Origin: Candidatus Omnitrophota bacterium
Lineage (GTDB): Bacteria; Omnitrophota; Gorgyraeia; Pluralincolimonadales; Pluralincolimonadaceae
DNA length: 64,000 bases
Direction: 5' to 3'
Assembly (NCBI GenBank): GCA_041651455.1
Contig: JBAZJG010000002.1
Location: forward strand, 49,431-113,430
The translations under genes were made by a program, and so were the position numbers. The notes beneath the pieces are model-generated. The model did no database searches. It had not been told where the DNA came from and saw only the letters and a list, made by a program, of their open reading frames with translations. Position 1 is the first letter of the stretch. Every line of letters starts with the position of its first letter. Of this stretch, positions 1-64,000 are shown piece by piece.

Positions 1-125
1 TCCGAAGTGTGCGCAGTTTTTTTGGCGAGAACGCCAAAAAAACAAGCGTTTACACGAGGAGAATGCTTTCACAAAATAGGAATTTACAGGCATGACAACC
101 ACTCATTACCGGTTCGTCACCATTG

Positions 126-158
126 ATACCTCACCCAATGTTTGGGTGAGGTATTTTA
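126..158 (+). terminator. Rho-independent terminator-like hairpin (12-bp stem atacctcaccca/tgggtgaggtat, 5-nt loop, then TTTT)
   Basis: Perfect inverted repeat read directly from the sequence, followed by a T-run. It lies immediately upstream of the AT-rich island. Confidence 0.6.
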
Positions 159-198
159 ATAAATTAGATAATTGCAGAAGTAAACGGAGGACCTAAAA

Positions 199-765
199 AT
201 GACAATTGATTGGTTAGCGGTTGCAACAATTGCAGCCCCAATTATTGCACTTTTTATCGGTGTCGCTATAGATCGATTTATCGAACAAAAACCAAAACTT
301 ATTGCATATTATACGCATGCTTCTGCTTTTAATACTGCCGGAAATAATCCAATAACTATTCATACTCATGGTATTATAATCAAGAATATTGGCAGAAAAT
401 CAGCAATGGATGTTCGAGTAAGGCATAATATTCTTCCTCAGAATTATAAAGTATATCCAATAGTTGATCATCATGTTCAAAATTTACCAGGCGGTGGATC
501 TGAAATTGTGTTTCCGATACTTGTTCAAAATGAGCAAGTATCGATATCTTATCTATATTTCCCGCCCCTAATATATAATCAAATTCACGCTGGTATTCGA
601 CACAGCGAGGGTTTTGCTTCTGAAGTCGCTGTTCTACCGACCCCACAATATCCAGATTGGATGAGAAGAGGGCTATATGTATTACTTATTTTGGGAAGCA
701 TCACATTCATATACATGTTTATTAAAGGGTGCTGTGTCGTAATAAAGTTACTAGCAAATATATAG
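199..765 (+). CDS. Hypothetical membrane protein (N- and C-terminal TM helices, beta-rich middle); island gene 1
   Basis: ORF with a GGAGG Shine-Dalgarno. Hydrophobic N-terminus (WLAVATIAAPIIALFIGVAI) and C-terminus (LYVLLILGSITFIYMFI). About 30% GC. Confidence 0.5.
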   Translation: MTIDWLAVATIAAPIIALFIGVAIDRFIEQKPKLIAYYTHASAFNTAGNNPITIHTHGIIIKNIGRKSAMDVRVRHNILPQNYKVYPIVDHHVQNLPGGGSEIVFPILVQNEQVSISYLYFPPLIYNQIHAGIRHSEGFASEVAVLPTPQYPDWMRRGLYVLLILGSITFIYMFIKGCCVVIKLLANI

Positions 766-806
766 GTACTAATAACGTAAGAAAATATAAAAATATCTAA
801 AATAAA

Positions 807-815
807 TGCTATAAT
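807..815 (+). promoter_or_regulatory. Extended -10 element TGcTATAAT upstream of island gene 2
   Basis: Exact TGnTATAAT match 23 nt upstream of the ATG at 838. Confidence 0.4.
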
Positions 816-837
816 ATAGAATATAAAAGAGGTAGTT

Positions 838-1221
838 ATGCAATCGCAATTCGCTTTTCTCTGCGACGCAGTAAATATAACACAAAATAATCTTTTTAAT
901 GTATTGGGAGGCGGAATTGAAAAATTTCATCTATCGCAGTTACCACAAAATAGACCAGTAGCTTTACTACTTAGAATTGAATATAATCCAATTACAGAGA
1001 ACGGAGATCATGTAATTGAAATAAGAATAATAGATTGTGATGGGCAAAATAAAATCTCTCCCGCCTTATTAAATGTTAGTTTTCCGCCGCAGGTAAGAAC
1101 ATTTAATATCGTAACCAACATGATTCCAAGGTTTGACAGATACGGAATGCATAGCGTTGAAGTGGCCGTAGACCGACATCATATAGTATCCATTCCTTTA
1201 AACGTTATAGAAAGAATCTAA
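838..1221 (+). CDS. Hypothetical protein (127 aa, beta-rich); island gene 2
   Basis: ORF with an AGAGG Shine-Dalgarno. AT-rich codon usage. No recognisable family. Confidence 0.5.
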   Translation: MQSQFAFLCDAVNITQNNLFNVLGGGIEKFHLSQLPQNRPVALLLRIEYNPITENGDHVIEIRIIDCDGQNKISPALLNVSFPPQVRTFNIVTNMIPRFDRYGMHSVEVAVDRHHIVSIPLNVIERI

Positions 1222-1276
1222 ATATTGCACATTTAAGGGCAATTACGTATTAATAAGAAGGGACAAGGAGGATTAG

Positions 1277-2041
1277 ATGGCTATAAAAGAGGTATTTATG
1301 AACCCAACCGTAAAAGAAGTAATATTTCAGATTCGATTTCCTAATTTGTTTTATATAGAAAATAAGATTGGCGAGATACAAACTAGAATTATGGAGAAAT
1401 TTCCAAAATCTGCACTCTTATTTAGAAGAAAATTACTTTTTGCTGATGTTGGCCCGGAAGGAAAAATCGAGGAAATTCCTTCAGTAGAAGGGCAGGGGAA
1501 GAAAATATGGAGGTTTAATTCAGATAATAATTTTCAGCTTAATATCTTAAGTGATTCATTGGACATTACTTCAAGCTATCACAAAACCTATAATCTTGGA
1601 GATGGCGACAAATTCAGAGATATCATAAAATATGTTATGGATAATTTTCTTGCCGTTGTGTCTTTACCTATAATTAATCGTATAGGATTACGATATGTTG
1701 ATGAATGTCCTGTGTTAGAAAAGACTAATTCAACATTTGCAAAATGGTATAACACCGCATTTCCATTAAGTAGATTTAGTATTGATAATGCAATAGAAAT
1801 GAGCTTTAATACAACCCTAAAACGATCAGAATATTGTATTCGTTATGTAGAGTCGTTAGCAAAGCATAAAAATAAGGAAGAATATAAATTAGTTCTTGAT
1901 TATGATGGATACGCGGTAAATATAAAGTCCAGCGAATATTTAAAAACTACGGATGAGCTTCATGATTTAATATCAAATGAATATGAAAACACCATTAAGG
2001 AGCCAGTGTACGAATATATGAGACATAAAAAGGAGGAATGA
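1277..2041 (+). CDS. Hypothetical protein, possibly TIGR04255-family-like (254 aa); island gene 3
   Basis: ORF with an AGGAGG Shine-Dalgarno. The N-terminal motif VKEVIFQIRFP recalls the (I/V)xEA(V/I)FE(L/I)RF start of TIGR04255 proteins, and the 250-260 aa length fits. This is from memory and was not checked against any database. Confidence 0.5.
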   Translation: MAIKEVFMNPTVKEVIFQIRFPNLFYIENKIGEIQTRIMEKFPKSALLFRRKLLFADVGPEGKIEEIPSVEGQGKKIWRFNSDNNFQLNILSDSLDITSSYHKTYNLGDGDKFRDIIKYVMDNFLAVVSLPIINRIGLRYVDECPVLEKTNSTFAKWYNTAFPLSRFSIDNAIEMSFNTTLKRSEYCIRYVESLAKHKNKEEYKLVLDYDGYAVNIKSSEYLKTTDELHDLISNEYENTIKEPVYEYMRHKKEE

Positions 2042-2044
2042 CAA

Positions 2045-2290
2045 ATGAATTATATAGATCAAGACATTGCGTATGGTATTAATGATAACGATGGAACTGG
2101 TAGTCATGACGACCAAATTGATTATAGGGTAGTATCCTATCCGTTTGATAGATATGAAATTAAAATTAAGATATCTAAGAATAATGAATTTTTAGGAATA
2201 GAGGAGGTTGGAATAAATAAAGAGTTCATGTCTTATCGGCAAAAATTATCTGTTAAGGGAGTGCACGATATTGATGAATTTTATAAGTAA
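2045..2290 (+). CDS. Hypothetical small acidic protein (81 aa); island gene 4
   Basis: ORF with an AGGAGG Shine-Dalgarno, starting 4 nt after the preceding stop (translationally coupled). Confidence 0.4.
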   Translation: MNYIDQDIAYGINDNDGTGSHDDQIDYRVVSYPFDRYEIKIKISKNNEFLGIEEVGINKEFMSYRQKLSVKGVHDIDEFYK

Positions 2291-2301
2291 TATGAAAAAC
2301 A

Positions 2302-2952
2302 ATGTTTTACTCAGATAAATGTGATAAAGAATTAAGATTCGGAGATGTATTAAAGGGCTTTATTTCAACAACGCCTTTCATTAAAGAGCCTATATTAAAG
2401 ATACCCCACAACGACTATAAAATAGATATTCAACTTCCAAGTTATTGTGTTGTATTGTCCCCCTGCTGCTCTATAAAAAAAAATAAAATTGATAAACAAA
2501 TATTGTTATCTCCGCTTATTCAAATTATCCCATCATTTTTTAATAACCAATATTTTATAGACGATTTAACGCGGATTAATCGAACAATGAATCCAGAGCA
2601 GACAGTAGCGAGGCATACATGGGAAGCATTGCCTACTGAGCAGAAACAGAAACGCTTAGAAAAAGGTGCAGGATATGCTTTTATAGAGTTATTTATATAT
2701 GAACCAAATGACTATTTCCCAAAGTATATTGTTAATAGGAAAGAGGGGAATATAGAGACAGGTTATTATATGATTGATTTTGGGAATACCTATAAAATTA
2801 ATTGTGAAGCATTGCAGGAAGGGCAGGAGGAAACCTTACTCGAGGCTAAATTGTGGCAACTATCCGTTAAGTCCAGACAAGAGCTGCGAGATAAAATTAC
2901 TTGTTATTATGGTAGAATTCCAGAAGAAGACAAAGCATTGATGGGAGACTAA
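2302..2952 (+). CDS. Hypothetical protein (216 aa); island gene 5
   Basis: ORF 12 nt after the previous stop, same strand, AT-rich. It carries Cys motifs (SPCCSIKK); no family recognised. Confidence 0.5.
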   Translation: MFYSDKCDKELRFGDVLKGFISTTPFIKEPILKIPHNDYKIDIQLPSYCVVLSPCCSIKKNKIDKQILLSPLIQIIPSFFNNQYFIDDLTRINRTMNPEQTVARHTWEALPTEQKQKRLEKGAGYAFIELFIYEPNDYFPKYIVNRKEGNIETGYYMIDFGNTYKINCEALQEGQEETLLEAKLWQLSVKSRQELRDKITCYYGRIPEEDKALMGD

Positions 2953-3141
2953 TTAGTATAATTATGTATATGATGGCGGATTCCCGCCATATGTACGCTC
3001 GCGCGGAGAGTTAAACGAAGTATTGTTATTCTCATCCGATTAATTCCATGCACCTTAAAACAAAGTCGCACTCTTGACTACACCAGTATCGGCATTGGCA
3101 AAGGTATAACTCACGAAATCTTAGACTAAGGAAGGCATAAA

Positions 3142-3555
3142 ATGAAAATAGTAAGAATACTCATCGCCGCAATAGCACTTTCGATCTTCGGCTTAATTAT
3201 CGGGGCAGTCACCTGCGGAGGCGTGTTCAATTGGGTATATAAGCTCGAGCCGACAAACGTCTGGAAGCCGATGGACGGCCCGCCGGGTATGGTATATCAC
3301 GTAGCCGGATTCATACTCAACGTAATACTCGCGGCTGTCTACGCTTTATTCCGTAAGGGCCTTCCCGGCAAGAACAGGCTGGTCAAGGGTCTTGTTTTCG
3401 GGTTATGCGTCTGGGCCGTCGGCATGCTGCCGGGAATGTTCGCGACATATTATTTCATGACGGTGGCTACCGAAGTCGTTATCTACTGGACTATACTGGG
3501 CCTGGTTGAATACCCCATCATGGGGCTGATAATCGCCGCCATATACGGCGAGTAG
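3142..3555 (+). CDS. Hypothetical integral membrane protein (4 predicted TM)
   Basis: ORF with GC-rich host-like codon usage and four hydrophobic segments. Confidence 0.5.
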   Translation: MKIVRILIAAIALSIFGLIIGAVTCGGVFNWVYKLEPTNVWKPMDGPPGMVYHVAGFILNVILAAVYALFRKGLPGKNRLVKGLVFGLCVWAVGMLPGMFATYYFMTVATEVVIYWTILGLVEYPIMGLIIAAIYGE

Positions 3556-3576
3556 GGAAAACCGAAAGGAGTACTA

Positions 3577-4146
3577 ATGTTCAGGAAAGCGGCATTATTT
3601 ATATTATTGGTAATGATGTTGGTCCCGATGTCGGTGCGCGCCGAGGAAAAACCCTTCCAGCTCGCGGTGGTAAATCCTCTCCAGCTCGTGCCGGAAGACC
3701 AGTCCATTAAAGGCGTAGGCCTCAACCTGCTCTACGGCTCCAATGAGAACTTCAGCGGCATAGACATCGGCCTCATAAACCACGTCAAGAGCCGCGCCAT
3801 CGGCCTGCAGTGGGGCGCCGCGAACGTGACGGAAGGCGATCTCAGCGGCATCCAGCTCGGTTTCGTGAACTGGACGACGGGCTACATGCACGGCGTGCAG
3901 CTTGGCGGACTGAACTTCTCGCAAGGCGACTCGCGCGGCATAGAGTGGGGCATAATGAACTACAGCAAGGACAGCTTCGGCGGGTTCCAGGGCGGTTTTT
4001 TCAACTACGCGGGTGAGATGCACGGCCTGCAGTTCGGCGTGATCAACGCGACGAAGAACCTCGACGGCCTCCAGATAGGCCTCGCGAACTACAACGGCAA
4101 CAAGAAGCCGATGGAGTTTATGGTATTGGTCAACTGGTCGTTCTAA
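3577..4146 (+). CDS. Secreted repeat protein (signal peptide plus about 8 tandem 15-aa xGxxxGxQxGxxNxx repeats)
   Basis: Signal peptide MFRKAALFILLVMMLVPMSVRA. Periodic G(I/V/L)Q(L/I/F)G...N(W/Y/F/A) units visible in the translation. Confidence 0.6.
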   Translation: MFRKAALFILLVMMLVPMSVRAEEKPFQLAVVNPLQLVPEDQSIKGVGLNLLYGSNENFSGIDIGLINHVKSRAIGLQWGAANVTEGDLSGIQLGFVNWTTGYMHGVQLGGLNFSQGDSRGIEWGIMNYSKDSFGGFQGGFFNYAGEMHGLQFGVINATKNLDGLQIGLANYNGNKKPMEFMVLVNWSF

Positions 4147-4158
4147 AAGGATGATACA

Positions 4159-4671
4159 ATGAAAAAGATCAAGGTTAAGATAGCAACGACCTTCGTATTT
4201 ATTGCGGTATTACTGATCTTGTGCTCAAATCTCCTTCGGGCAGAAGGCCTTGGGAGCCGCTTGGCAAACATTAAGACGCTTGAGGGTTATACGCTAAAGG
4301 CTGAATCCGACCGCGGGTGCTCGTATTACAATGAAAAGGAAGGAACTACGCTGATCATCGGGCTTGCCGGCGCTGACAAACAGGGATTCTCAAAACAGTT
4401 GCAGGATAAAAAGTTCGTAAAAGGGCTTATTGACGGCCAGGAGGACACTGGCAGGATAAAGATCGAAAGCCATAAGGTCATAGAGATTGAAAAGATCCCG
4501 ACTGTTGAATTTTCGGGAAAAATAGATGTTTCAGGGGGCGGGAGATGGTTGCCCGAAAGAAAGATCATATTTTCCAAAAGCGGACAGATATACAATATTT
4601 CCTTGATCGGGCCAAAAGAATATATAGAAAATCAAACGAACTTGTTAATCGAGATTGCGCAAAAGCTGTAG
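4159..4671 (+). CDS. Hypothetical secreted protein
   Basis: ORF with an N-terminal signal-like hydrophobic segment. Confidence 0.45.
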   Translation: MKKIKVKIATTFVFIAVLLILCSNLLRAEGLGSRLANIKTLEGYTLKAESDRGCSYYNEKEGTTLIIGLAGADKQGFSKQLQDKKFVKGLIDGQEDTGRIKIESHKVIEIEKIPTVEFSGKIDVSGGGRWLPERKIIFSKSGQIYNISLIGPKEYIENQTNLLIEIAQKL

Positions 4672-4683
4672 GGGGCGCATGCC

Positions 4684-4875
4684 GTGAAAAAAGCGGCCTT
4701 TGGAACACTATGGTTCATAATACTGCTTATCCTCGTTCCTCACCCTAACGTTGATGATTATGAGTATGCCAGGCTTGCAGGAAGGGTCGTAATAAACCTT
4801 GCTTTATTACCGGTGCTTATAGTGACGATAATGCTTGTTAAAAAGGGGAAATTGCCTGGAACAGGCTCAAAATAA
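4684..4875 (+). CDS. Small hypothetical membrane protein (63 aa)
   Basis: Short ORF with two hydrophobic segments; weak support. Confidence 0.3.
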   Translation: MKKAAFGTLWFIILLILVPHPNVDDYEYARLAGRVVINLALLPVLIVTIMLVKKGKLPGTGSK

Positions 4876-4958
4876 TAGTTATTGCAGTAGCCCCTAATTT
4901 GAGGTAAAATCTTTCCAATAGGGCGGCCGATCGTCGGCGCCTTAAAAAAGGAGGAAAC

Positions 4959-5129
4959 ATGGGGTACCAGGGTGGTGGCGGTGGTGGCGGATTCGGTGGG
5001 CCGAGGGAAATGCACAAGGCGACATGCGCGGACTGCAAAAAAGAATGCGAAGTCCCGTTCAAGCCGAGGGATGACCGTCCCGTGTATTGCAAGGACTGCT
5101 TCTCGAAGCGCAAGAACGAAGGACGTTAA
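4959..5129 (+). CDS. Small Gly-rich zinc-ribbon protein (56 aa; CxxC-x17-CxxC), missing from the ORF track
   Basis: ATG at 4959 with an AAGGAGG Shine-Dalgarno. Translation is MGYQGGGGGGGFGGPREMHKATCADCKKECEVPFKPRDDRPVYCKDCFSKRKNEGR, stop TAA at 5127-5129. A strong terminator follows. Confidence 0.6.
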   Translation: MGYQGGGGGGGFGGPREMHKATCADCKKECEVPFKPRDDRPVYCKDCFSKRKNEGR

Positions 5130-5160
5130 CGATACGCTGTTAATCAGCGAATAACAGGAT

Positions 5161-5196
5161 CCCCCTGCAATTAAAAGTTGCAGGGGGATTTTGTTT
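5161..5196 (+). terminator. Rho-independent terminator (10-bp GC-rich stem ccccctgcaa/ttgcaggggg, 7-nt loop, T-rich tail)
   Basis: Perfect hairpin read from the sequence, followed by ATTTTGTTTG. Confidence 0.8.
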
Positions 5197-5213
5197 GCGG
5201 TAAAATCAATACA

Positions 5214-6437
5214 ATGGAAAAAGGCAACGGTGTATCTTTTATCGACCGTATAACGGTCTCCCTGCTCGTGGTCGGAGGCATAATCGGCGCCGGGATACTC
5301 GCACTTCCCGTCAATACCGGCCTCGCGGGCTTCATCCCGTCACTGCTGAACCTGCTGCTCTTCGGCGCGGGCATGTTCTTTACCGCGAACGTGCTGGCGA
5401 GGGAAGCCGTGCTCGAGAAGACGGATAACTTCAACTACCCGAGCATGTACCGCAAATACCTCGGCGTGACCGGCAAGTGGGTGGCGACCGGCGCGAACCT
5501 CTTTTTGCTCTACGGACTGCTCGTCGCCTATATCACCGGCGGCTCCACGATAATATCGAACCTCTTCAATATCCCCGCGGAATACTACAGGCCGGTGACG
5601 ATAGGGTTCTTCTTCATCCTCGTGGGAATAATAGCGATGGGTTTGGGCGTTATCGTAAAGATAAACGCCGTATTCACGGTGCTGATGTTCACGACGTTCA
5701 TCGCGATAGTCGCGATGGGCATCCCGCACGTGAAGGCGCAGAACCTGACATACAAGGACCTGCAGTTCCTGCCGTGCACGGTGCCGATAATCGTGACCGC
5801 GTTCAATTTCCACAACGTGATACCTACCGTCTGCAAGTCGCTGAAATGGGACATCCTGCTTATCCTGAAGACGATACTCATCGGGATGGCCATCGGCTGC
5901 GCCATGTACGCGCTGTGGATGTTCGTCGGGATAGGCGCGTTGCCGGTGGAGGGAGGGGACGCGAGCCTTATCTTTGCCTTCGATAACAACCTGCCCGCTA
6001 CAATACCGCTGTCAAGGATGGTAGATAACGGGGCATTCCTCGTTATCGCGATGGTGTTTTCGCTGGTCGCGCTGAGCGCCTCATGCATAGCCAACAGCAC
6101 GGGCCTGCTCGCGTTCGTGGAAGACCTTATGTCGAATACGTTCGGCGTGCATAACAGGATGCTTTGCGTGGTCATCGCCTTTATCCCGCCGCTCATCATA
6201 TCGCTGATATTCCACGGCATCTTCCTTAAGGCGCTCAATATCGTCGGCGGCTTCGGCATAATCCTGCTGTTCGGCATACTGCCGAGCGTCATCGCGATAT
6301 CGAAGACGAAGGGCTGGCGGCGGGAGGTCGCGTTCCTGATAATGCTGGTCTTCCTCGCGTCATTCGTCTTCGAGATATTCCAGGAGACGGGGCTCTTGAG
6401 GATCAGGCCCGAGGTGGAGTACTACAAGGGCAATTGA
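5214..6437 (+). CDS. Amino acid permease (HAAAP/AAAP-type, about 11 TM)
   Basis: GIIGAGILALPVNTGLAGF motif and polytopic membrane profile. The ATG at 5214 is preferred over the track's TTG at 5178, which lies inside the terminator stem. Confidence 0.7.
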   Translation: MEKGNGVSFIDRITVSLLVVGGIIGAGILALPVNTGLAGFIPSLLNLLLFGAGMFFTANVLAREAVLEKTDNFNYPSMYRKYLGVTGKWVATGANLFLLYGLLVAYITGGSTIISNLFNIPAEYYRPVTIGFFFILVGIIAMGLGVIVKINAVFTVLMFTTFIAIVAMGIPHVKAQNLTYKDLQFLPCTVPIIVTAFNFHNVIPTVCKSLKWDILLILKTILIGMAIGCAMYALWMFVGIGALPVEGGDASLIFAFDNNLPATIPLSRMVDNGAFLVIAMVFSLVALSASCIANSTGLLAFVEDLMSNTFGVHNRMLCVVIAFIPPLIISLIFHGIFLKALNIVGGFGIILLFGILPSVIAISKTKGWRREVAFLIMLVFLASFVFEIFQETGLLRIRPEVEYYKGN

Positions 6438-6448
6438 GCGGCGAAGGC

Positions 6449-7750
6449 CTATGCGCGGCCGCTGCGCGAGGATTTTTCCTGCAGTATCTTTACTACCATC
6501 GGGTCCACCCCGAACATCCCCCTAAGCGAGACCATGCTGAGGTTGGCTATCGTCTCTTCCGGGGACTTGCCTAATACGCCGTCCTCCACGGATATCCCGT
6601 AACCAGCCAAAGCCATGAAAGCCGAGCGCATAGCCGTCTCGGCGCCGGTGACTATCTTCATCGAGCAGCCGGGCTTCGCGCCGTCGCAGATCATGCCGGT
6701 AAGGTCGCTGGCGACGTTATCCATCGCAAACGATATCTTCTTCATATCTATGCCGGCCTTCTGGTAGACGAGGGCTATCGCCGTAGAGATGCTGGCGGCT
6801 ATCGCGCAGCCGCAGATCACGGAGAGTTCGCCGAGGAAACATTTTATGTAGGAATTCACCGCGTGGCTTATCGCGATGCTCTCCTCGATGCGCGCCGGGT
6901 CGATCTTTTGGTCAGTCCCGACAAGGTAGGGGACTAATATCGTCAGCGCGCCCTGGTTGCCCGAACCGCCGGAAGTCATTACGGGTTCAGGCATGCCGCC
7001 CATTCGCGCGTCTACGGCGGCAGCGACGCGGATCTTGACCCTGTTAAAGAGATCGTTGCCAAGGAGGCCGCCCTTTACCATCTGCTCTATCTGGTAGCCG
7101 GTCCTCTTCATTCCGATGCCTTTTTCGGATATCGCCATGTTCATCTCGATGCCGCGGCGGATATGCGCGCGCATGCTTTCATCGAGTTTTACCGCCTCGC
7201 GCAGGACCTCCTCGAGCTTCATCTTCCTGAGGATGTCGTGGTGGTCCTTGGCTTTCTTGCCGGCGTGCGGGTGCGCGGCCAGGATCGACTTGCCCTCCTT
7301 TTCGAGGCAGGTAATGTTCGTGTGCCCTTCCGAGACGATGCAATGCACGCGGGAGCCGCCGCCTTCGGCGTATACCTCGACATGGAAGCTCTTTTCGTCC
7401 TCCTTGCAGGAATATTCTATAGCGCCTTTATTTATGAGTTCGCGCGCTTTTTTAAGCGTGTCGGGCGGGACCTCTTTAAGTATCTCGAGCCGCAGGGACG
7501 ATCTGGCGATGACCGCTCCGAGCGCCGCGGCTATCACATTGCCTTTCTCTCCGCCGCTGTTCGGGATAGTGACCGCCGCGCCGTTTTTGAACGTGCCGGC
7601 GTCTACGATGAGCTCGAGTTTTTCAACGGGCGCTTTCAGCTGCTCGACGGCCGCAGCCGCCGCGTAAGCGCAGGAGATCGGTTCGGTGCATCCGATGGCG
7701 GGGAAGACCTCGTTCGCGAATATCTCGTTGAGAAGATCTGTGTTTTTCAT
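6449..7750 (-). CDS. UPF0597/YhaM-family protein (serine dehydratase-like, L-cysteine desulfidase family)
   Basis: N-terminal EVFPAIGCTEPISCAYAAAAA and the overall length match the YhaM family. Confidence 0.75.
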   Translation of the reverse strand: MKNTDLLNEIFANEVFPAIGCTEPISCAYAAAAAVEQLKAPVEKLELIVDAGTFKNGAAVTIPNSGGEKGNVIAAALGAVIARSSLRLEILKEVPPDTLKKARELINKGAIEYSCKEDEKSFHVEVYAEGGGSRVHCIVSEGHTNITCLEKEGKSILAAHPHAGKKAKDHHDILRKMKLEEVLREAVKLDESMRAHIRRGIEMNMAISEKGIGMKRTGYQIEQMVKGGLLGNDLFNRVKIRVAAAVDARMGGMPEPVMTSGGSGNQGALTILVPYLVGTDQKIDPARIEESIAISHAVNSYIKCFLGELSVICGCAIAASISTAIALVYQKAGIDMKKISFAMDNVASDLTGMICDGAKPGCSMKIVTGAETAMRSAFMALAGYGISVEDGVLGKSPEETIANLSMVSLRGMFGVDPMVVKILQEKSSRSGRA

Positions 7751-7795
7751 GATTAAACTTTATCACGGGGAAAATTTTACGTCAAGGGAAGAAAG

Positions 7796-7804
7796 TGGTA
7801 TAAT
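7796..7804 (+). promoter_or_regulatory. Extended -10 promoter TGgTATAAT; near-leaderless start for the FMN reductase gene
   Basis: Exact TGnTATAAT match; the ATG at 7816 is only 11 nt downstream of the -10 hexamer. Confidence 0.5.
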
Positions 7805-7815
7805 CTGGAACTACG

Positions 7816-8388
7816 ATGGCAAAGAAAATACTCATCCTCAACGGAAGCCCAAAGAGGGGCGGGAATACCGAAATACTCGCCGGATGGTTCGCCGAAGGCG
7901 CGCGCTCAAAAAGCGAGGCGGTAGAGACCGTTCGCGTCGCGCCGCTGAAGTATAAAATCAGCGGATGCACGTCCTGCAGGAAGTGCCAGGAGATAAAAGA
8001 GTATGTATGCGTGATCAAGGACGACGCACGTCCCGTCCTGAGAAAAATGGCGAAAGCGGATGTTATAGTATTCGCGACGCCGCTTTATTTCTACGGGCCG
8101 AGCGCCCAGCTGAAAGTGCTGATAGACCGCATGTTCTCGCTCTATAAATGGGACAACGCGACCGACACTTACGAGTCACCTTTGAGGGGCAAGACGATGG
8201 TCCTGCTGTTGAGCGCGTATGAGGATGTCGGCCTGAAGAACGTGGAAGAGATGTTCAGGATAATAGCAGATTACAGCGAGATGAAGTTCTATTCCCTCCT
8301 CGTGCCGGATGCCCGCGAATCCGGTGATATCCTGAAGCTGAAAGGTGTCCGCGAAAAGGCCGCGGCCCTCGGGAAGAGAATGGCCTAA
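7816..8388 (+). CDS. NADPH-dependent FMN reductase / flavodoxin-like iron-sulfur flavoprotein
   Basis: KILILNGSPKRGGNTEIL and ADVIVFATPLYFYGPSAQLKVLIDR motifs, typical of FMN_red. Confidence 0.8.
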   Translation: MAKKILILNGSPKRGGNTEILAGWFAEGARSKSEAVETVRVAPLKYKISGCTSCRKCQEIKEYVCVIKDDARPVLRKMAKADVIVFATPLYFYGPSAQLKVLIDRMFSLYKWDNATDTYESPLRGKTMVLLLSAYEDVGLKNVEEMFRIIADYSEMKFYSLLVPDARESGDILKLKGVREKAAALGKRMA

Positions 8389-8400
8389 GCGCCTTACCAG

Positions 8401-9825
8401 ATGAAAAATAATAAAATTACGGCACATGAGAGGGGCAGCATAGGCGAGATGGTCGCCATCGCGCTGCCGATGGTCGTTTCGGCGTCCTGCGACACGATAA
8501 TGGTCTTTACCGACCGTCTTTTCCTGTCGCGGCTCGGGCCGGAGATGATGAACGCCGCTATGGGCGGCGGCCTGACGTCTTTTATGATGATGTCTTTCTT
8601 CCTCGGCCTTACGGGATATTCGACGGCGCTGGTTGCGCAATATCTCGGGGCAGGGAGGAAGAGGAACTGCGCGGGCGTCATATCGCAGGCGGCCATAATC
8701 TCGCTCGCGGCTTATCCTATAATACTGGCGCTCCGCCCTCTTGGACACATGCTGTTCGAGGCGGCGGGGACCGCGCCGTCCCAGCTTGTCCCGCAGAAAC
8801 TGTATTTCAATATACTGCTATGGGCGTCCGTAATAGGCCTGTTGAGGAACTCGATCAGCTCGTTCTTCTCCGGGACCGGGCGGACCGCCGTCGTGATGGC
8901 GTCTTCGCTGACCGCGATGGTCGTCAACGTCTGCCTGAATTATGTGCTGATATACGGCAAGTTCGGCGTGCCGGCCATGGGCATCCGCGGCGCGGCGTAC
9001 GGGACCGTCGCCGGAGGCCTCTGCGGCCTTGCCGTGCTCGCCGCTGTGTACTTCAGCAAGGAGAACCTCAAGGAGTTCCACATACCGGAAGCCCTGCGTT
9101 TCGACAGGGCAGTGATGAAAAAGCTCCTGCGCCTCGGGTCTTCGGTCGGCGCGGAGATGTTCCTGAATATCCTCGCGTTCAATACGATGGTCTTCATATT
9201 CTATTCGCGCGGCCCGGTGACAGCGACCGCCGCGACGGTCATGTTCAACTGGGATATGGTCTCGTTCGTCCCGCTTATCGGCGTGGAGATAGGGGTCACC
9301 AGTTTAGTCGGGCGCTGCATGGGCGCCGGCGACCCGGCTACCGCGCAGCGTTCGGTGCAATCGGGGCTGAAGCTCGGGCTGGCCTATTCGGCCGTCATCC
9401 TGGTGTTGTTCGCGGGGTTCCCCGGCATGCTCGTTAAGGTCTTCCGGCCCGAGGTCGCGGACAACATCTTCGCGGCCGCGGAGCCGACGGCCGTCTTCAT
9501 GGTGAGGCTCGCCTCGCTGTATGTGCTTGTCGAGGCCCTGCTCGTCGTGTATATCGGAGCGCTGAGGGGCGCGGGGGATACTCTATGGGCGATGGGGATG
9601 TCCGTGACGATGCATTGGGCGTCGGCAGGCGTCCTTGCGCTGATGTTGTCGACCGCAGGGGCCACGGCGGAAACCGCGTGGACGGTAATGGTGGCGATGT
9701 TCATACTTTTCTCAGGTATCGTCATCATGAGGTACAGGAGCGGCAAGTGGAAGTCGATAAAGGTCGTGCACCCGGAGCCGGTACTGATACCGGGCGAAAG
9801 TTTTCATGAAACGCCCGACATTTAA
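8401..9825 (+). CDS. MATE family multidrug efflux transporter
   Basis: 12-TM profile and MATE-like N-terminal motifs ([26 protein letters not shown]). Confidence 0.85.
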
Positions 9826-9860
9826 TGGTGTATAATAAGGAAAAAAGGAGAGCGGCTAAG

Positions 9861-10409
9861 ATGAAAAGGTCAATCGTTGCGGCGGCGATCATGGCGGCAT
9901 TTTTATTCATAAACACGAACGGAGGAGCGTTTGCTATGGAAGGAAAGACCGTAGTGCTGGAGACGACGCAGGGGAATATCGAGATAGAACTAATGCCCGG
10001 AATCGCGCCGAAAACATGCGAGAACTTCACGACGCTGGTCGAGAAGGGCTATTATAACGGCATAACATTCCACAGGGTAATAAAGGGCTTCATGATACAG
10101 GGCGGAGACCCGACGGGCACGGGAAGGGGCGGCGAGTCGTGCTGGGGCAAGCCGTTCGAGGACGAGGTAAGCAAGGACGTCGTCTTCGACAAGCCCGGGA
10201 TACTCGCGATGGCGAACGCCGGGCCGTGCACGAACGGAAGCCAGTTCTTTATCACGACGATTCCCACGCCGTGGCTTAACGGCAAGCACACGATATTCGG
10301 GAAGGTGACGGCCGGATACGACGTCGTACAGAAGATAGAGAACACGCCTACCGGCAAGTTCGACAAGCCGAAAACGGAACAGAAGATAATAAAGGCATAT
10401 ATTAAATGA
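9861..10409 (+). CDS. Peptidyl-prolyl cis-trans isomerase, cyclophilin type (secreted)
   Basis: Cyclophilin signature [23 protein letters not shown]. Signal peptide starts at the ATG at 9861, which has an AAGGAG Shine-Dalgarno; the track's start at 9825 adds 12 aa with no Shine-Dalgarno. Confidence 0.9.
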
Positions 10410-11296
10410 ATCCCGACGAGAGCAGCCAGTCGTACGCGGCGGGCGTATCGTTCTGGGGCTCTATAGCCCTTTTCGCCGTCTCGGCGGCGGCGGGCCTCGC
10501 GGTCGATTCCGTTACGCTACTGCTGGACGCTTCGGCAAGCCTCGTAATACTGGTCGTCGCGTTCATGATGAACTCGACGATAAAGAAGATACACAGCCCG
10601 CCCGATGAGATATTCAATTTCGGCTACGAGAAATACGAGCCGTTCACGGTCGTCATCCAGGGCGCACTGATAATCACCACCTGCGTAATAAGCATGAAGT
10701 TCGCCCTGCAGGACATACTGCACCATGAGGACATAAAGAATTACCAGATACCCCTGATCGCGTCCGGAATATCGGTGGTGGTGGGGACGTTCATAGCCGT
10801 ATTCATCGGGATCACCGCTAAAAGGACCCGTTCCTCGATGATGCATGCCGCGAGCATGCACTGGTTCATAGATACCGGGATGTCGGTAGGCATGTTAGGC
10901 GGTTTCTACCTGGGCTCTGTTCTGAAGCAGAGGGGTTATACCGAAATAACCCCGTTCATCGACCCCGCGATGGCGATAATGCTGGCGCTGGTCTTTATAC
11001 TGCCGCCTTTAAAGGCCATGAGGAGGAACCTTCTCGAGCTCCTCGACGCGGTCCCGTCCAGGGAGATAAGGGACAGGGTAAGGAAGGTGGTCGACGAATA
11101 CAAGCCGAAGATGTTCGGAGTCCACAGGGTCAGGACGAGGAAGGCGGGCGAGAAGGTTTTCGTTGAGGTGTGCTTCATAGTGAAGGAGAACATGACCCTG
11201 AATGAAGCCGAGGCGATCGCCTCGGCCTTCGAGAAGGACTTAAAGACCCACCTGCACCATATCGACGCAGTAGTCTACTTCAAGCCTACAAAATAG
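10406..11296 (+). CDS. Cation diffusion facilitator (CDF) family transporter
   Basis: Six TM segments plus a C-terminal cytoplasmic domain. Typical CDF layout ([14 protein letters not shown]...; [13 protein letters not shown]). Confidence 0.85.
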
Positions 11297-11309
11297 CAAA
11301 AATTCACCC

Positions 11310-11338
11310 TTGACGGAGCGTGCCTTAAGTGGTATATA
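11310..11338 (+). promoter_or_regulatory. Sigma70-type promoter: -35 TTGACG (11310-11315), 17-nt spacer, extended -10 TGgTATATA (11330-11338)
   Basis: Read from the sequence. The ATG at 11345 is 7 nt after the -10 box, implying a leaderless mRNA. Confidence 0.5.
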
Positions 11339-11344
11339 AAAGGT

Positions 11345-13810
11345 ATGCTCTGGTGCATACAGGTATATAACAGGAACAGGCGCGGCGCGGCCCTGATAAT
11401 GACGGTGGGGGTGCTCAGCATGCTCGTGCTCATAGGCGTCTCTTTCGCCGCCACCACGCAGGCCGTATACAGGCAGGCAAGGAATTACTCAAACTCCGTG
11501 AAGGCAAGATATCTCGCCGAAGCGGGTATAGCGAGGGCGGTGGCCGAGCTCCGCTGCGGAGCGGAAGGGGCGGTATCGGACGCGGTAGATACGCAGGCGG
11601 AGGGCTGGTATGCGGGATATTCCGCCGCTCTCGGCGGCGGCAGGTACCAGGTAAGCGGCACGGATTGCGCGGCGAGAATATATATAAACGATACCAACCC
11701 TAACCTCAGCGCCATGCTTGAAAACCTCACGGCGGCCCTCATATCCATGGGCGAGCCGCTTTCAGCCGGGGACGGCGCCGCGATAGTGTCGAACCGGCCG
11801 GCCGAAGGTTATATGAGCGAGCAGGAGGTGGAAGAGCCGTTCAGGCCCTACGTCACAGTCAGGGCGTTCCGGGATACGGCCGTCTATTCGAACGCTTCGC
11901 CTTTTCCGGCCGTACCGAGGGCGCCCGTAAACGTAAATACCGCTTCCAAGCCGGTGCTAAAGGCCGTCCTGTCCGGGATAGAAGCGACGCATACGTGCCC
12001 AAGGTGCGGAGGCGACGGGACGATATTCGCCGCAAGCGCGTGCCCGGATTGCGGAGGGACCGGCGGCCTCAGGATCACCCCCGCTGAAGCGGACGCGCTC
12101 GCGGACTACATAATCGCGAACCGCCCGTATTCGACATGGGGCCAATTCTACGGTTCGATAAAATCCTGCGCAAGTATGGGCGCGCAGGACGCGGACCTTG
12201 TGATGGCGAACGCGAACCCGAACGCGGGATTCGCGCCGGGGGCGCGCAATTACGGCTGGGCGTGCGGCGCGGGGCGTATCGGCAAGTATATAGACCCGGC
12301 GGACAACGGCCGCGGCCTTACAACCCACACGACGGAATTCTGTTTCAATTCGGGGGGATATTACGATATCGTCTCGACCGGGACGATAGAAGTGGGCGCG
12401 GGGACGGCCGCGGCTTCCAGGAGCATAAGGTCTGTCGTGAAGATATTCGATATATGGAGGCAGACCGCGCAGTCGGAATTCCAGTCGGGCGCCATGAGCG
12501 GCCTGCAGAGCTATCCGGAGCCGATAGGCGCGGGCATAGCGCCGGCGGCGTTCGACGGGCAGTTGATGCTCGCGACTAACGAGGACTCGTCCACCGCCAA
12601 TACGCTGCTGAGGGCAAGTTTCAACGACGGGCTCGACCTCGATTCGGCGGCGAATGCGAATATCGTCAGGGATCCCGCGAGCACCTGCTCCGTAGGGAGC
12701 GTCACTGATACGTCGGATCCGGGCAGTTTACTTCCGGACGGCGTATTCGTGAACAAAAAGTCCAACGATTACATATCGTTCATGGAGAGCTGGAGCGGCA
12801 CCTATAACATGGCGAAGGCGGACATGGGGACGCTTTCGCTCTGGGTCAAAGTCGTATCCGGCGGAGAGGTGTATTCGGGTATGAGCTTCTCCGGCTACGA
12901 GATAGATACGTACGGCAACGGCCACACGGACGGCGGCCCGCCGTGGGATTTTTCGCTGTTCGAGATACACCCGAGCGGCTTCATTCCCGGCTCTCCGTTC
13001 GGCGACTGGAACTGGTGGAGGCCCGGCTACGCGAACAGGACGGAGGTATGGTTCTACGAGCAGTGGGACGCGGCCCTGCCCGAGAGGCCTATCGGATTTA
13101 TCGGGTTCCAGGAGGTCGGAAGCGGCATCGGCGGAGGCAACGTCTCGCAGATAATGAGCACAGGCCGCGCGAGGAAGAACTGGGCGCCGGGCACGTGGCA
13201 CCATGTCGTCTTCACGTATGAATTGAGCAATCCAGCCGACCCGAACTGCATGACGGGGACGAAGAAGATATACATAGACGGCGCTGAGCCCCCGCATTAC
13301 GCCTATGATACGATATACCACCGGCTCAACGGGGACGTCCGCGACATTACCCTCGGCACGTCGGACATCAACAACAGCCATTCAGACGGCACCTATATAA
13401 TAGACGAGTTCAGGTCGGAGCACGCCTGCGCGACGGCCGCGCAGGTCATGGCGGAATTCGCTTCCGGCAGGTATTACGATAACAGCGACGCGGAATTCAC
13501 GTCGTCTGCGTTCAACGCGGGCACGGCGCGCATAGGCACGGTATCGTGGACGGAATACATGCCCGCGAGCGTCGCCGGAGGCGATATACAATTCGATATA
13601 GACAACGGCTCGGGGTGGCTCGGCGGGTATGCCGCGCGCAACAACCCCGCGGGATCCCCCGTTGGCGCGATGACCGCCGGGACGAACCTTATAAGGTACA
13701 AGGCGTATTTCGTGAATTCGGGCACGGGGCTTACCGATACCCCGGTCCTCGATGACGTGACCGTTACCTATTTAAAAAGGGCGGAAATACTGTACTCAAG
13801 GGAGGAATGA
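11345..13810 (+). CDS. GspK/PilX-like minor pseudopilin with a CxxC-x13-CxxC zinc-ribbon insert and a large concanavalin/LamG-like C-terminal region (821 aa)
   Basis: The N-terminus RRGAALIMTVGVLSMLVLIGVSFAA...ARYLAEAGIARAV resembles GspK. A helix-hairpin-helix PVNVNTASKPVLKAVLSGI as in GspK. Zinc-ribbon insert HTCPRCGGDG...CPDCGGTG. Confidence 0.6.
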   Translation: MLWCIQVYNRNRRGAALIMTVGVLSMLVLIGVSFAATTQAVYRQARNYSNSVKARYLAEAGIARAVAELRCGAEGAVSDAVDTQAEGWYAGYSAALGGGRYQVSGTDCAARIYINDTNPNLSAMLENLTAALISMGEPLSAGDGAAIVSNRPAEGYMSEQEVEEPFRPYVTVRAFRDTAVYSNASPFPAVPRAPVNVNTASKPVLKAVLSGIEATHTCPRCGGDGTIFAASACPDCGGTGGLRITPAEADALADYIIANRPYSTWGQFYGSIKSCASMGAQDADLVMANANPNAGFAPGARNYGWACGAGRIGKYIDPADNGRGLTTHTTEFCFNSGGYYDIVSTGTIEVGAGTAAASRSIRSVVKIFDIWRQTAQSEFQSGAMSGLQSYPEPIGAGIAPAAFDGQLMLATNEDSSTANTLLRASFNDGLDLDSAANANIVRDPASTCSVGSVTDTSDPGSLLPDGVFVNKKSNDYISFMESWSGTYNMAKADMGTLSLWVKVVSGGEVYSGMSFSGYEIDTYGNGHTDGGPPWDFSLFEIHPSGFIPGSPFGDWNWWRPGYANRTEVWFYEQWDAALPERPIGFIGFQEVGSGIGGGNVSQIMSTGRARKNWAPGTWHHVVFTYELSNPADPNCMTGTKKIYIDGAEPPHYAYDTIYHRLNGDVRDITLGTSDINNSHSDGTYIIDEFRSEHACATAAQVMAEFASGRYYDNSDAEFTSSAFNAGTARIGTVSWTEYMPASVAGGDIQFDIDNGSGWLGGYAARNNPAGSPVGAMTAGTNLIRYKAYFVNSGTGLTDTPVLDDVTVTYLKRAEILYSREE

Positions 13811-13813
13811 CAG

Positions 13814-14659
13814 ATGAGATACTGGATGATATCGATTGCGCTGGTGCTTATGGCCGTGAATACGGTATCGGCGGAGACGGGATCGGCTGTCGAGGGCTAT
13901 AGCCCCGCGGTTCCTCTGCCTTCAAAAATACCCGCGGAAGCCGGGATAAAGATATCGAAAGCCGCGATAGATTTTTCCGGCGGCGAATACCGCGTAAAAG
14001 TCAGCGGCAGCACCGGCCTTCCCGACAAGGCGAGGATATACGTCTTCCTGAAGAAGGGGGAGTTCCCGCTGGACTGCAAGATCGCGCGCGCGGAAGGAGG
14101 CAGGTTCTCGGCGGAGCTCGGGCCATTCCGGGTAAAACTTCCGATAGGCATATATATCGTGGAGGCGTCGCTGACGGCCGCGGAAACATCCGGCGCGAAA
14201 GACGTATATCGTCTCGTGGCCGGTAACCCCGAAGACGCGGTAAAAGAGGAAGAGTCCGGCAGGGCCGCGGTCTCGGCAAGCCTGGCTTCGGTCAGCGCGC
14301 TGTATGATGAACTCGAGCAGAAGCGCGCGCAATACAAGGACAGTTTCGACCCGGCTGAATGGAGGAGATGGTCGGAAGGGTGGGCTGTCCGCCTCAGGAA
14401 CGAACAGCAAACGGTCGATAACAACATAAAGCCGCTGTTGGCCGGCGATTATTCGGGCCCCGGACAGGCGCTTTCGCAGCTGATAAGGGACCTCGACCAG
14501 CTCGGAAGGGTGTATTCGTCCGAACTGGACGGTGGCGGCATCAAGGATGCCTACCCGTATGCCTTCAGGGACCCCGCGCAGCTCAGGGCGGTCATCAACG
14601 AAAGCCTTAAAAATAGCAAAAAAGTCGTATTGACAAACTGTGGCCTAAATGGTATATGA
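13814..14659 (+). CDS. Hypothetical secreted protein (281 aa), likely co-transcribed with the GspK-like gene
   Basis: Signal peptide MRYWMISIALVLMAVNTVSA; starts 4 nt after the previous stop. Confidence 0.45.
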   Translation: MRYWMISIALVLMAVNTVSAETGSAVEGYSPAVPLPSKIPAEAGIKISKAAIDFSGGEYRVKVSGSTGLPDKARIYVFLKKGEFPLDCKIARAEGGRFSAELGPFRVKLPIGIYIVEASLTAAETSGAKDVYRLVAGNPEDAVKEEESGRAAVSASLASVSALYDELEQKRAQYKDSFDPAEWRRWSEGWAVRLRNEQQTVDNNIKPLLAGDYSGPGQALSQLIRDLDQLGRVYSSELDGGGIKDAYPYAFRDPAQLRAVINESLKNSKKVVLTNCGLNGI

Positions 14660-14688
14660 ATGGTATACTAATGGTATTAATTGGTATA
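14650..14688 (+). promoter_or_regulatory. Four phased TGGTAT(A/T) boxes at 14650, 14661, 14672 and 14682 (10-11 bp period), ending in TGgTATAGTATAAT
   Basis: Direct repeats read from the sequence, sitting between the stop of the upstream gene and the PEP-CTERM gene. Confidence 0.5.
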
Positions 14689-14710
14689 GTATAATCCCAC
14701 ACGAAAGGAG

Positions 14711-15466
14711 GTGAAAAGATTGAAATATCTGATCGCATTGTTGGCATGCATGTTCGTATTCGCGGCTTCTCCCGAGGCCCACGCAGTCCTGAATTGGGCG
14801 GGAGAGGACACCGACGCGCCTTCTAACGCGCTGAACTGGAGCTACGGGTTCTCGCAGGGAGGCGACACGGTAGAGCTGGTCACGACGCCGGACGGCAACT
14901 GCGCGCCTTCGGTAACCACCGAAGCGCATTCGGGCGCCGAATCGGTCAAGTTCCACTGGACCCACACGAAGGACACGGTCAACTGGGGAACAAGGACAGC
15001 CCTGCAGGTTGGAAGCGACGGCAACGGCGGAGACAGCCTCGGCACCTCGATGATGTTCCACGATATCTCAACGGCGAGCAACCTGACCTTCTGGGTCAAG
15101 GGCGCGGTTGGCGGGGAACAGTTCAGGGTCGCCCTGAACAGCGGCTGGGAAGGATCGGCGTATCCGACCGACCAGACGAACCAGCTGCTCGTGAGCGGAG
15201 TGACAAGCTCATGGCAGCAGGTAGTGATGCCCCTGTCGGGATTCACGTACGATTTCCAGTACTCGGAGAATCCCGGCCCGATCGACCTGGCCCATTTGAC
15301 GGGCGTCAGGTTTGTCATAGAGTCGGGCGAGCCGACCGGCGAAGGGACGGTGTATATCGATGACATCTCGTTCGATACGCAGGCGGTCCCGGAACCCGCG
15401 AGCCTTCTTTTACTCGGCTCCGGCTTGAGCGGCATGTTGGTCTTTGTAAAGAAGCGTAAAGCATAA
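14711..15466 (+). CDS. Secreted CBM-like beta-sandwich domain protein with a C-terminal PEP-CTERM sorting signal
   Basis: Signal peptide. FWVKGAVGGEQFRVAL...IDDISF domain paralogous to those in the downstream glycoside hydrolase genes. C-terminus VPEPASLLLLGSGLSGMLVFVKKRKA. An alternative TTG start at 14720 has better Shine-Dalgarno spacing. Confidence 0.7.
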   Translation: MKRLKYLIALLACMFVFAASPEAHAVLNWAGEDTDAPSNALNWSYGFSQGGDTVELVTTPDGNCAPSVTTEAHSGAESVKFHWTHTKDTVNWGTRTALQVGSDGNGGDSLGTSMMFHDISTASNLTFWVKGAVGGEQFRVALNSGWEGSAYPTDQTNQLLVSGVTSSWQQVVMPLSGFTYDFQYSENPGPIDLAHLTGVRFVIESGEPTGEGTVYIDDISFDTQAVPEPASLLLLGSGLSGMLVFVKKRKA

Positions 15467-15521
15467 GCTCTCGTCCCCCAACGAGAAGGATCCGTCCGTC
15501 TCCCGAATCCTTTACGGCAGC

Positions 15522-15567
15522 TTGACAAATTCCCGCTATGTGGTATACATAAGGTATGGGTGGTATA
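15522..15567 (+). promoter_or_regulatory. Promoter for the regulator gene: -35 TTGACA (15522-15527), 16-nt spacer, TGgTATACA (15541-15549); second TGGTATATA box at 15561
   Basis: Read from the sequence. Confidence 0.45.
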
Positions 15568-15609
15568 TACCAATCCTAACCGAATATTGTATCTAAGAGG
15601 AGGCGGGAG

Positions 15610-16719
15610 ATGGACGGTAAGTTTGACAAGAAGAGGCCGATGCTCTTTTACCAGCAGTTCGCGGACATGATCAGGGACCAGATCAACAGGAACCGGTATA
15701 AACCGGGCGAATACATCCCTTCCGAAAGGCAGCTGAGCAAGGATTTCAAGCTCAACAGGATGACAGTCAGGAAGGGCATCGCGATGCTGGTGGAGGAAGG
15801 CCTGCTGCAGCCGTTCAGGGGGCGCGGGACTTTCGTTACGGGTTATCCCCAGCCCGGGAAGAAGACCCGGTCCAGGGATATCGGCTACGTCTTCATAAAG
15901 GATTTCAATTTTCCGCTTTCGAAGAATCCTTATTACACGGAGATCCTTGAAGGGGCGGAAGCCGAAGCTTCAAAACTGGATTATAAGTTCTTTCTAATGT
16001 CAGTAGATTACGATGAGAGCAAGCTCAGGGAGCTCGCGTCGCGCATAATCAGCGATAAGATAGGCGGGGCGGTCTTCGTAGGAAGGCTCGACGAGAAGGT
16101 CGAGGGGATAATAACCTCCCTCGCGAAACGCAAGATACCCGTCGTCGTCATAGACAGGTACGTGCCCTATAACGGCGTCAGCGCGGTGCTGACCGACAAC
16201 GCGAAGGGCGCGTATGACGCCGTGCAATACCTGGCTTCACTCGGCCACAGGGAAATAGGGTTCATAACGGGGCCGAAGTCGAACCAGGCGGTGCAGGAGA
16301 GGATCGGCGGATTCGAGAAAGCCGCCGGGGAACTCAAGCTCAAGGTGAAGGCGGAGCACACGGCCGAGAGCGACCTGCATATACACGGCGGATACCTCGC
16401 GATGAAGAAGATACTCGGGGCGCGCAAGTTCCCCACGGCGGTCTTCGCGATAAACGACGAGGCGGCGATAGGCGCGATGCGCGCGATACACGAGAAGGGG
16501 TTGAAAATCCCGAAGGACATATCGCTCGTAGGGTTCGACGACATCGAATGGGCCTCGCACACTATGCCCGGGCTTACTACCATCAAGATCTACAAAAAAG
16601 AGATCGGCGCCGCTGCCGTGAAGAAACTCACGGAGCAGATCGAGGATAAGGCCGCTCTACCGGTCAAGAACGTTATGCCGGTAAAGCTTGTCCTCAGGGA
16701 GAGCTGCGCCAATGCCTAA
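15610..16719 (+). CDS. Transcriptional regulator: GntR-type HTH N-terminus fused to a LacI/periplasmic-binding-protein-type sugar-binding domain
   Basis: HTH YIPSERQLSKDFKLNRMTVRKGIAMLVEEGLL. The C-terminal part has a LacI-like fold (VVVIDRY...AVFAINDEAAIGAMRAIHEKGLKIPKDISLVGFDD). Confidence 0.8.
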   Translation: MDGKFDKKRPMLFYQQFADMIRDQINRNRYKPGEYIPSERQLSKDFKLNRMTVRKGIAMLVEEGLLQPFRGRGTFVTGYPQPGKKTRSRDIGYVFIKDFNFPLSKNPYYTEILEGAEAEASKLDYKFFLMSVDYDESKLRELASRIISDKIGGAVFVGRLDEKVEGIITSLAKRKIPVVVIDRYVPYNGVSAVLTDNAKGAYDAVQYLASLGHREIGFITGPKSNQAVQERIGGFEKAAGELKLKVKAEHTAESDLHIHGGYLAMKKILGARKFPTAVFAINDEAAIGAMRAIHEKGLKIPKDISLVGFDDIEWASHTMPGLTTIKIYKKEIGAAAVKKLTEQIEDKAALPVKNVMPVKLVLRESCANA

Positions 16720-16737
16720 CATCTTGAGGAGATATAA

Positions 16738-19095
16738 ATGGGTAGTAAGCTGGATAAGTACGGTTATTTCGATAACGATAAGAAAGAATTCGTCATCACG
16801 AGGCCCGACACGCCTCTTCCGTGGATCAATTACCTCGGCTGCGAGCAGTATTGCGGCCTCATGTCGAACACCGCGGGCGGCTACAGCTTCTGGATAGACC
16901 CGCTCGAGAACAGGATACTGCGTTACAGGTATAATAATATCCCTTCCGACAGGGGCGGCAGGTACATCTACCTGAGGGACAACAAGTCCCGCGATTTCTG
17001 GTCCGCCTCGTGGCAGCCAGTCCTGAAAAGCCCCGATAAATACAAATACGAGTGCCGCCACGGCCTCGGGTATACCGTCATATCATCGGAATATTCCGGC
17101 ATAAAGACGAAGACATCATATTTCGTCCCGCTCGGGGAGAATCTCGAGATATGGATGATGGAGGTCGAGAACGCCTCGAAGAAAGACAGAGACCTTGACG
17201 TCATTTCTTTCGTGGAATTCTGCCTGCCGAACGCGCTCGAGGACATGACTAACTTCCAGGCGAACCTGAACACCGGCGAGACCGACTACGAGGACGGCAC
17301 CGTCTACAACATCAGCAAACACCGCGTTACGAAGGCGCATTTCTCGTTCTTTACCGTCGCCAACCAAAAGGTCAAGAGCTTCGACAGCAAACGCGACGAC
17401 TTCCTCGGGCCTTACGCCGACCTCAGCGCGCCGCGCGCCGTCGTGGAAGGCAAGGGCAAGAACGGCATCAGCTGCGGCTGGTCGCCGGTCGGGTCGCACA
17501 ATATAGGCCTTAAACTGAAGAAGGGCGAGTCGAAGACGGTGATATTCATCCTCGGCATCGCGCATTCGAGGAAAGAGGTCGACGGCTACAGGAAAAAATA
17601 TTCCACCAGGGCCAAAGTCCTCGACGCATTGAAAAACCTCAACGGGCACTGGGAGGAGAACCTCGACAAATTCAAGGTCGAGACGCCGGACGGCGACCTG
17701 GACCTGATGGCTAACATCTGGAACCAGTACCAGTGCCGCTCGACGTTCAACTGGTCGCGCTCGGCCTCGTACTATGAATCCGGCATCGGCCGCGGAATGG
17801 GTTTCCGCGATTCGAACCAGGACACGCTCGGTTTCGTGCATATGGTCCCGGAGAAGGTGAAGCAGAGGATAATCGACCTCGCCTCAACGCAGTTCGAGGA
17901 GGGCGACGCGCACCACCAGTATTCCCCGCTCACGAAGAAGGGCAGGGAGCGCGGATATTCCGACGACCACCTCTGGCTGATATATTCAGTCGCTGAATAT
18001 ATCAAGGAGACGGGAGATACCGGTTTTCTCTCCGAGACGATCCCTTACAATAATGATAAAAAAGGCACGCTGCTCGAACATCTCGAGAAGGCGATAGATT
18101 ATTCGGTCAAGAACACCGGGCCGCACGGCCTGCCGCTTTCCGGGTTCGCCGACTGGAACGACTGCCTTAACCTGCGCGGGCCTAACAACAAGGGCGAGTC
18201 GGTCCTGGTCGCGCAGATGCTCGTGCTGGCCGCGAAAGAGATGGCCGGCCTGCTGAAATTCGTGAAGGAGCCGAACAAGGCGGCGCGTTTCGACGAGATA
18301 GCGGAGCGCATGACGGAGAGGATAAACGAGGTTGCCTGGGACGGCGCGTGGTATGTCAGGGCTTACGACGACAACTCGAACGTGGTCGGCTCAAAAAAGA
18401 ACAAGGAAGGCAGGATATTCCTTGAGTCGCAGGGATGGGCCGTCATGTCGGGCGTGGCGCCGCAGGACAGGGCGATAAAGACGCTCGATTCGGTCGAAGA
18501 GCACCTTGCCACCGAGCACGGCGTCATCCTGCAGCAGCCGGCTTACAGCGATTACCATAAGAGTTTGGGCGACGTATCGTCATACCCGCCGGGGCTCAAG
18601 GAGAACGCCGGCATATTTTGCCATCCGAACCCGTGGGTCATGATAGCCGAATGCATCGCCGGGCGCGGCGACAGGGCGCTCTGGTATTACAAGGCGATAC
18701 TGCCGCCGTCTAAGGACCCGGATGTCCGCAGGGTAGAGCCGTATATCTATTGCCAGATGGTAGCCGGAAGGGACCATCCCGATTTCGGCGAGGGTAAGAA
18801 CTCGTGGCTTACCGGGACGTCGGCGTGGAATTTTGTCGCGGTCTCGAAGTATATAATCGGGATAAGGCCGGATTACGACGGACTTGTCGTAGACCCCTGC
18901 ATACCGGAAAAATGGGAGGGGTTCAGGGCGGCGAGGAAGTTCCGCAACGCCGTCTACGACATCTCGGTGGATAATCCCGGGCATGTCAGCAAGGGCGTAT
19001 CTTCGGTAAAGGTGGACGGGAAGTTCATAGAGGGGAACAAACTGCCCGTATTCAACGACGGCAAGAAGCATTCCGTCGAGATAACGATGGGCTAA
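16738..19095 (+). CDS. Cellobiose/cellodextrin phosphorylase (GH94)
   Basis: Near-collinear similarity to characterised cellobiose phosphorylases (FDNDKKEFVITRPDTPLPWINYLG, NTAGGYSF, IWNQYQC, SRSASYYESGIGRGMGFRDSNQD, GPHGLPL...ADWNDCLNL, NSWLTGTSAWNF, RPDYDGLVVDP). Confidence 0.9.
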   Translation: MGSKLDKYGYFDNDKKEFVITRPDTPLPWINYLGCEQYCGLMSNTAGGYSFWIDPLENRILRYRYNNIPSDRGGRYIYLRDNKSRDFWSASWQPVLKSPDKYKYECRHGLGYTVISSEYSGIKTKTSYFVPLGENLEIWMMEVENASKKDRDLDVISFVEFCLPNALEDMTNFQANLNTGETDYEDGTVYNISKHRVTKAHFSFFTVANQKVKSFDSKRDDFLGPYADLSAPRAVVEGKGKNGISCGWSPVGSHNIGLKLKKGESKTVIFILGIAHSRKEVDGYRKKYSTRAKVLDALKNLNGHWEENLDKFKVETPDGDLDLMANIWNQYQCRSTFNWSRSASYYESGIGRGMGFRDSNQDTLGFVHMVPEKVKQRIIDLASTQFEEGDAHHQYSPLTKKGRERGYSDDHLWLIYSVAEYIKETGDTGFLSETIPYNNDKKGTLLEHLEKAIDYSVKNTGPHGLPLSGFADWNDCLNLRGPNNKGESVLVAQMLVLAAKEMAGLLKFVKEPNKAARFDEIAERMTERINEVAWDGAWYVRAYDDNSNVVGSKKNKEGRIFLESQGWAVMSGVAPQDRAIKTLDSVEEHLATEHGVILQQPAYSDYHKSLGDVSSYPPGLKENAGIFCHPNPWVMIAECIAGRGDRALWYYKAILPPSKDPDVRRVEPYIYCQMVAGRDHPDFGEGKNSWLTGTSAWNFVAVSKYIIGIRPDYDGLVVDPCIPEKWEGFRAARKFRNAVYDISVDNPGHVSKGVSSVKVDGKFIEGNKLPVFNDGKKHSVEITMG

Positions 19096-19098
19096 CGC

Positions 19099-20223
19099 AT
19101 GAAGGAGACACAGATGAAGAAAGCGATGATCCTGGCAATGATACTGGCGGTACCGCGGTTGTGCATGGCCGCCGAATACGAGGCCGTATTCAAGGAGAAC
19201 ATGGGCAAGTACACATACGCGTACCCGTCCACGAGCACGATCGAGATAGCCGAGCAGGGCGCGAAGGACGGAAGGGCCTGCCTCATGCTTGTCCTCGACC
19301 ATAAGGAATACTCGGGCGGCGCTTTCGCGTTCAGCGACCCGATCGACGTTTCTTCGATAAAGGATACCGGCTCGCTCGAGTTCTGGATAAAGGGCGGCAA
19401 CGGCGGGGAGAGGCTTGAGGTCGCGCTCGTGAGCGAGCAGGCCGACGGCAAGAAGGCCGAGAGCGTGCTAAGCTTAAATTCCGTGAGCAGTGTCGACAAC
19501 AGGTGGAAGAAGGTAGAGATACCGCTGAAGCTCTTCCCGAAGAACGGCATCTACTGGGACGCGGATAAGGGCAAGGAGCTCCCGCTTGCGTTCGACTGGA
19601 AGAACGTGACCGAATTCAAGGTCCGGACGAGACCGACACAGGGCCAGGATGACATAAAGCTCTATTTCGACGACATCGTCTTCACGAAAGACGCGAAGCC
19701 GGGCGTCAACGCGCTTGTCGTGTTCGACGGGGCGTTCCCATCCTATACGTACGCGTATCCGGAGAGCGGAAGCAGGATAACCGTATCGGCCGGTGACGTA
19801 TTCGAGGGCAAGCCCTCGGCGAAGATATCGCTTAACGCGAAGGACTATTCGGGCGCCGCGTTCGCTTTCGGACCCGTTGACCTCAGCGGAATGCGCGAAG
19901 CGGGAGTCCTCGAGTTCATGATGAAGAGCGGCGCGGGCGGCGAGAAGGTGGAGATATGCCTCGTGCAGGCGGCAGAGCCGAAAGTCGAGACCGGCGTGAA
20001 CTTAAGCGGCATAAAACCGCTCACTACCGAATGGCAGAAATACGAGATACCGCTGAGCATGTTCCAGGACAGGGGCAAGTACTGGGACGAGGCCTCCAAG
20101 AAAGAGGTCGGCGCCGACGTGAAGAACTGGGACAAGATCGGCGAGATCAAGTTCAAGATAAGGAAGGACGAGAACAAAGAATGCTCCCTATACATAACGG
20201 ACGCAAAGTTCAGATTGCAGTAA
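19099..20223 (+). CDS. Secreted protein with two tandem CBM-like beta-sandwich domains
   Basis: Signal peptide; two copies of the LEFWIKGGNGGE...W.KVEIPL...YFDDIVF module. Confidence 0.6.
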   Translation: MKETQMKKAMILAMILAVPRLCMAAEYEAVFKENMGKYTYAYPSTSTIEIAEQGAKDGRACLMLVLDHKEYSGGAFAFSDPIDVSSIKDTGSLEFWIKGGNGGERLEVALVSEQADGKKAESVLSLNSVSSVDNRWKKVEIPLKLFPKNGIYWDADKGKELPLAFDWKNVTEFKVRTRPTQGQDDIKLYFDDIVFTKDAKPGVNALVVFDGAFPSYTYAYPESGSRITVSAGDVFEGKPSAKISLNAKDYSGAAFAFGPVDLSGMREAGVLEFMMKSGAGGEKVEICLVQAAEPKVETGVNLSGIKPLTTEWQKYEIPLSMFQDRGKYWDEASKKEVGADVKNWDKIGEIKFKIRKDENKECSLYITDAKFRLQ

Positions 20224-22478
20224 TAGCAGCGGCGGTATTGCTCTGTTCGTGCGCTAAGCAACCCGAGGTTGAATTCAAAGTGCGGGTTTTCGACGGTGAT
20301 ATGGCCGGCTGCCGCGATCATTGGGGCGACTCCTGGATAGGAAGCGGAAGCGGAAGCCGCGTCGACCGGGCCGACGACAAGATAAAACTGGCCGACCTTG
20401 GAAAAGAAGGGCCTGTCCCTGAGGGGCTTGCGCTCGATTTTTCCGGGGAGAACGTTAAGGGCGGCTGGTGGTCCGCTTGTCTGGCCCGGCCAATGTGGCA
20501 GGTGATGTCGCTCGATAATTACAGGGACAAGGGATACCTCGAGATCTGCGTGAAGGGCGCCTCCGGAGGGGAGGAGTTCATCATAGGGCTTGCCGACAAG
20601 AGCAAGCTTAAGAGGGAGGCGATGCTGCCTTCCTCCAGGTTCTTCGCGGTCACTACGCAATGGCAGCGCGTAAGGATACCCCTGTCGGAATTTGCCGCGG
20701 TAAAGCAAGCCCTCGATTTCGACAGGATATCGCACATCATAATCAGGAACGGGAACAAGCCGGGGAAATTCGCCTTTTACATTAAAGATGCGGCTTTCCG
20801 TTCGGAGCTCGTCGAGAAGTCCTACCCGCTCATCAAGGTGGACCAGGCGGGATACGCGCCGGCGGAAAAGAAGGTCGCCAAGGTATCCGGTATCGGGATA
20901 AAGGGCTACGGCGGCAGCAAATTCCGTTTGGTCGACGAGGATACGGGCAAGGAGGTCTTCTCCGGCAGGTTAAAGTACGTCTCGGGGCGCGATAGAGCGA
21001 CGGGCGACGCGGTTTTCGACGCGGATTTTACGGCGTTCGACAGGCCCGGGAGGTACAGGATAAGCGCAGGGAGCGCGGAGCTCAAGAGCCCCGTCTTTTG
21101 CATATCCGGTTCGGCATATGACACCGTGCTGCGCGATTCGCTGAGGATGTATTTTTACCAGAGGTGCGGCACGGCCCTTGAGGCCGGATGCGCCGGCAAA
21201 TGGACGCACGCCTCGTGCCATAACGACGACGCGTACCTGCTTTCCGACGAGACGAAAAAGATCGAGGCGGCGGGCGGCTGGCACGACGCGGGTGATTACG
21301 GGAAATATGTGGTCAACGGCGGCATAGCCGCGGGGACGCTGCTGGCGATATACGAGCTCCGTCCGGAGAACTTTTCCGACGGCCAGCTCGGGATACCGGA
21401 GAGCGGGAACTCCGTCCCCGATATCCTCGACGAGGCAAGATGGGAGATCGAGTGGTTCCTGAAGATGCAGAGGGAAGACGGCGCGGCCTGCCATAAGCTG
21501 GCCGGGGAATATGTCCCCGTCGACAGGTCGCCGGACCGGGACCAGGTAAAAAGGTTCATCATGGACATATCGACCCCTGCCACTGCGAACCTGGCCGCTG
21601 TCGCCGCTATAGCCTCGCGGACCTACGGCAAGCATGACCCGGTTTTTTCGAAGAGATGCCTGGATGCGGCCGAAAGGGCGTGGGCGTACCTGGAGTCCCA
21701 CCCTTCGAATTATCCGCCGAGGGGCTATTCCGATCCTGTTTTGGATAAGGGCGAAATTGACGGAGGCGATTACGGCGACGACCCGCAGGGAAAATGGACG
21801 CAGGGCGACAGGGACGAGAGGTTCTGGGCCGCCTGCGAGCTCTTCCGCGCGACGGGAAAAGACAGGTACCATGATTACATAAAAGCGAATTACGGGATAT
21901 TCAAGGCCGGCCACGCGATGAACTGGCAGCAGGTGCAGAACCTGGGCCTGTATTCATATTGCATGTCCGCGTCCGCCGATGCCTCGCTGAAGAAGGAGAT
22001 CATGAGGTCCCTCGGCAAATACGGCAAGGGCATATTGAAGGCCTCCCGCGCCAACGCTTACGGCAACGCGCTGCGCGGTTACGAGTATTACTGGGGCTCG
22101 AATACGGTAGCGCTGAATTACGGCGTCGACCTGATATACCTGTACGAGATGACCGGCGACCGCAGGTACAGGGACGCCGCGCTCGACCAGCTGCACTATA
22201 TACTCGGCAGGAACGTCTTCGGGCTGTCGATGGTAAGCGGCATCGGAGAGAAAAGTATAGAAAAATATTATCACACATGGTTTAATAATAGCGATTACGA
22301 CACATTGCCCCCGGGATTCATGGTCGGGGGGCCGAATGCCGATAATTTCAAGGTATCGCGGTATCCGGGGCGCTGCTACAAGAATGTCGGCTCCGATTTC
22401 ACCGTCGACGAGATAGCGGTAAATTACAATGCCCCGCTGGTCTTCGTATCGGGTTATTTCAAGGAGGATAAGAGATGA
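20181..22478 (+). CDS. GH9 endoglucanase (lipoprotein-like signal, N-terminal CBM-like domain, CelD_N Ig-like domain, GH9 catalytic domain)
   Basis: GH9 signatures GGWHDAGDYGKY and YYWGSN. The ATG at 20181 has a lipobox-like VLLCSC. The track's start at 19956 reads through the previous gene in another frame, and the real gene overlaps the upstream gene by 43 nt. Confidence 0.85.
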   Translation: MLPIHNGRKVQIAVIAAAVLLCSCAKQPEVEFKVRVFDGDMAGCRDHWGDSWIGSGSGSRVDRADDKIKLADLGKEGPVPEGLALDFSGENVKGGWWSACLARPMWQVMSLDNYRDKGYLEICVKGASGGEEFIIGLADKSKLKREAMLPSSRFFAVTTQWQRVRIPLSEFAAVKQALDFDRISHIIIRNGNKPGKFAFYIKDAAFRSELVEKSYPLIKVDQAGYAPAEKKVAKVSGIGIKGYGGSKFRLVDEDTGKEVFSGRLKYVSGRDRATGDAVFDADFTAFDRPGRYRISAGSAELKSPVFCISGSAYDTVLRDSLRMYFYQRCGTALEAGCAGKWTHASCHNDDAYLLSDETKKIEAAGGWHDAGDYGKYVVNGGIAAGTLLAIYELRPENFSDGQLGIPESGNSVPDILDEARWEIEWFLKMQREDGAACHKLAGEYVPVDRSPDRDQVKRFIMDISTPATANLAAVAAIASRTYGKHDPVFSKRCLDAAERAWAYLESHPSNYPPRGYSDPVLDKGEIDGGDYGDDPQGKWTQGDRDERFWAACELFRATGKDRYHDYIKANYGIFKAGHAMNWQQVQNLGLYSYCMSASADASLKKEIMRSLGKYGKGILKASRANAYGNALRGYEYYWGSNTVALNYGVDLIYLYEMTGDRRYRDAALDQLHYILGRNVFGLSMVSGIGEKSIEKYYHTWFNNSDYDTLPPGFMVGGPNADNFKVSRYPGRCYKNVGSDFTVDEIAVNYNAPLVFVSGYFKEDKR

Positions 22479-23071
22479 AAAAGGTCTTTTTGGCGGCCCT
22501 GATGCTGCTGCCGGCATCGGCCCTGTGCGCGGCGGTAGTTTACGGGATCTTCTCCGAGGAGATAGAGAAGGAAGGGACATATCATTATTCCTACCCGACG
22601 GACGGCACGAGCGAGATACGGACGACGAACATAGAGAAACATTCGGGGAATTATTCGATGAAGGTCACGCTTAACCCTTCCGGGTTTTCGGGCGCGGCTA
22701 TAGGTAATTACCCGCCGATGGACCTCGCGAAGTGCCGTGAAGCGGGCGCGCTGGAATTCTGGATAAAGGGCGAGAACGGCGGCGAAAAATGCGAGATACT
22801 GCTTCTCGACGACTCGAACAACGACGGCAACAAGACGGAAGCGGGAGTGGTCATAACGCCGAAGTATGTGACGATAACAAAAGATTGGCAGAAGGTCAGT
22901 ATCCCGCTGAAGGCGTTCCCGAACGACGGGCAGTACTGGGACGGCGGGAAGAACGTCAAGAATGCCGTCAATTGGAGCGAGATCGTGGAGTTCAAGGTCG
23001 CGAGCCGCCCCTATGACAAGAACGCCGGGTTCACGGTCTATATAGACGACGTGAACATAGTGATGCCATGA
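22475..23071 (+). CDS. Secreted single-domain CBM-like protein
   Basis: Signal peptide; LEFWIKGENGGEKCEILL...WQKVSIPL...YIDDVNI module. Confidence 0.6.
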   Translation: MKKVFLAALMLLPASALCAAVVYGIFSEEIEKEGTYHYSYPTDGTSEIRTTNIEKHSGNYSMKVTLNPSGFSGAAIGNYPPMDLAKCREAGALEFWIKGENGGEKCEILLLDDSNNDGNKTEAGVVITPKYVTITKDWQKVSIPLKAFPNDGQYWDGGKNVKNAVNWSEIVEFKVASRPYDKNAGFTVYIDDVNIVMP

Positions 23072-25950
23072 TAAAAAATATAAGATCTTTCCTCGCGATG
23101 GCCGTATGCGGCGCCTTCATGCTGCCGAACTCCGGGAACTGGTACACGAAGGACGATTCGCCGGACAAGGGCGCCTCCGTGATAAGCTTCAGGATCGACG
23201 AGAAGGCGGACGCAACAGGCGGCGACGGCTCGATAGCATTCGAATATTCCCTCGGGAAGGGCTTCCAGTGGCCGTATGTCCAGTTATTGTGCCCGCTTTC
23301 GCAGGATGGTGCCGCGGGCACCAAGGACCTCAGCGCGTATTCCGGCGTATCGCTCTGGATCAAGACCGAGGGGAAGACGCAGGTGAGGCTGGTAATATTC
23401 ACCGCTGAGGACGGCGTCACCGATATAAACAACAGCGGCACCTACAGGCACAACGAAGTATCAATAAAGACATCCGACAGGTTCGTCCAGTACAAGATAC
23501 CTTTCGAGCAGTTCAAGACCCCGCAGTGGTGGTTGAGCCAGCATGCCGGTGCGAAGAAACAGCCCGACTGGAGCAAATCGATAGAGTTCGCGGTAATGGA
23601 GGACGACAGCCTCTCCGCCGGCGCGGGCGAAAAGGGATGGATAGACGGGATAACCTTTTACAGGGGCCCGCTCGAGATAAGGGCCTCGTCGCCCGAGGAC
23701 AGGGAATCCGGGGTGAAAGCGGACGCGCCGGTCAAGATATCGTTCAATTTTCCCGTGACGACCGAAGAACTCCAAAAAAATTTCCGGCTCATAAAAGCGG
23801 ACCAGGGCGGCAAGCCCGTCGAGTGCGCGATAAACTTATCCGCTGACGGGCGGGAAGCGGTGTTTACTCCCGTGAAACCGCTCGATACCAAGAGCCGTTA
23901 TCTCTATAAGATATACAAGAGACTCGTGAACTTCACGACGGAATACGGCATCGGGAATATCTACGGCCGCGTGACCGGCGAGGACGGAAAGCCCGTCGCC
24001 GACGCGTCGGTAAGGACATATCCCGGCGATAAGAGGACGAGGACCGACAAGGACGGCAGGTACTATTTCGAGGGAGTGAACCTCGACAGGATATGCCTCT
24101 ACTGCGTGAAGGACGGCTATTATACGGGATTCGGCATGTTGCCGCTCGTGCCGAAGGAAGATTTCTACGTCGATTTCAGGCTTTCGGAAACCCCGAGGCG
24201 GGACGGGAAAGTCCAGCCGTACCTGTTCGGCGTGAATTTCAACGACTGGGAGACCGAAGGATATCTTCTGCCGGTAAAGGACAAGGTCAAGGCTGCGGGT
24301 TTCACGATAATGAGGTGGGGCGGCATCGGAAAGGACCTTATCGAGGTCGACGAGGCGAAGATAGACGAGTTCATCTCATACGCGAAAGCGGTAAGGGCGG
24401 AACCCGTCGTGCAGGTCAGGCTAATTAAGGGCAGCATCGAAGAGGCGGCCAAGGCGGTCAAATACTGCAATATAGCCAAGCGCTACAAGGTCAAATACTG
24501 GATAATCGGCAACGAGCCCGACTGGTATAACGAGAAGCAGTGGGGGCCTTACGGCGCGGAGGATTACTGCAGGGATTACCGCGCGTATTACAACGCGATG
24601 AAGGCCGTGGACCCGTCGATAAAGATAATGGGCCCCGAACTGACCGCGAAATACTACCTCGCCGCGCATGACAACTGGATAGAGCCGTTCCTCAGGGAAT
24701 GCGGCGATATAATAGATATCATCTCGATACACCTCTACCCGTACAGCGGCAAGCAGCCGCCCCAGCAGACGCTGATGGGCCTCGGCAATTACAGGCGCGT
24801 GATAGACAGCATCAGGCAGAAGACGCAGGAGATCGCCGGGCGCGAGATACCCATTGCGGTCACCGAGTATAACCTGACCTGGGACTGGCTCGCCGAAGGC
24901 GACGGCGCGAACAATTCGTTTTACGCGGGCCTCTACCTTGCCGACTTCCTCGGCGCGATGGCGGAGAAGCAGGTGTTCATCGCGAATTTCTGGGACATCA
25001 TGGAGAAGGGCACGATCGGGTTCCTCGAGCATGAGACGTTCAAGCCGTACCCGACCTATTACACGTTCATGATGTACAGGAATTTCCGCGGCGAGCTCAT
25101 AGATACCGCGACGGACAGGAAAGAGCTGAAGGTCTACGGCGCTAAGGACAAAAGCGGCAATGTGGTATTGATGGTCATCAATAAGAGCGGCAGCAGACAG
25201 GTCGAGGCGGAACTCGCCCCGGCGGCCCTGAAGAAAACGCAGGACAGGTATTTTTCATTCCCGCCGTATTCGCTTACATGCCTGAAGATAAGCTCCGGCG
25301 GCAGGTGCTCCGACGCGTGGCAGTATTCGAAGGAGATGTACGATAAGGACGAAGGCATGCTGTCGGGCAGGAAGCTTGTAAAAAAGACCGTGCTGAAAGA
25401 GCTTGTCCCTGCGGCCGTGCAGTCCGGGCCCGGGGCAGGCAAAGGCCTGATGGATGATTTCGAAAGCAGGGACTTCGTATCGCCGATGGGCGGCGCATGG
25501 ATACCGGAAGACGACTCGGTCAACGGCGGCGATTCGACTTCGAAGATATCGCTCTCCGAAGGCAACGGCAGCGCGTCCGGTCTGAGGTTCGAATACACGC
25601 TCGGCGAGAAGTTCAACAACAGGTATTCCATCTGCGCGGCGGTATTCGACGGTCCGGTGGACATCTCGAAGTACAAGAAGATGGTTTTTTGGGCCAAAGG
25701 GACGGAAAAGGCCTTCAAGATAAAGGTCTGCTCCGCCTCCGTAGGCGATTATGATTACCACGGCACTACCATCACTCCCTCCGAGGGCTGGAAAGAGTAT
25801 TCTATAGCCCTGTCATCCCTCAAACAGGAAGGCTGGGGCAGAAAAACAGGTATTGACCTCACGCAGGTAAACAAGATACAATTTGAGTCAGGCACGAAGA
25901 CCGCCGGTGACGAGGGTTTCATTGTCGTTGACGATATCCGTTTCAAATAA
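23068..25950 (+). CDS. Multidomain glycoside hydrolase, clan GH-A TIM barrel (GH5/30/39/44-like), with an N-terminal CBM-like domain, Ig-like and carboxypeptidase-regulatory-like domains and a C-terminal CBM-like domain
   Basis: MRWGG...WIIGNEPD (acid/base) and IAVTEYN (nucleophile) motifs. GRVTGEDGKPVADASV...DKDGRY CarbopepD_reg-like segment. The exact family cannot be resolved by eye. Confidence 0.65.
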   Translation: MIKNIRSFLAMAVCGAFMLPNSGNWYTKDDSPDKGASVISFRIDEKADATGGDGSIAFEYSLGKGFQWPYVQLLCPLSQDGAAGTKDLSAYSGVSLWIKTEGKTQVRLVIFTAEDGVTDINNSGTYRHNEVSIKTSDRFVQYKIPFEQFKTPQWWLSQHAGAKKQPDWSKSIEFAVMEDDSLSAGAGEKGWIDGITFYRGPLEIRASSPEDRESGVKADAPVKISFNFPVTTEELQKNFRLIKADQGGKPVECAINLSADGREAVFTPVKPLDTKSRYLYKIYKRLVNFTTEYGIGNIYGRVTGEDGKPVADASVRTYPGDKRTRTDKDGRYYFEGVNLDRICLYCVKDGYYTGFGMLPLVPKEDFYVDFRLSETPRRDGKVQPYLFGVNFNDWETEGYLLPVKDKVKAAGFTIMRWGGIGKDLIEVDEAKIDEFISYAKAVRAEPVVQVRLIKGSIEEAAKAVKYCNIAKRYKVKYWIIGNEPDWYNEKQWGPYGAEDYCRDYRAYYNAMKAVDPSIKIMGPELTAKYYLAAHDNWIEPFLRECGDIIDIISIHLYPYSGKQPPQQTLMGLGNYRRVIDSIRQKTQEIAGREIPIAVTEYNLTWDWLAEGDGANNSFYAGLYLADFLGAMAEKQVFIANFWDIMEKGTIGFLEHETFKPYPTYYTFMMYRNFRGELIDTATDRKELKVYGAKDKSGNVVLMVINKSGSRQVEAELAPAALKKTQDRYFSFPPYSLTCLKISSGGRCSDAWQYSKEMYDKDEGMLSGRKLVKKTVLKELVPAAVQSGPGAGKGLMDDFESRDFVSPMGGAWIPEDDSVNGGDSTSKISLSEGNGSASGLRFEYTLGEKFNNRYSICAAVFDGPVDISKYKKMVFWAKGTEKAFKIKVCSASVGDYDYHGTTITPSEGWKEYSIALSSLKQEGWGRKTGIDLTQVNKIQFESGTKTAGDEGFIVVDDIRFK

Positions 25951-25979
25951 CGGAACTTTCCAGGTCGAAAACTGTCTAA

Positions 25980-26522
25980 ATGGGTGAAGAGAGCATAAAT
26001 TTCGATGAGCTGGTCCTTGAGCATAAGGACAAGGTCTTCAATTTGTGCTACCGTTTCCTCGGCAATTACGAGGAAGCCGACGATTGCGCGCAGGAGACCT
26101 TCGTAAAAGTATACCGCTCTTTGAAGGACTTCAGACGGGAGTCGTCCGTCTCGACGTGGATCTACAGGATAGCGGTAAATACCTGCAAGAACAGGGTCGC
26201 GTCGGCGCAGTACCGCCGCAGCAGGAACATGGTCCGGCTCGACGAGCCGAAAGAGACCGACGACGGCGCCAGGCCTGTGGAGATAGGCGACGAGAAGCTC
26301 TCCCCGGCGACGGAGGCCGACAGGAAGGAAAAGGGAGAGCTGATACAGGAAGCGATAGATTCCCTGCCGCGCGACCAGAAGTCGGTGGTCATATTGCGCG
26401 ATATCGAGGGGCTCTCTTATGAGGCAGTCGCCGAAGCGACGGGCCTGAACCTCGGGACCGTGAAGTCGAAGCTGGCGAGAGCCAGGCAGGAATTAAGGGA
26501 AAAACTGAAGGGGCTGGTATAG
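25980..26522 (+). CDS. RNA polymerase sigma-70 factor, ECF subfamily
   Basis: Region 2 (ETFVKVYRSLKDF...WIYRIAVNTCKN) and region 4 (SYEAVAEATGLNLGTVKSKLARAR) motifs. Confidence 0.85.
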   Translation: MGEESINFDELVLEHKDKVFNLCYRFLGNYEEADDCAQETFVKVYRSLKDFRRESSVSTWIYRIAVNTCKNRVASAQYRRSRNMVRLDEPKETDDGARPVEIGDEKLSPATEADRKEKGELIQEAIDSLPRDQKSVVILRDIEGLSYEAVAEATGLNLGTVKSKLARARQELREKLKGLV

Positions 26523-27272
26523 ATGGATAACAAAGACAAGAGGGATATGCTGCCGGAGGACGAATACCTGAAGCGGATGAGTTCCCTGCCGAAGGTAAAG
26601 GCCCCGGATGATTTCCTGCAGAAGGTGCGCGCGCGGATCGAAAAGCGCCCGCTCCGCGAAAGGATAATAGACGCCCTTTTTGTCCCGTTCAGGATAAAGA
26701 TACCGCTCGAGGTAGCGGCCGTGACGGCGATGCTGTTGCTCGTGATGTCCAGCCTCGATGTGGTCAAGCCGTCGAAGCAGCTTGCGTCCGTGCCGAAGTC
26801 GGATGTAGAGACGGCGGTCGTCGGGAAGGCGGACGATTATAAATATCAGGAATATGCGGATAAGGTCGAATCCGGCGCCGCGCCCGCGGAAAAACCTGCG
26901 GCAACAGAAGCCCTTAAAATGAAGAAGGTTGAATTCAAAGAATCCCGGTTGTGCGAGGGGGAGTCCTCCTCTGTGTGCGCGGATTCGGCGGAGCCGGCGC
27001 CCAGATCATCCAAAGGATTTTTCCGCGCGGACGTCATGCCCGCCATAACCGGATATATCAAGTCATCTCAGGGCGCCATTACCCATATAGAGACCGACAA
27101 GAACACCGGCCTGCCGCTGTATATAGACGCCGAGATACCCGCCGCTAACTATGAATCGTTCAAGAAGAAGCTGGAAGACCCCGCCATATCCCGCAATATT
27201 AAGATAGAGCCCATCCTGAAGGAAGCCCCGCAGGGAATCAATATAATCCAAATCCGCATTTTTATGATATAA
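26523..27272 (+). CDS. Putative anti-sigma factor (single TM)
   Basis: Adjacent to and coupled with the ECF sigma gene; short cytoplasmic N-terminus, one TM (PLEVAAVTAMLLLVMSSL), periplasmic C-terminus. Confidence 0.5.
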   Translation: MDNKDKRDMLPEDEYLKRMSSLPKVKAPDDFLQKVRARIEKRPLRERIIDALFVPFRIKIPLEVAAVTAMLLLVMSSLDVVKPSKQLASVPKSDVETAVVGKADDYKYQEYADKVESGAAPAEKPAATEALKMKKVEFKESRLCEGESSSVCADSAEPAPRSSKGFFRADVMPAITGYIKSSQGAITHIETDKNTGLPLYIDAEIPAANYESFKKKLEDPAISRNIKIEPILKEAPQGINIIQIRIFMI

Positions 27273-27292
27273 TCTATAAAACGGAGGTCTGC

Positions 27293-27874
27293 ATGAAAAA
27301 GCTGGCATTCGCGCTTTTAGCGCTGGCGGTATGTTCTTTCGCGTCGGACGCGTTTTCGCAGGAGTTCGAGGCGGATATGGTAAACACCACCCGGGGCGGC
27401 GTTTATAACGCCCATATCAACGTGGGCAAGGACAAGATGCGGATGCAGACCGACGATAATATCGTCATATCGAGGATGGATAAGGGCGTAGCCTGGATGC
27501 TCGTCCCGGCGCAAAAGATATATATGGAAGAGACGATAGACCCGAAGAACATGCAGGTCACTTCCGAGAAGGTCAACGGCGAGGTCAACAGGGAGCGCCT
27601 CGGCGCCGAGACGATAAACGGGGTAAAAGCCGACAAATATAAGGTCACCTATGATGTAAACGGCATGGAAGGCACGATGTACCAGTGGATAGCGCCGTCG
27701 TTGAACATGCCGGTAAGAAGCGAAGCCGGCGACGGGAGCTGGACGGTCGAATATACCAACATCAAAACGGGCCCGCAGGACGCGTCGCTCTTCGAGATCC
27801 CCGCGGGTTACAATAAAATGGATGCGTATAACATGGGCGACCTAATGAAAGGGATGACAAATGAAGAAGAATAA
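27293..27874 (+). CDS. Hypothetical secreted protein (193 aa)
   Basis: Signal peptide MKKLAFALLALAVCSFA; overlaps the GH3 start by 14 nt, so probably in the same transcript. Confidence 0.5.
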   Translation: MKKLAFALLALAVCSFASDAFSQEFEADMVNTTRGGVYNAHINVGKDKMRMQTDDNIVISRMDKGVAWMLVPAQKIYMEETIDPKNMQVTSEKVNGEVNRERLGAETINGVKADKYKVTYDVNGMEGTMYQWIAPSLNMPVRSEAGDGSWTVEYTNIKTGPQDASLFEIPAGYNKMDAYNMGDLMKGMTNEEE

Positions 27875-30383
27875 CCCGCTCGTTTATTTTCTCGCTTTTG
27901 CGTTAGCGGCATCTTCCGCCGCATGCAGTGCTGCCCCCGCGGGTAGCGTCGATGCCGCGACCGAAAAGAATATAGACGGCATTATCAGCAAGATGACTAT
28001 ACAGGAGAAAGTAAAGCTTATCGCCGGCAACGAGATGGAGACCTACGCGATAAACAGGGCCGGGATACCGCAGCTGAAGATGTGCGACGGCCCGCTCGGC
28101 GTCCGCCACGGGCAGGCGACCGCGTTCCCGTCATCCGTATCGCTTGCCGCGGCATGGAACCCCGAGACGGCCTACGAGGTGTCCTCGGCGCTGGCCGACG
28201 AGGCGAAAGCCAGGGGAAGGAACATGTCTCTCGCACCGTGCATAAACATACACAGGGTGCCGATGGGCGGAAGGAATTTCGAGAGTTTCGGGGAAGACCC
28301 TTACCTTACCTCGCGTATGGCAGTCGCGTACATAAAAGGACTCCAGGACAAGAATGTCGTCGCGACGGTAAAGCATTACGCCTGCAATAACCAGGAATGG
28401 GAGCGCGGCACGATAGATACGATAGTCGACGAACGGGCGCTGCGCGAGATATACCTGCCAGGGTTCGAGGCCGCTATCAAAGAGGGCGGTTCGTGGTCGA
28501 TAATGGCCGCCTATAACAAGGTCAACGGCTGGCATTGCACCGAGAACGATTACCTCATCAACCAGATACTGAAGAAAGAGTGGGGCTTCAAGGGTTTCCT
28601 TGTCTCGGACTGGAACGCCACGCACAGCACGGTAAACTGCGCGAATAACGGCATGGACCTCGAGATGCCGAAAGGGGATTTCTTCAACGATAAGCTCGTC
28701 GATGCCGTGAAGAAGGGCGAGGTCAAGGAGTCCGTCATAGACGATAAAGTGCGCAGGCTCCTGAGGGTCATGTACTGGCTCGGGCTGTTCGACACAGGCA
28801 GACCGGAAGATAAAGGGTCCATAGACACGCCCCGGCACAGGCAGATAGTCCGCGAAGCCGGGCGCGAAGGTATAGTGCTGCTGAAGAACGAAGGCGGGAT
28901 ACTTCCTATCGACATCACCAAGGTCAAGTCGATAGCCGTGATAGGGCCGAACGCGGCCGTCTGCAGGTTCGGCGGCGGCGGAAGTTCGGAGATGAGCCCG
29001 TTCTATTCGGTAAGCCCTCTTGACGGGCTGAAGAAGAAGACCGAAGGGAAAGTCACGATAAATTACGCGCTCGGATGCAAATTCGACGGCGAGATGTCGC
29101 CGATCGACCCGAAATATGTCTACACGATGTATAACGGCAAGAAAGAGAACGGTTTCCTCGGGGAATATTTCAATAACAGGGACCTGAACGGGACCCCCGC
29201 GGTCAGGAGGATCGACAAGCAGATAAACTTCACCTGGGGCGGGTCCGCGCCCGACGGCAAACTGCCCGCGGACAATTTTTCCGTAAGGTGGACGGCGAAG
29301 ATCGTCCCGCCGAAGACCGCCAAATACGACATAAGCTTGATGAGCGACGACGGCTCGCGGCTCTTCCTGGACGGGAAAGAGATCATAAGTAACTGGCGCG
29401 ACCACGGCGAAGAGACGAAGACCGCCTCGGTCATGTTCGAAGCGGGAAAGGAATACGACCTGAGGGTGGAATTTTACGAGAACGGCGGGATGGCCTCCGC
29501 AAGGATAGGATGGGATACGCAGGAAGAGATGATGAACGAAGCCGTGGAGGCCGCGAAGAAGTCCGATATAGCGATAGTATTCGCAGGACTGTCGAAGCAT
29601 TACGAAGGCGAAGGATGGGACAGGCCTTCGATGCAGCTTCCGGCCGGCCAGGATGATTTGATAAGCAAGATCGCCGACACCAACAAGAACACGATAGTGG
29701 TACTGAACTCGGGCGCTGCGGTGCTTGTCAGGGGCTGGATAGACAAGGTCCCCGCGCTGGTCGAGGCGTGGTATCCCGGCCAGGAGGGCGGCAATTCCAT
29801 CGCTGATGTGCTTACCGGCGATTACAACCCGTCCGGCAAGCTGCCTACGTCGTTCCCGAAACGCTGGGAGGATTGTTCCGCATACCCGACGTATCCCGGC
29901 AAGAACGGCAAGACGTTCTACTCGGACGGGATATTCGTCGGATACAGGCATTTCGAGAAGGAAGGCAAGGAGGCCGAGTTCCCGTTCGGCCACGGCCTTT
30001 CGTATACGACGTTCGAATATTCTAACATGAAGGTGTCGCCCGAGAGGATATCCGACGGGAATATCAGCGCGGAGGTCAGTTTTGACCTGAAGAACACCGG
30101 CCCGCGCGCGGGAGCGGAAGTGGCGCAGATGTATATAAGGGACGTGGAAGCAAGCGTCGAGAGGCCCGTCAAGGAGCTTAAGGGTTTCAGGAGGGTGTTC
30201 CTCGAGCCCGGCGAGACCGTGCGCGTCACTTTCAAGATTGACAAGAGGTCGCTCGCTTTTTATGACGTGAAAGGCAAGGACTGGCTCGCCGAACCGGGCG
30301 AATTCGAGGTGCTCGTGGGCAGCTCGTCGCGCGACATAAAGCTCAAGAAATCCATTGAGCTGCAGAAGGGCAAGCTCATCTGA
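27861..30383 (+). CDS. GH3 beta-glucosidase with an inserted PA14 domain
   Basis: GH3 N- and C-terminal domain motifs (GFKGFLVSDW, SGAAVLV...VEAWYPGQEGG). PA14 segment GEYFNNRDLNGTPAVRRIDKQINFTWGG...FSVRWT. Confidence 0.9.
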   Translation: MKKNNPLVYFLAFALAASSAACSAAPAGSVDAATEKNIDGIISKMTIQEKVKLIAGNEMETYAINRAGIPQLKMCDGPLGVRHGQATAFPSSVSLAAAWNPETAYEVSSALADEAKARGRNMSLAPCINIHRVPMGGRNFESFGEDPYLTSRMAVAYIKGLQDKNVVATVKHYACNNQEWERGTIDTIVDERALREIYLPGFEAAIKEGGSWSIMAAYNKVNGWHCTENDYLINQILKKEWGFKGFLVSDWNATHSTVNCANNGMDLEMPKGDFFNDKLVDAVKKGEVKESVIDDKVRRLLRVMYWLGLFDTGRPEDKGSIDTPRHRQIVREAGREGIVLLKNEGGILPIDITKVKSIAVIGPNAAVCRFGGGGSSEMSPFYSVSPLDGLKKKTEGKVTINYALGCKFDGEMSPIDPKYVYTMYNGKKENGFLGEYFNNRDLNGTPAVRRIDKQINFTWGGSAPDGKLPADNFSVRWTAKIVPPKTAKYDISLMSDDGSRLFLDGKEIISNWRDHGEETKTASVMFEAGKEYDLRVEFYENGGMASARIGWDTQEEMMNEAVEAAKKSDIAIVFAGLSKHYEGEGWDRPSMQLPAGQDDLISKIADTNKNTIVVLNSGAAVLVRGWIDKVPALVEAWYPGQEGGNSIADVLTGDYNPSGKLPTSFPKRWEDCSAYPTYPGKNGKTFYSDGIFVGYRHFEKEGKEAEFPFGHGLSYTTFEYSNMKVSPERISDGNISAEVSFDLKNTGPRAGAEVAQMYIRDVEASVERPVKELKGFRRVFLEPGETVRVTFKIDKRSLAFYDVKGKDWLAEPGEFEVLVGSSSRDIKLKKSIELQKGKLI

Positions 30384-31339
30384 TGTTGATACGCGAATAC
30401 GTATCGCTTACGCTGTTCCTTTGCGTAGTGCTTGCCGTATATATCAAAGAAGCGTCGCTTATACTGAAGCTTATATTCCATAAGCTGGGCAGGCGGCAGG
30501 GGCCTTCCGGGTTCCTGTCCAAGCCGGCCGTTGCGGTGCACATCGTATCCCTCATAGGCATATTATGCATACTGTATGCCATGTTCATAGAGCCGCAATG
30601 GATAGAAGTCAAGAGGGTGGAACTGACCACGCCCAAACTGTCCAAAGCGCATATCAGGATAATCCAGATATCCGATATGCATTGCGATCCAGGCGACAGC
30701 AGGGACATGAAGGCCGCCGCGACCATCAATTCCCTTAAGCCCGACGTGGTCGTCTTTACGGGCGATGCCCTGAATACTGAGAAGGCGATGCCGGTTTTCA
30801 AGGCCGCGATGAAGGCGATAAAGGCCCCGTGGAAATTCGCCGTCACGGGAAATTTCGATTATTGGTTCATGCGCGGCAAGGACCTCTTCGGCGGCACGGG
30901 TTTCAAGGCCCTGGACAGGGAGACCGTGAAGCTGACGAAAGACGGAGAGTCGGTATACATCACCGGGCTTGATTTCGGGGAATGGAGGAGATGGCCGGAA
31001 GTCCTCAGCAAGGTCCCGCGCGGCAAATACAGCATATTCCTGTACCATAAGCCCGATCTCATCGAGGATATAAAGGGAAAAGTGAACGTCGACCTCTACC
31101 TTTGCGGGCATACACACGGCGGGCAGATCGCGCTCCCTGTCTACGGCGCGATAATCACGTTCGCGAAATACGGGAAGAGGTATGAGGCGGGGGAGTATAA
31201 GGTCGGCGGTACGGTCCTCTACGTGAACAGGGGGCTCGGGCTGGAAGGCAAGGCGCCGATCAAGGCGAGGTTCTTCGCCCGCCCGGAGATAACCGTGTTC
31301 GATATCAAGCCGGAGTCCAGGCCGGAGGCCAAGGAATGA
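30383..31339 (+). CDS. Membrane-anchored metallophosphoesterase (calcineurin-like, YkuE-type)
   Basis: ISDMHCD, VVFTGDALN and LCGHTHGGQIALP motifs. Confidence 0.8.
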   Translation: MLIREYVSLTLFLCVVLAVYIKEASLILKLIFHKLGRRQGPSGFLSKPAVAVHIVSLIGILCILYAMFIEPQWIEVKRVELTTPKLSKAHIRIIQISDMHCDPGDSRDMKAAATINSLKPDVVVFTGDALNTEKAMPVFKAAMKAIKAPWKFAVTGNFDYWFMRGKDLFGGTGFKALDRETVKLTKDGESVYITGLDFGEWRRWPEVLSKVPRGKYSIFLYHKPDLIEDIKGKVNVDLYLCGHTHGGQIALPVYGAIITFAKYGKRYEAGEYKVGGTVLYVNRGLGLEGKAPIKARFFARPEITVFDIKPESRPEAKE

Positions 31340-32115
31340 AAGCCGTCAAGTTCATGCTGAGGACCGCGTTGATCTTCGGTATCATGTTGTTCGCGGCCTC
31401 GTTCGTACTGAAAGACGAACTGCCCCCGAAGGATATGATATTGAAGGAGCTTCTGAGGAAGCCGGTACAGTCCGAAACAGACGCCGGGACATTCGACAAG
31501 AAAATGGGGGATTATACCTATACGATCAAGCCGAAGTACGATTATGAGCTTTACGGCCTGATTGTGTCGTACCACCACAGCTCGGTCTTCTGGGACATGG
31601 AGCATAAGGAGTGGCAGGACTACCTGAACAATAAGGATATAGGTGTCGTCTGGGGGGACAACATAAGCACCGGCGTATACCGCGATATGAAATTTACGAG
31701 CGGAAGCTGGACGCTGTATTGGGACGTAAAGTTCGGGACTATGCCGACGAAACAGCAGGATATATATACGAATTTCAACGCGTCAAGCATATCGAATAAC
31801 CATGTCCTCGCTGCGAACGACAAAATAGCGGCACTGATAATGAGCGCCGGTAAAGGCGACCAGATATGGATGAAGGGCTATCTCGTCGATTATACCACCC
31901 CGAGCTGGCAGGGCTCCTGGCGCGAATCGAGCGTTTCGAGGGATGATACCGGCTCGCATGCGTGCGAGGTCGTATACGTGACGGATTTCAAGATACTCAG
32001 GAAGGCGGACCAGGGCTGGCGCGCGGCATATGAGATGTCGAAATTATTGATGTTATCATCGCTGGTTTTATATATAATAGCGTTCAGCATAGAAGCGTTC
32101 ATGACGGGCAGGTAA
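31336..32115 (+). CDS. Hypothetical membrane-anchored protein (N- and C-terminal TM)
   Basis: ORF overlapping the phosphoesterase stop by 4 nt; no recognised family. Confidence 0.45.
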
Positions 32116-32134
32116 ACCAAAAGGAGATAATAAG

Positions 32135-32713
32135 ATGGGGAAATCACTGAAAGGCACACAGACGGAAAAGAACTTATTGGCAGCTTTCGCGGGGGAATCG
32201 CAGGCGAGGAACAGATACACGTATTTCGCGAGCGCCGCCAAGAAGGAAGGGTACGAGCAGATATCCGCGATATTCCTCGAGACCGCCGAGAACGAAAAAG
32301 AGCACGCGAAGGTTTTCTTCAAGTACCTCGAGGGAGGGGACGTCGAGATAACGGCGTCATATCCCGCGGGCATGATCAAGGACACGAAAGCGAACCTCGA
32401 GCACGCCGCCGCCGGCGAGAACCTTGAATGGACGACACTCTACGCCGATTTCGGGAAGACGGCCGCTCAGGAAGGGTTCCCGGAGGTCGCGCGTTCCTTC
32501 GAGCATATCTCGAAGGTCGAGCGTTTCCATGAGGCGAGATACAGGAAGCTCGCAAGCAATATAGCCAACGGCGAGGTCTTCAAGAAGAAGGCGCCGGTCA
32601 AATGGCACTGCAGGAACTGCGGCTATGTGGTCGAGGGAGCCGAAGCACCGAAGGAATGCCCGGCCTGCAAACATCCGCAGCCGTATTACGAGGTCCTGGC
32701 CGAAAACCTCTAA
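32135..32713 (+). CDS. rbr: Rubrerythrin
   Basis: Ferritin-like diiron motifs ([10 protein letters not shown]) plus a C-terminal rubredoxin-like CRNCGY...CPACKHP. Confidence 0.9.
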
Positions 32714-33543
32714 AATTTATAGCAGCTCTTTATCTGGAAGTACTGCCCCTTGGGCGAGTTCCCGGTGTAGGCGTCATAAAGGTACGTGAACGAGAAACTC
32801 ATCCCCCTGATGCGCGTGTAGATATCCCCTCCGACGGAAAGCGTCCTGCGCTCGCTGCCGGCGGCCTTTATGCCGTTGCGCCTCTGCTCCCGGCTCATCA
32901 TCCAGTTGACCGACGGACCGAGTTTCAGGTTTTTCATCACGTTATAGCCGAGAAGGTATTGCAGGTGCAGTTCGTCGCCCGGGGCGATATCCTTGTCATT
33001 CTCAAGCCGGAAGTAATATTTTACCGCGGCATCCATGCTGAAATCGTTTATCGTCTTGCTGAAGAATACCACGGGCCTTATATCGACCTGGTGCGTCCCG
33101 TAATTCGTGCTCTTGTCCGAGGCGTATTCGCCGGTCGGCAGCTTAATGAAGAGCATCGGAAGGACATCGGCCTCCTTTATGGGAAGGAAATATCCGGCGC
33201 CCGCCGTAGCGTCGCCGAGGCCCCATGAATTCTTGTCTGTCGAGTCGACCCGCAGGCCGCCGGCGGGAAGCAGCGCCGTAACGACGAAGTCCGGGGAATA
33301 ATAACAGAAACGCAGGAGCTCCTCGGCTTTCAACAGCCCGTAACCTTTCTTTATAGCGCGGCCGTCTGAGCCGGTGACCTTGTCTGCCGTATAGACAGAG
33401 GAGTAGGTCAGGAAGTAAAGGCCCTTCGGCGCGCGGGCGCCGTCATAGAAGTTTACGGCGTGGGAGATATCTGGTATCATAATAATACAGGCGGCAGCTG
33501 TCAGGGCATACGCTACGGCGTAAGCCGGGGCATTATTACGCAT
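32710..33543 (-). CDS. Outer-membrane beta-barrel channel, MetA-pathway/phenol-degradation-like transporter family
   Basis: Signal peptide at [19 protein letters not shown]; beta-strand-rich; C-terminal F; family resemblance. Start trimmed to the ATG at 33543, which has a GGAGG Shine-Dalgarno. Confidence 0.55.
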
Positions 33544-33574
33544 TGTAAACCTCCTATATATTAATAGGTTTACA
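33544..33574. promoter_or_regulatory. 9-bp perfect inverted repeat TGTAAACCT-N13-AGGTTTACA in the divergent promoter region
   Basis: Read from the sequence, between the minus-strand outer-membrane channel gene and hemW. Confidence 0.35.
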
Positions 33575-33597
33575 ATTATATTACAACCGGGTGAAAT

Positions 33598-34725
33598 ATG
33601 CAAAAAATATCGCTGTATGTCCACATCCCCTTCTGCGCGAGGAAGTGCGCTTATTGCGACTTCTACAGCGTCGTATATGATGAAACGGCCGCGGACGCCT
33701 ACATCAGCGTACTTTGCGCGCAGATAAGCAAGATAGACAGGCCCGTATCAACCATATTCATCGGCGGGGGGACGCCGACGGTGCTCGGGATCCCGGCAAT
33801 GAAAAAACTGCTTCGCTGCCTCATGAAGCTTCCGGCGGAAGGCGCGGAGTTCACGGTTGAGGCGAACCCGGAGAGCCTGACCGCCGATAAGATAAAAATG
33901 TTCCTTGATGAAGGCGTAAACAGGATCAGTATCGGCGTGCAGTCGTTCCGCGACGATAAGCTCAGGAAACTCGGACGCATACATGATTCGAGGAAGGCCA
34001 GGAACTCGGTCCTCGCGGCCGCGAAGAGGGGCTTCAGGAACATAAACGCGGACCTGATCTTCGGGGCGCCCGGCGAGACCTTCGATGAGTGCGCCGAGGA
34101 ATTCGACGAAGCGGCGGGGCTGCCCGTGACCCATATATCGTGCTATTGCCTCTCGTATGAGAAGGGCACGCCGTTGTACGAAGCCAGGAAGAAGGGCGAC
34201 GTTGCCCCGGTTGAGGATGAATACGCGGCGCAGATGTATTCCTACGCAATGGATTTCCTCCCTAAGAGGGGTTTCGGGCATTACGAGGTCTCGAATTTCG
34301 CGAAGAAAGGGTATGCCTGCAGGCATAATATCAACTACTGGGAGAACAACGAATATATCGGGCTCGGCGCGTCGGCGGTGACTTATTGCGGCGGCGACAG
34401 GATGAGGTATATCCCGGATGTAAAAGAGTATATAGAGAAGGTCTCTTCGGGCGGACGGGCGTTCGTCTCGTCGGAGCGCCTTATCGGCGAGCGTAAGGCG
34501 AGGGAGACCGCGGCCGTGAAGATCAGGACCGCGGAAGGGATAAATTTCCGCCGGTTCAGGGAGAAGACCGGATGCGACCTAATGAAGCTCGAACCGGGTG
34601 CTATACGCAAGCTCTGCGAGGCGGGGCTCGTGAGGTTCACGAAGTCAAAAGGCAGGAAGACGGGCATCGCGCTGACGAAGAGGGGCTTTCTCTTCTGCGA
34701 TACCGTATCGAGCGAGCTGTTGTAG
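33598..34725 (+). CDS. hemW: Radical SAM heme chaperone HemW (coproporphyrinogen III oxidase-like)
   Basis: LYVHIPFCARKCAYCDF radical-SAM motif and HemN_C-like C-terminus. Confidence 0.85.
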   Translation: MQKISLYVHIPFCARKCAYCDFYSVVYDETAADAYISVLCAQISKIDRPVSTIFIGGGTPTVLGIPAMKKLLRCLMKLPAEGAEFTVEANPESLTADKIKMFLDEGVNRISIGVQSFRDDKLRKLGRIHDSRKARNSVLAAAKRGFRNINADLIFGAPGETFDECAEEFDEAAGLPVTHISCYCLSYEKGTPLYEARKKGDVAPVEDEYAAQMYSYAMDFLPKRGFGHYEVSNFAKKGYACRHNINYWENNEYIGLGASAVTYCGGDRMRYIPDVKEYIEKVSSGGRAFVSSERLIGERKARETAAVKIRTAEGINFRRFREKTGCDLMKLEPGAIRKLCEAGLVRFTKSKGRKTGIALTKRGFLFCDTVSSELL

Positions 34726-34790
34726 GGGGCATTGAATCTGCCGGTCTCCTGTGATATAATCGTAAACACTTAAAATAACGGAGGTAGACA

Positions 34791-35414
34791 ATGCATTCCA
34801 TCGCCATGAGCGAAAGGTTCTTGAAGGCAAGGCACGGCATATTCAGCTGGAGGTACCACCTCGCGACCGCGGAAAAGCTCGCACTGTCGTTCGCGATGGC
34901 GTGCGCTATCGCGCTGCTCGCGCAGGTCAGGATACCTCTGGCGTGGACGCCCGTGCCTATAACCGGGTCTACGCTCGGAGCGGTCTTTGCGGGCGTGCTG
35001 CTCGGGAACGTCTGGGGCGGGATAAGCATGCTCGTGTACCTTACGCTCGGCGCCGCGGGGCTCCCGGTATTCACGGGGTTCAAGGGAGGCACGGAGGTAT
35101 TCCTCGGTCCGACCGCGGGCTACCTGCTCGGGTTCGTCATCACCGCGTTCGCGATGGGGTATATTACCGATAATTTTACGAAGGCGAGGAAGTTCCTGCC
35201 GATGCTGATGATCATGCTCGCGTTCAACGCGCTGATACTCGCGCTCGGTTCGTTATATCTGGGCATTTGGGTGCACGCGGCAACGGGCCGCGCCGCGGGC
35301 GTTTCAGAGGCGCTCTGGATGGGGGCGATACCCTTCATACCGGGCGACGTGGTAAAATCCTTCGCCGCGGCCGCCATAGCGGGATTGATAACCCCCAAGG
35401 AGTCATATAAATAA
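34791..35414 (+). CDS. bioY: Biotin transporter BioY
   Basis: BioY family profile (PVPITGSTLGAVFAGVLLG...GPTAGYLLGF). Preceded by a TGaTATAAT extended -10 at 34762-34770. Confidence 0.8.
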   Translation: MHSIAMSERFLKARHGIFSWRYHLATAEKLALSFAMACAIALLAQVRIPLAWTPVPITGSTLGAVFAGVLLGNVWGGISMLVYLTLGAAGLPVFTGFKGGTEVFLGPTAGYLLGFVITAFAMGYITDNFTKARKFLPMLMIMLAFNALILALGSLYLGIWVHAATGRAAGVSEALWMGAIPFIPGDVVKSFAAAAIAGLITPKESYK

Positions 35415-35419
35415 TAAAG

Positions 35420-36772
35420 ATGCAGAAGAACGCCATACTTAAAGCCATAGAGGGTTTCTTTAAGTTTGGGGAGAACAGGACAGATCTCAAGACAGAGGCC
35501 ATCGCCGGGATAACGACGTTCATGACGATGGCCTATATTATTTTCGTCAACCCGGCGATGATATCGCAGGCCGGGATGGATTTCGGTTCCGCGATGACGG
35601 CGACCTGCGCGGCCGCGGCCTTCGCGACGATAATGATGGGCCTTTACGCGAATTATCCCATTGCGCTGGCCCCGGGGATGGGCGAGAACGCGTTCTTCAC
35701 TTATACGGTCTGCATCACGATGGGCATACCCTGGCAGGTGGCCCTCGGGTGCGTCTTCATCACCGGCGTCCTGTTCATCATACTTACGCTTACGAACATC
35801 AGGCAGATGCTCATCGAGGCGATCCCGGCTGCGATAAGGTCGTCGATCGCGTGCGGCATAGGCCTGCTGATAGCTTTTGTGGGGCTCAAGGACGCGGGGA
35901 TCATCGTCGCGCAACCCGCTACATTCGTGACGCTCGGCGACCTCGTGAGCAAACCGACCGCCCTCGCGGTGTTCGGGCTCATACTTACGAGCGTGATGCT
36001 CGTAAAGAAGGTAAGGGGAGCGATGCTGTGGGGGATCCTCGTGACCGCCGTCGTCGGCATACCGCTCGAGATCGTCAAATACCAGGGCTTCATGTCGCCG
36101 CCGCCGTCGATGGCGCCGACCTTCATGCAGATGGACGTGTTAGGCGCGCTGAAGATGGGCCTGTTGACGGTCATCTTCATATTCCTGTTCATGGATATCT
36201 TCGATACGGTCGGGACGCTCGCCGGCGTCGCGGAGCTCGGCGGTTTCATGAAGAACGGCAAGATGCCCCGCGTCGGCAGGGCGATGCTCTCCGATGCCGC
36301 CGGCACATGCGTCGGCGCGGCATTCGGCACCCCGACGGTCACGAGCTATATCGAGAGCGCCTCCGGCATAAGCAGCGGCGGGCGGACCGGGTTTACGAGC
36401 GTCGTGACCGCCATGTTTTTCATCGCGGCGATGTTCTTCTCGCCGCTCGTCAGGATGGTCGGCGGCGGGGTGGAGGTCTCCAAGGGCGTTTTCCTTTATC
36501 CCGTGACGGCGCCCGCGCTCATAATCGTCGGCTGCATGATGATGCAATCCATTACGAAGATCGACTGGAAAGATTACACCGAAGCCATACCCGCGTTCCT
36601 CGTAATGATAATGATGCCCTTGACCTTCAGCATCGCCTCGGGCGTCGCGATCGGCTTCATAAGCTTTGCCGCCATCAAATTCTTCAGCGGCAAGGGCCGG
36701 GACGTCTCCTGGCTCGTTTACATCCTCGCCGCGCTCTTCGTTCTCCGCTTCATCTACCTCCAAGCCAAGTAG
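35420..36772 (+). CDS. NCS2/AzgA-family purine (adenine/guanine/hypoxanthine) permease
   Basis: AzgA/PbuG-like N-terminus (TEAIAGITTFMTMAYIIFVNP) and about 13 TM. Confidence 0.8.
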   Translation: MQKNAILKAIEGFFKFGENRTDLKTEAIAGITTFMTMAYIIFVNPAMISQAGMDFGSAMTATCAAAAFATIMMGLYANYPIALAPGMGENAFFTYTVCITMGIPWQVALGCVFITGVLFIILTLTNIRQMLIEAIPAAIRSSIACGIGLLIAFVGLKDAGIIVAQPATFVTLGDLVSKPTALAVFGLILTSVMLVKKVRGAMLWGILVTAVVGIPLEIVKYQGFMSPPPSMAPTFMQMDVLGALKMGLLTVIFIFLFMDIFDTVGTLAGVAELGGFMKNGKMPRVGRAMLSDAAGTCVGAAFGTPTVTSYIESASGISSGGRTGFTSVVTAMFFIAAMFFSPLVRMVGGGVEVSKGVFLYPVTAPALIIVGCMMMQSITKIDWKDYTEAIPAFLVMIMMPLTFSIASGVAIGFISFAAIKFFSGKGRDVSWLVYILAALFVLRFIYLQAK

Positions 36773-36867
36773 GGAGCCATCCTCCGGGGGGACACCCTCG
36801 CAAAACAATTTGAAAGAAAACCATCTCCTTTTTCGTCTATTACGTATAAACAGAAAGGAGATTTGCC

Positions 36868-37452
36868 ATGCCAAGAAAACCCAGATGCCTGGTTGATGGC
36901 GGTTACTATCACATTATGAGCAGGGGACATAATAAATGTAAGTTATTCCATACCAGGAAGGATTATGAAAAATACAAGAGTTTGATAATTGAGCATAAAC
37001 GGACATTCCCCTGCGATATATACCATTATTGCCTGATGCCAAACCATGTCCATATCTTACTGAAAATTATGAATGGACGTAACTTGCCGGAACTCATGCA
37101 GCATATAAATCAGGAGTATGCAAGATATAGCAAAAGAAAACATGAAACTGTCGGCAATCTTTTTCAAGGGCGATACAAAGGTCTAATAATAGAAACAGAA
37201 GGATATCTTCTCGAATGCGGCAGGTATATTGAAAGGAATCCATTAAAAGCGGGACTTGAGACAGACCCGTCGCGATATATGTTTTCCAGCTATAGGTTCT
37301 ACGCGAAAGGGGAGGAGGATGATATGTTAACTCCCAATCCTCTTTTTGCGGAATTGTCTAGGTCCGAAGAAGAAAGGAGGAGAATCTACTCGGAATATGT
37401 GCTTAAAGAGAGGATGGAAGAGCATGTCAGAGACAGCAACTCTGGACCATAA
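36868..37452 (+). CDS. REP-associated tyrosine transposase (Y1 HuH, TnpA_REP)
   Basis: YHIMSRGH...YCLMPNHVHILL (HuH motif)...GRYIERNPLKAGL...Y motifs typical of IS200-like REP-associated transposases. Confidence 0.85.
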   Translation: MPRKPRCLVDGGYYHIMSRGHNKCKLFHTRKDYEKYKSLIIEHKRTFPCDIYHYCLMPNHVHILLKIMNGRNLPELMQHINQEYARYSKRKHETVGNLFQGRYKGLIIETEGYLLECGRYIERNPLKAGLETDPSRYMFSSYRFYAKGEEDDMLTPNPLFAELSRSEEERRRIYSEYVLKERMEEHVRDSNSGP

Positions 37453-37467
37453 GGAGCAAATGGAGGC

Positions 37468-37495
37468 CGAGGGTGTCCCCCCGGAGGATGGCTCC
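37468..37495 (-). repeat. REP element (inverted copy of 36773-36800)
   Basis: Exact reverse complement of the upstream 28-mer. Confidence 0.8.
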
Positions 37496-37507
37496 TTCTC
37501 TTTTTTC

Positions 37508-37540
37508 TTGACAAGTTATTGTGATTATGATAACTATAAT
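37508..37540 (+). promoter_or_regulatory. MerR-type-like promoter: -35 TTGACA (37508-37513), long 21-nt spacer containing the palindrome AGTTAT-N10-ATAACT (37514-37535), -10 TATAAT (37535-37540)
   Basis: Read from the sequence. A second identical-arm palindrome lies at 37568-37589 in the 5' leader of the downstream MerR-like gene. Confidence 0.45.
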
Positions 37541-37567
37541 ACAAAATATATGAATCATAAGAATAGC

Positions 37568-37589
37568 AGTTATGGTAATTACAATAACT
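37568..37589 (+). promoter_or_regulatory. Second AGTTAT-N10-ATAACT operator-like palindrome
   Basis: Arms identical to those of the palindrome at 37514-37535. Confidence 0.4.
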
Positions 37590-37613
37590 CTGTGAGGGAA
37601 GAAGCTCTATAAT

Positions 37614-37883
37614 ATGGGCCTAAAGCAGAAGCTTATATCCGCGCAGGAGATCATCAAGAAGTACGGCATAACCTACCAGACCGTAAACCACTATACGAAT
37701 TTCGGGCTCATCAACGTAATCACGAAAAAATCGAACGTCAGGCTCTACGACGAGGAAGAGGTGGACCGCCGCCTCACGAAGATAATCCAGCTCGCCGGGG
37801 CGGGCTTCCCGCTGCGGCTTATAAGGAAGACGTTAAACGACGAGCTCGCGGTGAAGGTCAACACCGGGACGGGTGGAGCATGA
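37614..37883 (+). CDS. Small MerR-family-like HTH protein (89 aa)
   Basis: ISAQEIIKKYGITYQTVNHYTNFGLI matches the MerR N-terminal HTH pattern (IxEvaxxxGvsxxTlRyYexxGLl). Confidence 0.55.
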   Translation: MGLKQKLISAQEIIKKYGITYQTVNHYTNFGLINVITKKSNVRLYDEEEVDRRLTKIIQLAGAGFPLRLIRKTLNDELAVKVNTGTGGA

Positions 37884-38749
37884 GCTACTTCAAGATACTG
37901 GGATTGGAGAAAGAGCCGTTCTCGACAAGCCCCGACCCTGAGTTCTTCTACCAGTCGCCGGAGCATAAGTCGGCGCTCTACCGGCTGCGCATCGCGATAG
38001 AGCTCAGAAGGGGCCTAAGCCTTGTGCTCGGAGATGTCGGGACCGGCAAGACGACATTGAGCAGGAAGCTCTCGCAACTCCTGTCCGAAGACCCGGGCCT
38101 CGTTATGGCGATGGTCCTTAATCCCGTATATGAATCTGAAAAGCAATTCTTGGCAGACCTTTCGGAGCGCTTCCATATTGTGGTGGATTCGGGGAATGGG
38201 AGCGCTCCAACGTTATTGGACTACATGAAGTCGTTCGAGAAGTTCCTGTTCGAGCAGGGGGTCCAGCAGGACAAGACGGTAGTCCTGCTCATCGACGAAT
38301 CCCAGAAGCTCAGCGACCCGTGCATGGAGATCCTGCGCGCGCTGCTGAACTACGAGACGAACGAATACAAGATCCTGCAGCTCGTGCTTATGGGGCAGAT
38401 GGAGCTGCTGCCCCGGATAAGCAGGATAAACAACATCTGGGACAGGATAGCGGTCAAGTATTTCATTAATCCGCTAGAGGAGGACGAGGTACGGGAGCTC
38501 ATAAACTTCCGCCTGCGGATGGCCGGGTACGTCTCGAGGCAGCCGCTCTTTGACGACGCGGCCATAAGGGCGGTCTTTAACCATACGCAGGGATATCCTC
38601 GCAAGATCGCGATGCTCTGCCACGACGCGCTCGAATACACGGTGATGTACAACAGGCACTGCGTCGACAGGCAGGTCATACATGACCTTATTCAACGCGA
38701 GATGAAAGCGGTGCAGGCGTTCCGCTATGTCTCGCAGGCGGCGGGCTGA
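37880..38749 (+). CDS. ExeA/GspA/MshM-like AAA+ ATPase (secretion/pilus assembly)
   Basis: Walker A LGDVGTGKTTL and Walker B VVLLIDESQ; ExeA-like length and layout. Confidence 0.8.
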   Translation: MSYFKILGLEKEPFSTSPDPEFFYQSPEHKSALYRLRIAIELRRGLSLVLGDVGTGKTTLSRKLSQLLSEDPGLVMAMVLNPVYESEKQFLADLSERFHIVVDSGNGSAPTLLDYMKSFEKFLFEQGVQQDKTVVLLIDESQKLSDPCMEILRALLNYETNEYKILQLVLMGQMELLPRISRINNIWDRIAVKYFINPLEEDEVRELINFRLRMAGYVSRQPLFDDAAIRAVFNHTQGYPRKIAMLCHDALEYTVMYNRHCVDRQVIHDLIQREMKAVQAFRYVSQAAG

Positions 38750-38750
38750 T

Positions 38751-39425
38751 ATGGCCGATACCGTATCTCCCGAAGAGAAGCTCTTTAATATAATCAAGGA
38801 AGGGAAGGATTCCGGCTCCGGCGGTGGAGTTTCAAAACCGAAGAATTCCTCGGCAATACTCGGGGGGATAAAGAAATTCTTCGGATCTTTGAAACTTCAC
38901 CCCGGCGCTAATAAGCAGGACGCTGCGGCGGCATCCGCGGCGCCCCGGATCGACATAGACCCGGGATCGGTAAACAGGGTGCTGTCGATAGTCCTGCTGG
39001 CGGTCGCGAGCTTCTTCGTATATTACCTTTTCAGCACGCGGCCCGATGCGGATAAGATAATAAAGTCCGTCCCGAAAACGGATACGGCCCTGAAGGCCGA
39101 GGTCGAGAGATTCGCTCCGCTGGAATCGTACCTCGCGGAGGCCAGGAGGAGGAACATCTTCAAACCGGTCCCGAAGGACGAGGGCAAAGCGACTCCGACA
39201 TCGAGAGAGGCGATGGAAAAACTGAAAGAAGCCGCCCGTGACCTGAAGGTCGTCGGGATCTCCTGGGGAGAGACCCCGAAAGCGCTGCTCCGCAGCGAAA
39301 AGGACAAGACGACATATTTCCTGAAACAGGGCCAGCAGGTCGGGACGATGGACGTGGATATAAGGACGATAACTAAGCAGAAAGTAACGATAGGATACAA
39401 GGCGGAAGAGTATGAGCTGCCTTAA
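38751..39425 (+). CDS. Bitopic membrane protein, candidate GspB/PilP-like partner of the ExeA-like ATPase
   Basis: Single TM (VLSIVLLAVASFFVYYLF) with a beta-rich periplasmic C-terminus; placed between exeA-like and secretin genes. Start trimmed to M9 to avoid overlap. Confidence 0.4.
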   Translation: MADTVSPEEKLFNIIKEGKDSGSGGGVSKPKNSSAILGGIKKFFGSLKLHPGANKQDAAAASAAPRIDIDPGSVNRVLSIVLLAVASFFVYYLFSTRPDADKIIKSVPKTDTALKAEVERFAPLESYLAEARRRNIFKPVPKDEGKATPTSREAMEKLKEAARDLKVVGISWGETPKALLRSEKDKTTYFLKQGQQVGTMDVDIRTITKQKVTIGYKAEEYELP

Positions 39426-39438
39426 AGGAGAAGCAAAT

Positions 39439-41043
39439 ATGAAAAGATTCGCAGGGTACGCGTTAATGGCCGCGGCGTTGCTGGTCGCCGCCGCGGCGGC
39501 ATGCCAATGGCCGCTCCCGCTTTCGGCGCAGAGCATTTCGGGCGAGCCGCGGAAGACGCTTTCGCAGTATGATTTCGAGGGGCTCTCGAAGAAGGTCTCC
39601 CTCGACCTGCGCGCGATGGACATGGTCGACGTCCTGAAGTTCCTCGCTATAGAGGGCAACCTGAATATCGTCGCCGGCAAGGAGGTCACCGGTCCGGTCA
39701 GCCTGCTGATAAATGATGTGGCCATAGGCGACGCGCTCGAGATGATACTCGCGCTGAACAATTTCGCGTATGAGGTGCAGGGCGGCATAATCAAGATAAT
39801 GCCTGCGAAGGACTACAAAGCGCTTTACGGCGTCGACTTCTACGACCAGAAGAAGACCGTGATACGCCGGCTGAAATACGCGTCCGCGAAGAACGTGGCG
39901 ACGATGATGGGAAGCGTCAAGAGCGACATCGGCAAGATAATCTACGACGATTCGACCGGGACTATAGTCATGATAGACACGCCCGCGAAGATCGCGGAGA
40001 TGGAGGAGATAATTAACGCGTCCGAGATGCCGACCGTCACGAGGATCCTGCCTACCGAGACGAAGGTCTTCGAGCTCAAGTACGCGCTCGCGGACAATAT
40101 TAAGGAGGAGGTCTCTAAGTCGCTGACCACGGATATCGGGACGATGCGCCTCGACAAGAGGACCAACACTATAGTAGTGACCGACCTGCCGCACCAGATG
40201 AAGAAGATAGAGACGGTCATAAACGCGTTCGACAGGAAGACGAGGGAGGTCTTTATCGAGGCGAAGATCGTAGAGGTCACGCTCTCCGACATGTTCCAGT
40301 GGGGAATCGACTGGAGCTATATATCGCAGTATACGCGCAAGATAAACGGGGAGAACAGGAGCTACCGAATAACTCCCGAGGCGAACCTTCCCATCGGGCT
40401 GACCGGCACATACGGCCAGCTGACGCTCGCCTCGATAAACACGGCGAACCTCGCGATGACCCTGCAGGCGCTTGATACCGTCGGCGAGACGAAGATACTT
40501 TCGAACCCGCACCTGACCGTCGAGGAGAACAGGGAAGCGACTATCAAGGTCATAGAGAAGCAGCCATACCAGCTCGAGACGACGACCACCGCTTCCGGAG
40601 GCACCACGACGACCTCGAAGAACTACGAGTTCGTGGACGTCGGCGTCACGCTCAATGTCAAGCCGCTTATAAACGAGGACGGTTTCATCAGCATGGTCAT
40701 AAAGCCCGAGGTCAGCTCGATATCGACCTGGTACGGCGGGGCCGCGCAGGCGGCGGGCTCGGTCCCTGTAGTCAAGTCCGCGAACGCCGAGACGACGGTC
40801 ACGATAAAGGACGGCGTCAGCATAATCATCGCCGGCCTTATCAAGGATAACAAGACGAAGACGGTCAACAAGCTGCCGGTCCTCGGCGACCTGCCGCTCG
40901 TGGGGCTGCTCTTCAAGAACATCAGCGATGACATCCGCAGGACGGAGACGGTCGTATTCCTAACGCCTAGGATAGTGCACGGCGACCAGCCGTTCCTGAT
41001 GGAGAGGGACACTGCGAAACCGACAAAGGGAATAAGAGAATAA
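39439..41043 (+). CDS. Secretin (GspD/PilQ/MshL family)
   Basis: Signal peptide from the ATG at 39439, which has an AAAGGAG Shine-Dalgarno. C-terminal secretin motif VNKLPVLGDLPLVGLLFKN...TETVVFLTPRIV. Confidence 0.85.
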   Translation: MKRFAGYALMAAALLVAAAAACQWPLPLSAQSISGEPRKTLSQYDFEGLSKKVSLDLRAMDMVDVLKFLAIEGNLNIVAGKEVTGPVSLLINDVAIGDALEMILALNNFAYEVQGGIIKIMPAKDYKALYGVDFYDQKKTVIRRLKYASAKNVATMMGSVKSDIGKIIYDDSTGTIVMIDTPAKIAEMEEIINASEMPTVTRILPTETKVFELKYALADNIKEEVSKSLTTDIGTMRLDKRTNTIVVTDLPHQMKKIETVINAFDRKTREVFIEAKIVEVTLSDMFQWGIDWSYISQYTRKINGENRSYRITPEANLPIGLTGTYGQLTLASINTANLAMTLQALDTVGETKILSNPHLTVEENREATIKVIEKQPYQLETTTTASGGTTTTSKNYEFVDVGVTLNVKPLINEDGFISMVIKPEVSSISTWYGGAAQAAGSVPVVKSANAETTVTIKDGVSIIIAGLIKDNKTKTVNKLPVLGDLPLVGLLFKNISDDIRRTETVVFLTPRIVHGDQPFLMERDTAKPTKGIRE

Positions 41044-41062
41044 GGTGAAGGAGGTGTTGAAT

Positions 41063-42094
41063 ATGAGGAAGGATTTCGCGCTTTTGCTGCTGTGTTTCAT
41101 GCTTACAGCGCATGCCGCGGGTGCCGACGACATCGATGACGTCATAAACAGGAACCTCACGATGCGGCAGCAGGTAGACGCGCTCGAGACAAAATGTTCG
41201 TCGCTCGAGAACGAGAGGGACGTGCTGATCTCGAGGGTAAAGGAGCTGCAGAGGAAGAACGACCTCCTCGCAAGAGGCGAGGCCGCCAAGGGCATAACGG
41301 TGACCCCGGCGGAGCTAAATGAGCTCAAGAAGAAGCTCGACGACGCCTCGAAGAAACTCTCCTCGGTCATGAAGGAGAGGGAAGCGATGCAGAAGGACCT
41401 CGATAAGGCCCAGAAGCAGCTCTCCGACATGGATAAGAAGATCGCCGCCGAGGTCCAGAAGAGGATCAAGGACATAAAGGCCGTGCCGGCGGGTTCCGAC
41501 AGGTCCGAGGCGATAAGGGCGCTTCAGCAGGAGAACGCCGCGCTGCAGGACGAGATAAACAGGCTGAAGGACGCGCTTAAAAAACAGGGGCAGCCGGCTG
41601 CCGGGCCGGGCAGCGACGTGAAGCCGGTGAAGACAAGGCAGCCGCAGGCGGACGCGGGGGATATCTCACAGGCCGAGGTCCTAAAGGTGCAGCTCGACAA
41701 GCTCGAGTCAGACCTGAAGAACGCGCAGAAGAACGCGGACGACGCGAAGAAGGAGAAGCAGGCCGCGGCGGCGCAGGCGAAGAAGATGAAGATAAAAACG
41801 GACAAGGAGAGGCTCGACATGCATTTCAACCTTGCGGTCGTCTATGAGAAGAACGGCATGTATGCCGACGCAGAACGGGAGTATTACAAGTGCCTCCAGA
41901 TAGACCCGAACGACGCGGAAGTCCATTACAACCTCGGCATTCTCTATGACGACAGGATGAACAAAACGAGCGCCGCGCTCGTGCATTACAAGAGGTACCT
42001 CGAGCTGAGGCCGAAGGGAGAGAGCTCGGAGGAAGTAAGGCAGTGGATATTCAACGCCGAACAGGAGGCGAGGTTGGGAGTGGAAGCGAGATAG
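41063..42094 (+). CDS. Secreted coiled-coil plus TPR protein (MshN/PilF-like pilus-assembly candidate)
   Basis: Signal peptide, long coiled coil, and C-terminal TPR repeats (AEREYYKCLQIDPNDAEVHYNLGILY). Confidence 0.55.
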   Translation: MRKDFALLLLCFMLTAHAAGADDIDDVINRNLTMRQQVDALETKCSSLENERDVLISRVKELQRKNDLLARGEAAKGITVTPAELNELKKKLDDASKKLSSVMKEREAMQKDLDKAQKQLSDMDKKIAAEVQKRIKDIKAVPAGSDRSEAIRALQQENAALQDEINRLKDALKKQGQPAAGPGSDVKPVKTRQPQADAGDISQAEVLKVQLDKLESDLKNAQKNADDAKKEKQAAAAQAKKMKIKTDKERLDMHFNLAVVYEKNGMYADAEREYYKCLQIDPNDAEVHYNLGILYDDRMNKTSAALVHYKRYLELRPKGESSEEVRQWIFNAEQEARLGVEAR

Positions 42095-43282
42095 ATGAAG
42101 ACAAGCTTCGCGGTATTATACGCCTTGGTCATAATAATCCCGACGGCGCTGCTTGCGTATTTCGGGCTGCTGGCGGTGCGAAGCGAGAAGTCGATCGTCG
42201 AGAGGAACATGATGCAGAAGTACGAGGCGATGGCAGGCCTCGTGGAAGGCGAGTTCAATAAAGCGCTTTCGGAGGCGCAGAAGGACCTTCTCGATAACCC
42301 GAAATACGTCGAGCATATGATCATAGAGCAGTCGGCGATATTCAAGGAAGACGTCGCGATACTCGACATGAACGGTAAGTCGCTCAGCGACGAAAGGGGA
42401 TCGGGACCGGTCTTCGTAAAGCAGGTAAAGGGATTTCCGTACCAGATAGCGGTATACGAGCGTTACCCGGTGGTCCTCAGCAAGATAAACGAAAGGCGGC
42501 AGAACCTATCCTTATATATCGGCATCATATATATATCCGCGTTCATGATATTGAGCGGGGCATTCGTGACGCTCTGGGCATTGTCGAGGCAGTGGAACCT
42601 GGCGCACATGAAGAACGAGTTCGTCTCGCACCTCGCGCATGACCTGCGCAGGCCGCTTACTTCGATACGCATGTTCTCCGAGATGCTGAAGACCGGGCGT
42701 GTCGCGGACGACGGGAAAAGAGCGGAATATTACGGCATAATATCGAACGAAAGCGAGAAACTCACGTTGCTCGCGAACAATATACTCGATTTTTCGCGCA
42801 TAGAGATGGGGCGCAAGAATTACAGGATAAAGAAGGAAGACATCGCGCGCATAGTCAACGAGACGGTGGACAGGTTCAGGTCGTATATGGTCGACGTCCC
42901 GCGCCAGGTCTCCGTGGACATCGAGGAAGGCCTTCCGCCGGTAAACGCCGACGAGAGCGCGATATCGCAGGTCGTGATGAACCTGCTCACGAATGCGGCG
43001 AAATATTCCTCGCAGGACAGCATCATCAGCGTTAAAGTCGCGCGGACGGACAGGAGCGTCGCGGTCAGCGTCGTCGACCACGGCATAGGCGTCCCGAAGG
43101 GCGAGTTGAAGAGGATATTCAGGAAGTATTACCGCGTCGAGCAGGACAAGGTCTCATCCACCGAGGGAAGCGGCCTCGGGCTCACGCTCGTAAAGTATAT
43201 CGCGGAAGCCCACGGCGGGCAGATACGCGCGGAGAGCGAAGAAGGAAAGGGCAGCAGGTTCACGCTGATATTACCGGTATGA
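42095..43282 (+). CDS. Sensor histidine kinase (2 TM, HisKA plus HATPase_c)
   Basis: H-box FVSHLAHDLRRPLTSI; N, G1 and G2 boxes (NLLTNAAKY, DHGIGVP, GSGLGL). Confidence 0.85.
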   Translation: MKTSFAVLYALVIIIPTALLAYFGLLAVRSEKSIVERNMMQKYEAMAGLVEGEFNKALSEAQKDLLDNPKYVEHMIIEQSAIFKEDVAILDMNGKSLSDERGSGPVFVKQVKGFPYQIAVYERYPVVLSKINERRQNLSLYIGIIYISAFMILSGAFVTLWALSRQWNLAHMKNEFVSHLAHDLRRPLTSIRMFSEMLKTGRVADDGKRAEYYGIISNESEKLTLLANNILDFSRIEMGRKNYRIKKEDIARIVNETVDRFRSYMVDVPRQVSVDIEEGLPPVNADESAISQVVMNLLTNAAKYSSQDSIISVKVARTDRSVAVSVVDHGIGVPKGELKRIFRKYYRVEQDKVSSTEGSGLGLTLVKYIAEAHGGQIRAESEEGKGSRFTLILPV

Positions 43283-43306
43283 GGGTGTCCCCCTTGAGGA
43301 TGGCTC
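43281..43306 (+). repeat. REP-like element copy (gagggtgtcccccttgaggatggctc)
   Basis: Differs at two positions from the 37469-37494 copy; sits at the stop of the kinase gene. Confidence 0.6.
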
Positions 43307-43312
43307 TGAAGA

Positions 43313-43987
43313 ATGCATAAGATACTGGTAGTCGAAGATGACAGGAACATACTGAAGGGGCTCGTCGACAACCTTGAGATGGAGGGCTATAAGGTCGTGA
43401 CGGCTCCGGACGGCGAGGCCGCGCTCAGGAAGGCGAAAGAGGCCGCGCCTGACCTGGTCATACTCGATATCATGATGCCGAAGATGAACGGTTTCGACGT
43501 ATGCCGGCAGCTTAAGGCGAAAGGCAGCACATTGCCTATAATAATACTCAGCGCGAAGGCGCAGGAAGCCGATAAAGTGCTCGGCCTCGAACTCGGAGCC
43601 GACGATTATGTTACTAAGCCCTTCAGCCCCAGGGAACTGCTTGTCAGGATAAAGGCGGTGTTGAGGAGGGCCGGCGCCCCGGCAAAGGTCAAGGACGTCT
43701 ATGATCTTGGCGGCATCAGGATAGATTTCAGCAAATACCTTATATATAAGGAAGGTAAAGAGGAGAAGCTCACCGCCGCGGAATATAAGATACTGAAACT
43801 GCTTATTGCCAACGAGGGTGAGCCGGTCAGCAGGCACACGATACTGGCGGAGATCTGGGGCGAGGACGTCACATCCCGCACGGTCGATACCCATATCTGG
43901 AGCCTGAGGGAGAAGATGGAGGAGGATCCGGGGAAGCCGAAGCACATCATCACGGTGCACAGGATAGGGTATAAGTTCGTGGAATAA
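43313..43987 (+). CDS. Response regulator, OmpR/PhoB family
   Basis: Receiver motifs (DLVILDIMMP) plus a winged-helix Trans_reg_C (TVDTHIWSLREKM). Confidence 0.9.
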   Translation: MHKILVVEDDRNILKGLVDNLEMEGYKVVTAPDGEAALRKAKEAAPDLVILDIMMPKMNGFDVCRQLKAKGSTLPIIILSAKAQEADKVLGLELGADDYVTKPFSPRELLVRIKAVLRRAGAPAKVKDVYDLGGIRIDFSKYLIYKEGKEEKLTAAEYKILKLLIANEGEPVSRHTILAEIWGEDVTSRTVDTHIWSLREKMEEDPGKPKHIITVHRIGYKFVE

Positions 43988-44007
43988 TAGATTATTACGG
44001 AGGATGC

Positions 44008-44880
44008 ATGAGGCGGATACTATTTTTTATTATGATGTTTATTGCTTTAGGGTGGCTCCGAGCGGGATGGTCCCTTCCGGGGGACGCTGCGCAGCCCCAG
44101 GATTATGTCGTGGCGACGGTCGGGAATGAGAAGATAATGTTCTCAGAGATACAAAAAGCGGCGGAGGGGCTGAACAGGTTCCTGAAAGAGAACTTTAGCG
44201 GGTACAGGGAATACAGGCTGGATTTTATCAGGCAGTATGTGGCCAGGTATGCCTTGGCAAAGAAGGCGCTCAGGGAAGGCCTGGACAAAGATAAGGATGT
44301 CCAATACTCCATCGAGCAATCGAGGAGGACGATACTATCCGATAAGCTGATTTCGGAACGGTTAAATAAAGTGGAATTCACGCAGGAAGACGTAAAAAAA
44401 TATTATGAAGAGAACAAGGAGCGTTACAAAACCCCCGAAAAAGTGAAATTGAGCTATATAAAGAAGAGCGGCAAGGCTGAAGCGGAGAAGATATCCGCGC
44501 GGCTGAATAAAGGGGAGAGCTTCGAAAAGGTCGGCCGTAAGGAGATCGTCAAGCTGGACAAGTGGATATCCGCAGGTTCGCTGCCGGAAGTGCCGGACCT
44601 GCTGAATATCGACCAGGCCTCGCTTAACCGGGTGGTATCGCTCGGCGTAGGAGGGTGCAGCCAGGTCATAACGATACCGGAAGGCCTTGCCCGGAAGGAG
44701 ATGTACTTCATATTCCGCGTTGACGCAAAAGAGGCGGCGAAGGATAGGCCGCTCGAGGAAATCAGGGGACAGGCCGAACTCGAATATGCGGGTATGTTAA
44801 GGAACAAGATCGTGAACGAAGTCATTATGGAAACCTTTAAGGAAGAGAAGGTCTCCATAAACGAAAAGGAAATAAAATAA
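44008..44880 (+). CDS. Periplasmic peptidyl-prolyl isomerase/chaperone, SurA/PpiC (parvulin)-like
   Basis: Signal peptide, SurA_N-like helical region and a parvulin-like segment; moderate resemblance only. Confidence 0.5.
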   Translation: MRRILFFIMMFIALGWLRAGWSLPGDAAQPQDYVVATVGNEKIMFSEIQKAAEGLNRFLKENFSGYREYRLDFIRQYVARYALAKKALREGLDKDKDVQYSIEQSRRTILSDKLISERLNKVEFTQEDVKKYYEENKERYKTPEKVKLSYIKKSGKAEAEKISARLNKGESFEKVGRKEIVKLDKWISAGSLPEVPDLLNIDQASLNRVVSLGVGGCSQVITIPEGLARKEMYFIFRVDAKEAAKDRPLEEIRGQAELEYAGMLRNKIVNEVIMETFKEEKVSINEKEIK

Positions 44881-44905
44881 AGGTGTCCCCCGGGTGCATG
44901 GCCCC
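44881..44905 (+). repeat. REP-like element copy (aggtgtcccccgggtgcatggcccc)
   Basis: Shares the GGTGTCCCCC core with the other REP copies; immediately follows the stop codon. Confidence 0.5.
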
Positions 44906-44911
44906 GAAAAC

Positions 44912-44933
44912 CTTGACAGTTTCTTGACAGTTT
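44912..44933 (+). repeat. Tandem duplication of an 11-bp -35-like box (CTTGACAGTTT x2) upstream of the giant gene
   Basis: Read from the sequence. Confidence 0.5.
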
Positions 44934-45000
44934 ATTGAGATGGGGATGACAACAAAATACGAAGGATATGGCATGCTTGTAGCAGACAAAGGAGCTTACA

Positions 45001-48000
45001 ATGAATAAGCCGAAAACAGGGCAAGGTTACCGGTTTACTACAGTTGTATTGAGCTCGATACTTCTGCTGCTGAGCAGCGCCTATCTTTATATGGTATGGG
45101 CGGTAGAGACGAAGGCATGGGATTTCGCGACCGCTTCGGATTATACCGTGTACAAAGGAGACGGCAGCGAGGATACCGATAACGACTATATAATTGTCGA
45201 CGAAGGCGTCGCGAAGCTAGTCGCGCAGCTCGAGACGGAAAGCGACGACAGCCTTTCCGAATACGCGCAGGGCACGAAGTCATCCACGGTGACCGGCCCG
45301 GACACGAGCCTTGTCCTTACAAAGTCAGGCGGGGTGTATAATTCCACCGGCGAATACACATCGCGGGTTTTTGACGGCGGGGCAGGCGGGAACGTATGGA
45401 CGGCAGTAAAATCCTCTACATTTAACACGAATAACCGGGGCGGAGTTAGATGGGCTTTCGAGAACGGCCCGCTTACCGGATATGCCGTACTTTTGAACCG
45501 CGGAACGCAGTTCGATGCTAGTGCTATTTATTCCCCGTCCGTCATCAAAGACGGCGAGACATATAAGATGTGGTACACAGGAAATGTAAATAGCGTCTAT
45601 CGTATTGGTTATGCCACGTCCACCGACGGTTTGAACTGGACAAGGGTCGATGGGCCTCAGCAATATCTCTCCGTAATTAATATTTCGACAGACAGATTTG
45701 ATAAAAACCACGCAGGTTTTCCGTCCGTCATCAAAGACGGCGAGACATATAAGATGTGGTATTCGGGCTATAACGGCGAGTTCTGGCGCGTAGGCTACGC
45801 GACCTCCCCGGACGGGATAAACTGGACCAAATACGACGGCCCGGAAGCCGATTTGTCGGTACTGGACGTGAGTCTAGGCAGGTTCGACAGCGCCCATGCC
45901 TATGCCCCTACCGTCATAAAAGACGGTTCCGTTTACAGAATGTGGTATATGGGATTTGACGGAGACATCTATCGCATAGGCTACGCGACATCCCCTGACG
46001 GGATAAACTGGACCAAGGTTAACGGATATATGAGCGGCGGGGCGGTACTTGAGCCGGGACTCGACTTCGAATCGGGAGTCGTATATTATCCGTGCGTAAT
46101 AAAAGACGGATCATTTTATAAGATGTGGTATTACCAGACAGGGGTGATCAATTATGCCTTTTCCCCGGATGGGATAACATGGACAAAGGTAAACGGCCTA
46201 GCAAGAGTAGGAGGCGTCCTGGAGTACTATAGCCCTTACCAATTCTGCTCTAACTACTGCTCCTATCCGTGCGTAATAAAAGACGGTTCCACCTACAAGA
46301 TGTGGCCAGGCGGTAACGGCGTGGCTTTTGGCTATGCGACCAGCACGGAAGATACGATAGATACGACCTGGACGTATTTCCAGGTTCGATCCGGAACGAC
46401 GGCGAATCTGACCGATGGTTTTGTCGGGCCGGACGGCACGAGTGCCACTTACTATCCCGGCAATTACCACAAACTGGTTTCTGCGGGAAATTTTAACACT
46501 TCCCATCGCTACGCGCAGTTCAAGTTGTATATGTATACTTCAGGCGGCGGGCTCAATACCCCGGTCGTGGATTGGGCGGGTTTTACGGGCACTAAGGTAA
46601 ACCGTATAGACGATACGCTTTCGGATTTCAGTTCCGGGAGCTTTACGTCAAACACGACCACCCTTCCGGTCTCGGTCCAGACGCCTTTTGTCGGGTTGGC
46701 GCAAAAGGATAACGGCGAATACAACGCGGTCGGGTCATATACCAGCCGCGTATTCGACGGAGGGGACGGGGCCGTGTGGAACTCCATCGCGTGGACGAAA
46801 GGCATGAGCGCCATAGACCCGTCGGAAGAGACCGGGCTTGTGGGGTTGTATCACTTTGACAGCAGTGCCGCCGACTCGTCGGGACACGGGAACGACGGGA
46901 CGTGGACCGGTGCGCCCGCATATGATACTACGAACCAAAGGTTCGGCACGGGATGTTTTAAAAATAATGGCGGGGCTAATTATATAACGCTCCCGCTGTC
47001 CGATACCCTGAAGAGGATGGACGCTTTCACGTTTTCTTACTGGACCATGTATGATTTCGGCGAGAACAGTGCATTTTCGGTGGGGCTTTATGATAGCAGG
47101 AACACAAGCAAACAGGATATTTCCATTCAATCCTATGTAAACAGTGCGTATTTGTACGCCAGGGACAGGCAGCTTAACGCATTTGTCCACCTGACTAGCA
47201 GCTATCAATTATCATACTGGCTCTCGTACTATAAGGAATGGCAGCATATCGCCGTGACGTGGGACGGCGGGCCTGTTCCCCAGTCATTTGCCGTATATGT
47301 AAACGGCATCCAGCTCAACGTTGACTCCAAATATATTACCGATTCCTACAGCGCTTTCTACAAAATAAGGGAACTGCTATATCCTATCGAAATAGGCCAT
47401 TGCTATACTCCGAGCGCAGACAGGTATTTTTCGGGCTATGCGGACGAGATTGCGATATATAACAGGGCGCTCTCGGCCGATGAGATACTGAGGTTATACC
47501 AGAAGGGTGCCGGCATAAAGTTCCAGTGCCGCTCGTCTGCGACAAACCCTCCGACCGGGAATTTCGTAGGCCCGGACGGGACCGCGAACACGTATTACAG
47601 TACGGCGGCAGGTTCGAATTTCGGCGCCGAGATACCAGCCAACAGGTATTTCCAGTACAAGGCATATTTCGAGGGCTGCAATAGCAATACACCCGCGCTC
47701 GAGAGCGTGAAGGTGACGTATAACACTTCTTCGGATTTCACGGATGACAGCCGCAGCGAATTTGACGAAGGAAGCTACGACAACTCAAAGACGAAGTGCC
47801 ATTTGCCGGGAGTCTCCATCGAGAATACATATAAGGCAGGCGTGCTCCCGACGCCGGACGACGATCCGGGGCTTATAGCGCTCTATCATTTTGACGGGGA
47901 TCTCGTTGACGCGTCGGGTAACGGCCACAACGGCACGCTATATGACCCGAATAATTACATGCTATTCTTACCCAACTCGAAGGTAGGTTCATACGCATTT

Positions 48001-51000
48001 TATCATGGAAGCCAAAGCTATACGTATTATGCCAATCTCGGAACGATCGATACACCCGCGGATATGTCGATATCTTTCTGGTATAGGCCGGTTGGGACAG
48101 CGAGCGGTCCGCGCATACTCAGTGATTACAGTTCGGTAACAGGAAAATTCCAGAAGGATATAAGCTTCAACGCCGGAGACAGGCTCTGCTTTTCCCAATA
48201 TCATTCCGACGGTTCAGCCGTAAACGTTTATGCGGATTATGTAAGTATGAACAAATCTTTCCGCTGGCAGCATGTCGCTATCATAAGGGATGATACCGCG
48301 AAATCCATCAGGCTTTATGCCGATGGAAAGCTTGTCGGCACGTCCTATTATCCGGGAAAGACGGTCCTGCCGATCTCGGACGCCGGGGACCTGTATATAG
48401 GGCAGTACGGCAATCTTGTATCAAATTCTTACCAGTATATTTGCAGTATCGATGAGCTTGCCATATACAACCGTGTCTTGACCGAAGAAGAGATAATGAG
48501 TAAAGCGGGCATGCAGTATGTGCCGGGGGAAGGCAAGACATTTGCTTCAAGGACAATGGATGCCGGCCTTGCTGTCGACTGGAGCCGGGTCCTTTGGGGC
48601 GAGAATACATCCGGCTACGGCAACGGCCTGAACGGGACGCCGGTAACGGGCCAGGAGATCCAGGCCGACGAAAAGGGCCTTGTAGGATTATGGCACTTGA
48701 ACGGAGATTGGATCGATGTCATGGGCAGGAGGAACGGCACCCGTTATGGCACTACGGCCTTTGATTCGACGGGACAGAAGCTTGGTTCTGCGTGCGACAC
48801 GTTTGACGGAAGCACTCAGAGCGTGCTTTTCGGGAATATCGGGAGCACTATAAGGACGGTAGAATTTTGGCTTAATTCTACAAGTTATAATTGCTCGGTC
48901 ATGGAACTCAAGGATAACGATAACTATATAGGTATAGGGTATGTATCCTACTCTGATACGCGATATATAAAATTGACCGGCACGCCGTTGAGCTCGGGAA
49001 CCATCTATGTAAACGGGGATGTATACGGGCAGGCGAAGATAAATCCCGGCTGGAACCATGTCGTTATCGTTACGACCTCAGACATACCGGCCTCATCTAT
49101 GAGGCTCGGTGAAGCAGCCAACGTCTATTATAACGGCAAGCTCGATGAAGTTGCCGTATACAACCGTATTCTTTCACAAAGCGAGGCGAGGCAGCATTAT
49201 TTCGACCAGACCGGCGACGGCGGGCTGGTAGCCTTGTGGCATATGGACAACGACTGGACTGATGCCACCGGCAAGGGCCATGACGGTACCGCTTACAACG
49301 GAGCAACCTTTACCTCTGATTCAAAATTCGGAGCGGCGGCTGGAAGCTTTGACGGGACGGACGATTACGTAGTATTCAATGATGCCGATTTCCCGAAATA
49401 TTCCGGCGTGATGACCATCGAGGGATGGTTCAAGACTACCGCGGCGGCCAACCAGGCGATATTTTCCTATGGGACACCTGCGAATTCATTCAGCGTCCTT
49501 CTCTATATAGACGGCTCCAACACTCTCAGCAGTTACGCTTACTGCGTGCAGAGTCCGACCTTAGGGACCAGTTACACTAATATCCAGGCTAACGATGGGC
49601 AATGGCACCATTTTGCGGATGTCATGAGGTTCTACGACAGGCAAACCTCGGGCACGAGGATGTACCATTTCTTATATTTCGACGGGGAATACAGGAGTCA
49701 GTCTATTTGCTATACCTTGAGGGATACCGGAAGCGGCATATGGGTCGGTGCCCGCCCGGACGGGACGATGCCGTTTAACGGAAGCCTGGATGAGATAGCC
49801 GTATACAGCAGGTATTTGCATGGGCAGGAGATTGCGGACCACTACCTGCGCGGTGTGAACGATATAAAGATGCAGGTCTCGACTGACGGAGGAACTACCT
49901 GGAAAGACAACGAGGGCAGCGCCGGTAGCTATATAACCGAGACGCCCGCGTCGCTTAGCCTCGGCGGTCCTTCGCAGACCATAAAGTACCGCGCGACGCT
50001 ATCAACAACCGATTACAGGTACAGCCCGTTACTGAGGGGCGTAGATTTCAGCAAAGCGAGCTACCCGACCGACGACCCGTACGTGATACCCGATGCCGGG
50101 CAGGAGTATATAGGCTACCTGACATCGTTCACGCAGACGGTAGGCTCGAGGAACCTGGGCACGATCAAATACCTGCTTTCGAACGACGACGGTTCGACCT
50201 GGTACCGCTGGGACGGCTCCAACTGGGTCTCGACGACGTCAGGTTATGTCGCCGCAAATACGGCATCCGATATCAACACGAATATAGGGCAGTTCTACGA
50301 AGACGTCGGCGCCGGGACTCTCAACTTCAAGGCGTTCCTGCATTCAGACGGCATACAGCCCGTAGAGCTCGATAACGTGAGCCTCGGATATGCCCCGGGC
50401 AAGATAACGGTCACGACGCCGAACGGCGGCGAAACACTGCTGTCGGGCGGTTACGCCGATATCAAATGGACCGCCGCGGGTACCATAGCAAGCGATACGT
50501 GGGACCTCGCATATTCCACGGACGGCGGCTCGAATTGGACTCCTATAGCCGCCAACCAGTCAATAGCGGCCGTGGAAGGTGTATATACGTACAACTGGAG
50601 CAGCATACCTAATGTCCAATCGGTTACCACAAAGGTCAAGGTCACTAACAACGCGGAGAACAGCATACACGATGCTTCTAATGCCAACTTCACGCTGGCG
50701 CTCGGTTTCCAGGTGACCGCGCCGAACGGCGGGGAGAAATGGTATGTAGGCTCGAGCGGTAATAATATCCAGTGGAAGTCCTCGAGCGGCATGGGCACGA
50801 CGGTGCGACTGTATTACACGCTCAACGGCACCGATTATACCGCTATAACGACAAGCACGTCTAACCAGTATTCGGGCGTCAACACATACGCGTGGACGAT
50901 AGGTTCTTCGGCCTCGGACGACGGCCTTTATTCGGAAACCGCGAAGATAAAGGTGACGAACCAGAGCGGGCAGAATGAGGACGCCTCCGACGCCGTATTC

Positions 51001-54000
51001 ACCATGGCGGGCATGAAGCTTATCCAGCCGAACGGGAGCGAGCAGATAAAGAGGGGCGGAAGCTATGAGATACAGTGGAAGTCTGCCGGCGCCGGCAGTA
51101 CGGTAAAGCTGGAATATTCCACCGACAGCGGCGAGACCTGGAACACGATCACCGAGAGCGAATCCAATTCCGCCGGCACAGACAGCTATGAATGGAACGT
51201 TCCGGCCGGTTGCGAACTCTCCTCAGAGGCGAAAGTAAGGATAACTTCAAACAGCGACGCGAACCTGACGGACGCCTCGGACGGGATCTTCACGATCGCC
51301 GACCTTATTGTAAACTCCCCGAACGGCGGAGAGATATGGCAGGCGGGCAGTACGTCGAACCCGGTAACATGGGTTTTTGTCGGCTCTGCCGGCGTCGGAA
51401 AGGTTACGGTATCCTACTCTACCGACAGCGGCTCGACGTGGACGGTATACAATAATAATGTCGATAACCAGCAGGGGCCGAACAGCTACAACTGGACAGT
51501 CCCGTTCGCCCCGTCGGACAATATCAGGGTCAAGGTTGTGGACAATACGTCCGGCTCGACGATGGCGGACAGCTCCGACGGCAATTTCAGCATAGCGGGC
51601 GTTAAGGTGACGCTGCCGAACGGCTCAGAGACATACGGCATCGACAGCGCGAACTTCATCAGGTGGTCCGCAAATAACGCGAGCGATACCGGTGCGATCT
51701 ATTATTCGGTGGACGGCGGTTCTACTTGGAGCGCATCCCCGATAGTAGGAGCCGAAGAGGTATTGCTGAGCCAGGGCGCTACCGGTTTCAGCTGGACGCC
51801 TTCGAACGATCCGGGAACGGTTCCGACGGTCCAGGCGAGGGTCAAGGTTGTCGCGTTGACGCCGGCATCCGATGCGAATCCTCCGGTGCCGTTGACGCTG
51901 CCGATGGAAGACAGCTCTGACGCGAACTTTACTATACGGGGCCTGAGGGTCACGGCGCCGGCATTGAACGCCAGCTGGCTGCTGGGAAGCTCGCATGATA
52001 TCCAGTGGACCTCTGCAGGCACGACCGCCGAGACCGCCACATTGTACTATTCCGTCATCGGCGATTTCTCGGACCAGGTAGCCATAACGGCGACGCCTGT
52101 CACTAATAATGAGATATATCCCGGCAATAACAGCTATACATGGAATATTGGAGCGTCGGTCACCCCGTCGGCGACAGCGAAGATAAAGGTGACGGCGGGC
52201 GCTTATAACGCCCTGTCCCCGGCCTTCACATTGAAGGGCATAAAGGTCACTGCGCCGGCATCGGGCGCGACCGTGACACAGAACGTCGCTTCCTCGGTGA
52301 TATGGAGTTCGGCAGGGATTGACGGCAACGTCAACATATATTACAGCAGCGACAACGGCTCCACCTATTCAGAGACGCCTATAAACGCATCGCCGATAAA
52401 CATCACAGCCGGCACATATTCCTGGACGCCGAACACGGCGATACTGACTCCTTCAACGTCCGCGAAACTCAAGATACAGGTTGTCTCCGGTTCTGATTCG
52501 GGGCTTTTCGCGGAATCGGCGCAATTCACCCTGAAAGGCATAAAGATAAGCGCGCCTGCGGCCGGGACGACATGGGAACTGGGCCAGACCCAGAGCATAA
52601 CATGGACCGCGGCGGGGGTGGGCTCCACATGCAATATATATTACGCGGCTGACGGGACGAATTTCACAAGTACCGTCAATAGCTCGGCCGTACTGCTCTC
52701 CGCCGGGACATATTCCTGGACTATCCCGGCGTCGATTACGCCGTCGAACGGCACCGCGAAGATCAGGATAACCTCTGATACGAACGTTTCCTCGAGTTCC
52801 GGAGCGTTCACGATAAAAGGTATCAAGGTTACGAACCCTACCGCCACCACGATATGGGAAGTCGGGGAATCCGTGACGATATCGCACGCGGTTGTCGGAG
52901 CATTGAGCGCCCTTAATGTATATTACGTGAAAGACGGGATCGAGACCCAGATAGGCACGGTTATGCCTAACAGCAGTTTCCCCTGGGTCGTCACTGCCGA
53001 CGCGGAGGGGCCCGGTATCATAATCAGATTGAAGAGCTTCATGCCGAATTATACCGGCGACTCCCCGGCGTTTCAGATAGTCGGCGAGGCGTCTCTGGCC
53101 GTCAGCGAGCCGTCAGCAGCGTCCTCGTGGAAGGTCTCGGAGACGAATACCATAACCTGGACGAGGAGCGGCAGCACCGAAAGGACGTTTACCGTGGAGT
53201 ATGACGATAACGCGGCTTTCACCTCGCCCACGCCGATAACCGGCACGCCGGCGTATGACGGCGCGGGGCTATACAGCTTGGATTGGGCTGTCCCGGATAA
53301 CGTAGGTACGTGCTACATAAAGGTCACCGATACCGGAAATTCCAATATTACGGATATCTCCGAGGCGTTTAAGATAATACCGAAGTTCAGGGTCAATATA
53401 CCCAACGGCGGCGAGACGCTCTACGCGCTCAAGCCCGGTACGACCGTCAACTGGGGAACGACCGGAAGCGCGGGCACAGTGGACCTGTATTATTCGACGG
53501 ATACGCCCCTGTACGAGACATGGACAAAGATCAATTCCACGGCTATCCCCGATAACGGGACTGGGACCGTGGAGAGGATAACCAGCTACTCCTGGACCGT
53601 TCCGAATATCCAGAGTACTGTTGTCAAGATAAAGGTCCAGGCGAGCAGCGCGGGCCTGTCCGGGGCCTACGATGTCTCGGACGACGTGTTTACAATCAAG
53701 TATTATAAGGTTACATGGAACGTGAAGAGCGCGACGACCGGGGATCATCTCGACAAGCTCTTCGTCATAGATTCATCCGGTTGGTCGGAAGCAGACCTCA
53801 CTTCGCCGATCGAGCGTTATTACCCGTACGGCGATTCATACAACACGAACTGGTCGAGGGCGGACTATTTCGATAAGGCCGAACGCGGATGGGAGACCGA
53901 CCAGGACAACAAAGTGATCAATATAACGATGAGCGAGTCCTCGCTGGCGCCCGAATACCATGTCATGAGCAACTTCTCGTATAACGCCTCGCAGGACAAG

Positions 54001-55644
54001 TTCCTTATCAACTCCTGGGTCGAGAGGGGCGGCGTAATACTGGCAAAGCCCTCGTCGTGCGTAGTCCATATTTATGACGCGTCGGGCGGCCCGATACAGC
54101 AGCTTACGGCGACAACGTATGACGCGAACGGCGTCTTCTGGCAGGAATGGCCGACGACGAACCTTGACCAGAACGCGATGTATTTCGCGAAGGTCGACAT
54201 CGTCTACTCGGGAGAGACATATTCGTCGGGTTTGAGCTATTCGCTTAACATACCGAAGGCGATAGCGGGCCTCGGCACGACAGTCGCCCAGCAGCTCACG
54301 GACCTGCAGACGGCGATAGGCACGGACCTCGCCACACAGACGACCGCGATAGGCGCGAAGATAGACACGCTCGAGACATCCATAGGAACGAACCTCGACG
54401 CGAAGATCAGCACCGTCAAGACGGATATCGCGGCGGTCAAGACGGTCGTTGACAAGATATCGGAGGATGTAGGCGCGATCGGAGGCGACCTCGCCACGCC
54501 GATATCCGAAGCGGTCGCCGAAGACCTCGCAGCGCAGCTTGCGAAAGGCATCCAGGCCGAGATACTCACGAGGCCGACATCCGCGGGATTCGGCACTGCT
54601 ACAGATATCAGGTTCAGGACCGCGACCGGCATGTCGCCGACCATAACAGTTTACGACGCTAATAATGTCGCGAGGATCGCGGCGGCGGCGATGGTAGAGG
54701 TCGGCACCACCGGTATCTATGAATACGCGCTGACGCCTCAGAGCGCATGGGGCGCGGGCGAATATACGGTGGTCTGCGAAGAGCCCACTAAGAACGCGAT
54801 AGACAGCATGGTGCTCAGCGTCTCCGAGAGCGTTGGGGCGGGCGCAGGCACCGACGAAGGCATGGTCAACTCGATCAACGCGACGGTCACGACGATAGAT
54901 TCGAACGTGAAGACGATGCTTTCCAAGGTCAACACCCTTCCGGATGACACGACCGACGTAGGCACGTCCGTTTCGAGCCTGCTCGCTACGGTCGGCAAGA
55001 CCACCGATGCGGCCGGCACCAATACGCTGTTCGGGAAGATAGCTTCGGCGCAGGGCGATATAACTGCCTTTAAGGCCGATATAACCAATTATGTCGACGG
55101 GGTCGAAACGACGCTCGGCACGACGGCCGATGCCGCCGGGACGAATACGGTCTACGGCAAGATAAGGTCGCTCGAACAGACGCTCAGCGCTTTGGGCCCG
55201 GACGGGGCAAAGGCTAACAAGGAGCTCCTTGCGGCGAAGGACCAGGCCGCGGCGGCCTCCAAGGCGGCTGAGGACATAAAGAAGATGATAGCGGCGGGCG
55301 GCAAGAATGCCGAAGCTTACGGAGCACTGCAGAAACTTGCCGGAGACCTCGCGAAACTGCAGGCCGCAAACTCCAGGATAGGCAGCTCGGTGACCGCTGA
55401 TTCTATCACCGATTTTATCAGGGACACAAGGGCGAAACTCGCGCAGGTCGCGATGAAGGAGGGCTACGATAACCTCGTCCCCGAGACCGGCGAAGTCGGC
55501 CAGGTCAACCTTACAGAGGAAGCCGATGTCGAAGACCTCAGGAACAACATGACCGAACTCAAGGCCCTGCTGTCGCAGGTCAGGAGCCTGCTCGACAAAC
55601 AGGTCAACGCGCCTGTCGTCAAGAGCTGGATAGAAGGCAAATAA
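45001..55644 (+). CDS. Giant (3547 aa) membrane-anchored surface protein. Five-bladed propeller-like repeats, about four LamG/concanavalin-like domains, about 14 Ig-like PNGGE...W repeats (Kre9/KNH-like), and a C-terminal coiled-coil/fibre-like region
   Basis: N-terminal TM. Five P(S/T/C)VIKDG.(T/S)YKMWY...IGYATSPDGINWTK blades. G(L/V)(V/I)(G/A)L(Y/W)H(F/L/M)(D/N)(G/D/S)...(G/D)...GHNGT LamG-like starts repeated four times. Repeated (V/I)TAPNGGE.W..G....I.W...G and LYYS.DGG.TW modules. Ala/Thr-rich heptad-like C-terminus. Confidence 0.8.
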   Translation: MNKPKTGQGYRFTTVVLSSILLLLSSAYLYMVWAVETKAWDFATASDYTVYKGDGSEDTDNDYIIVDEGVAKLVAQLETESDDSLSEYAQGTKSSTVTGPDTSLVLTKSGGVYNSTGEYTSRVFDGGAGGNVWTAVKSSTFNTNNRGGVRWAFENGPLTGYAVLLNRGTQFDASAIYSPSVIKDGETYKMWYTGNVNSVYRIGYATSTDGLNWTRVDGPQQYLSVINISTDRFDKNHAGFPSVIKDGETYKMWYSGYNGEFWRVGYATSPDGINWTKYDGPEADLSVLDVSLGRFDSAHAYAPTVIKDGSVYRMWYMGFDGDIYRIGYATSPDGINWTKVNGYMSGGAVLEPGLDFESGVVYYPCVIKDGSFYKMWYYQTGVINYAFSPDGITWTKVNGLARVGGVLEYYSPYQFCSNYCSYPCVIKDGSTYKMWPGGNGVAFGYATSTEDTIDTTWTYFQVRSGTTANLTDGFVGPDGTSATYYPGNYHKLVSAGNFNTSHRYAQFKLYMYTSGGGLNTPVVDWAGFTGTKVNRIDDTLSDFSSGSFTSNTTTLPVSVQTPFVGLAQKDNGEYNAVGSYTSRVFDGGDGAVWNSIAWTKGMSAIDPSEETGLVGLYHFDSSAADSSGHGNDGTWTGAPAYDTTNQRFGTGCFKNNGGANYITLPLSDTLKRMDAFTFSYWTMYDFGENSAFSVGLYDSRNTSKQDISIQSYVNSAYLYARDRQLNAFVHLTSSYQLSYWLSYYKEWQHIAVTWDGGPVPQSFAVYVNGIQLNVDSKYITDSYSAFYKIRELLYPIEIGHCYTPSADRYFSGYADEIAIYNRALSADEILRLYQKGAGIKFQCRSSATNPPTGNFVGPDGTANTYYSTAAGSNFGAEIPANRYFQYKAYFEGCNSNTPALESVKVTYNTSSDFTDDSRSEFDEGSYDNSKTKCHLPGVSIENTYKAGVLPTPDDDPGLIALYHFDGDLVDASGNGHNGTLYDPNNYMLFLPNSKVGSYAFYHGSQSYTYYANLGTIDTPADMSISFWYRPVGTASGPRILSDYSSVTGKFQKDISFNAGDRLCFSQYHSDGSAVNVYADYVSMNKSFRWQHVAIIRDDTAKSIRLYADGKLVGTSYYPGKTVLPISDAGDLYIGQYGNLVSNSYQYICSIDELAIYNRVLTEEEIMSKAGMQYVPGEGKTFASRTMDAGLAVDWSRVLWGENTSGYGNGLNGTPVTGQEIQADEKGLVGLWHLNGDWIDVMGRRNGTRYGTTAFDSTGQKLGSACDTFDGSTQSVLFGNIGSTIRTVEFWLNSTSYNCSVMELKDNDNYIGIGYVSYSDTRYIKLTGTPLSSGTIYVNGDVYGQAKINPGWNHVVIVTTSDIPASSMRLGEAANVYYNGKLDEVAVYNRILSQSEARQHYFDQTGDGGLVALWHMDNDWTDATGKGHDGTAYNGATFTSDSKFGAAAGSFDGTDDYVVFNDADFPKYSGVMTIEGWFKTTAAANQAIFSYGTPANSFSVLLYIDGSNTLSSYAYCVQSPTLGTSYTNIQANDGQWHHFADVMRFYDRQTSGTRMYHFLYFDGEYRSQSICYTLRDTGSGIWVGARPDGTMPFNGSLDEIAVYSRYLHGQEIADHYLRGVNDIKMQVSTDGGTTWKDNEGSAGSYITETPASLSLGGPSQTIKYRATLSTTDYRYSPLLRGVDFSKASYPTDDPYVIPDAGQEYIGYLTSFTQTVGSRNLGTIKYLLSNDDGSTWYRWDGSNWVSTTSGYVAANTASDINTNIGQFYEDVGAGTLNFKAFLHSDGIQPVELDNVSLGYAPGKITVTTPNGGETLLSGGYADIKWTAAGTIASDTWDLAYSTDGGSNWTPIAANQSIAAVEGVYTYNWSSIPNVQSVTTKVKVTNNAENSIHDASNANFTLALGFQVTAPNGGEKWYVGSSGNNIQWKSSSGMGTTVRLYYTLNGTDYTAITTSTSNQYSGVNTYAWTIGSSASDDGLYSETAKIKVTNQSGQNEDASDAVFTMAGMKLIQPNGSEQIKRGGSYEIQWKSAGAGSTVKLEYSTDSGETWNTITESESNSAGTDSYEWNVPAGCELSSEAKVRITSNSDANLTDASDGIFTIADLIVNSPNGGEIWQAGSTSNPVTWVFVGSAGVGKVTVSYSTDSGSTWTVYNNNVDNQQGPNSYNWTVPFAPSDNIRVKVVDNTSGSTMADSSDGNFSIAGVKVTLPNGSETYGIDSANFIRWSANNASDTGAIYYSVDGGSTWSASPIVGAEEVLLSQGATGFSWTPSNDPGTVPTVQARVKVVALTPASDANPPVPLTLPMEDSSDANFTIRGLRVTAPALNASWLLGSSHDIQWTSAGTTAETATLYYSVIGDFSDQVAITATPVTNNEIYPGNNSYTWNIGASVTPSATAKIKVTAGAYNALSPAFTLKGIKVTAPASGATVTQNVASSVIWSSAGIDGNVNIYYSSDNGSTYSETPINASPINITAGTYSWTPNTAILTPSTSAKLKIQVVSGSDSGLFAESAQFTLKGIKISAPAAGTTWELGQTQSITWTAAGVGSTCNIYYAADGTNFTSTVNSSAVLLSAGTYSWTIPASITPSNGTAKIRITSDTNVSSSSGAFTIKGIKVTNPTATTIWEVGESVTISHAVVGALSALNVYYVKDGIETQIGTVMPNSSFPWVVTADAEGPGIIIRLKSFMPNYTGDSPAFQIVGEASLAVSEPSAASSWKVSETNTITWTRSGSTERTFTVEYDDNAAFTSPTPITGTPAYDGAGLYSLDWAVPDNVGTCYIKVTDTGNSNITDISEAFKIIPKFRVNIPNGGETLYALKPGTTVNWGTTGSAGTVDLYYSTDTPLYETWTKINSTAIPDNGTGTVERITSYSWTVPNIQSTVVKIKVQASSAGLSGAYDVSDDVFTIKYYKVTWNVKSATTGDHLDKLFVIDSSGWSEADLTSPIERYYPYGDSYNTNWSRADYFDKAERGWETDQDNKVINITMSESSLAPEYHVMSNFSYNASQDKFLINSWVERGGVILAKPSSCVVHIYDASGGPIQQLTATTYDANGVFWQEWPTTNLDQNAMYFAKVDIVYSGETYSSGLSYSLNIPKAIAGLGTTVAQQLTDLQTAIGTDLATQTTAIGAKIDTLETSIGTNLDAKISTVKTDIAAVKTVVDKISEDVGAIGGDLATPISEAVAEDLAAQLAKGIQAEILTRPTSAGFGTATDIRFRTATGMSPTITVYDANNVARIAAAAMVEVGTTGIYEYALTPQSAWGAGEYTVVCEEPTKNAIDSMVLSVSESVGAGAGTDEGMVNSINATVTTIDSNVKTMLSKVNTLPDDTTDVGTSVSSLLATVGKTTDAAGTNTLFGKIASAQGDITAFKADITNYVDGVETTLGTTADAAGTNTVYGKIRSLEQTLSALGPDGAKANKELLAAKDQAAAASKAAEDIKKMIAAGGKNAEAYGALQKLAGDLAKLQAANSRIGSSVTADSITDFIRDTRAKLAQVAMKEGYDNLVPETGEVGQVNLTEEADVEDLRNNMTELKALLSQVRSLLDKQVNAPVVKSWIEGK
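45535..45575 (+). repeat. 41-bp exact direct repeat (second copy at 45721-45761) inside the propeller region of the giant gene
   Basis: ccgtccgtcatcaaagacggcgagacatataagatgtggta occurs twice, 186 bp apart. Confidence 0.8.
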
Positions 55645-55650
55645 AGCAAT

Positions 55651-55679
55651 GGGGACACCCTGTCTCTCAGGATGTCCCC
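55651..55679 (+). repeat. Palindromic REP-like element (GGGGACACCCT-N7-AGGATGTCCCC) just after the giant gene's stop
   Basis: Imperfect 11-bp hairpin with arms related to both halves of the REP copies that flank the transposase. Confidence 0.6.
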
Positions 55680-55695
55680 GATAACGGAGGATGAA

Positions 55696-56265
55696 ATGCG
55701 TAAAATTTTTTTAACCACTTTCTCATTTCTTTTAATAATGACGGTAGTTTCTTCCGCGGCGGCCGCGGAGGTAGTGCTGAAGATACGCGCGGTAAACCCG
55801 CTGGAGAAGCCGGCGGAGACGGTCGTCAAGGAATACCTGCCGAAGGGCGTTACGGCAAAGGACGTCATAAACAAGGGTAAGTTTAAGATAGAATACGACA
55901 AGGCGAAAGACCTGTATTATGCCGAGCAGAAAGTCACACTAAAGCCCAAGGAGGTCCTTGTCCTGCAGGTCGAGGTGAAGGACGTATGGGTCGTGCCGGC
56001 GAAGAAGATCGACGCGCTGAGGGCGGAAGCGAAAAAGGCATACGCATCCAAGCCCGCAGACGCAAAGGGCTCAAAGACCGCGGATGACCTTTTCGCCGAG
56101 ATAAACAAGACGCTCGACAAAGTGGAAGCGCGCCAGCCGCAGAACACGATAGCGAAGGCGGGCGCGGAAGCGCATATGGAAGAATACTGGAAGGACGTCG
56201 AATCGATAAAACAGGCGGAGTCGGACATTAAACTCGTGAAGCTCCTGAATGAAAAAAAGAAATAG
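55696..56265 (+). CDS. Secreted protein carrying one copy of an uncharacterised roughly 150-aa periplasmic domain (paralogous to the sensor domains of the downstream diguanylate cyclase)
   Basis: Start moved to the ATG at 55696, which has a GGAGG Shine-Dalgarno. Signal peptide. VVLKIRAVNP...YLPKGV...D.W.V core shared with 56249..58132. Confidence 0.5.
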   Translation: MRKIFLTTFSFLLIMTVVSSAAAAEVVLKIRAVNPLEKPAETVVKEYLPKGVTAKDVINKGKFKIEYDKAKDLYYAEQKVTLKPKEVLVLQVEVKDVWVVPAKKIDALRAEAKKAYASKPADAKGSKTADDLFAEINKTLDKVEARQPQNTIAKAGAEAHMEEYWKDVESIKQAESDIKLVKLLNEKKK

Positions 56266-58132
56266 CTTACTGATCATAGCGCTTATGATGTGGGCTTCGG
56301 CGGCTCAGGCGGGCGTCGTCCTGAAGATGACCGCCGAGAACCCTTCCCAGTACGAATCGCGCGATGTCTCGGTAAGGTCGTTCCTGCCTTCGGGTGTGAA
56401 ACCGGAGAATATAATAAATAACGGCGGGCTTGAGGTCGCCTATGACGTCAAGCAGGGGAAATATTATGTCTTCAAGGACGTAAAGCTCGGCCCGGAAGAG
56501 AGCGTGACCTACGAAATAGAGGTCGAGGACATATGGAGGGTAGATGAGGCGTATCTCGCCTCGCTGACCGCGCATGCGAGGGACCTCTCCGAAAAGCTCA
56601 GGAGGACGGAATATTCTGCGGTCGCCTCAAAGCTTAATGAGATAGTGGCTTCCGATGCCGCCGCGATACTGAAAAAACAGGATGCGTCGGGCACCGATAA
56701 GGTCGCGCCGGTCGAGCATATAAACGCCTACGAGGCGAATAAGGCCCTGCTCGACAAGATGCGCAAGGATATAGGGACGATGGAGAACCTCGTGATAGGG
56801 CTCGGGAAGGACGCCGGAAAGATAATGGGCGAAAGCTCAACGGGTTCGCGTTCGCTCGATGAGGTTTCCGCCGAGGCGGGCAGGAGCATAGAGTCCTCCG
56901 GCCTTGTCGGACAATCATCGCCGGGTACCGGAAAGCCAAAGACAATAACGCTCAAGATAGAGGTAACCAACCCGTCGAGAACGGAAGCCCGCAGGATCCC
57001 GGTTAATTATTACCTTCCTCCCGAGATCCGCAAAGATGATATAGTCGACGCGAAAGAACTCGAGCCGCGCCTTGATATCGAGAGGTCGGTATATTATATG
57101 CACCATCCCGGCGTGGAGCTCGGTCCAGGCGAGAGCAGGGTCTTCGAGATAACGGTGAAGGACAAATGGTCGGTAAGCGAACAGGTCCTACAAGCGCTCA
57201 AGAAGCAGGCGGAGGCCCTTACGGAGCTTGCCTCCTCGACGAAGGCCGATCCTGCGGTGGAAGCCCTTGCGAAGGAAGTGACGGAAAAGATAGACGCCAT
57301 ACTCGGGAAACAGGCGTCGCTGTCCGACACGTCGGAATATTACTCGCAGCAGCAGCAGGTCGCCGAGATACAGAGGTCGATAGGGAAGATGGAAGGGCTT
57401 TTGAAACAGGCCGGCGTCAGCGAAGAGCGCCTCAAGAAGATCCAGGATATTATGATAAAGGGCAGGTCCGATTACGGCACGGGCCCCGACCCTAAGGGCG
57501 TAAAGATGCTCGCGGGCACGATATTCAAGGGCAAGGCGCCGTCCACCGCCACGACCTGGAAGATAATATATATTATCCTCATATGTCTCGGCGTCATGAG
57601 CGCGGTATTCTACTTCTCGCAGGTAGAGCAGAGGCAGATGACGCTCTTCGACCAGCTGACAGGCGCATTCTCGAGGAAATACATAAACGAGAAGATAAGG
57701 GAGGAGGTAAAAGTCGCGAAAGCCGCAGGGATCGAATGTTCGCTGCTGCTGATAGACGTCGATAAGTTCAAGAACATCAACGACACTTACGGGCACGCGG
57801 TCGGCGACGTCATACTAAAGGAGTTCGTCATCGCGCTCAGGAAAAGCATACGCGCCACAGACCCCGTCGGAAGGTTCGGCGGCGATGAGTTCCTCGTCGT
57901 GCTCCCGACGGCGAACAAGGTAAAGGCGGCTGATATTGCCGAGAGCATTCGGAAAACCATCGAGGGTCACATAATAAAGATGGAGGACAAGGCCTACAGC
58001 GTCACCTCGAGCATCGGCGTCGCGACATATCCCGGCGACGCGGGTACGGCTGACGACCTCTTCAATAAGGCGGACAAGGCGATGTACGATTCGAAGGCGA
58101 AAGGCGGGAACGCGGTGACCGCGAATGTTTAA
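56249..58132 (+). CDS. Diguanylate cyclase (GGDEF) with a periplasmic sensor region built from two copies of the same uncharacterised domain, then one TM
   Basis: Signal peptide; VVLKMTAENP... and TLKIEVTNP... repeats; TM IIYIILICLGVMSAVFYF; GGDEF domain with GGDEF motif (RFGGDEFLVV). Confidence 0.85.
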   Translation: MKKRNSLLIIALMMWASAAQAGVVLKMTAENPSQYESRDVSVRSFLPSGVKPENIINNGGLEVAYDVKQGKYYVFKDVKLGPEESVTYEIEVEDIWRVDEAYLASLTAHARDLSEKLRRTEYSAVASKLNEIVASDAAAILKKQDASGTDKVAPVEHINAYEANKALLDKMRKDIGTMENLVIGLGKDAGKIMGESSTGSRSLDEVSAEAGRSIESSGLVGQSSPGTGKPKTITLKIEVTNPSRTEARRIPVNYYLPPEIRKDDIVDAKELEPRLDIERSVYYMHHPGVELGPGESRVFEITVKDKWSVSEQVLQALKKQAEALTELASSTKADPAVEALAKEVTEKIDAILGKQASLSDTSEYYSQQQQVAEIQRSIGKMEGLLKQAGVSEERLKKIQDIMIKGRSDYGTGPDPKGVKMLAGTIFKGKAPSTATTWKIIYIILICLGVMSAVFYFSQVEQRQMTLFDQLTGAFSRKYINEKIREEVKVAKAAGIECSLLLIDVDKFKNINDTYGHAVGDVILKEFVIALRKSIRATDPVGRFGGDEFLVVLPTANKVKAADIAESIRKTIEGHIIKMEDKAYSVTSSIGVATYPGDAGTADDLFNKADKAMYDSKAKGGNAVTANV

Positions 58133-58352
58133 CGTCTCCGTAATGGACCACGCCCAGGTGATATTCGAGGGCAAGGCCGCGAGCGTGATCCTTCCGGGAG
58201 ATTACGGCGAGTTCGAGATCCTTGATTTCCACAGGCCCATATTGAGTCTCCTCAAAAGAGGCATAATAATGATAGACGGGGTAAGTTTCCCGGTGGCAAA
58301 GGGTATCGCAAGGTTCCATAAGAACGAATTGGTAGCATTAGTGGAGCTCTGA
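58125..58352 (+). CDS. atpC: F-type ATP synthase epsilon subunit (N-terminal beta-sandwich domain only, 75 aa)
   Basis: Pattern VIFEGKAASVILPGDYGEFEILDFHRPILSLLKRGII matches the epsilon N-terminal domain. Confidence 0.65.
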   Translation: MFNVSVMDHAQVIFEGKAASVILPGDYGEFEILDFHRPILSLLKRGIIMIDGVSFPVAKGIARFHKNELVALVEL

Positions 58353-58353
58353 C

Positions 58354-58566
58354 ATGCGCAATTTCATAATAATACTCGTTATGTTCGTCGTGATACTCGG
58401 CCCTTCCGCCGTGATAGCGGCAATAGGGTTCGCCGCGATACGCGCGCTCGGGCGCAACCCGTCGGCCGCGCCGAAGATACTACCCGCGATGATAATTGCG
58501 CTGCTTTTCGCTGAAGCGATAGCGGTCATAGCGATGCTGATAATGTTCCAACTGTTCGGAAAATAG
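58354..58566 (+). CDS. atpE: F-type ATP synthase c subunit (70 aa, 2 TM, conserved carboxylate in FAEAIA)
   Basis: Two-helix hairpin with an RNPSAAPK loop and an E in helix 2. Confidence 0.65.
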   Translation: MRNFIIILVMFVVILGPSAVIAAIGFAAIRALGRNPSAAPKILPAMIIALLFAEAIAVIAMLIMFQLFGK

Positions 58567-58578
58567 CCGGAGGACTGG

Positions 58579-59292
58579 ATGGAGATACTTATCCCTATGA
58601 TAATATTGCAGGTCGTGACGTTCGCCGCGCTCGTCTTCGTCCTGCGTAAGCTTATGTATTCCGCTTCGGCCGAAGAGGCGAAACGGCTCAAGCAGATGGA
58701 AGAGGAGTACCTGAGGCGCACGCAGGACCTCGCCGCCAAGATGGAATCGGTGGACAAGGAATACAAGGCCAAGGTCACGATAGCCGAAGAGGAGGCTCGC
58801 CGCCTGAGGGAAGAGGCGAAGGTGGAGGCCGAGAAGATAAAGGAAGAATCGCTTACCAAGGCGCGCGACGAGAGCGAGCGAATAGTCAACCAGGCGGTAA
58901 ATACCCGCAGCAAGATAAAGCAGGAGATAGAATCGCAGGTGCAGTCGAAGGTGCTCGACACCTCGCGCAAGCTTGTCGCGAAGGTGCTCTCTTCAAAACA
59001 GCTGAAGCTGATGCACGAAGGCCTTATCGAGGAGCTTATTTCCGAGCTCGAGAAGGCCGACGGGAGGAAACTCACCGAAGCCCCGGACAGGGGCGAAGTA
59101 TCTGTCCCGTATGAGATGGGCAAGGAATGGGTCGATAAGATAGCCGCCGCGGTCTCGAAGAAGGCGGGCAGGAAGGTCTCGCTCTCCGAAAAGACCGACA
59201 AAGACGTCGTGGCCGGCGCGGTCATAAAACTCGGGAGCATAATCATAGACGGGAGCATCACCGGAAGATTAAAGGATGCCTATACAGACTGA
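58579..59292 (+). CDS. atpF: F-type ATP synthase b subunit with a delta-like C-terminal segment
   Basis: N-terminal TM plus a long charged coiled coil. C-terminus VVAGAVIKLGSIIIDGSITGRL resembles the C-terminus of delta/OSCP. Confidence 0.6.
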   Translation: MEILIPMIILQVVTFAALVFVLRKLMYSASAEEAKRLKQMEEEYLRRTQDLAAKMESVDKEYKAKVTIAEEEARRLREEAKVEAEKIKEESLTKARDESERIVNQAVNTRSKIKQEIESQVQSKVLDTSRKLVAKVLSSKQLKLMHEGLIEELISELEKADGRKLTEAPDRGEVSVPYEMGKEWVDKIAAAVSKKAGRKVSLSEKTDKDVVAGAVIKLGSIIIDGSITGRLKDAYTD

Positions 59293-60742
59293 AGCGATCA
59301 AGATACGCGAGGTCGGGCAGATACGCGAGATAAAGAAGGATATCGCGAAGGTGACCGGCCTTGAAAACTGCATGAACGGGCAGCTCGTCGACATAACGGA
59401 GAACTCAAAGGGCATGGTAATGGGTTTCGTCAACGACGAGGTACCCGTCCTGCTGCTCGGCAAGACCGACGAGGTGCGTGTAGGCGACAACGTATACAGC
59501 AGGATGGAGCCGTTCAAGATACCCGTCGGGGAAAATTTCATCGGGCGGGCGGTCAACGCGCTCGCGGAGCCGATGGACGGCAGGGGCCCGATAGAGCCGG
59601 GCGGGCATTATTCAGTGTTCAGGGACGCGCCGTCCGTGCTCGAGAGGGTGCCGATAACCGAGACGTTCGAGACAGGCGTGCTTATAATCGATTCGACGAT
59701 ACCGATCGGCAGGGGCCAGAGGGAGCTCATCATCGGCGACAGGATGACCGGCAAGACCGCAATATGCACCGACGCGATAATAAACCAGAAGGGCAAGGAT
59801 ATTATCTGCATATACTGCTGCGTCGGCCGCGCCTATTCGACGCTCGAGAGGATAGCCGAGACACTTAAAAATTCCGGTGCGATGGATTACACGATGATCG
59901 TCGCCGCGACGGCATCGTGCTCCGCCGGAGAACAGTACCTTGCCCCGTATACCGCCTGCGCGCTCGGCGAGTATTTCATGGACAAGGGAAAGCACGTCTT
60001 TGTCGTCTTCGACGATCTCACGAAGCATGCATGGATATACAGGCAGATATCGCTGCTGCTGGAGCGCCCGCCCGGACGCGAGGCGTATCCCGGCGACGTC
60101 TTCTATCTGCATTCCCAGCTCATGGAGCGCGCCGGAAAGCTTAGCCCCGAATGCGGCGGCGGGTCGATGACGTTCTTTCCCATAGTCGAGACCCTGCAGG
60201 GCGACGTGACCGGATATATATCCTCCAACCTCGTCTCGATGACGGACGGCCAGGTATATCTTAATACCCAGCTTTTCAACGAGGGGTTCAAGCCCGCCGT
60301 GGACGTCGGGCTTTCGGTATCCAGGATCGGCAACAAGGCGCAAAGCCCCGCGATGAGGGAGTTGTCCGCGATGCTGCGGCTCGAATACATACAATACAAC
60401 GAACTGCTGAAGATCACGCGCTTCAAGACCGGCACCTCCGACGAAGTAAACGTGCGCCTTAAGCACGGCGAGGCGCTGACACACCTGTTCGCGCAGAACA
60501 GGAACGACCCCTATCCCGCCGTAAAGGAGCTCGTGCTGCTCTATGCGCTCAGGCGCAACGTCCTAGACGTATTGTCAAAGGCGGAGATAACGGATTTCAA
60601 GGACAGGATACTGGGTTTCGCTCAGAAAGAGTACCCGTCGCTGGTTGGGGAGATAGCGGAGAAGAAAGAGCTTACGCCGGAGATAAAGAAGGCCCTAAAC
60701 GACTGTATCGTCGCTTTCTTCAAAGGGAAGGGCGGGAAATAG
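59276..60742 (+). CDS. atpA: F-type ATP synthase alpha subunit
   Basis: Walker A GDRMTGKT and alpha-subunit motifs (REAYPGDVFYLHSQLLERA). Confidence 0.9.
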   Translation: MPIQTEAIKIREVGQIREIKKDIAKVTGLENCMNGQLVDITENSKGMVMGFVNDEVPVLLLGKTDEVRVGDNVYSRMEPFKIPVGENFIGRAVNALAEPMDGRGPIEPGGHYSVFRDAPSVLERVPITETFETGVLIIDSTIPIGRGQRELIIGDRMTGKTAICTDAIINQKGKDIICIYCCVGRAYSTLERIAETLKNSGAMDYTMIVAATASCSAGEQYLAPYTACALGEYFMDKGKHVFVVFDDLTKHAWIYRQISLLLERPPGREAYPGDVFYLHSQLMERAGKLSPECGGGSMTFFPIVETLQGDVTGYISSNLVSMTDGQVYLNTQLFNEGFKPAVDVGLSVSRIGNKAQSPAMRELSAMLRLEYIQYNELLKITRFKTGTSDEVNVRLKHGEALTHLFAQNRNDPYPAVKELVLLYALRRNVLDVLSKAEITDFKDRILGFAQKEYPSLVGEIAEKKELTPEIKKALNDCIVAFFKGKGGK

Positions 60743-62982
<2,240 letters not shown>

Positions 62983-62983
62983 A

Positions 62984-64000
62984 ATGGCGTTAAGGCTCGG
63001 CGATATACTTGTGGAAAAGAAGATCATAACCGCCTATGAGCTCGAGCAGGCGGTAAAGGAGCAGCAGAAGACGAAGGAGCCCCTCGGCTCCGTGCTCGTC
63101 AGGATGGGCTTCATATCCGAAAGGCAGCTGCTGCAGATACTCGCCGAACAGCAGGGGATATCCTTCGTCGAGTTCAAGGACATCAGGATAGACGAGAATG
63201 CCGTCAAGAGCGTGCCCGCGAAGTTCGCGGTGCACTACAAGGTCATGCCGATAGCGATAGACGGGCACCTTCTAACGATCGCGACGTCGAACCCGTTCGA
63301 CATGTGGCCGGTAGACGACCTCGAGACGAACCTCGGTTTCCGCGTCGAGCGCGTGCTCTCGTCGTCGTCGGATATCCTCGAGATGATACGCAAATATTAC
63401 GGCGTCGGCGCCGACACGATCGAGAAGATACTCGCCGAGGAGTCCAAGGAGAGCAGGGCCGAAGAGGCGCAGCCGGAGAAGGTCGAGGACCTCACGAAGA
63501 TGGCGACGGACGCGTCGGTCATCAAGCTCGTGAACCAGATACTCCAGCAGGCGATAAACGACAGGGCGACCGACATCCATATCGAGAGGTTCAGGGAAGA
63601 CCTGCGCCTCAGGTACAGGATAGACGGTATTCTATACGATACGCAGATAGCGGGGGAGATCAGGTACCTCTATAACGCGATAATATCGAGGATAAAGATC
63701 ATGTCGGGGCTCAATATTATCGAGCGCCGCATCCCGCAGGACGGCCGCGCGAAGGTCAAGATCGGCAGCGAGGAATACGACCTGCGCATCTCGATACTCC
63801 CGACGCTCTACGGCGAGAATATCGTTATAAGGATACTGCCGACGACGATGCTCTTTAACATATCGCAATTGGGCCTCTCGAAGCAGTACCGGGAGATATT
63901 CGAACAGCTGCTGAAGAAGCCGCACGGCATCATCTTCCTGACCGGCCCGACGGGAAGCGGCAAGACGACGACCCTCTACGCGTGCCTCAGCATGCTCAAC
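62984..64000 (+). CDS. Type II secretion / type IV pilus assembly ATPase (GspE/PilB/MshE family), 3' partial; N-terminal T2SSE_N domain with an MshEN-like RLGxxLVxxxIIT motif
   Basis: ATG at 62984. T2SSE_N-like N-terminus; Walker A GPTGSGKTTT near the window end. The gene is not in the ORF track because it runs off the window. Confidence 0.85.
   Translation, partial: MALRLGDILVEKKIITAYELEQAVKEQQKTKEPLGSVLVRMGFISERQLLQILAEQQGISFVEFKDIRIDENAVKSVPAKFAVHYKVMPIAIDGHLLTIATSNPFDMWPVDDLETNLGFRVERVLSSSSDILEMIRKYYGVGADTIEKILAEESKESRAEEAQPEKVEDLTKMATDASVIKLVNQILQQAINDRATDIHIERFREDLRLRYRIDGILYDTQIAGEIRYLYNAIISRIKIMSGLNIIERRIPQDGRAKVKIGSEEYDLRISILPTLYGENIVIRILPTTMLFNISQLGLSKQYREIFEQLLKKPHGIIFLTGPTGSGKTTTLYACLSMLN

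Follow-up and report, generated by a model that had tools for sequence, protein, structure and literature searches.

The window analysed here is a 64-kb stretch (64,000 nt) of a Candidatus Omnitrophota MAG. At 36868..37452 on the forward strand lies a gene for a Y1 HuH tyrosine transposase-like protein of 194 aa. Pfam recognised it as Y1_Tnp (PF01797) with 56.1 bits against a cutoff of 23, which places the product in the Y1 HuH superfamily. The gene is enclosed by an inverted pair of the sequence GGAGCCATCCTCCGGGGGGACACCCTCG, consisting of a left arm at 36773..36800 (forward strand, terminal inverted repeat type 1) and a right arm at 37468..37495 (reverse strand), which is its exact reverse complement. 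The perfect 28-bp inverted pair that the initial annotation had described around a Y1 HuH gene was therefore borne out, as the two members are 28 nt each, 100% complementary and 667 nt apart. No tnpB gene was found next to the Y1 gene, and no second Y1 copy occurred in the 64-kb window.

The protein carries the motifs N59-H60-V-H62, F99-Q100, Y120-IERNP125 (with the catalytic tyrosine) and S140-S141, and NHVH, FQ, YIERNP and SS are invariant in a family alignment of 19 sequences. Because Y---NP marks class 2 TnpA_Y1 proteins (RAYTs) and Y---Q marks IS200 (PMC6006769), the YIERNP of residues 120-125 is a class 2 motif. The NCBIfam model REP_Tyr_transpos (NF047646) gave 66.4 bits, which is under its equivalog cutoff of 80, and the IS200 equivalog gave 20.4 bits against a cutoff of 55. 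An AF2 model (pLDDT 87.6) has a short helical tail, which becomes disordered past residue 186. Its best fold match was E. coli TnpA_REP 4er8_A (E 1.5e-9, TM 0.74), ahead of IS200, IS608 and ISDra2, and 4ER8 was also the only match in a PDB sequence search, with 21% identity. The earlier designation as RAYT-type was supported by the 66 bits of the RAYT model against 20 for IS200, by YIERNP in place of Y---Q, and by the 4ER8 match. A classical IS200 identity was ruled out by the Y motif, the 20-bit score and the structure of the ends; none of the IS200/IS605 features (Y---Q, subterminal hairpins without terminal inverted repeats, near-identical copies, tnpB) was found.

Judged by motifs only, the nearest class would be TnpA_Y1 subclass 2.1, or Group 1 of Bertels. 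The signature of this subclass is NHVH, FQ or W[EQ], a YIELNP-like motif and a proximal SS tail (PMC6006769), and it is matched by N59-H-V-H62, F99-Q100, YIERNP and S140-S141. Pfam reported Y1_Tnp alone for the 194-aa protein and detected no C-terminal HTH, and the same result was obtained for two proteobacterial relatives of 234-235 aa. With a dN/dS of 0.07-0.08, the Y1 gene is under strong purifying selection.

Each arm is composed of two direct half-sites that agree at 9 of 12 positions. In the left arm, the outer half-site GGAGCCATCCTC lies at 36773-36784 and the inner half-site GGGGACACCCTC at 36788-36799, both on the forward strand. The inner one bears a GGGGWSAS-type core, since GGGGACAC at 36788-36795, which is present in arm types 1-3, fits this consensus. 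The core of more distant alleles deviates from it, as in loci L123 and L125 with GGTGCCAC and GGGGACGG (L numbers denote loci outside the window). Immediately 5' of the left arm is a GTAG "foot" (36769..36772, forward strand), whose TAG (36770-36772) doubles as the stop codon of the upstream Xan_ur_permease gene. An (A/G/C)TAG was located directly 5' of the left arm in 10 of the 12 loci examined, and 5' of the right arm in none. In relatives, tandem copies of the foot/arm junction motif were seen upstream of the left arm.

The repeats had been called REPs in the initial annotation, and this part did not hold. A canonical REP combines a GT[AG]G foot with a hairpin, while the folding of a single 28-mer did not exceed that of shuffled controls (z -0.3 to -0.6). 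The 28-mer is no significant palindrome and is therefore not a canonical REP; the gene is flanked by terminal inverted repeats that are non-palindromic and have GGGGACAC as their core, and instead of a 5' GT[AG]G foot and a stable hairpin on each repeat, a foot was found at the left arm only. On the other side of the gene, a short stem formed by the outer half of the right arm and followed by a T-run makes a weak terminator-like site at 37483..37508 (forward strand). This single site in the terminator consensus scan compares with 1.1 expected and is not significant alone, and the T-run 3' of the right arm is kept in L117, L118, L151, L152 and L154.

Between the left arm and the gene lies a conserved leader (36801..36867, forward strand), which contains a TTGAAAG box followed by an anti-Shine-Dalgarno segment. 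In the RNAalifold consensus of 11 loci, this segment (36823-36832) pairs with the Shine-Dalgarno segment just 5' of the ATG (36853-36862) on the same strand, through 10 base pairs of which 4 show compensatory double changes. The covariation shows a conserved leader hairpin that is predicted to sequester the Shine-Dalgarno sequence. In IS200, a 5'-leader hairpin occludes the Shine-Dalgarno sequence, and the leader described here may keep translation of the enzyme low in the same manner. No convincing sigma-70 promoter was found on the forward strand upstream of the Y1 ATG, and an Rfam scan of the cassette, leader included, returned nothing but a sub-threshold chance match to a CRISPR repeat. 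Arm-plus-leader remnants were also seen at three other loci (L134, L145 and L062), hinting at further or former cassette copies. In L134 and L062, the arm-plus-leader modules are followed by toxin-antitoxin genes.

Arm copies are also dispersed through the window. The core GGGGACACC occurs 5 times against 0.35 expected, a number reached in 0 of 100 shuffles. Full-length arm copies with at most 7 mismatches number 4 (the flanking arms and two singlets), compared with 0.00 in shuffles. The first singlet, of type 1 with 4 mismatches, lies at 43280..43307 on the reverse strand, overlaps the TGA stop of a HisKA kinase gene and sits in the 30-nt gap ahead of a response-regulator gene. At the same kinase/response-regulator junction, L118 has a core palindrome, and in L121 the genes overlap and no element is present. 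The second singlet, GCCATGCAC, at 44878..44905 on the reverse strand, overlaps the TAA stop of a gene for a PPIC-type PPIase and resembles type 2, with 5 mismatches to this type and 7 to type 1; the same subtype flanks the Y1 gene in L117. The third copy is a short unstranded palindrome, GGGGACACCCT-N7-AGGATGTCCCC (55651..55679), 7 nt past the stop of a giant gene (3547 aa). Copies after the kinase, PPIase and giant-gene stops had been noticed before, and all three were recovered at these positions, with the identities of the neighbouring genes confirmed by Pfam. The hairpin proposed after the giant gene folds significantly, at -11 kcal/mol with a z of -4.8.

The 55651-55679 palindrome shares its flanks CAAT...GATAA with L118 8602-8631, and matches the inner core of an arm doublet in tail-to-tail orientation, which makes it a reduced REPIN-like element. 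Full arm doublets were found in L135, L137, L056 and L102, with spacers of 7, 6, 6 and 7 nt respectively. The three that were folded (L056, L102 and L135) formed 23-bp stems at -31 to -35 kcal/mol with z values of about -10. All four are doublets in the REPIN sense (Bertels & Rainey 2011), and the window itself contains the shortened form only. The L056 and L102 doublets share the 118-kb contig CAZYUB010000007.1 with the TIRtron of L151.

Contigs were scanned with a 17-base degenerate arm pattern, which gives chance matches in GC-rich genomes; L056, L062, L093 and L102 were the relevant ones among the matches listed. With the strict arm pattern, 15 non-coding matches were obtained on contigs of 52-56% GC. 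One metagenome supplied 13 of the stretches, and the distance to a stop codon was 0-20 nt for most matches. Five of 20 metagenome stretches were discarded as coding coincidences that read A-I-L-A-G-D-T-L-Y. The density of strict matches in the sampled contigs, ~1-2 per 100 kb, implies tens of copies rather than hundreds, and by analogy with RAYTs a low copy number per genome would be expected. The protein-anchored samples all lie within 20 kb of a Y1 gene, and the dispersal of arm copies might be local around such genes.

One layout is common to all family members that were sampled (49-95% identity): a TAG foot and a bipartite arm are followed by a leader sequestering the Shine-Dalgarno sequence, by the low-GC gene and by the second arm in inverted orientation. 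The inverted arms are perfect or near-perfect in the window, L117, L118, L121, L123, L125, L138, L143/L093, L152 and L154. Most relatives sampled have inverted repeats of 25-30 nt, which are weak in L127, and the left arm of L151 is chimeric. Left and right arms within a locus agree at 22-26 of 26 positions, compared with 12-21 of 26 between alleles, and when the arms of the window are compared with those of L117, 6 of 7 differences are mirrored in the right arm. Outside the phylum, relatives on plasmids of R. rubrum and Iodobacter, with 33-37% identity, also have the gene flanked by inverted repeats containing GGGGTCAG, and these repeats were re-verified around both proteobacterial genes.

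This co-variation bears on a reading in which the host has domesticated the enzyme for a task that does not involve the spread of repeats. The arms would then be cis-regulatory or insulating elements of the Y1 gene itself, and the dispersed copies would be old by-products that the host now uses as terminators or as hairpins that stabilise mRNA. The strong purifying selection on the gene and its fixed position are consistent with such a role, which has been proposed for Group 1 RAYTs, a group (subclass 2.1) described as having no REP/REPIN association (PMC5581495; PMC6006769). However, both arms change in concert with the protein allele through three arm types, which is expected if the protein reads the arms and not if the arms are generic terminators. 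The copies do lie right past stop codons, in an array of closely spaced co-directional genes, their density is low, and the right arm with its T-run resembles a weak terminator; yet the singlets have neither hairpins nor T-runs and would be poor terminators. The doublets occur at unrelated loci as 23-bp palindromes that are nearly perfect and differ in their loops, and so look like the outcome of unit propagation. Domestication of this kind is considered unlikely.

Less probable still is that the repeats are unrelated to the Y1 gene and are sites of another system, such as Xer/dif-like 28-bp module boundaries, between two of which the gene happened to land. The arms are 28 nt long, bipartite and inverted around a small cassette, an arrangement that we take to be superficially similar to pdif modules, and toxin-antitoxin genes stand behind the modules of L134 and L062. 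But the half-sites are direct and not inverted as in dif, the arm type tracks the Y1 allele, and no recombinase gene adjoins the cassette in the syntenic loci. Moreover, the Y1 gene in inverted arms with a GGGG[AT][CG]A[CG] core recurs both in Proteobacteria (33-37% identity) and in the published TIRYT set. The Xer/pdif analogy was set aside on account of the direct half-sites and the allele-matched arms. In L127, a distant member in another context, an integrase-N-terminal-like ORF was observed upstream.

The syntenic loci revealed how the cassette varies. At one fixed chromosomal site, backbones with 89-97% identity carry at least 5 cassette alleles of only 70-76% identity, with three arm types. 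The same contrast holds between flanks (89-97%) and Y1 genes (70-76%), three concordant pairs excepted. Between the window and L117, flank dS is 0.29-0.49 and the Y1 gene is saturated. The divergence stops at the arm ends, and in comparison with L117 and L152 the backbone-level identity is back within about 6 nt of the outer end of the right arm. Between loci that diverged little, cassette and flanks are inherited together, as shown by the window and L138 (94% vs 93%) and by L118 and L143 (95% vs 96%). The whole cassette, arms included, has been swapped between close relatives, and the stretch from arm to arm is itself a unit of exchange. This swapping could be ordinary homologous recombination of old polymorphism, for which the enzyme is not needed.

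Exchange bounded by the arms might also point to an autonomous and currently mobile IS, whose ends are the arms, which inserts site-specifically 3' of TAG, and whose solo ends or MITEs make up the dispersed copies. The TAG foot at the left end only would fit the asymmetric target/left-end arrangement of IS200/IS605; what differs among backbones that are otherwise near-identical is the unit from arm to arm, and the arm ends mark its limits. The tandem junction motifs upstream of the left arm might represent footprints. At 49-53% identity, family members stand in unrelated contexts beside toxin-antitoxin or RHS genes, and distant relatives occur on plasmids; these contexts, too, are compatible with mobility. 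Nevertheless, the position of the Y1 gene is shared by more than 10 related backbones, including all 10 that encode an identical MerR protein, and extends to relatives down to 56% identity. A search for an empty site was negative: each of the 10 identical-MerR backbones, where upstream sequence was available, has a Y1 gene, in some cases a truncated one. Neither the 64-kb window nor any of the other loci retrieved contained a near-identical second cassette, and each protein cluster was confined to 1-2 contigs. Known IS200/IS605 elements lack terminal inverted repeats and have the Y---Q motif (PMC6006769), and inheritance of the cassette with its flanks at short divergence (window-L138, L118-L143) also argues against current mobility. 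A currently mobile IS is hence regarded as unlikely. In phage and plasmid collections, no close relative was found, and the best identities were 39% (plasmids) and 25% (one phage record).

The low GC content reported earlier for the transposase gene was confirmed, at 0.41 compared with 0.55 for the window, and its GC3 is 0.44. The Y1 genes of family members have a GC of 0.34-0.43 whatever the GC of the host (0.40-0.55). Syntenic Y1 orthologs with saturated synonymous sites all show a GC3 of 0.43-0.45. The GC3 offset from the host is stable at about 0.3, and the synonymous sites of Y1 are at the non-coding GC level of the genome. Because saturated-dS orthologs all keep this GC3 and the whole family is AT-rich, recent acquisition was ruled out as the cause of the low GC. 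The recent replacement suggested by the initial annotation was consequently not supported for the gene alone, whose low GC is family-wide; it was supported for the arm-bounded whole cassette, between close relatives. Local hypermutation, for example by single-strand exposure, was likewise rejected as the source of divergence and low GC, because cassette and flanks diverge equally between strains (about 94% each for the window and L138). The gene would instead be low in GC because of a separate cassette history, together with synonymous sites at the non-coding GC level of the genome, and the GC-rich arms would be upheld by functional constraint on the recognition motif.

Taken together, the locus is probably a TIRtron, a kind of element that is related to the REPtron but flanked by TIRs. 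In it, a chromosomal RAYT-type Y1 HuH gene (TIRYT) would have a copy of its recognition sequence on either side, in inverted orientation. TIRtrons and TIRYTs were described by Di Nocera, De Gregorio & Rocco (2013), and have a GGGGWSAS motif in the TIR (PMC3733652; PMC6006769). Long non-GTAG inverted repeats, a GGGGWSAS core and recurrence of the repeat, with 2 singlets and 1 core palindrome in the window, were all found here. The singlet 28-mer without a significant hairpin, unlike known Y1 substrates, counts against the TIRtron model, as do the sub-cutoff score with the NCBIfam RAYT equivalog and the absence of the C-terminal HTH typical of subclass 2.1.

By extrapolation from E. coli TnpA_REP and IS608/ISDra2, from which we infer the binding, cleavage and propagation steps, the TIRtron could work as follows. 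On single-stranded DNA, such as the lagging-strand template, the two inverted arms would pair into a stem. The enzyme would bind this arm stem, and Tyr120 would cut the strand close to the foot and become joined to it by a 5'-phosphotyrosine link, with coordination by the HuH metal site. In this way, doublets would be copied or moved as non-autonomous, MITE/REPIN-like elements, and the singlets would be decay products. The link between enzyme and arms is suggested by co-variation and by analogy.

A more active variant, in which the cassette is an actively exchanging, site-specific single-strand-DNA element, seems improbable to us. Such an element would target TAG (often a stop codon), circulate among Omnitrophota lineages, seed doublets and capture cargo. 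Its AT-rich composition would then be kept because the cassette circulates independently of any one chromosome, the left arm and leader would be a re-usable landing and expression module, and the toxin-antitoxin and ORF6N genes of L134, L145 and L062 would be captured cargo. If this were true, a Group-1/2.1-type RAYT, now viewed as immobile and repeat-less, would be a working mobile system with cargo turnover.

The TIRtron is an already described kind of element, and the phylum is new. The present result extends TIRtrons to Candidatus Omnitrophota, an uncultured PVC-related phylum, and no paper linking Omnitrophota with RAYT or IS200 was found in a literature search. The statement of the initial annotation that REP/RAYT systems are known mainly from proteobacteria was only partly true, since tagged REPs, RAYTs and TIRYTs have been reported in 8 phyla, the PVC superphylum included (PMC3733652). 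A clean natural data set is provided by the single fixed site, with its at least 5 deeply diverged alleles and three matched arm types, together with REPIN-like doublets and copies in decay. For RAYT group 2.1 / Group 1, to which the main surveys ascribe no repeat association, it documents that protein and arm co-vary and that replacement occurs at the level of the cassette. Pairs of protein and arm alleles that vary together are the material required for learning how such enzymes read DNA. The GC3 offset of about 0.3 from the host bears on how such cassettes evolve.

Compared with IS200/IS605 elements (IS200, IS608 and ISDra2), the cassette has the same Y1 HuH fold and an asymmetric, target-like tetranucleotide at its left end. 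It differs from them in having Y---NP rather than Y---Q, and terminal inverted repeats rather than distinct subterminal hairpins. The E. coli REPtron (TnpA_REP, YafM, 4ER8) also places its gene between inverted cognate repeats, with a 5' (G)TAG adjoining the repeat and repeats downstream of genes. However, its REPs are true hairpins, each with a GTAG foot, and number in the hundreds, whereas single Omnitrophota arms do not form hairpins, only the left one has a foot, and copies appear to be far fewer.

The Pseudomonas REPIN-RAYT system (Bertels & Rainey 2011, PMC3116915) resembles the Omnitrophota elements in its inverted doublets in long hairpins, its decay-like singlets and its fixed gene locus. 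Similarly, in the "orthoswitch" orthogroups (Nunvar et al. 2013, PMC3686654) the syntenic RAYTs of related strains have different repeat classes, as three arm types occupy one locus here. Unlike the present cassette, these systems involve Group 2/3 RAYTs with GTAG REPs in large populations, and have been described as vertically inherited and slowly evolving; the Omnitrophota cassette alleles are synonymously saturated on backbones 89-97% identical.

With subclass 2.1 (Quentin et al. 2018, PMC6006769), which equals RAYT Group 1 (Bertels et al. 2017, PMC5581495), the protein shares NHVH, FQ, YIE[L/R]NP and the proximal SS, and the family shares a wide and patchy spread with signs of horizontal transfer and, as would be expected, a low copy number. 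The 16-mers that flank Group 1 / subclass 2.1 genes are reported to be few, with about 12 copies in each replicon (PMC5581495; PMC6006769). Members of the subclass have a median length of 238 aa and a C-terminal HTH (Bac_DnaA_C / HTH_23 / HTH_28-like), in contrast to 194 aa and no HTH detected here. Also, their authors reported no REP/REPIN association, whereas clear arm doublets are present in Omnitrophota.

The closest likeness is to the TIRtrons themselves, in which a RAYT-like Y1 gene has long terminal inverted repeats in place of GTAG hairpin REPs (PMC3733652). As in the published set, the core GGGGACAC fits GGGGWSAS and the HuH and tyrosine residues are conserved, and TIR copies form moderately abundant families of singles, dimers and groups (PMC3733652). 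The Omnitrophota cassette departs from them in its bipartite arm with a second outer half-site (GGRGCCAT...), in a TAG foot at the left end only, and in its short protein (194 aa). Its gene is also persistently AT-rich relative to the host, which is not so in the two proteobacterial examples checked.

The inverted 28-nt pair reported in the initial annotation was confirmed: the arm GGAGCCATCCTCCGGGGGGACACCCTCG occupies 36773-36800 of the window and its exact reverse complement 37468-37495 (100% complementary). The two arms are separated by 667 nt containing a single ORF (36868-37452, +, 194 aa), the Y1 gene, and together with the gene and its leader they make up the cassette. Each arm is made up of two half-sites in direct orientation, GGAGCCATCCTC and GGGGACACCCTC, and the left arm adjoins the TAG stop of a xanthine/uracil-type permease gene. 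The 9-mer core GGGGACACC occurs 5 times in the window against 0.35 expected, and 4 full-length arm copies with ≤7 mismatches, the two flanking arms included, were found against 0.00 in shuffles. The copies previously placed after a kinase, a PPIase and a giant gene do overlap or closely follow these stop codons, namely at 43280-43307 (-, HisKA kinase), at 44878-44905 (-, PPIC-type PPIase, type 2-like) and, as a core-based palindrome, at 55651-55679 (3547-aa Laminin_G_3 protein). This palindrome folds significantly (z -4.8), as had been proposed, and so does a core palindrome in L118 (z -7.2; L numbers denote stretches fetched from relatives or metagenome contigs, in their own coordinates). The 28-mer alone, described earlier as a REP, has no significant fold (z -0.3 to -0.6).

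A protein identical to the Y1 product is annotated in a Candidatus Omnitrophota MAG, and about 800 homologs were found, most of them ~194 aa long and most from Omnitrophota. Pfam places the protein in Y1_Tnp. The suggested RAYT type is supported: the NCBIfam model for REP-associated tyrosine transposases gives 66 bits, below the model cutoff of 80, and the IS200 model only 20 bits. Invariant in a 19-sequence alignment are the HuH motif N59-H60-x-H62, F/Y99-Q100, Y120-I-E-R-N-P125 and S140-S141. The AlphaFold model is confident (pLDDT 87.6). Among PDB structures, E. coli TnpA_REP in complex with a REP hairpin (4er8, E 1.5e-9, TM 0.74) matches the model best; it was also the sole match in a PDB sequence search. 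IS200, ISDra2 and IS608 rank behind it (E about 5e-6).

Y1 neighbourhoods were compared in relatives from 95% down to 49% identity. Almost all share one layout, with an (A/G)TAG foot directly 5' of the left arm, a 25-30-nt bipartite arm, a conserved leader, a gene of low GC and an inverted arm; the exceptions are L127 (weak inverted pair) and L151 (chimeric left arm). The foot could be read as the target of an autonomous IS that inserts at TAG, a reading we consider unlikely. The two arms of a cassette co-vary: at the same locus they agree at 22-26 of 26 positions, arms of different alleles at only 12-21 of 26, and six of the seven differences between the left arms of the window and L117 are mirrored in the right arm. 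Three arm types were found at one chromosomal site, GGAGCCATCCTC-CGG-GGGGACACCCTC (type 1), GGGGCCATGCAC-TAA-GGGGACACCC (type 2) and GGGGCCATACAC-TTA-GGGGACACACCTC (type 3). In the leader, an anti-SD segment (36823-36832) pairs with the Shine-Dalgarno segment (36853-36862), and this pairing emerges as the consensus fold across 11 loci, with 4 of its 10 pairs compensatory. Translational occlusion is known for IS200, and the Y1 leader pairing resembles it.

Tandem junction motifs stand just left of the left arm in L117 (9880-9907, AAGTAG-T-AAGTAG), L118 (2085-2107, AATAGGGA-AAATAGGGA), L143 (12622-12640, -, GTAGG-GTAGG-TAGG) and L125 (9845-9865, GAAAATAG twice). Repeated cleavage or insertion may have left them as footprints, or they may serve as spare targets. 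The chimeric arm of L151 (3140-3180) keeps its outer half-site, after which GGGGCTGCGAAGCGTCCCTCGC replaces the GGGGACAC half. Since GGGGCTGCGAAGCGTCCCTCGC also occurs in L118 (270-300), adjoining a lone GGGGGACACCC core, it suggests a second small repeat family. L121 (56% identity) carries extra partial or tandem arm copies on both sides of its Y1 gene (9840-9903 and 10589-10680), with ATGCACGGGGCCATCC repeats on the upstream side and another full arm on the downstream side, arranged as a small BIME-like cluster.

A strict metagenome scan with the pattern RGCCATCCTCNNNGGGGACACCCT returned 20 stretches. Setting aside five that match by coincidence within coding sequence, 15 matches remain, in contigs of 52-56% GC (13 of the stretches from one sample) and mostly 0-20 nt from a stop codon. 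Their density of ~1-2 per 100 kb suggests, by extrapolation, tens of copies per genome. In the five coding cases (L129-L132 and L148, from GC-rich organisms), the pattern coincides with a conserved protein motif, A-I-L-A-G-D-T-L-Y, possibly of a polyprenyl-synthase-like protein, a coincidence that calls for caution in repeat searches by pattern alone. Alongside singlets, tight tail-to-tail doublets resembling REPINs occur in L135 (7-nt spacer), L137 (6), L056 (6) and L102 (7). The three that were folded (L056, L102 and L135) form 23-bp stems of -31 to -35 kcal/mol (z about -10). Arm orientation is the same in cassette and doublets, the gene being the spacer in the cassette, and each short palindrome (window 55651; L118 8602) is equivalent to a doublet's inner core. 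The L056 and L102 doublets share a 118-kb contig with a Y1 cassette. It is very improbable that the repeats belong to another system. At the junction between the HisKA and response-regulator genes, the window has a singlet and L118 a core palindrome; L121, in which the genes overlap, has no element. Since the split of these lineages, elements have thus been gained or remodelled.

Arms with the conserved leader were also seen without the Y1 gene, followed by genes named by reading the sequence. In L134 (8260-8470, -) an AbrB/RelE-like toxin-antitoxin pair follows, which has a promoter of its own (TTGACA-N16-TAAAAT); in L145 (531-1133) an ORF6N-like gene begins exactly at the leader's ATG; in L062 (2628-2840) three unrelated hairpins, a leader remnant and a Gp49-like toxin follow the arm.

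The Y1 site lies between BioY (or a permease) and a MerR-AAA_22-secretin operon, and is kept in 10/10 backbones that encode an identical MerR protein and extend far enough upstream, as well as in relatives down to 56% identity. A Xan_ur_permease gene (35420-36772), whose TAG stop codon doubles as the cassette's foot, separates BioY from the cassette in the window, in L138 and in L152, and is absent from L117, L118, L151 and L156. Just outside the right arm is a MerR-type promoter (37505-37589) in which TTGACA and TATAAT are 21 nt apart and the palindromic operator AGTTATTGTGATTATGATAACT lies in this spacer; a second operator copy lies at 37568-37589, and all relatives show high conservation of the region. 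The low-GC stretch past the right arm is due to this promoter region.

Between the window and L117, flanking-gene dS is 0.29-0.49 and MerR promoter identity 106/113, whereas the Y1 gene is synonymously saturated (pS 0.75) and 75% identical. Identity jumps from 50-88% to 88-100% no more than ~6 nt away from the outer end of the right arm. In L152 the flanks are exactly those of the window (...CCAAGTAG / cassette / T-run-TTGACAAG), but the cassette between them has arms of type 3 and is another allele. Across eight loci, flanks are 86-97% identical (89-97% inside the window's own clade), while Y1 is either concordant with the backbone or only 70-76% identical. The concordant pairs, window-L138 (94% against 93%), L118-L143 (95% against 96%) and L151-L118/L143 (88-89% against 87-88%), rule out hypermutation of the cassette. 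Hence, the arm-to-arm unit has been replaced several times, either through homologous recombination of old alleles or through element-mediated exchange. The Y1 dN/dS is 0.08 (window vs L138) and 0.07 (L118 vs L143), indicating that the protein is maintained by selection. A fixed site and a selected protein might also mark a domesticated enzyme whose repeats are regulatory by-products; we regard this as improbable.

Two decaying Y1 alleles stand in otherwise intact backbones, one with an in-frame deletion and the HuH motif lost (L152 2772-3233, 153 aa), the other 5'-truncated (L155 856-1278, 140 aa). In the distant L123, L125 and L127, Y1 is flanked by toxin-antitoxin modules (PhdYeFM/ParE, Fic/HTH_17), RHS/YD-repeat toxins with immunity genes, TIR-domain genes and giant Laminin_G_3 proteins; these contexts are variable, defence-like regions different from the MerR-secretin site.

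The claimed GC mismatch is real (Y1 gene 0.41, window 0.55). Recent arrival does not account for it, because gene GC is 0.34-0.43 in every relative at host GC of 0.40-0.55. In three syntenic orthologs, synonymous sites are saturated relative to each other, yet GC3 is kept at 0.43-0.45, with 0.68-0.82 in all neighbouring genes. The Y1 GC3 (0.44) matches the pooled intergenic GC of the window (0.45). In two proteobacterial relatives the gene's GC is host-like, so that the offset is a peculiarity of this family. Separately, four co-directional ORFs at the window start (199-2952; GC 0.31-0.36, GC3 0.23-0.30; window medians 0.56 and 0.76), one matching DUF6941 and the rest without Pfam match, appear to form a low-GC island that is probably foreign.

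[quoted passage not shown] Its two inverted arms would form a stem on single-stranded DNA, to be recognised by a sparingly translated Y1 HuH enzyme with which a modest population of doublets and decay products would be associated. By analogy with E. coli TnpA_REP and IS608/ISDra2, the enzyme would cleave at these stems and give rise to the repeats. This is a known kind of element, now in a new phylum; our literature search found no paper linking Omnitrophota with RAYT or IS200. What the present case adds is matched protein and arm alleles at one locus and a stable compositional offset.

TIRtrons, or TIRYTs, were defined by Di Nocera et al. 2013 (PMC3733652) as RAYT-like genes with long TIRs in place of GTAG REPs; that paper describes GGGGWSAS as common to many TIRs, TIR families as moderately abundant (singles, dimers and groups), and tagged REPs from eight phyla, among them the PVC superphylum. 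The window core GGGGACAC fits GGGGWSAS, and GGGGTCAG-containing inverted repeats flank two relatives (33-37% identity) on R. rubrum and Iodobacter plasmids. Quentin et al. 2018 (PMC6006769) place most TIRYTs in subclass 2.1 of TnpA_Y1 (Bertels Group 1), report no REPs for it, and give its signature (NHVH, FQ or W[EQ], YIELNP, SS tail motif), median length (238 aa) and C-terminal HTH. The window protein has these motifs, but is 194 aa long and has no HTH detected by Pfam. For Group 1, Bertels et al. 2017 (PMC5581495) found flanking 16-mers in only ~12 copies, along with hints that transfer has been horizontal. Syntenic RAYTs with different flanking REP classes in related strains (Nunvar et al. 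2013, PMC3686654) are a precedent for the arm-type switching at the Omnitrophota site.

Follow-up and report, generated by a model that had tools for sequence, protein, structure and literature searches.

Paired palindromes ahead of a minimal MerR-type HTH gene: a putative autoregulatory operator/regulator pair at a secretin operon of Candidatus Omnitrophota

Promoter, palindromes and operon in the window

The window, by which we mean the whole 64-kb stretch of Candidatus Omnitrophota DNA that was analysed, carries a perfect TTGACA and a perfect TATAAT separated by a 21-nt spacer that is filled by a palindrome of the form AGTTAT-N10-ATAACT (O1, in full AGTTATTGTGATTATGATAACT), and a second palindrome of the same form with identical arms (O2, in full AGTTATGGTAATTACAATAACT) lies in the leader of the gene that begins with the ATG at 37614 (Table 1). 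This arrangement had been described in the first-pass annotation, together with the AT-rich character of the promoter region and its contact with a REP/transposase element, and the coordinates bear it out in each respect: the promoter spans 37508-37540, T37535 is common to O1 and to TATAAT, giving the 21-nt spacer, the second palindrome is present where described, and the GC content is 26% at 37500-37599 vs 55-62% in the downstream genes, with a REP-like core directly upstream. An exact match to AGTTAT-N10-ATAACT is found at two places in the 64 kb and in none of 100 shuffles, and the same two sites are the only ones found in the window when up to two mismatches are allowed. Since O2 is self-complementary at 10 of 11 positions (O1 at 8 of 11, counted by eye), the N10 is not arbitrary and forms part of a 22-bp dyad; the two dyads are 54 bp apart from start to start.

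Transcription is predicted to start near 37547 if the TATAAT at 37535-37540 is used. An alternative TG-extended -10 lies at the 17-nt spacing, and its hexamer TAACTA is a poor -10 in the window, its final base being A; the corresponding element of the relatives reads TG-a-TAAGTT or TG-a-TACGTT. A consensus scan returned no other + strand promoter within 37514-37613, and no hexamer resembling a -35 was seen by eye 16-18 nt upstream of TATAAT. This region also holds two copies of the octamer CTATAATA, at the -10 (37534-37541) and directly against the ATG (37607-37614); the second copy is only loosely conserved in the relatives and is probably an AT-rich spacer between the Shine-Dalgarno-like stretch and the start codon.

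On the upstream side, a terminator-like hairpin is followed by a T-run that ends at the -35 and is invariant in 14 relatives. Hairpin and T-run are predicted to insulate the promoter from the RAYT and permease genes that lie before it, and the T-tract could act as an UP-like element. The REP-like 18-mer GTCCCCCCGGAGGATGGC forms an inverted pair around the RAYT gene, at 36776-36793 (-) and 37475-37492 (+), and two diverged intergenic copies lie after the kinase gene (43287-43304, +) and after a gene for a PpiC-type protein (44885-44902, +), so that 4 matches were found vs 0.11 expected. The RAYT gene has a GC content of 32-46% vs roughly 55% in the surrounding genes. We considered that the HTH gene might itself be part of the REP/RAYT element, and this was rejected, RAYT being present in just 8 of the 80 orthologous loci described below and adjoining the HTH gene on its upstream side in L001-L003 and L203 alone.

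Downstream of O2, Pfam confirmed the gene order given in the first-pass annotation, that is, an 89-aa MerR-type HTH gene (MerR_1) followed by genes for an ExeA-like ATPase (AAA_22), a secretin (Secretin) and a TPR protein. The ATPase matched AAA_22 at 1.8e-17 and its nearest NCBIfam model, the ExeA-like pepcterm_ATPase, at 7.6e-50, which is below the cut-off of that model, and the Secretin domain scored 2.2e-46. For the 232-aa protein between ATPase and secretin, a GspB/ExeB-like role can be guessed from position alone. From the HTH gene through the kinase gene, each gene overlaps or directly adjoins the next; the HTH stop codon overlaps the ATPase start codon (ATGA), the HTH gene being translationally coupled, and neither an internal consensus promoter nor a convincing + strand terminator was found between 37600 and 45100. 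Because the kinase gene abuts the TPR gene, both are probably carried on the same transcript. Downstream of the OmpR-type regulator follow the PpiC-type protein and a 3547-aa ORF (45001-55644), which might encode a cargo or surface protein of the secretin system. Neither pilins nor pilus-motor or T2SS core genes (PilB/GspE, PilC/GspF) were detected among the ORFs of the window scanned around the module, and the earlier label of a pilus module was rejected for this reason; the locus is better described as a secretin and assembly-factor operon than as a demonstrated pilus locus.

Table 1. Features at the promoter and along the operon, in coordinates of the window
Feature	Coordinates	Strand	Evidence or remark
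Y1_Tnp (RAYT) gene	36868-37452		Inverted REP-like 18-mers on both flanks
REP-like core (37475-92), its 3' part a terminator-like hairpin (37483-98), then T-run	37475-37507	+	Hairpin and repeat scans
-35 hexamer TTGACA	37508-37513	+	Read from the sequence
Operator O1 (putative), 22-bp dyad, halves AGTTATTGTGA and TTATGATAACT, occupying the entire -35/-10 spacer	37514-37535	.	28.9 bits (PWM)
Alternative TG-extended -10, TG-a-TAACTA, 17-nt spacing	37528-37536	+	Sequence and alignment of relatives
Consensus -10 TATAAT, 21 nt from the -35	37535-37540	+	Kept in the window, L001-3, L202, L007, L008
Operator O2 (putative), 22-bp dyad, halves AGTTATGGTAA and TTACAATAACT, in the leader	37568-37589	.	36.4 bits (PWM)
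Purine-rich Shine-Dalgarno-like stretch GAGGGAAGAAG	37594-37604	+	Kept in L001-3 and L201
89-aa minimal MerR-type winged-HTH protein, presumed autoregulator	37614-37883	+	Pfam MerR_1
ExeA/GspA/MshM-like P-loop ATPase (AAA_22)	37880-38749	+	Pfam/NCBIfam
232-aa protein with one hydrophobic segment, without family match	38727-39425	+	Adjoins the secretin gene at most loci
Secretin (Secretin, Secretin_N and STN domains; GspD/PilQ-like, below equivalog cut-offs)	39412-41043	+	
Coiled-coil and TPR protein, weak Tgl/PilW-like TPR similarity	41045-42094	+	
Histidine kinase	42095-43282	+	
OmpR-type response regulator	43313-43987	+	

The HTH protein family and its dyad across Omnitrophota

The 89-aa protein matched MerR_1 with an E-value of 2.7e-9 (37.4 bits, cut-off 21.6), and all 27 family members that were aligned match this model too. 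Its AlphaFold2 monomer model (pLDDT 79.5) consists of a strand, helices 1 and 2, a beta-hairpin wing and helices 3 and 4, and shows nothing past helix 4, neither a fifth helix nor a coiled-coil helix. Orthologues at 77 loci are 69-92 aa long, 6-9 residues precede the first strand and most sequences end about 57 residues after a conserved YQ anchor, which leaves no residues for an effector domain beyond the winged HTH in the 77 orthologues or in the model. Almost no variation is seen in the recognition helix region, TYQT[VI]NHYT, in keeping with the conserved site. A Foldseek search against the PDB returned MerR-type winged HTH domains alone, with the best mutual TM-scores (0.74-0.80) for DNA-bound TnrA and GlnR (4r24, 4r22, 4r4e) and further matches to BldC (6ama, 6amk), RacA, MtaN, SoxR, CueR and BmrR; by profile, the best PDB match was GlnR (3.9e-5), BldC reaching just 0.85. 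Judging from this model and these matches, the protein is best filed as a member of an uncharacterised, Omnitrophota-centred family in the coil-less branch of MerR-type winged HTH proteins.

In database searches the family is compact. A word-indexed search gave 76 homologues of 68-96 aa, almost all of those with a named source being Candidatus Omnitrophota, and an exhaustive profile search of 1.84 billion representatives gave only 88 clusters (50% identity) at E <=1e-10, the strong matches being mostly short (65-126 aa). A C-terminal tail of about 13 residues (NDELAVKV...GG; residues 76-89, 37839-37880) was found only in the clade of the window, in which two dyads are present and 65-70 residues follow the YQ anchor vs 54-61 in 68 other loci. 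This correlation suggests that the tail may have a part in linking the proteins bound at O1 and O2, and it is confounded by phylogeny, the tail being confined to one clade.

Some loci carry additional copies of the gene. A second HTH paralogue (45-47% identity) directly follows the TPR gene in L027 (8349-8561) and L070 (11878-12093), and such internal paralogues have neither a promoter nor a dyad of their own. L013 and L014, 9 kb apart on one contig, are a pair of complete HTH-secretin units, and a separate dyad belongs to each.

A genome scan yielded 80 loci from Omnitrophota MAGs (about 12 kb each, 735 kb together), in most of which the order of HTH gene, ExeA-like gene, 232-aa homologue, secretin gene and often TPR gene is kept, and a kinase/regulator pair is frequently found upstream of the HTH gene. 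Reading each locus individually showed that the palindrome recurs in the 160 nt upstream of HTH genes, with the consensus A-n-TTAT-n-GTA-nn-TAC-n-ATAA-n-T over 83 distinct sites. A scan of the 735 kb for 22-mers with up to 6 mismatches to AGTTATGGTAATTACCATAACT gave 89 matches, of which 85 precede an HTH gene by no more than 220 nt and 4 lie at or beside one, and it placed a site at 67 of 77 loci. A position weight matrix built from the 83 orthologous sites gave 9 matches of at least 12 bits in 713,554 background positions, and O2 and O1 are the sole sites in the window that score above the lowest training site. No further operator sites were found in the 64-kb window, the next-best candidate (GCTTACAGCGATTACCATAAGA, 18541-18562), which lies inside the ORF 16738-19095 and is probably due to chance, scoring 12.3 bits, below the lowest training site.

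L005, L006, L009, L017 and L204 retain the HTH gene together with its two dyads and have no secretin module downstream. In these comparisons the dyad tracks the HTH gene and not the secretin genes, and the regulator outlives its neighbouring operon; as it persists in relatives devoid of the module, its main target may lie elsewhere. In place of the module, these relatives (L005 6001-12264; L204 1390-3593; L006, L009 and L017) have genes of the cold-shock, radical-SAM and YchF-like kinds, and in L007/L008 (6264-6743) the ExeA-like gene is shortened to 159 aa.

Several features of individual sites were also recorded. In the 83 aligned dyads the flanks often extend the symmetry (GGTA-N5-GGTA-N2-TACC-N5-TACC), and the left half-site TTATGGTA resembles a TG-extended -10 (TGnTA...). 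In L078 (2655-2710), three or four head-to-tail repeats of TTATAGTATA with a period of 10 bp replace the dyad downstream of a normal TTGACA/TGgTATATT promoter, a direct-repeat layout like that of BldC, which hints that monomers might bind half-sites without a fixed dimer geometry. A reverse search of all metagenome contigs with the core TTATGGTANNTACCATAA gave at least 120 matches, and two of those listed adjoin an HTH homologue; since a rough estimate gives about this many chance matches for 16 specified bases in a collection of such size, the search is uninformative and provides no argument against a lineage-specific linkage. A longer identical palindrome, TTATGGTAGCTACCATAATGTA, was found in several unrelated metagenome contigs (L083, L112, L118, L146, L158, L164, L177 and L196), with no HTH homologue nearby, and may be a repeat or an operator of another organism.

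Within the 83 sites, conserved blocks (A1, T3-T6, G8-A10, T13-C15, A17-A20 and T22) alternate with free positions (2/21, 7/16 and 11/12), at which the two arms vary independently. Positions 2/21, for instance, show GG (19), CG (12), GC (11) and CC (10); 50 of the 83 sequences are unpaired there, and no covariation was detected at the free symmetric positions, the observed score being reached by 143 of 500 shuffles. Together with the RNA-level results given below, this pattern is the signature of a protein-binding dyad and not of an RNA structure.

The position of the dyad relative to the promoter varies among the loci. An exact TTGACA was recovered from 69 of the 77 upstream regions vs 8% of control windows, and the commonest class has TTGACA, then TGnTATAyT at 16-18 nt, then the dyad. 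Measured from the -35 in 67 loci, the start of the first dyad lies at 22-28 nt in 30 (mode 26), at 29-40 nt in 17, within the spacer at 0-3 nt in 11, at 4-21 nt in 7 and beyond 40 nt in 2, and in none of them is it upstream of the -35. The offsets cluster at 0, 8-9, 18, 26-27, 35-36, 45 and 54 nt, that is, in steps of about 9 bp. Because a -10 at normal spacing precedes the dyad, the site lies over or just past the transcription start in 47 of the 67 loci (22-40 nt). The ancestral or majority layout is thus a strong, normally spaced promoter whose predicted start site lies under the dyad, which is the textbook position for a repressor.

The clade of the window comprises 14 sequences with two dyads and O1 set directly against TTGACA (the window, L001-3, L005-9, L017 and four contigs recruited by protein identity), and it occurs in two promoter states. 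Seven sequences (the window, L001-3, L202, L007 and L008) have TATAAT at 21 nt and a 17-nt hexamer that ends in A (TAACTA, TAAGTA or TATTTA). The other seven (L201, L203, L204, L005, L006, L009 and L017) have no TATAAT, and the right arm of O1 itself provides a TG-extended -10 at 17 nt. The distance between O1 and O2 is 54 or 45 bp, which amounts to a 9-bp indel, and in a neighbour-joining tree both this distance and the -10 state switch several times, the 21-nt TATAAT occurring in three branches. Outside this clade, L059 and L065 have the dyad within an ordinary 17-nt spacer. The over-long spacer, whose length in orthologous loci had been proposed as a check on the earlier interpretation, is kept in half of the 14 sequences of the clade, and a 17-nt spacer is found in the other half and in L059 and L065.

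Candidate autorepression and alternative explanations

The explanation that we favour, and regard as reasonably probable, is that O1 and O2 are operators of the downstream 89-aa protein, which by binding them would repress its own secretin operon. We infer autoregulation because the palindromes are tied to the HTH gene that heads a tightly packed secretin operon, and this linkage of dyad and HTH gene at 67 of 77 loci makes an autoregulatory operator/regulator pair a well-supported assignment. The proposal of an autoregulated pilus/secretin switch in the first-pass annotation is thereby retained in its autoregulatory part, and its pilus part was abandoned, no pilus genes having been found. By analogy with GlnR and TnrA, a symmetric dimer would occupy each 22-bp dyad with one monomer per half-site of about 10 bp (TTAT-n-GTA). 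Protein bound at O1 would cover the spacer and the upstream edge of the -10 and would exclude RNA polymerase, and O2, some five helical turns further on within the first stretch to be transcribed, could contribute through cooperative binding, looping or a roadblock. The expected outcome would be negative feedback on a single transcript extending from the regulator through at least the histidine kinase. Since promoters of the family are near consensus (TTGACA in 69 of 77 together with TGnTATAyT), no activator would be needed. Relative to the promoter, the sites of the family are all placed as expected for a repressor. Given the head-to-tail half-sites of L078, binding may resemble that of BldC more than that of a symmetric dimer.

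Simple repression does not account for the conserved 21-nt TATAAT found in seven sequences and three branches, which makes the -10 and the start site assigned here tentative. This TATAAT is either the real -10 of a weak promoter without a usable -35, or it is used with the assistance of the HTH protein. The latter would correspond to the first-pass annotation, which had read the long, palindrome-filled spacer as the layout of a MerR-activated promoter. On this model the 21-nt promoter would be inactive alone, and the regulator, once on O1, would align the hexamers by bending the spacer or making it shorter; in a variant of this explanation, limited like it to the sub-lineage of the window, the protein might both repress and activate, depending on a partner. 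The perfect hexamers with a dyad that exactly fills the 21 nt between them, the persistence of TATAAT in seven sequences whose 17-nt hexamer is poor, and the MerR-type winged HTH are all compatible with it, and BldC, a relative that likewise has no coil, is known to distort DNA strongly and to shorten it (PMC5859096). However, the coiled coil and the effector domain are absent across the family (69-92 aa), 21 nt exceeds the classical 19-20 nt, O1 lies in 17-nt spacers in 7 of the 14 close relatives, as the dyad does in L059 and L065, the majority layout (47 of 67 dyads past the -10) combines a normal promoter with a dyad that covers the start site, and O2 would have no role. Altogether, MerR-style activation is not supported and is unlikely, keeping a small probability for this sub-lineage.

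It is also conceivable, with a chance that we put at the low end, that another factor, such as the neighbouring response regulator or a global regulator, binds the dyads and that the HTH protein has a different role. A histidine kinase/response regulator pair does adjoin the HTH gene in many loci, which would supply a candidate. Nevertheless, the dyads persist in loci without a kinase/regulator match within 12 kb (for example L010-L012, L005 and L204), they are missing before the internal HTH paralogues that have no promoter of their own, and the nearly invariant recognition helix region matches the conservation of the site. OmpR-type regulators usually bind direct repeats, and this habit counts against the neighbouring response regulator in particular.

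More speculative still, and in our view quite improbable, is a scheme for the 21-nt lineages in which the coil-less 89-aa protein would do the job of a MerR activator: dimers at O1 and O2 would be bridged by the 13-residue tail, about 75 bp of promoter DNA would be wrapped or shortened in the manner of BldC filaments, and the hexamers would be brought into register, the state being perhaps set by the coupled ExeA-like ATPase instead of a small ligand. If true, a state set by the ATPase would couple secretin assembly to the expression of the operon. Finally, a role of the palindrome at the RNA level, through a hairpin in the 5' leader that affects mRNA stability or translation, is very hard to credit: the dyad is transcribed in most loci and a short hairpin is possible at O2, but O1 lies upstream of any plausible transcription start, covariation is absent with 50 of 83 sequences unpaired at 2/21, and the leader folds no better than shuffles (z = -0.55) and has no match in Rfam.

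Significance and comparison with known systems

Under the favoured explanation of autorepression, an HTH protein that regulates itself through palindromic operators represents an ordinary mechanism, and the value of the present analysis lies in a testable, phylum-wide model of regulator, operator and promoter. The literature searched contained no description of a regulator/operator pair for Omnitrophota, and a search for Omnitrophota together with secretin or type IV pili gave nothing relevant. For these uncultured bacteria, the analysis provides a cis-element found across the phylum, a candidate binder and a promoter model, namely a near-consensus sigma-70-type promoter of the form TTGACA-N16-18-TGnTATAyT. 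Moreover, the family would be a compact addition to the small set of coil-less MerR-type proteins, and the conserved ExeA-like/secretin/TPR operon is marked as a putatively regulated unit. This operon may be relevant to the biology of the cell surface in these bacteria, which are very small and perhaps dependent on hosts.

Regarding the operon, the set of ATPase, protein with one hydrophobic segment, secretin and TPR protein resembles the secretin-assembly factors ExeA/ExeB (GspA/GspB) and the MshL/MshM/MshN proteins of the MSHA system (PMC4098917, PMC9239104). It differs from them in that no NCBIfam match reaches its equivalog cut-off, no family could be detected for the 232-aa protein and T2SS or pilus core genes are absent nearby.

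Regarding the regulator, classical MerR proteins combine a winged HTH with a long antiparallel coiled coil and a C-terminal effector domain and act at promoters with 19-20-bp spacers (PMC5859096). The protein described here shares the MerR_1 winged HTH with such activators (MerR, CueR, SoxR, BmrR, MtaN), and the over-long spacer filled by a dyad in the window is a further likeness; in contrast, it lacks the antiparallel coiled coil and the effector domain, the spacer measures 21 nt in the window and 17 nt in the sister sequences, the dyad lies past the -10 in most loci, and a second operator is present. CvkR, the MerR-type plain repressor of type V-K CAST systems, acts on a conserved palindromic motif at promoters (PMC9938897) and is similar in being a winged-HTH plain repressor, as proposed here, with a palindromic promoter motif, whereas it has 150 aa with its own dimerisation domain and a C-terminal helix, and its motif and genomic context are unrelated.

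Closer in architecture are the MerR-type proteins without a coiled coil, BldC, TnrA and GlnR (PMC5859096). BldC of Streptomyces (68 aa) consists of a winged HTH alone, is of similar size and was among the structural matches (6ama, 6amk), and the head-to-tail half-sites of L078 with their 10-bp period recall its sites. Nonetheless, BldC forms head-to-tail multimers on direct repeats, unlike the inverted repeats found in the window and at 67 loci, and its profile E-value was only 0.85.

On its own GlnR is a monomer; two copies pair only when they meet on the 21-bp palindrome of the operator, and the bound protein acts as a repressor (PMC9249791). Its sites are palindromes of 17-21 bp, and its gene shares an operon with glutamine synthetase (PMC9249791, PMC4335299). 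The differences from GlnR and TnrA are clear: their box is TGTNAN7TNACA (PMC9249791) vs TTATnGTA-nn-TACnATAA here, the glutamine-synthetase-binding C-terminal tail is missing and most members stop after helix 4, no clear extra N-terminal helix was seen, the genomic context is a secretin operon, and the sequence similarity is just E ~4e-5 and confined to the HTH. At the same time, GlnR and TnrA share the coil-less MerR-type winged HTH, and provide both the best structural (TM 0.74-0.80) and the best profile match; the conserved 22-bp dyad linked to the HTH gene may be bound in a similar way, by a dimer formed on DNA. Overall, these likenesses indicate that the element of Omnitrophota may work in the manner of a GlnR-type autorepressor.

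Follow-up and report, generated by a model that had tools for sequence, protein, structure and literature searches.

Many uncultured bacteria have giant surface proteins, and to our knowledge little has been established about how these are kept on the cell except under the T1SS, autotransporter and sortase paradigms. LapA of Pseudomonas has RTX repeats, lacks a Sec signal and is exported by the T1SS, its N-terminus being retained in an outer-membrane pore from which a protease releases it, and LapD is a c-di-GMP receptor acting in inside-out signalling. The locus analysed here, in a window of 64,000 nucleotides (the whole stretch of DNA considered), resembles the LapA/LapD/LapG system in that a giant repeat-rich adhesin may be linked to a c-di-GMP protein that sits in the inner membrane and has a periplasmic domain. 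Unlike LapA, the protein has a signal peptide-like N-terminus of the Sec type instead of an RTX match in Pfam, as well as a C-terminal base, and the scan of window ORFs revealed no T1SS genes. Unlike the receptor LapD, the membrane partner is a cyclase, and any signalling would run outside-in.

In the searched text of a preprint on the Omnitrophota, giant genes are described with T2SS/T4P-like genes and a Rotamase_2 isomerase upstream and with ties to c-di-GMP components (West-Roberts et al., 2023; bioRxiv 10.1101/2023.11.21.568195). As far as that text describes them, the present locus is like those loci in its PVC-group host (one close relative is labelled Candidatus Omnitrophota), in the secretin (39412-41043) and Rotamase_2 protein (44008-44880) encoded upstream and in the c-di-GMP-tied genes downstream, the likeness being partial because GspE and GspF were not found in the window. 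It differs in the size of the protein (3.5 kaa here, >10 kaa there), which is without multiple TM helices or SecA-like, peptidase or dockerin-like parts, and in having downstream DS-domain proteins, one of them a GGDEF enzyme, in place of small PilZ genes; PilZ gave no match in the downstream proteins even at E<=1. Neither the C-terminal module described below nor a docking partner appears in the searched text of the preprint (West-Roberts et al., 2023). The kind of giant protein is already known, and what is new is the anchoring variant.

Export signals and overall architecture

The giant gene (45001-55644; + strand, as are the other features between 37880 and 58132 described below, the hairpin aside) starts with an ATG, has GGAG 8 nt 5' of it and encodes 3547 amino acids. 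The domain order proposed by an earlier, sequence-only reading for this multidomain export-type protein, namely five blades, four LamG domains, Ig-like modules and a helical region, is borne out. That reading had placed a TM segment at the N-terminus, but residues 1-34 (45001-45102) combine a hydrophobic core with a basic n-region and a VWA|VE site, and canonical AxA signal peptides occupy the equivalent place in distant orthologues, which makes a cleaved Sec signal peptide more likely. A type IV pilin-like signal was rejected, as there is neither a Glu at +5 nor a G-F-T-L-I-E pattern. At the opposite end the terminus ...NAPVVKSWIEGK contains no TM and matched no NCBIfam or Pfam sorting-signal model, PEP-CTERM or other, and searches of the giant protein against the same two collections returned no outer-membrane anchor or known sorting signal.

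An exchangeable head with a propeller and LamG domains

The N-terminal part of the protein contains a five-bladed beta-propeller of the GH130/DUF377-like type (aa ~165-455; 45493-46365). A VIKDG motif occurs in each blade (aa 181, 243, 305, 366 and 425; period ~186 nt), and the AlphaFold2 model is five-bladed (pTM 0.79), with pLDDT mostly >90 in blades 1-4, though falling to 71 where blade 3 meets blade 4, and low in blade 5. Best PDB matches by Foldseek are GH130, GH43, GH32 and GH117 structures (9fj8, E 7.5e-16, TM 0.69; top GH130 structures, TM 0.6-0.7), in keeping with the earlier description of five PxVIKDG-type blades and a GH43/GH32-like fold. More than 4200 homologues have blades of this regular type.

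The fold matches to GH130, GH43 and GH32 enzymes would suit a free secreted exoprotein of a cellulolytic apparatus, degrading or binding polysaccharides through an active GH130/GH43-type propeller and lacking any specific anchoring, with its LamG and Ig domains serving as carbohydrate-binding or spacer modules. The window is also rich in glycan-degrading genes (GH9, GH94, GH3, CBM30 and a PEP-CTERM CBM protein), and homologues carry the source label 'predicted GH43/DUF377 family glycosyl hydrolase'. However, Pfam GH130 (PF04041) scores 25.2 bits on the propeller, under its 26-bit cut-off, and NCBIfam GH130-type equivalogs score 29-33 bits against cut-offs of 450-550. In the HMMER alignment to 4onz, GFPS (F240) faces EDPR, placing Phe240 opposite the Asp of that motif, which we take to be the catalytic residue, and the other blades have S, A, Y and Y at this position; these results do not support an active GH130-type site. 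A conserved 648-aa base, an invariant tail and in-frame fusions to TM anchors would make no sense for a free enzyme, and the head can be exchanged whereas the base stays conserved. We therefore regard such an exoprotein, together with the spacer role of its LamG and Ig domains, as unlikely.

The blades resemble GH130/DUF377 propellers in fold and sequence motif, but they are unusually regular and homogenized by gene conversion. An exact 41-bp duplication, first noticed in the sequence-only reading, lies in blades 1 and 2 (45535-45575 and 45721-45761) and forms a gene-conversion tract; over the same stretch the remaining blades are 68-76% identical, placing the 41-bp identity far above expectation from the common peptide alone. 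In the relative L010, blades 1 and 2 have a different exact 33-mer in common. Taken together, the two distinct exact repeats amount to concerted evolution of these blades, which thus recombine within the gene, as had been suspected. The accompanying idea of length or phase variation found no support, as Ig repeat number is the same in all five orthologues examined (no 100-aa indels) and the two relatives in which blades were counted, L004 and L010, both have five.

Following the propeller are four LamG/ConA-like domains (aa ~610-835, 955-1170, 1224-1400 and 1406-1616; 46828-49848) with small beta-sandwich modules between them. Pfam Laminin_G_3 covers four stretches at 158.4 bits (cut-off 27.6), and the LamG start and end motifs occur four times each, in agreement with the number read from the sequence before. 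Propeller and LamG domains lie in a cassette (aa ~88-1612; 45264-49836) that has no DNA similarity to its counterpart in L004, while both flanks are 82-89% identical; the head has been swapped as a unit between related genomes that are otherwise 88% identical. At the amino-acid level the head is ~45% identical to that of L004 and the remainder 92-100%, and against P0277 identity climbs from N- to C-terminus (40-55%, then 70-80%, then 86-95%), a rise in keeping with a head that is distal and variable and a base that is proximal and constrained. A diversity-generating retroelement was rejected as the cause of head divergence, which is global and extends beyond adenine-coded sites; the ORFs scanned include no reverse transcriptase. 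The head is probably lectin-like, with a non-catalytic propeller, and judging from its domain families it probably binds glycans.

A shaft of Ig-like modules

Tandem Ig-like (Kre9_KNH-like) modules make up residues 1802-2900 (50404-53700). A self-built HMM detects 11 copies there, with E values of 1e-22 to 1e-36, and none elsewhere in the protein; the tandem array proposed earlier is therefore present, with exactly 11 modules rather than about 14. One copy (aa 2519-2605) exceeds the Pfam Kre9_KNH cut-off (31.6 bits vs 24.6), the other ten being recognized by the self-built HMM only.

A widespread C-terminal module

Residues 2900-3547 (648 aa; 53698-55641), delimited by profile search and AlphaFold2 domains, form a conserved module in which beta domains are combined with a 72-residue helix, an Ig-like domain and helical segments, and which ends in a tail. 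These 648 residues have no match in Pfam, NCBIfam or PDB and no solved structure related to them by sequence; their AlphaFold2 model is poor, with pLDDT averaging 54, and renders the tail as a helix of low confidence. A word-index search found 5 matches, the same five when it was seeded with an alignment of 10 sequences, compared with 781 proteins in a profile search (270 at E<=1e-30), in which the window protein is the top match. The family comprises at least 270 clusters at 50% identity, with MAG labels from Planctomycetota, Omnitrophota, Kiritimatiellia, Verrucomicrobiota and Zixibacteria. Most members are 2000-6900 aa long and carry the module at their end, where it stops 0-8 aa short of the C-terminus in nearly all cases and at the last residue in the window protein.

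Alignment of the tails of 128 cluster representatives gave the pattern L.N...ELKA......LLD...N.PVV..W.E.. for an amphipathic helix and the extreme tail (55525-55641), with the consensus ...N-x-P-V-V-x-x-W-x-E conserved among these representatives and reading ...N-K-P-V-V-x-x-W-F-E here. We define the family by a ~630-position module at the C-terminus together with the N-x-P-V-V-x-x-W-x-E tail, and the window protein has both. The sequence-only reading had missed this family as well as the partner domain encoded downstream or fused to it.

Downstream and fused partners with a new domain

Directly after the giant gene lies a gene for a small exported protein of 189 aa (55696-56265; GGAGG before the ATG at 55696) with a signal peptide, one copy of a domain of ~85 aa, termed DS, and a helical region. 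It is overlapped by 17 nt by the gene for a bitopic diguanylate cyclase (56249-58132; Pfam, NCBIfam), composed of a signal peptide, two DS domains with helical regions, the juxtamembrane motif IFKGKAPSTATTWKII, a single TM helix and, directly after it, a GGDEF domain; the GGDEF and RxxD (I-site) motifs are intact. A DS profile retrieved nothing from PDB at E<=10 and nothing consistent from Pfam. The C-terminal base, its invariant tail and the DS partner domain are new and absent from Pfam, NCBIfam and PDB.

The related loci retrieved with an alignment of the module numbered 5 from genomes and 9 from metagenomes, their flanks reaching 10 kb from the module. The gene for the 189-aa protein is kept 3' of the giant gene in L004, L005, L009 and L010, and a DS-domain gene also directly follows it in the distant L008 (34% identity), L013 (31%) and L016 (29%). 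Exact searches retrieved no record for the 189-aa protein itself and, for the response regulator described below, the same contig alone. Among the top 150 representatives, at least 11 have the tail fused in frame to one or two DS domains and a TM helix, with a constant 2-residue linker between tail and DS domain and no signal peptide in the fused form (for example EPVIKTWFESG followed by SVVLKMVVVNPS). From these fusions we infer that the fibre docks via its tail on the DS domain of the membrane proteins encoded downstream. Adjacency is not universal, as a sizeable subfamily (L012, L014 and L015) has the tail and no DS gene downstream. The GGDEF output was seen in the window clade only, partners elsewhere being plain membrane anchors.

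Upstream genes, putative operator and flanking repeats

Upstream of the giant gene is a tightly packed group (37880-42094; spacings of -23, -14, +1 and 0 nt) encoding an AAA_22 ATPase (37880-38749; Pfam AAA_22; NCBIfam best TIGR03015, a PEP-CTERM-associated ATPase, 170 bits and below cut-off), a PilP-like protein (38727-39425), the secretin (Pfam Secretin, Secretin_N and STN; NCBIfam best GspD/PilQ) and a coiled-coil/TPR lipoprotein-like protein (41045-42094; Pfam TPR). No GspE, GspF or pilin genes occur near the secretin among the window ORFs scanned. Gene spacing and the literature suggest that this group is functionally linked to the giant gene. A membrane histidine kinase (42095-43282; Pfam HisKA and HATPase_c), in which two hydrophobic segments flank a ~120-aa outside loop, and an OmpR-family response regulator (43313-43987; Pfam Response_reg and Trans_reg_C) come next, and this two-component pair adjoins the giant gene in L004, L005 and L010 too. 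The Rotamase_2 gene encodes an exported parvulin-type peptidyl-prolyl isomerase (Pfam Rotamase_2/SurA_N-like) with an N-terminal signal-like segment; L004 has no such isomerase, and those of L005 and L010 are 50% and 75% identical, respectively, compared with 87-94% for the adjacent regulator; the isomerase gene belongs to the variable cassette. The ~2.4 kb visible upstream in L012, L014 and L015 contain no secretin, isomerase or two-component genes.

Direct repeats at an 11-bp phase are typical of OmpR-type regulator sites. Three direct repeats (C/A)TTGA(C/G)A in this phase overlap the -35 region of the giant gene (44912-44944); TRF reports CTTGACAGTTT x2.5 with period 11 at 44912-44938, and in L004, L005 and L010 the hexamers are conserved and the spacers variable. 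What the sequence-only reading took for a duplicated -35-like box is indeed a tandem repeat, but is better described as a triple direct repeat that is conserved and probably serves the OmpR-type regulator as its operator.

Downstream, at 55651-55679, a hairpin of 12 pairs with a 5-nt loop consists of the core GGGGACACCC and an imperfect inverted copy. One arm includes the core of a repeat of 25 nt whose copies lie in inverted orientation on either side of an IS200-like gene (Y1_Tnp, 36868-37452), at 36773-36797 (+) and 37472-37497 (-), for which reason the earlier label 'REP-like' is reasonable. Diverged copies at 43282, 44881 and 55651 are all intergenic, and at the hairpin site L004 carries the 25-mer as a full inverted doublet, L009 and L010 having none. 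A palindromic repeat in inverted orientation around a Y1 transposase gene, with further intergenic copies, is the REP/RAYT arrangement, and the transposase is a candidate RAYT. The hairpin was rejected as a + strand terminator.

A proposed docked fibre and competing interpretations

The most plausible interpretation, to which we attach reasonable but far from complete confidence, is an exported giant fibre or adhesin with an exchangeable glycan-binding head, an Ig shaft and a base docked on DS membrane proteins. The distal head (aa ~88-1612), with its non-catalytic propeller and four LamG domains, would bind glycans, eleven Ig-like domains would form the shaft, and a base of beta-sandwich domains and hendecad-type helical segments would end in the tail that docks on the DS domain of the proteins encoded directly downstream. 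One of these partners is predicted to be held in the cytoplasmic membrane by its single helix, in the window lineage with a cytoplasmic GGDEF domain, and the fibre would then be tethered to a c-di-GMP synthase whose activity it may modulate. Expression is probably under the adjacent OmpR-type two-component system via the three 11-bp-phased repeats, the dedicated periplasmic prolyl isomerase probably aids folding, and the adjacent secretin module may give passage through the outer membrane. An inner-membrane tether is a difficulty for docking of a fibre >80 nm long that reaches the surface of a diderm cell.

The same tether would be expected of a periplasmic or envelope scaffold, or of an S-layer-like or sheath component, that never reaches the surface and whose head recognizes the cell's own envelope glycans. 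The partner is predicted to be anchored in the inner membrane with periplasmic DS domains, the giant protein has no recognizable outer-membrane anchor or sorting signal, and the top Foldseek match of the base is an S-layer protein. That match has a TM-score of only 0.13, however, and the base matched nothing beyond generic Ig or macroglobulin sandwiches (TM 0.11-0.14), matches that were set aside as uninformative. Judging from the domain counts, eleven Ig domains plus helices and head would be far longer than the periplasm, and replacement of a head cassette is typical of externally exposed ligand-binding parts; we consider a scaffold distinctly improbable.

The sequence-only reading had likened a ~450-aa Ala/Thr-rich heptad region to the stalks of phage tail fibres or trimeric autotransporters, and the protein might accordingly be a tail fibre of phage origin or a stalk of the trimeric-autotransporter type. 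The region is helical, but it is neither continuous, being interrupted by a confident Ig-like domain (aa ~3189-3276; AlphaFold2), nor heptad: helix 3086-3157, of 72 residues, has a hydrophobic period of 3.65, hendecad-like and not 3.5 (spectral power 3.7 vs 0.93 +/- 0.23 in shuffles). There is a general likeness to both classes of fibre in the long Ala/Thr-rich amphipathic helices with periodic hydrophobic residues, broken by small beta domains, in the recurrence of short motifs such as NTLFGKI, and in the modular combination of a variable distal binding part with a conserved proximal part. No homology accompanies it: the giant protein matched no PHROG family, tblastn against 50,697 phage records gave no match, and no YadA-type anchor, stalk or head family of Pfam rose above cut-off in the whole protein or its C-terminal pieces. 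The N-terminus carries a probable Sec signal and the C-terminus is helical in the model, with no beta-barrel; the neighbouring genes are chromosomal, with no phage genes among them, and synteny with the ATP synthase operon is kept in distant relatives. Either reading is very improbable.

Finally, the richness of the gene in repeats and its metagenome origin might raise the suspicion of an assembly chimera, a collapsed repeat or an ORF split in the real genome, which can be dismissed because all 10,644 nt are identical on an independent megahit contig (L002; 0 mismatches), collinear full-length orthologues of 3549, 3577, 3590 and 3636 aa occur in four other assemblies, and the repeat copies, only 25-45% identical at the protein level, are too diverged to collapse. 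The 3547-aa ORF, as originally read, is real.

Within the docked-fibre interpretation, the C-terminal module and DS domain might constitute an unrecognized PVC-type system of anchoring and sensing, with the lectin-tipped fibre as an outside-in mechanosensory adhesin. The fibre would be threaded outward, possibly via the adjacent secretin, its last strand would dock on the periplasmic DS domain of the inner-membrane diguanylate cyclase, and the exchangeable head, on binding a ligand or being pulled, would bring about c-di-GMP synthesis, the reverse of LapD logic. We offer this extension as speculation that is more likely wrong than right by a good way.

The head cassette probably experiences strong diversifying pressure, whether exerted by substrates, hosts or phages. 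At its other end the protein belongs to a widespread family whose conserved base, invariant tail and dedicated partner domain give rise to a concrete docking hypothesis, and the diguanylate cyclase partner in the window lineage suggests that attachment and c-di-GMP signalling are directly linked.

Architecture of the giant protein

The giant gene at 45001-55644 (+) is a single unbroken ORF of 3547 codons; it starts with ATG, and GGAG lies 8 nt before this codon. Most of the sequence features listed in an earlier sequence-only reading were confirmed in the window, and the assembly artefact or split ORF that this reading had named as grounds for refutation is ruled out. The gene is real because the identical 10,644 nt recur with zero mismatches on a megahit contig assembled independently (ENA sample ERZ27247363), and because full-length collinear orthologues occur elsewhere, namely at the related loci L010 (3549 aa), L005 (3577 aa, source label Candidatus Omnitrophota) and L004 (3590 aa, source label Planctomycetia) and in the protein-search relative P0277 (JGI, 3636 aa). 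The more distant loci L012, L014 and L015 (3575-4100 aa) have the same order of signal peptide, N-terminal beta module, LamG, Ig array and C-terminal module (C-module), with Ig arrays ~35% identical to that of the window over the whole length.

The protein has a three-part architecture of head, shaft and base. Its N-terminus, comprising a basic n-region, a hydrophobic core and a VWA/VE site, is read as a probable cleaved Sec signal rather than a membrane anchor; textbook AxA signal peptides are found at the same place in distant orthologues. The five propeller blades that had been claimed are present in the head, recurring at ~186 nt, each with P-x-V-I-K-D-G...Y-K-M-W-Y...I-G-Y-A-T-S-x-D-G-I-x-W-T. 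Confidence in a propeller model from 35 homologues (pTM 0.79) is mostly above pLDDT 90 in blades 1-4, falls to 71 between blades 3 and 4 and is low in blade 5. The best superposition is on GH130 phosphorylases (9fj8, E 7.5e-16, TM 0.69), followed by GH43, GH32 and GH117, and the propeller groups with regular-blade 'GH43/DUF377-like' domains of secreted proteins from uncultured bacteria (>4200 matches). Membership of GH130 was nevertheless rejected and a GH130-type active site is not supported by the sequence, since the Pfam GH130 score of 25.2 bits lies under the 26-bit cut-off, G-F-P-S (F240) faces the E-D-P-R motif in the HMMER alignment to 4onz, and the position of F240 is S, A, Y or Y in the other four blades. 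We take the Asp of E-D-P-R to be the GH130 catalytic acid. A lectin-like role for the propeller appears more likely. Pfam Laminin_G_3 (158 bits, four stretches) and four occurrences each of LVGLYHFD-type start and DEIAIYNR-type end motifs bear out the four LamG-like domains. The motifs G-x-Y-T-S-R-V-F-D-G-G...W at aa 119 and 580 and R-Y-x-Q-(Y/F)-K...T-P-x-(V/L) at aa 503 and 882 (window 45103-45492, 46366-46830, 47515-47860) resemble the split halves of small beta-sandwich modules, which have no Pfam match and into which the propeller and one LamG domain appear to be inserted.

The shaft consists of exactly eleven tandem Ig-like modules (aa 1802-2900) rather than the estimated 14 or so, as counted with an HMM built from the modules themselves (E 1e-22 to 1e-36, none elsewhere in the protein); one copy passes Pfam Kre9_KNH. 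The supposed Ala/Thr-rich heptad stalk is a portion of the 648-aa C-module (aa 2900-3547) that forms the base. In an AlphaFold2 model of this module (6 sequences, mean pLDDT 54), a beta-sandwich (aa ~2984-3084) and an Ig-like domain (aa ~3189-3276) are confident; a 72-residue helix (3086-3157) runs between the two, and several further helices are of low confidence. The region is thus helical in part as proposed, but the helix is hendecad-like rather than heptad because its hydrophobic period is 3.65 residues (power 3.7 vs 0.93 +/- 0.23 in shuffles).

A family defined by its C-terminal module

No significant match to the C-module was found in Pfam, NCBIfam, PHROGs, PDB sequences or 50,697 phage genomes, so the suggested resemblance to phage fibres or autotransporters lacks homology support. 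Membership of the phage fibres was rejected on the PHROGs and phage-genome results, and of the trimeric autotransporters because the membership features tested are absent. A word-index search recovered only five relatives; with a profile searched against 1.84 billion cluster representatives the number rose to 781 proteins (444 at E<=1e-10, 270 at E<=1e-30). Most are 2000-6900 aa long and end in the module. Labelled members come from MAGs of Kiritimatiellia, Planctomycetota, Omnitrophota, Verrucomicrobiota and Zixibacteria. In L001, whose apparent split is a scaffold gap, the same module ends a protein with a quite different upstream part (LamG, FN3 and other repeats). The base is conserved up to an invariant terminal tail: in 128 representatives it ends 0-8 residues from the stop, with a conserved amphipathic helix followed by L-(L)-D-x-x-x-N-(K/E)-P-V-(V/I)-x-x-W-(F/L/Y)-E. 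Base length varies between lineages, the helical part being expanded in P0005 (a Zixibacteria MAG) and L012/L014-type members by many ~20-aa repeats (AKTDTINWxxVTG...) or by a second partial module copy.

Two genes follow the giant gene in the window. The first, probably starting at 55696 after GGAGG, encodes a 189-aa exported protein; the second (56249-58132) overlaps it by 17 nt and encodes a signal peptide, two periplasmic repeats, the motif IFKGKAPSTATTWKII, one TM helix and a GGDEF domain, predicted to be an intact cyclase as both the GGDEF and RxxD motifs are preserved. All three periplasmic units of these proteins have in common a new ~85-aa domain, here named DS, with the consensus S-V-V-L-K-x-x-V-x-N-P-S...Y-L-P...Y-D...Y-Y-V...L-x-P-x-E...D-x-W followed by a helical stretch, and without Pfam or PDB matches. 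Among the 150 best family representatives, at least 11 have a reading frame that runs past the tail into one or two DS domains, then the same IFKGKAPSTATTWKII-type juxtamembrane motif and a TM helix. The linker is always two residues and a signal peptide is lacking (for example ...EPVIKTWFESG/SVVLKMVVVNPS...); these forms are true gene fusions. In other cases separate DS genes stand directly downstream of the giant gene, both in the window clade and in the distant relatives L008 (C-module 34% identical; 247-aa partner with signal peptide, DS domain, helical region and TM), L013 (31%) and L016 (29%), the latter two with 455-aa partners that carry a TM as well as two DS domains. Not all members show this link: in L012, L014 and L015 glycosyltransferase-type genes take that place.

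In the window (58579 onward), as in L004, L008 and L013, the ATP synthase operon is directly preceded by the giant gene with its DS partner. This chromosomal position is unusually stable, being kept in relatives with only 31-34% C-module identity.

Head replacement and blade recombination

Conservation rises from N- to C-terminus. Identity to P0277 is 40-55% over aa 1-2300, 70-80% over 2300-2900 and 86-95% over 3000-3547, with repeat number unchanged. At the DNA level the window and L004 are collinear at 42864-43981 (88% identical), 44912-45263 (82%) and 49837-62000 (88.7%), whereas similarity between 45264 and 49836 is absent bar two short stretches of ~68-69%. This interval corresponds to aa ~88-1612, exactly the propeller and four LamG domains, where amino acid identity is ~45% vs 92-100% elsewhere in the protein. 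The isomerase gene at 44008-44880 is missing in L004 and 50% and 75% identical in L005 and L010, respectively; the adjoining regulator is 87-94% identical in all three. Although L010 stands further from the window overall, at 80.6% DNA identity, its head is of the window's type (78-83% aa identity). Replacement of the L004 head amid similar flanks, together with retention of the window's head type in distant L010, indicates that head and isomerase move as a cassette, independent of genome relatedness.

The exact 41-bp duplication noted in blades 1 and 2 is indeed found at 45535-45575 and 45721-45761, the other three blades being only 68-76% identical over this stretch. Blades 1 and 2 of L010 have a different exact 33-mer in common. 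In line with the suspected intragenic recombination, this is concerted evolution of the blades by gene conversion. The proposed length or phase variation found no support, as five blades are kept in both relatives counted (L004, L010) and Ig repeat number is equal in all five orthologues.

Upstream genes, regulation and repeat elements

Seven genes are packed over 37880-44880 (spacings -23, -14, +1, 0, 30 and 20 nt), encoding in order an AAA_22 ATPase (nearest to PEP-CTERM-associated TIGR03015, below its cut-off), a PilP-like protein, a secretin, a coiled-coil/TPR protein, a membrane histidine kinase, an OmpR-type regulator and the exported parvulin-type isomerase. The 120-nt gap 5' of the giant gene contains three (C/A)TTGA(C/G)A repeats in 11-bp phase. 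The 'duplicated -35 box' proposed earlier for this gap exists as an 11-bp tandem, CTTGACAGTTT (44912-44938), but is better read as a putative regulator site of winged-helix (OmpR/PhoB) type, phased direct repeats being the footprint expected of that family. In L004, L005 and L010 the hexamers are kept and the spacers differ, and in L004 the element directly follows the regulator gene.

The downstream hairpin (55651-55679) is present as described and, without a T-run on the + strand, is not a terminator. It contains the core of a 25-nt GC-rich element, GGAGCCATCCTCCGGGGGGACACCC, which lies in inverted orientation (36773-36797, 37472-37497) around an IS200-like Y1 transposase gene (36868-37452) and has diverged copies in three gaps (43282-43306, 44881-44905 and the hairpin), only intergenically. 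At the position of the hairpin L004 has a full inverted doublet, L009 and L010 none. The hairpin is REP-like, as claimed, and variable, and in this PVC-group genome the element and its Y1 gene are arranged in REP/RAYT-like fashion. The association is echoed in the distant relative L013, where an IS200/Y1-like gene (4572-5483), 35% identical to that of the window, separates the DS partner from the ATP synthase genes.

Elsewhere in the window, positions 1-4700 have a GC content of 0.34-0.43 vs about 0.56 in the remainder and may be a foreign island; its five ORFs (199-765, 1277-2041, 2302-2952, 3577-4146, 4159-4671) have no Pfam match. An 821-aa protein with a GspK/pseudopilin-like N-terminus and LamG-like region is encoded at 11345-13810, and a 251-aa CBM-like protein ending in a PEP-CTERM motif at 14711-15466. 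A cellulose or beta-glucan utilisation cluster (15610-30383) comprises a GntR/LacI-type regulator, a GH94 cellobiose-phosphorylase-like protein, CBM30 proteins, GH9, a 960-aa GH39-like/CIA30 protein, an ECF sigma/anti-sigma pair and GH3 with PA14.

Proposed mechanism and relation to known systems

We hypothesize that, following Sec export, the C-terminal tail would hold the fibre on periplasmic DS domains, and that the partner's TM helix would anchor the assembly in the cytoplasmic membrane. Docking may occur by strand addition beside the first DS strand, because natural fusions link tail and DS by a two-residue turn. Since the anchor here would be a diguanylate cyclase, we further hypothesize that attachment state could feed c-di-GMP in the window lineage. 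The isomerase would help folding and the two-component system would control transcription. The weakest step is passage across the outer membrane, which may use the adjacent secretin, as suggested by operon packing and the published context of Omnitrophota giant genes, which reportedly have T2SS/T4P-like genes and a Rotamase_2 isomerase in front of them (bioRxiv 10.1101/2023.11.21.568195). No GspE/GspF occurs near the secretin in the window, and secretin-type upstream neighbours are absent from the ~2.4 kb covered in L012, L014 and L015.

The window locus resembles those giant-gene loci in gene context, but differs in size and domain content and in having DS-domain rather than PilZ genes downstream. 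The protein has none of the membership features of T1SS adhesins. LapA/LapD couples a giant adhesin to an inner-membrane c-di-GMP protein, and the window locus may be somewhat alike in working, although any signalling would run the opposite way. The giant protein is real and, at first sight, an ordinary-looking giant adhesin; it belongs to the C-module giants, a large and so far undescribed family that combines a specific, probable anchoring module with a partner domain and a head that can be exchanged.
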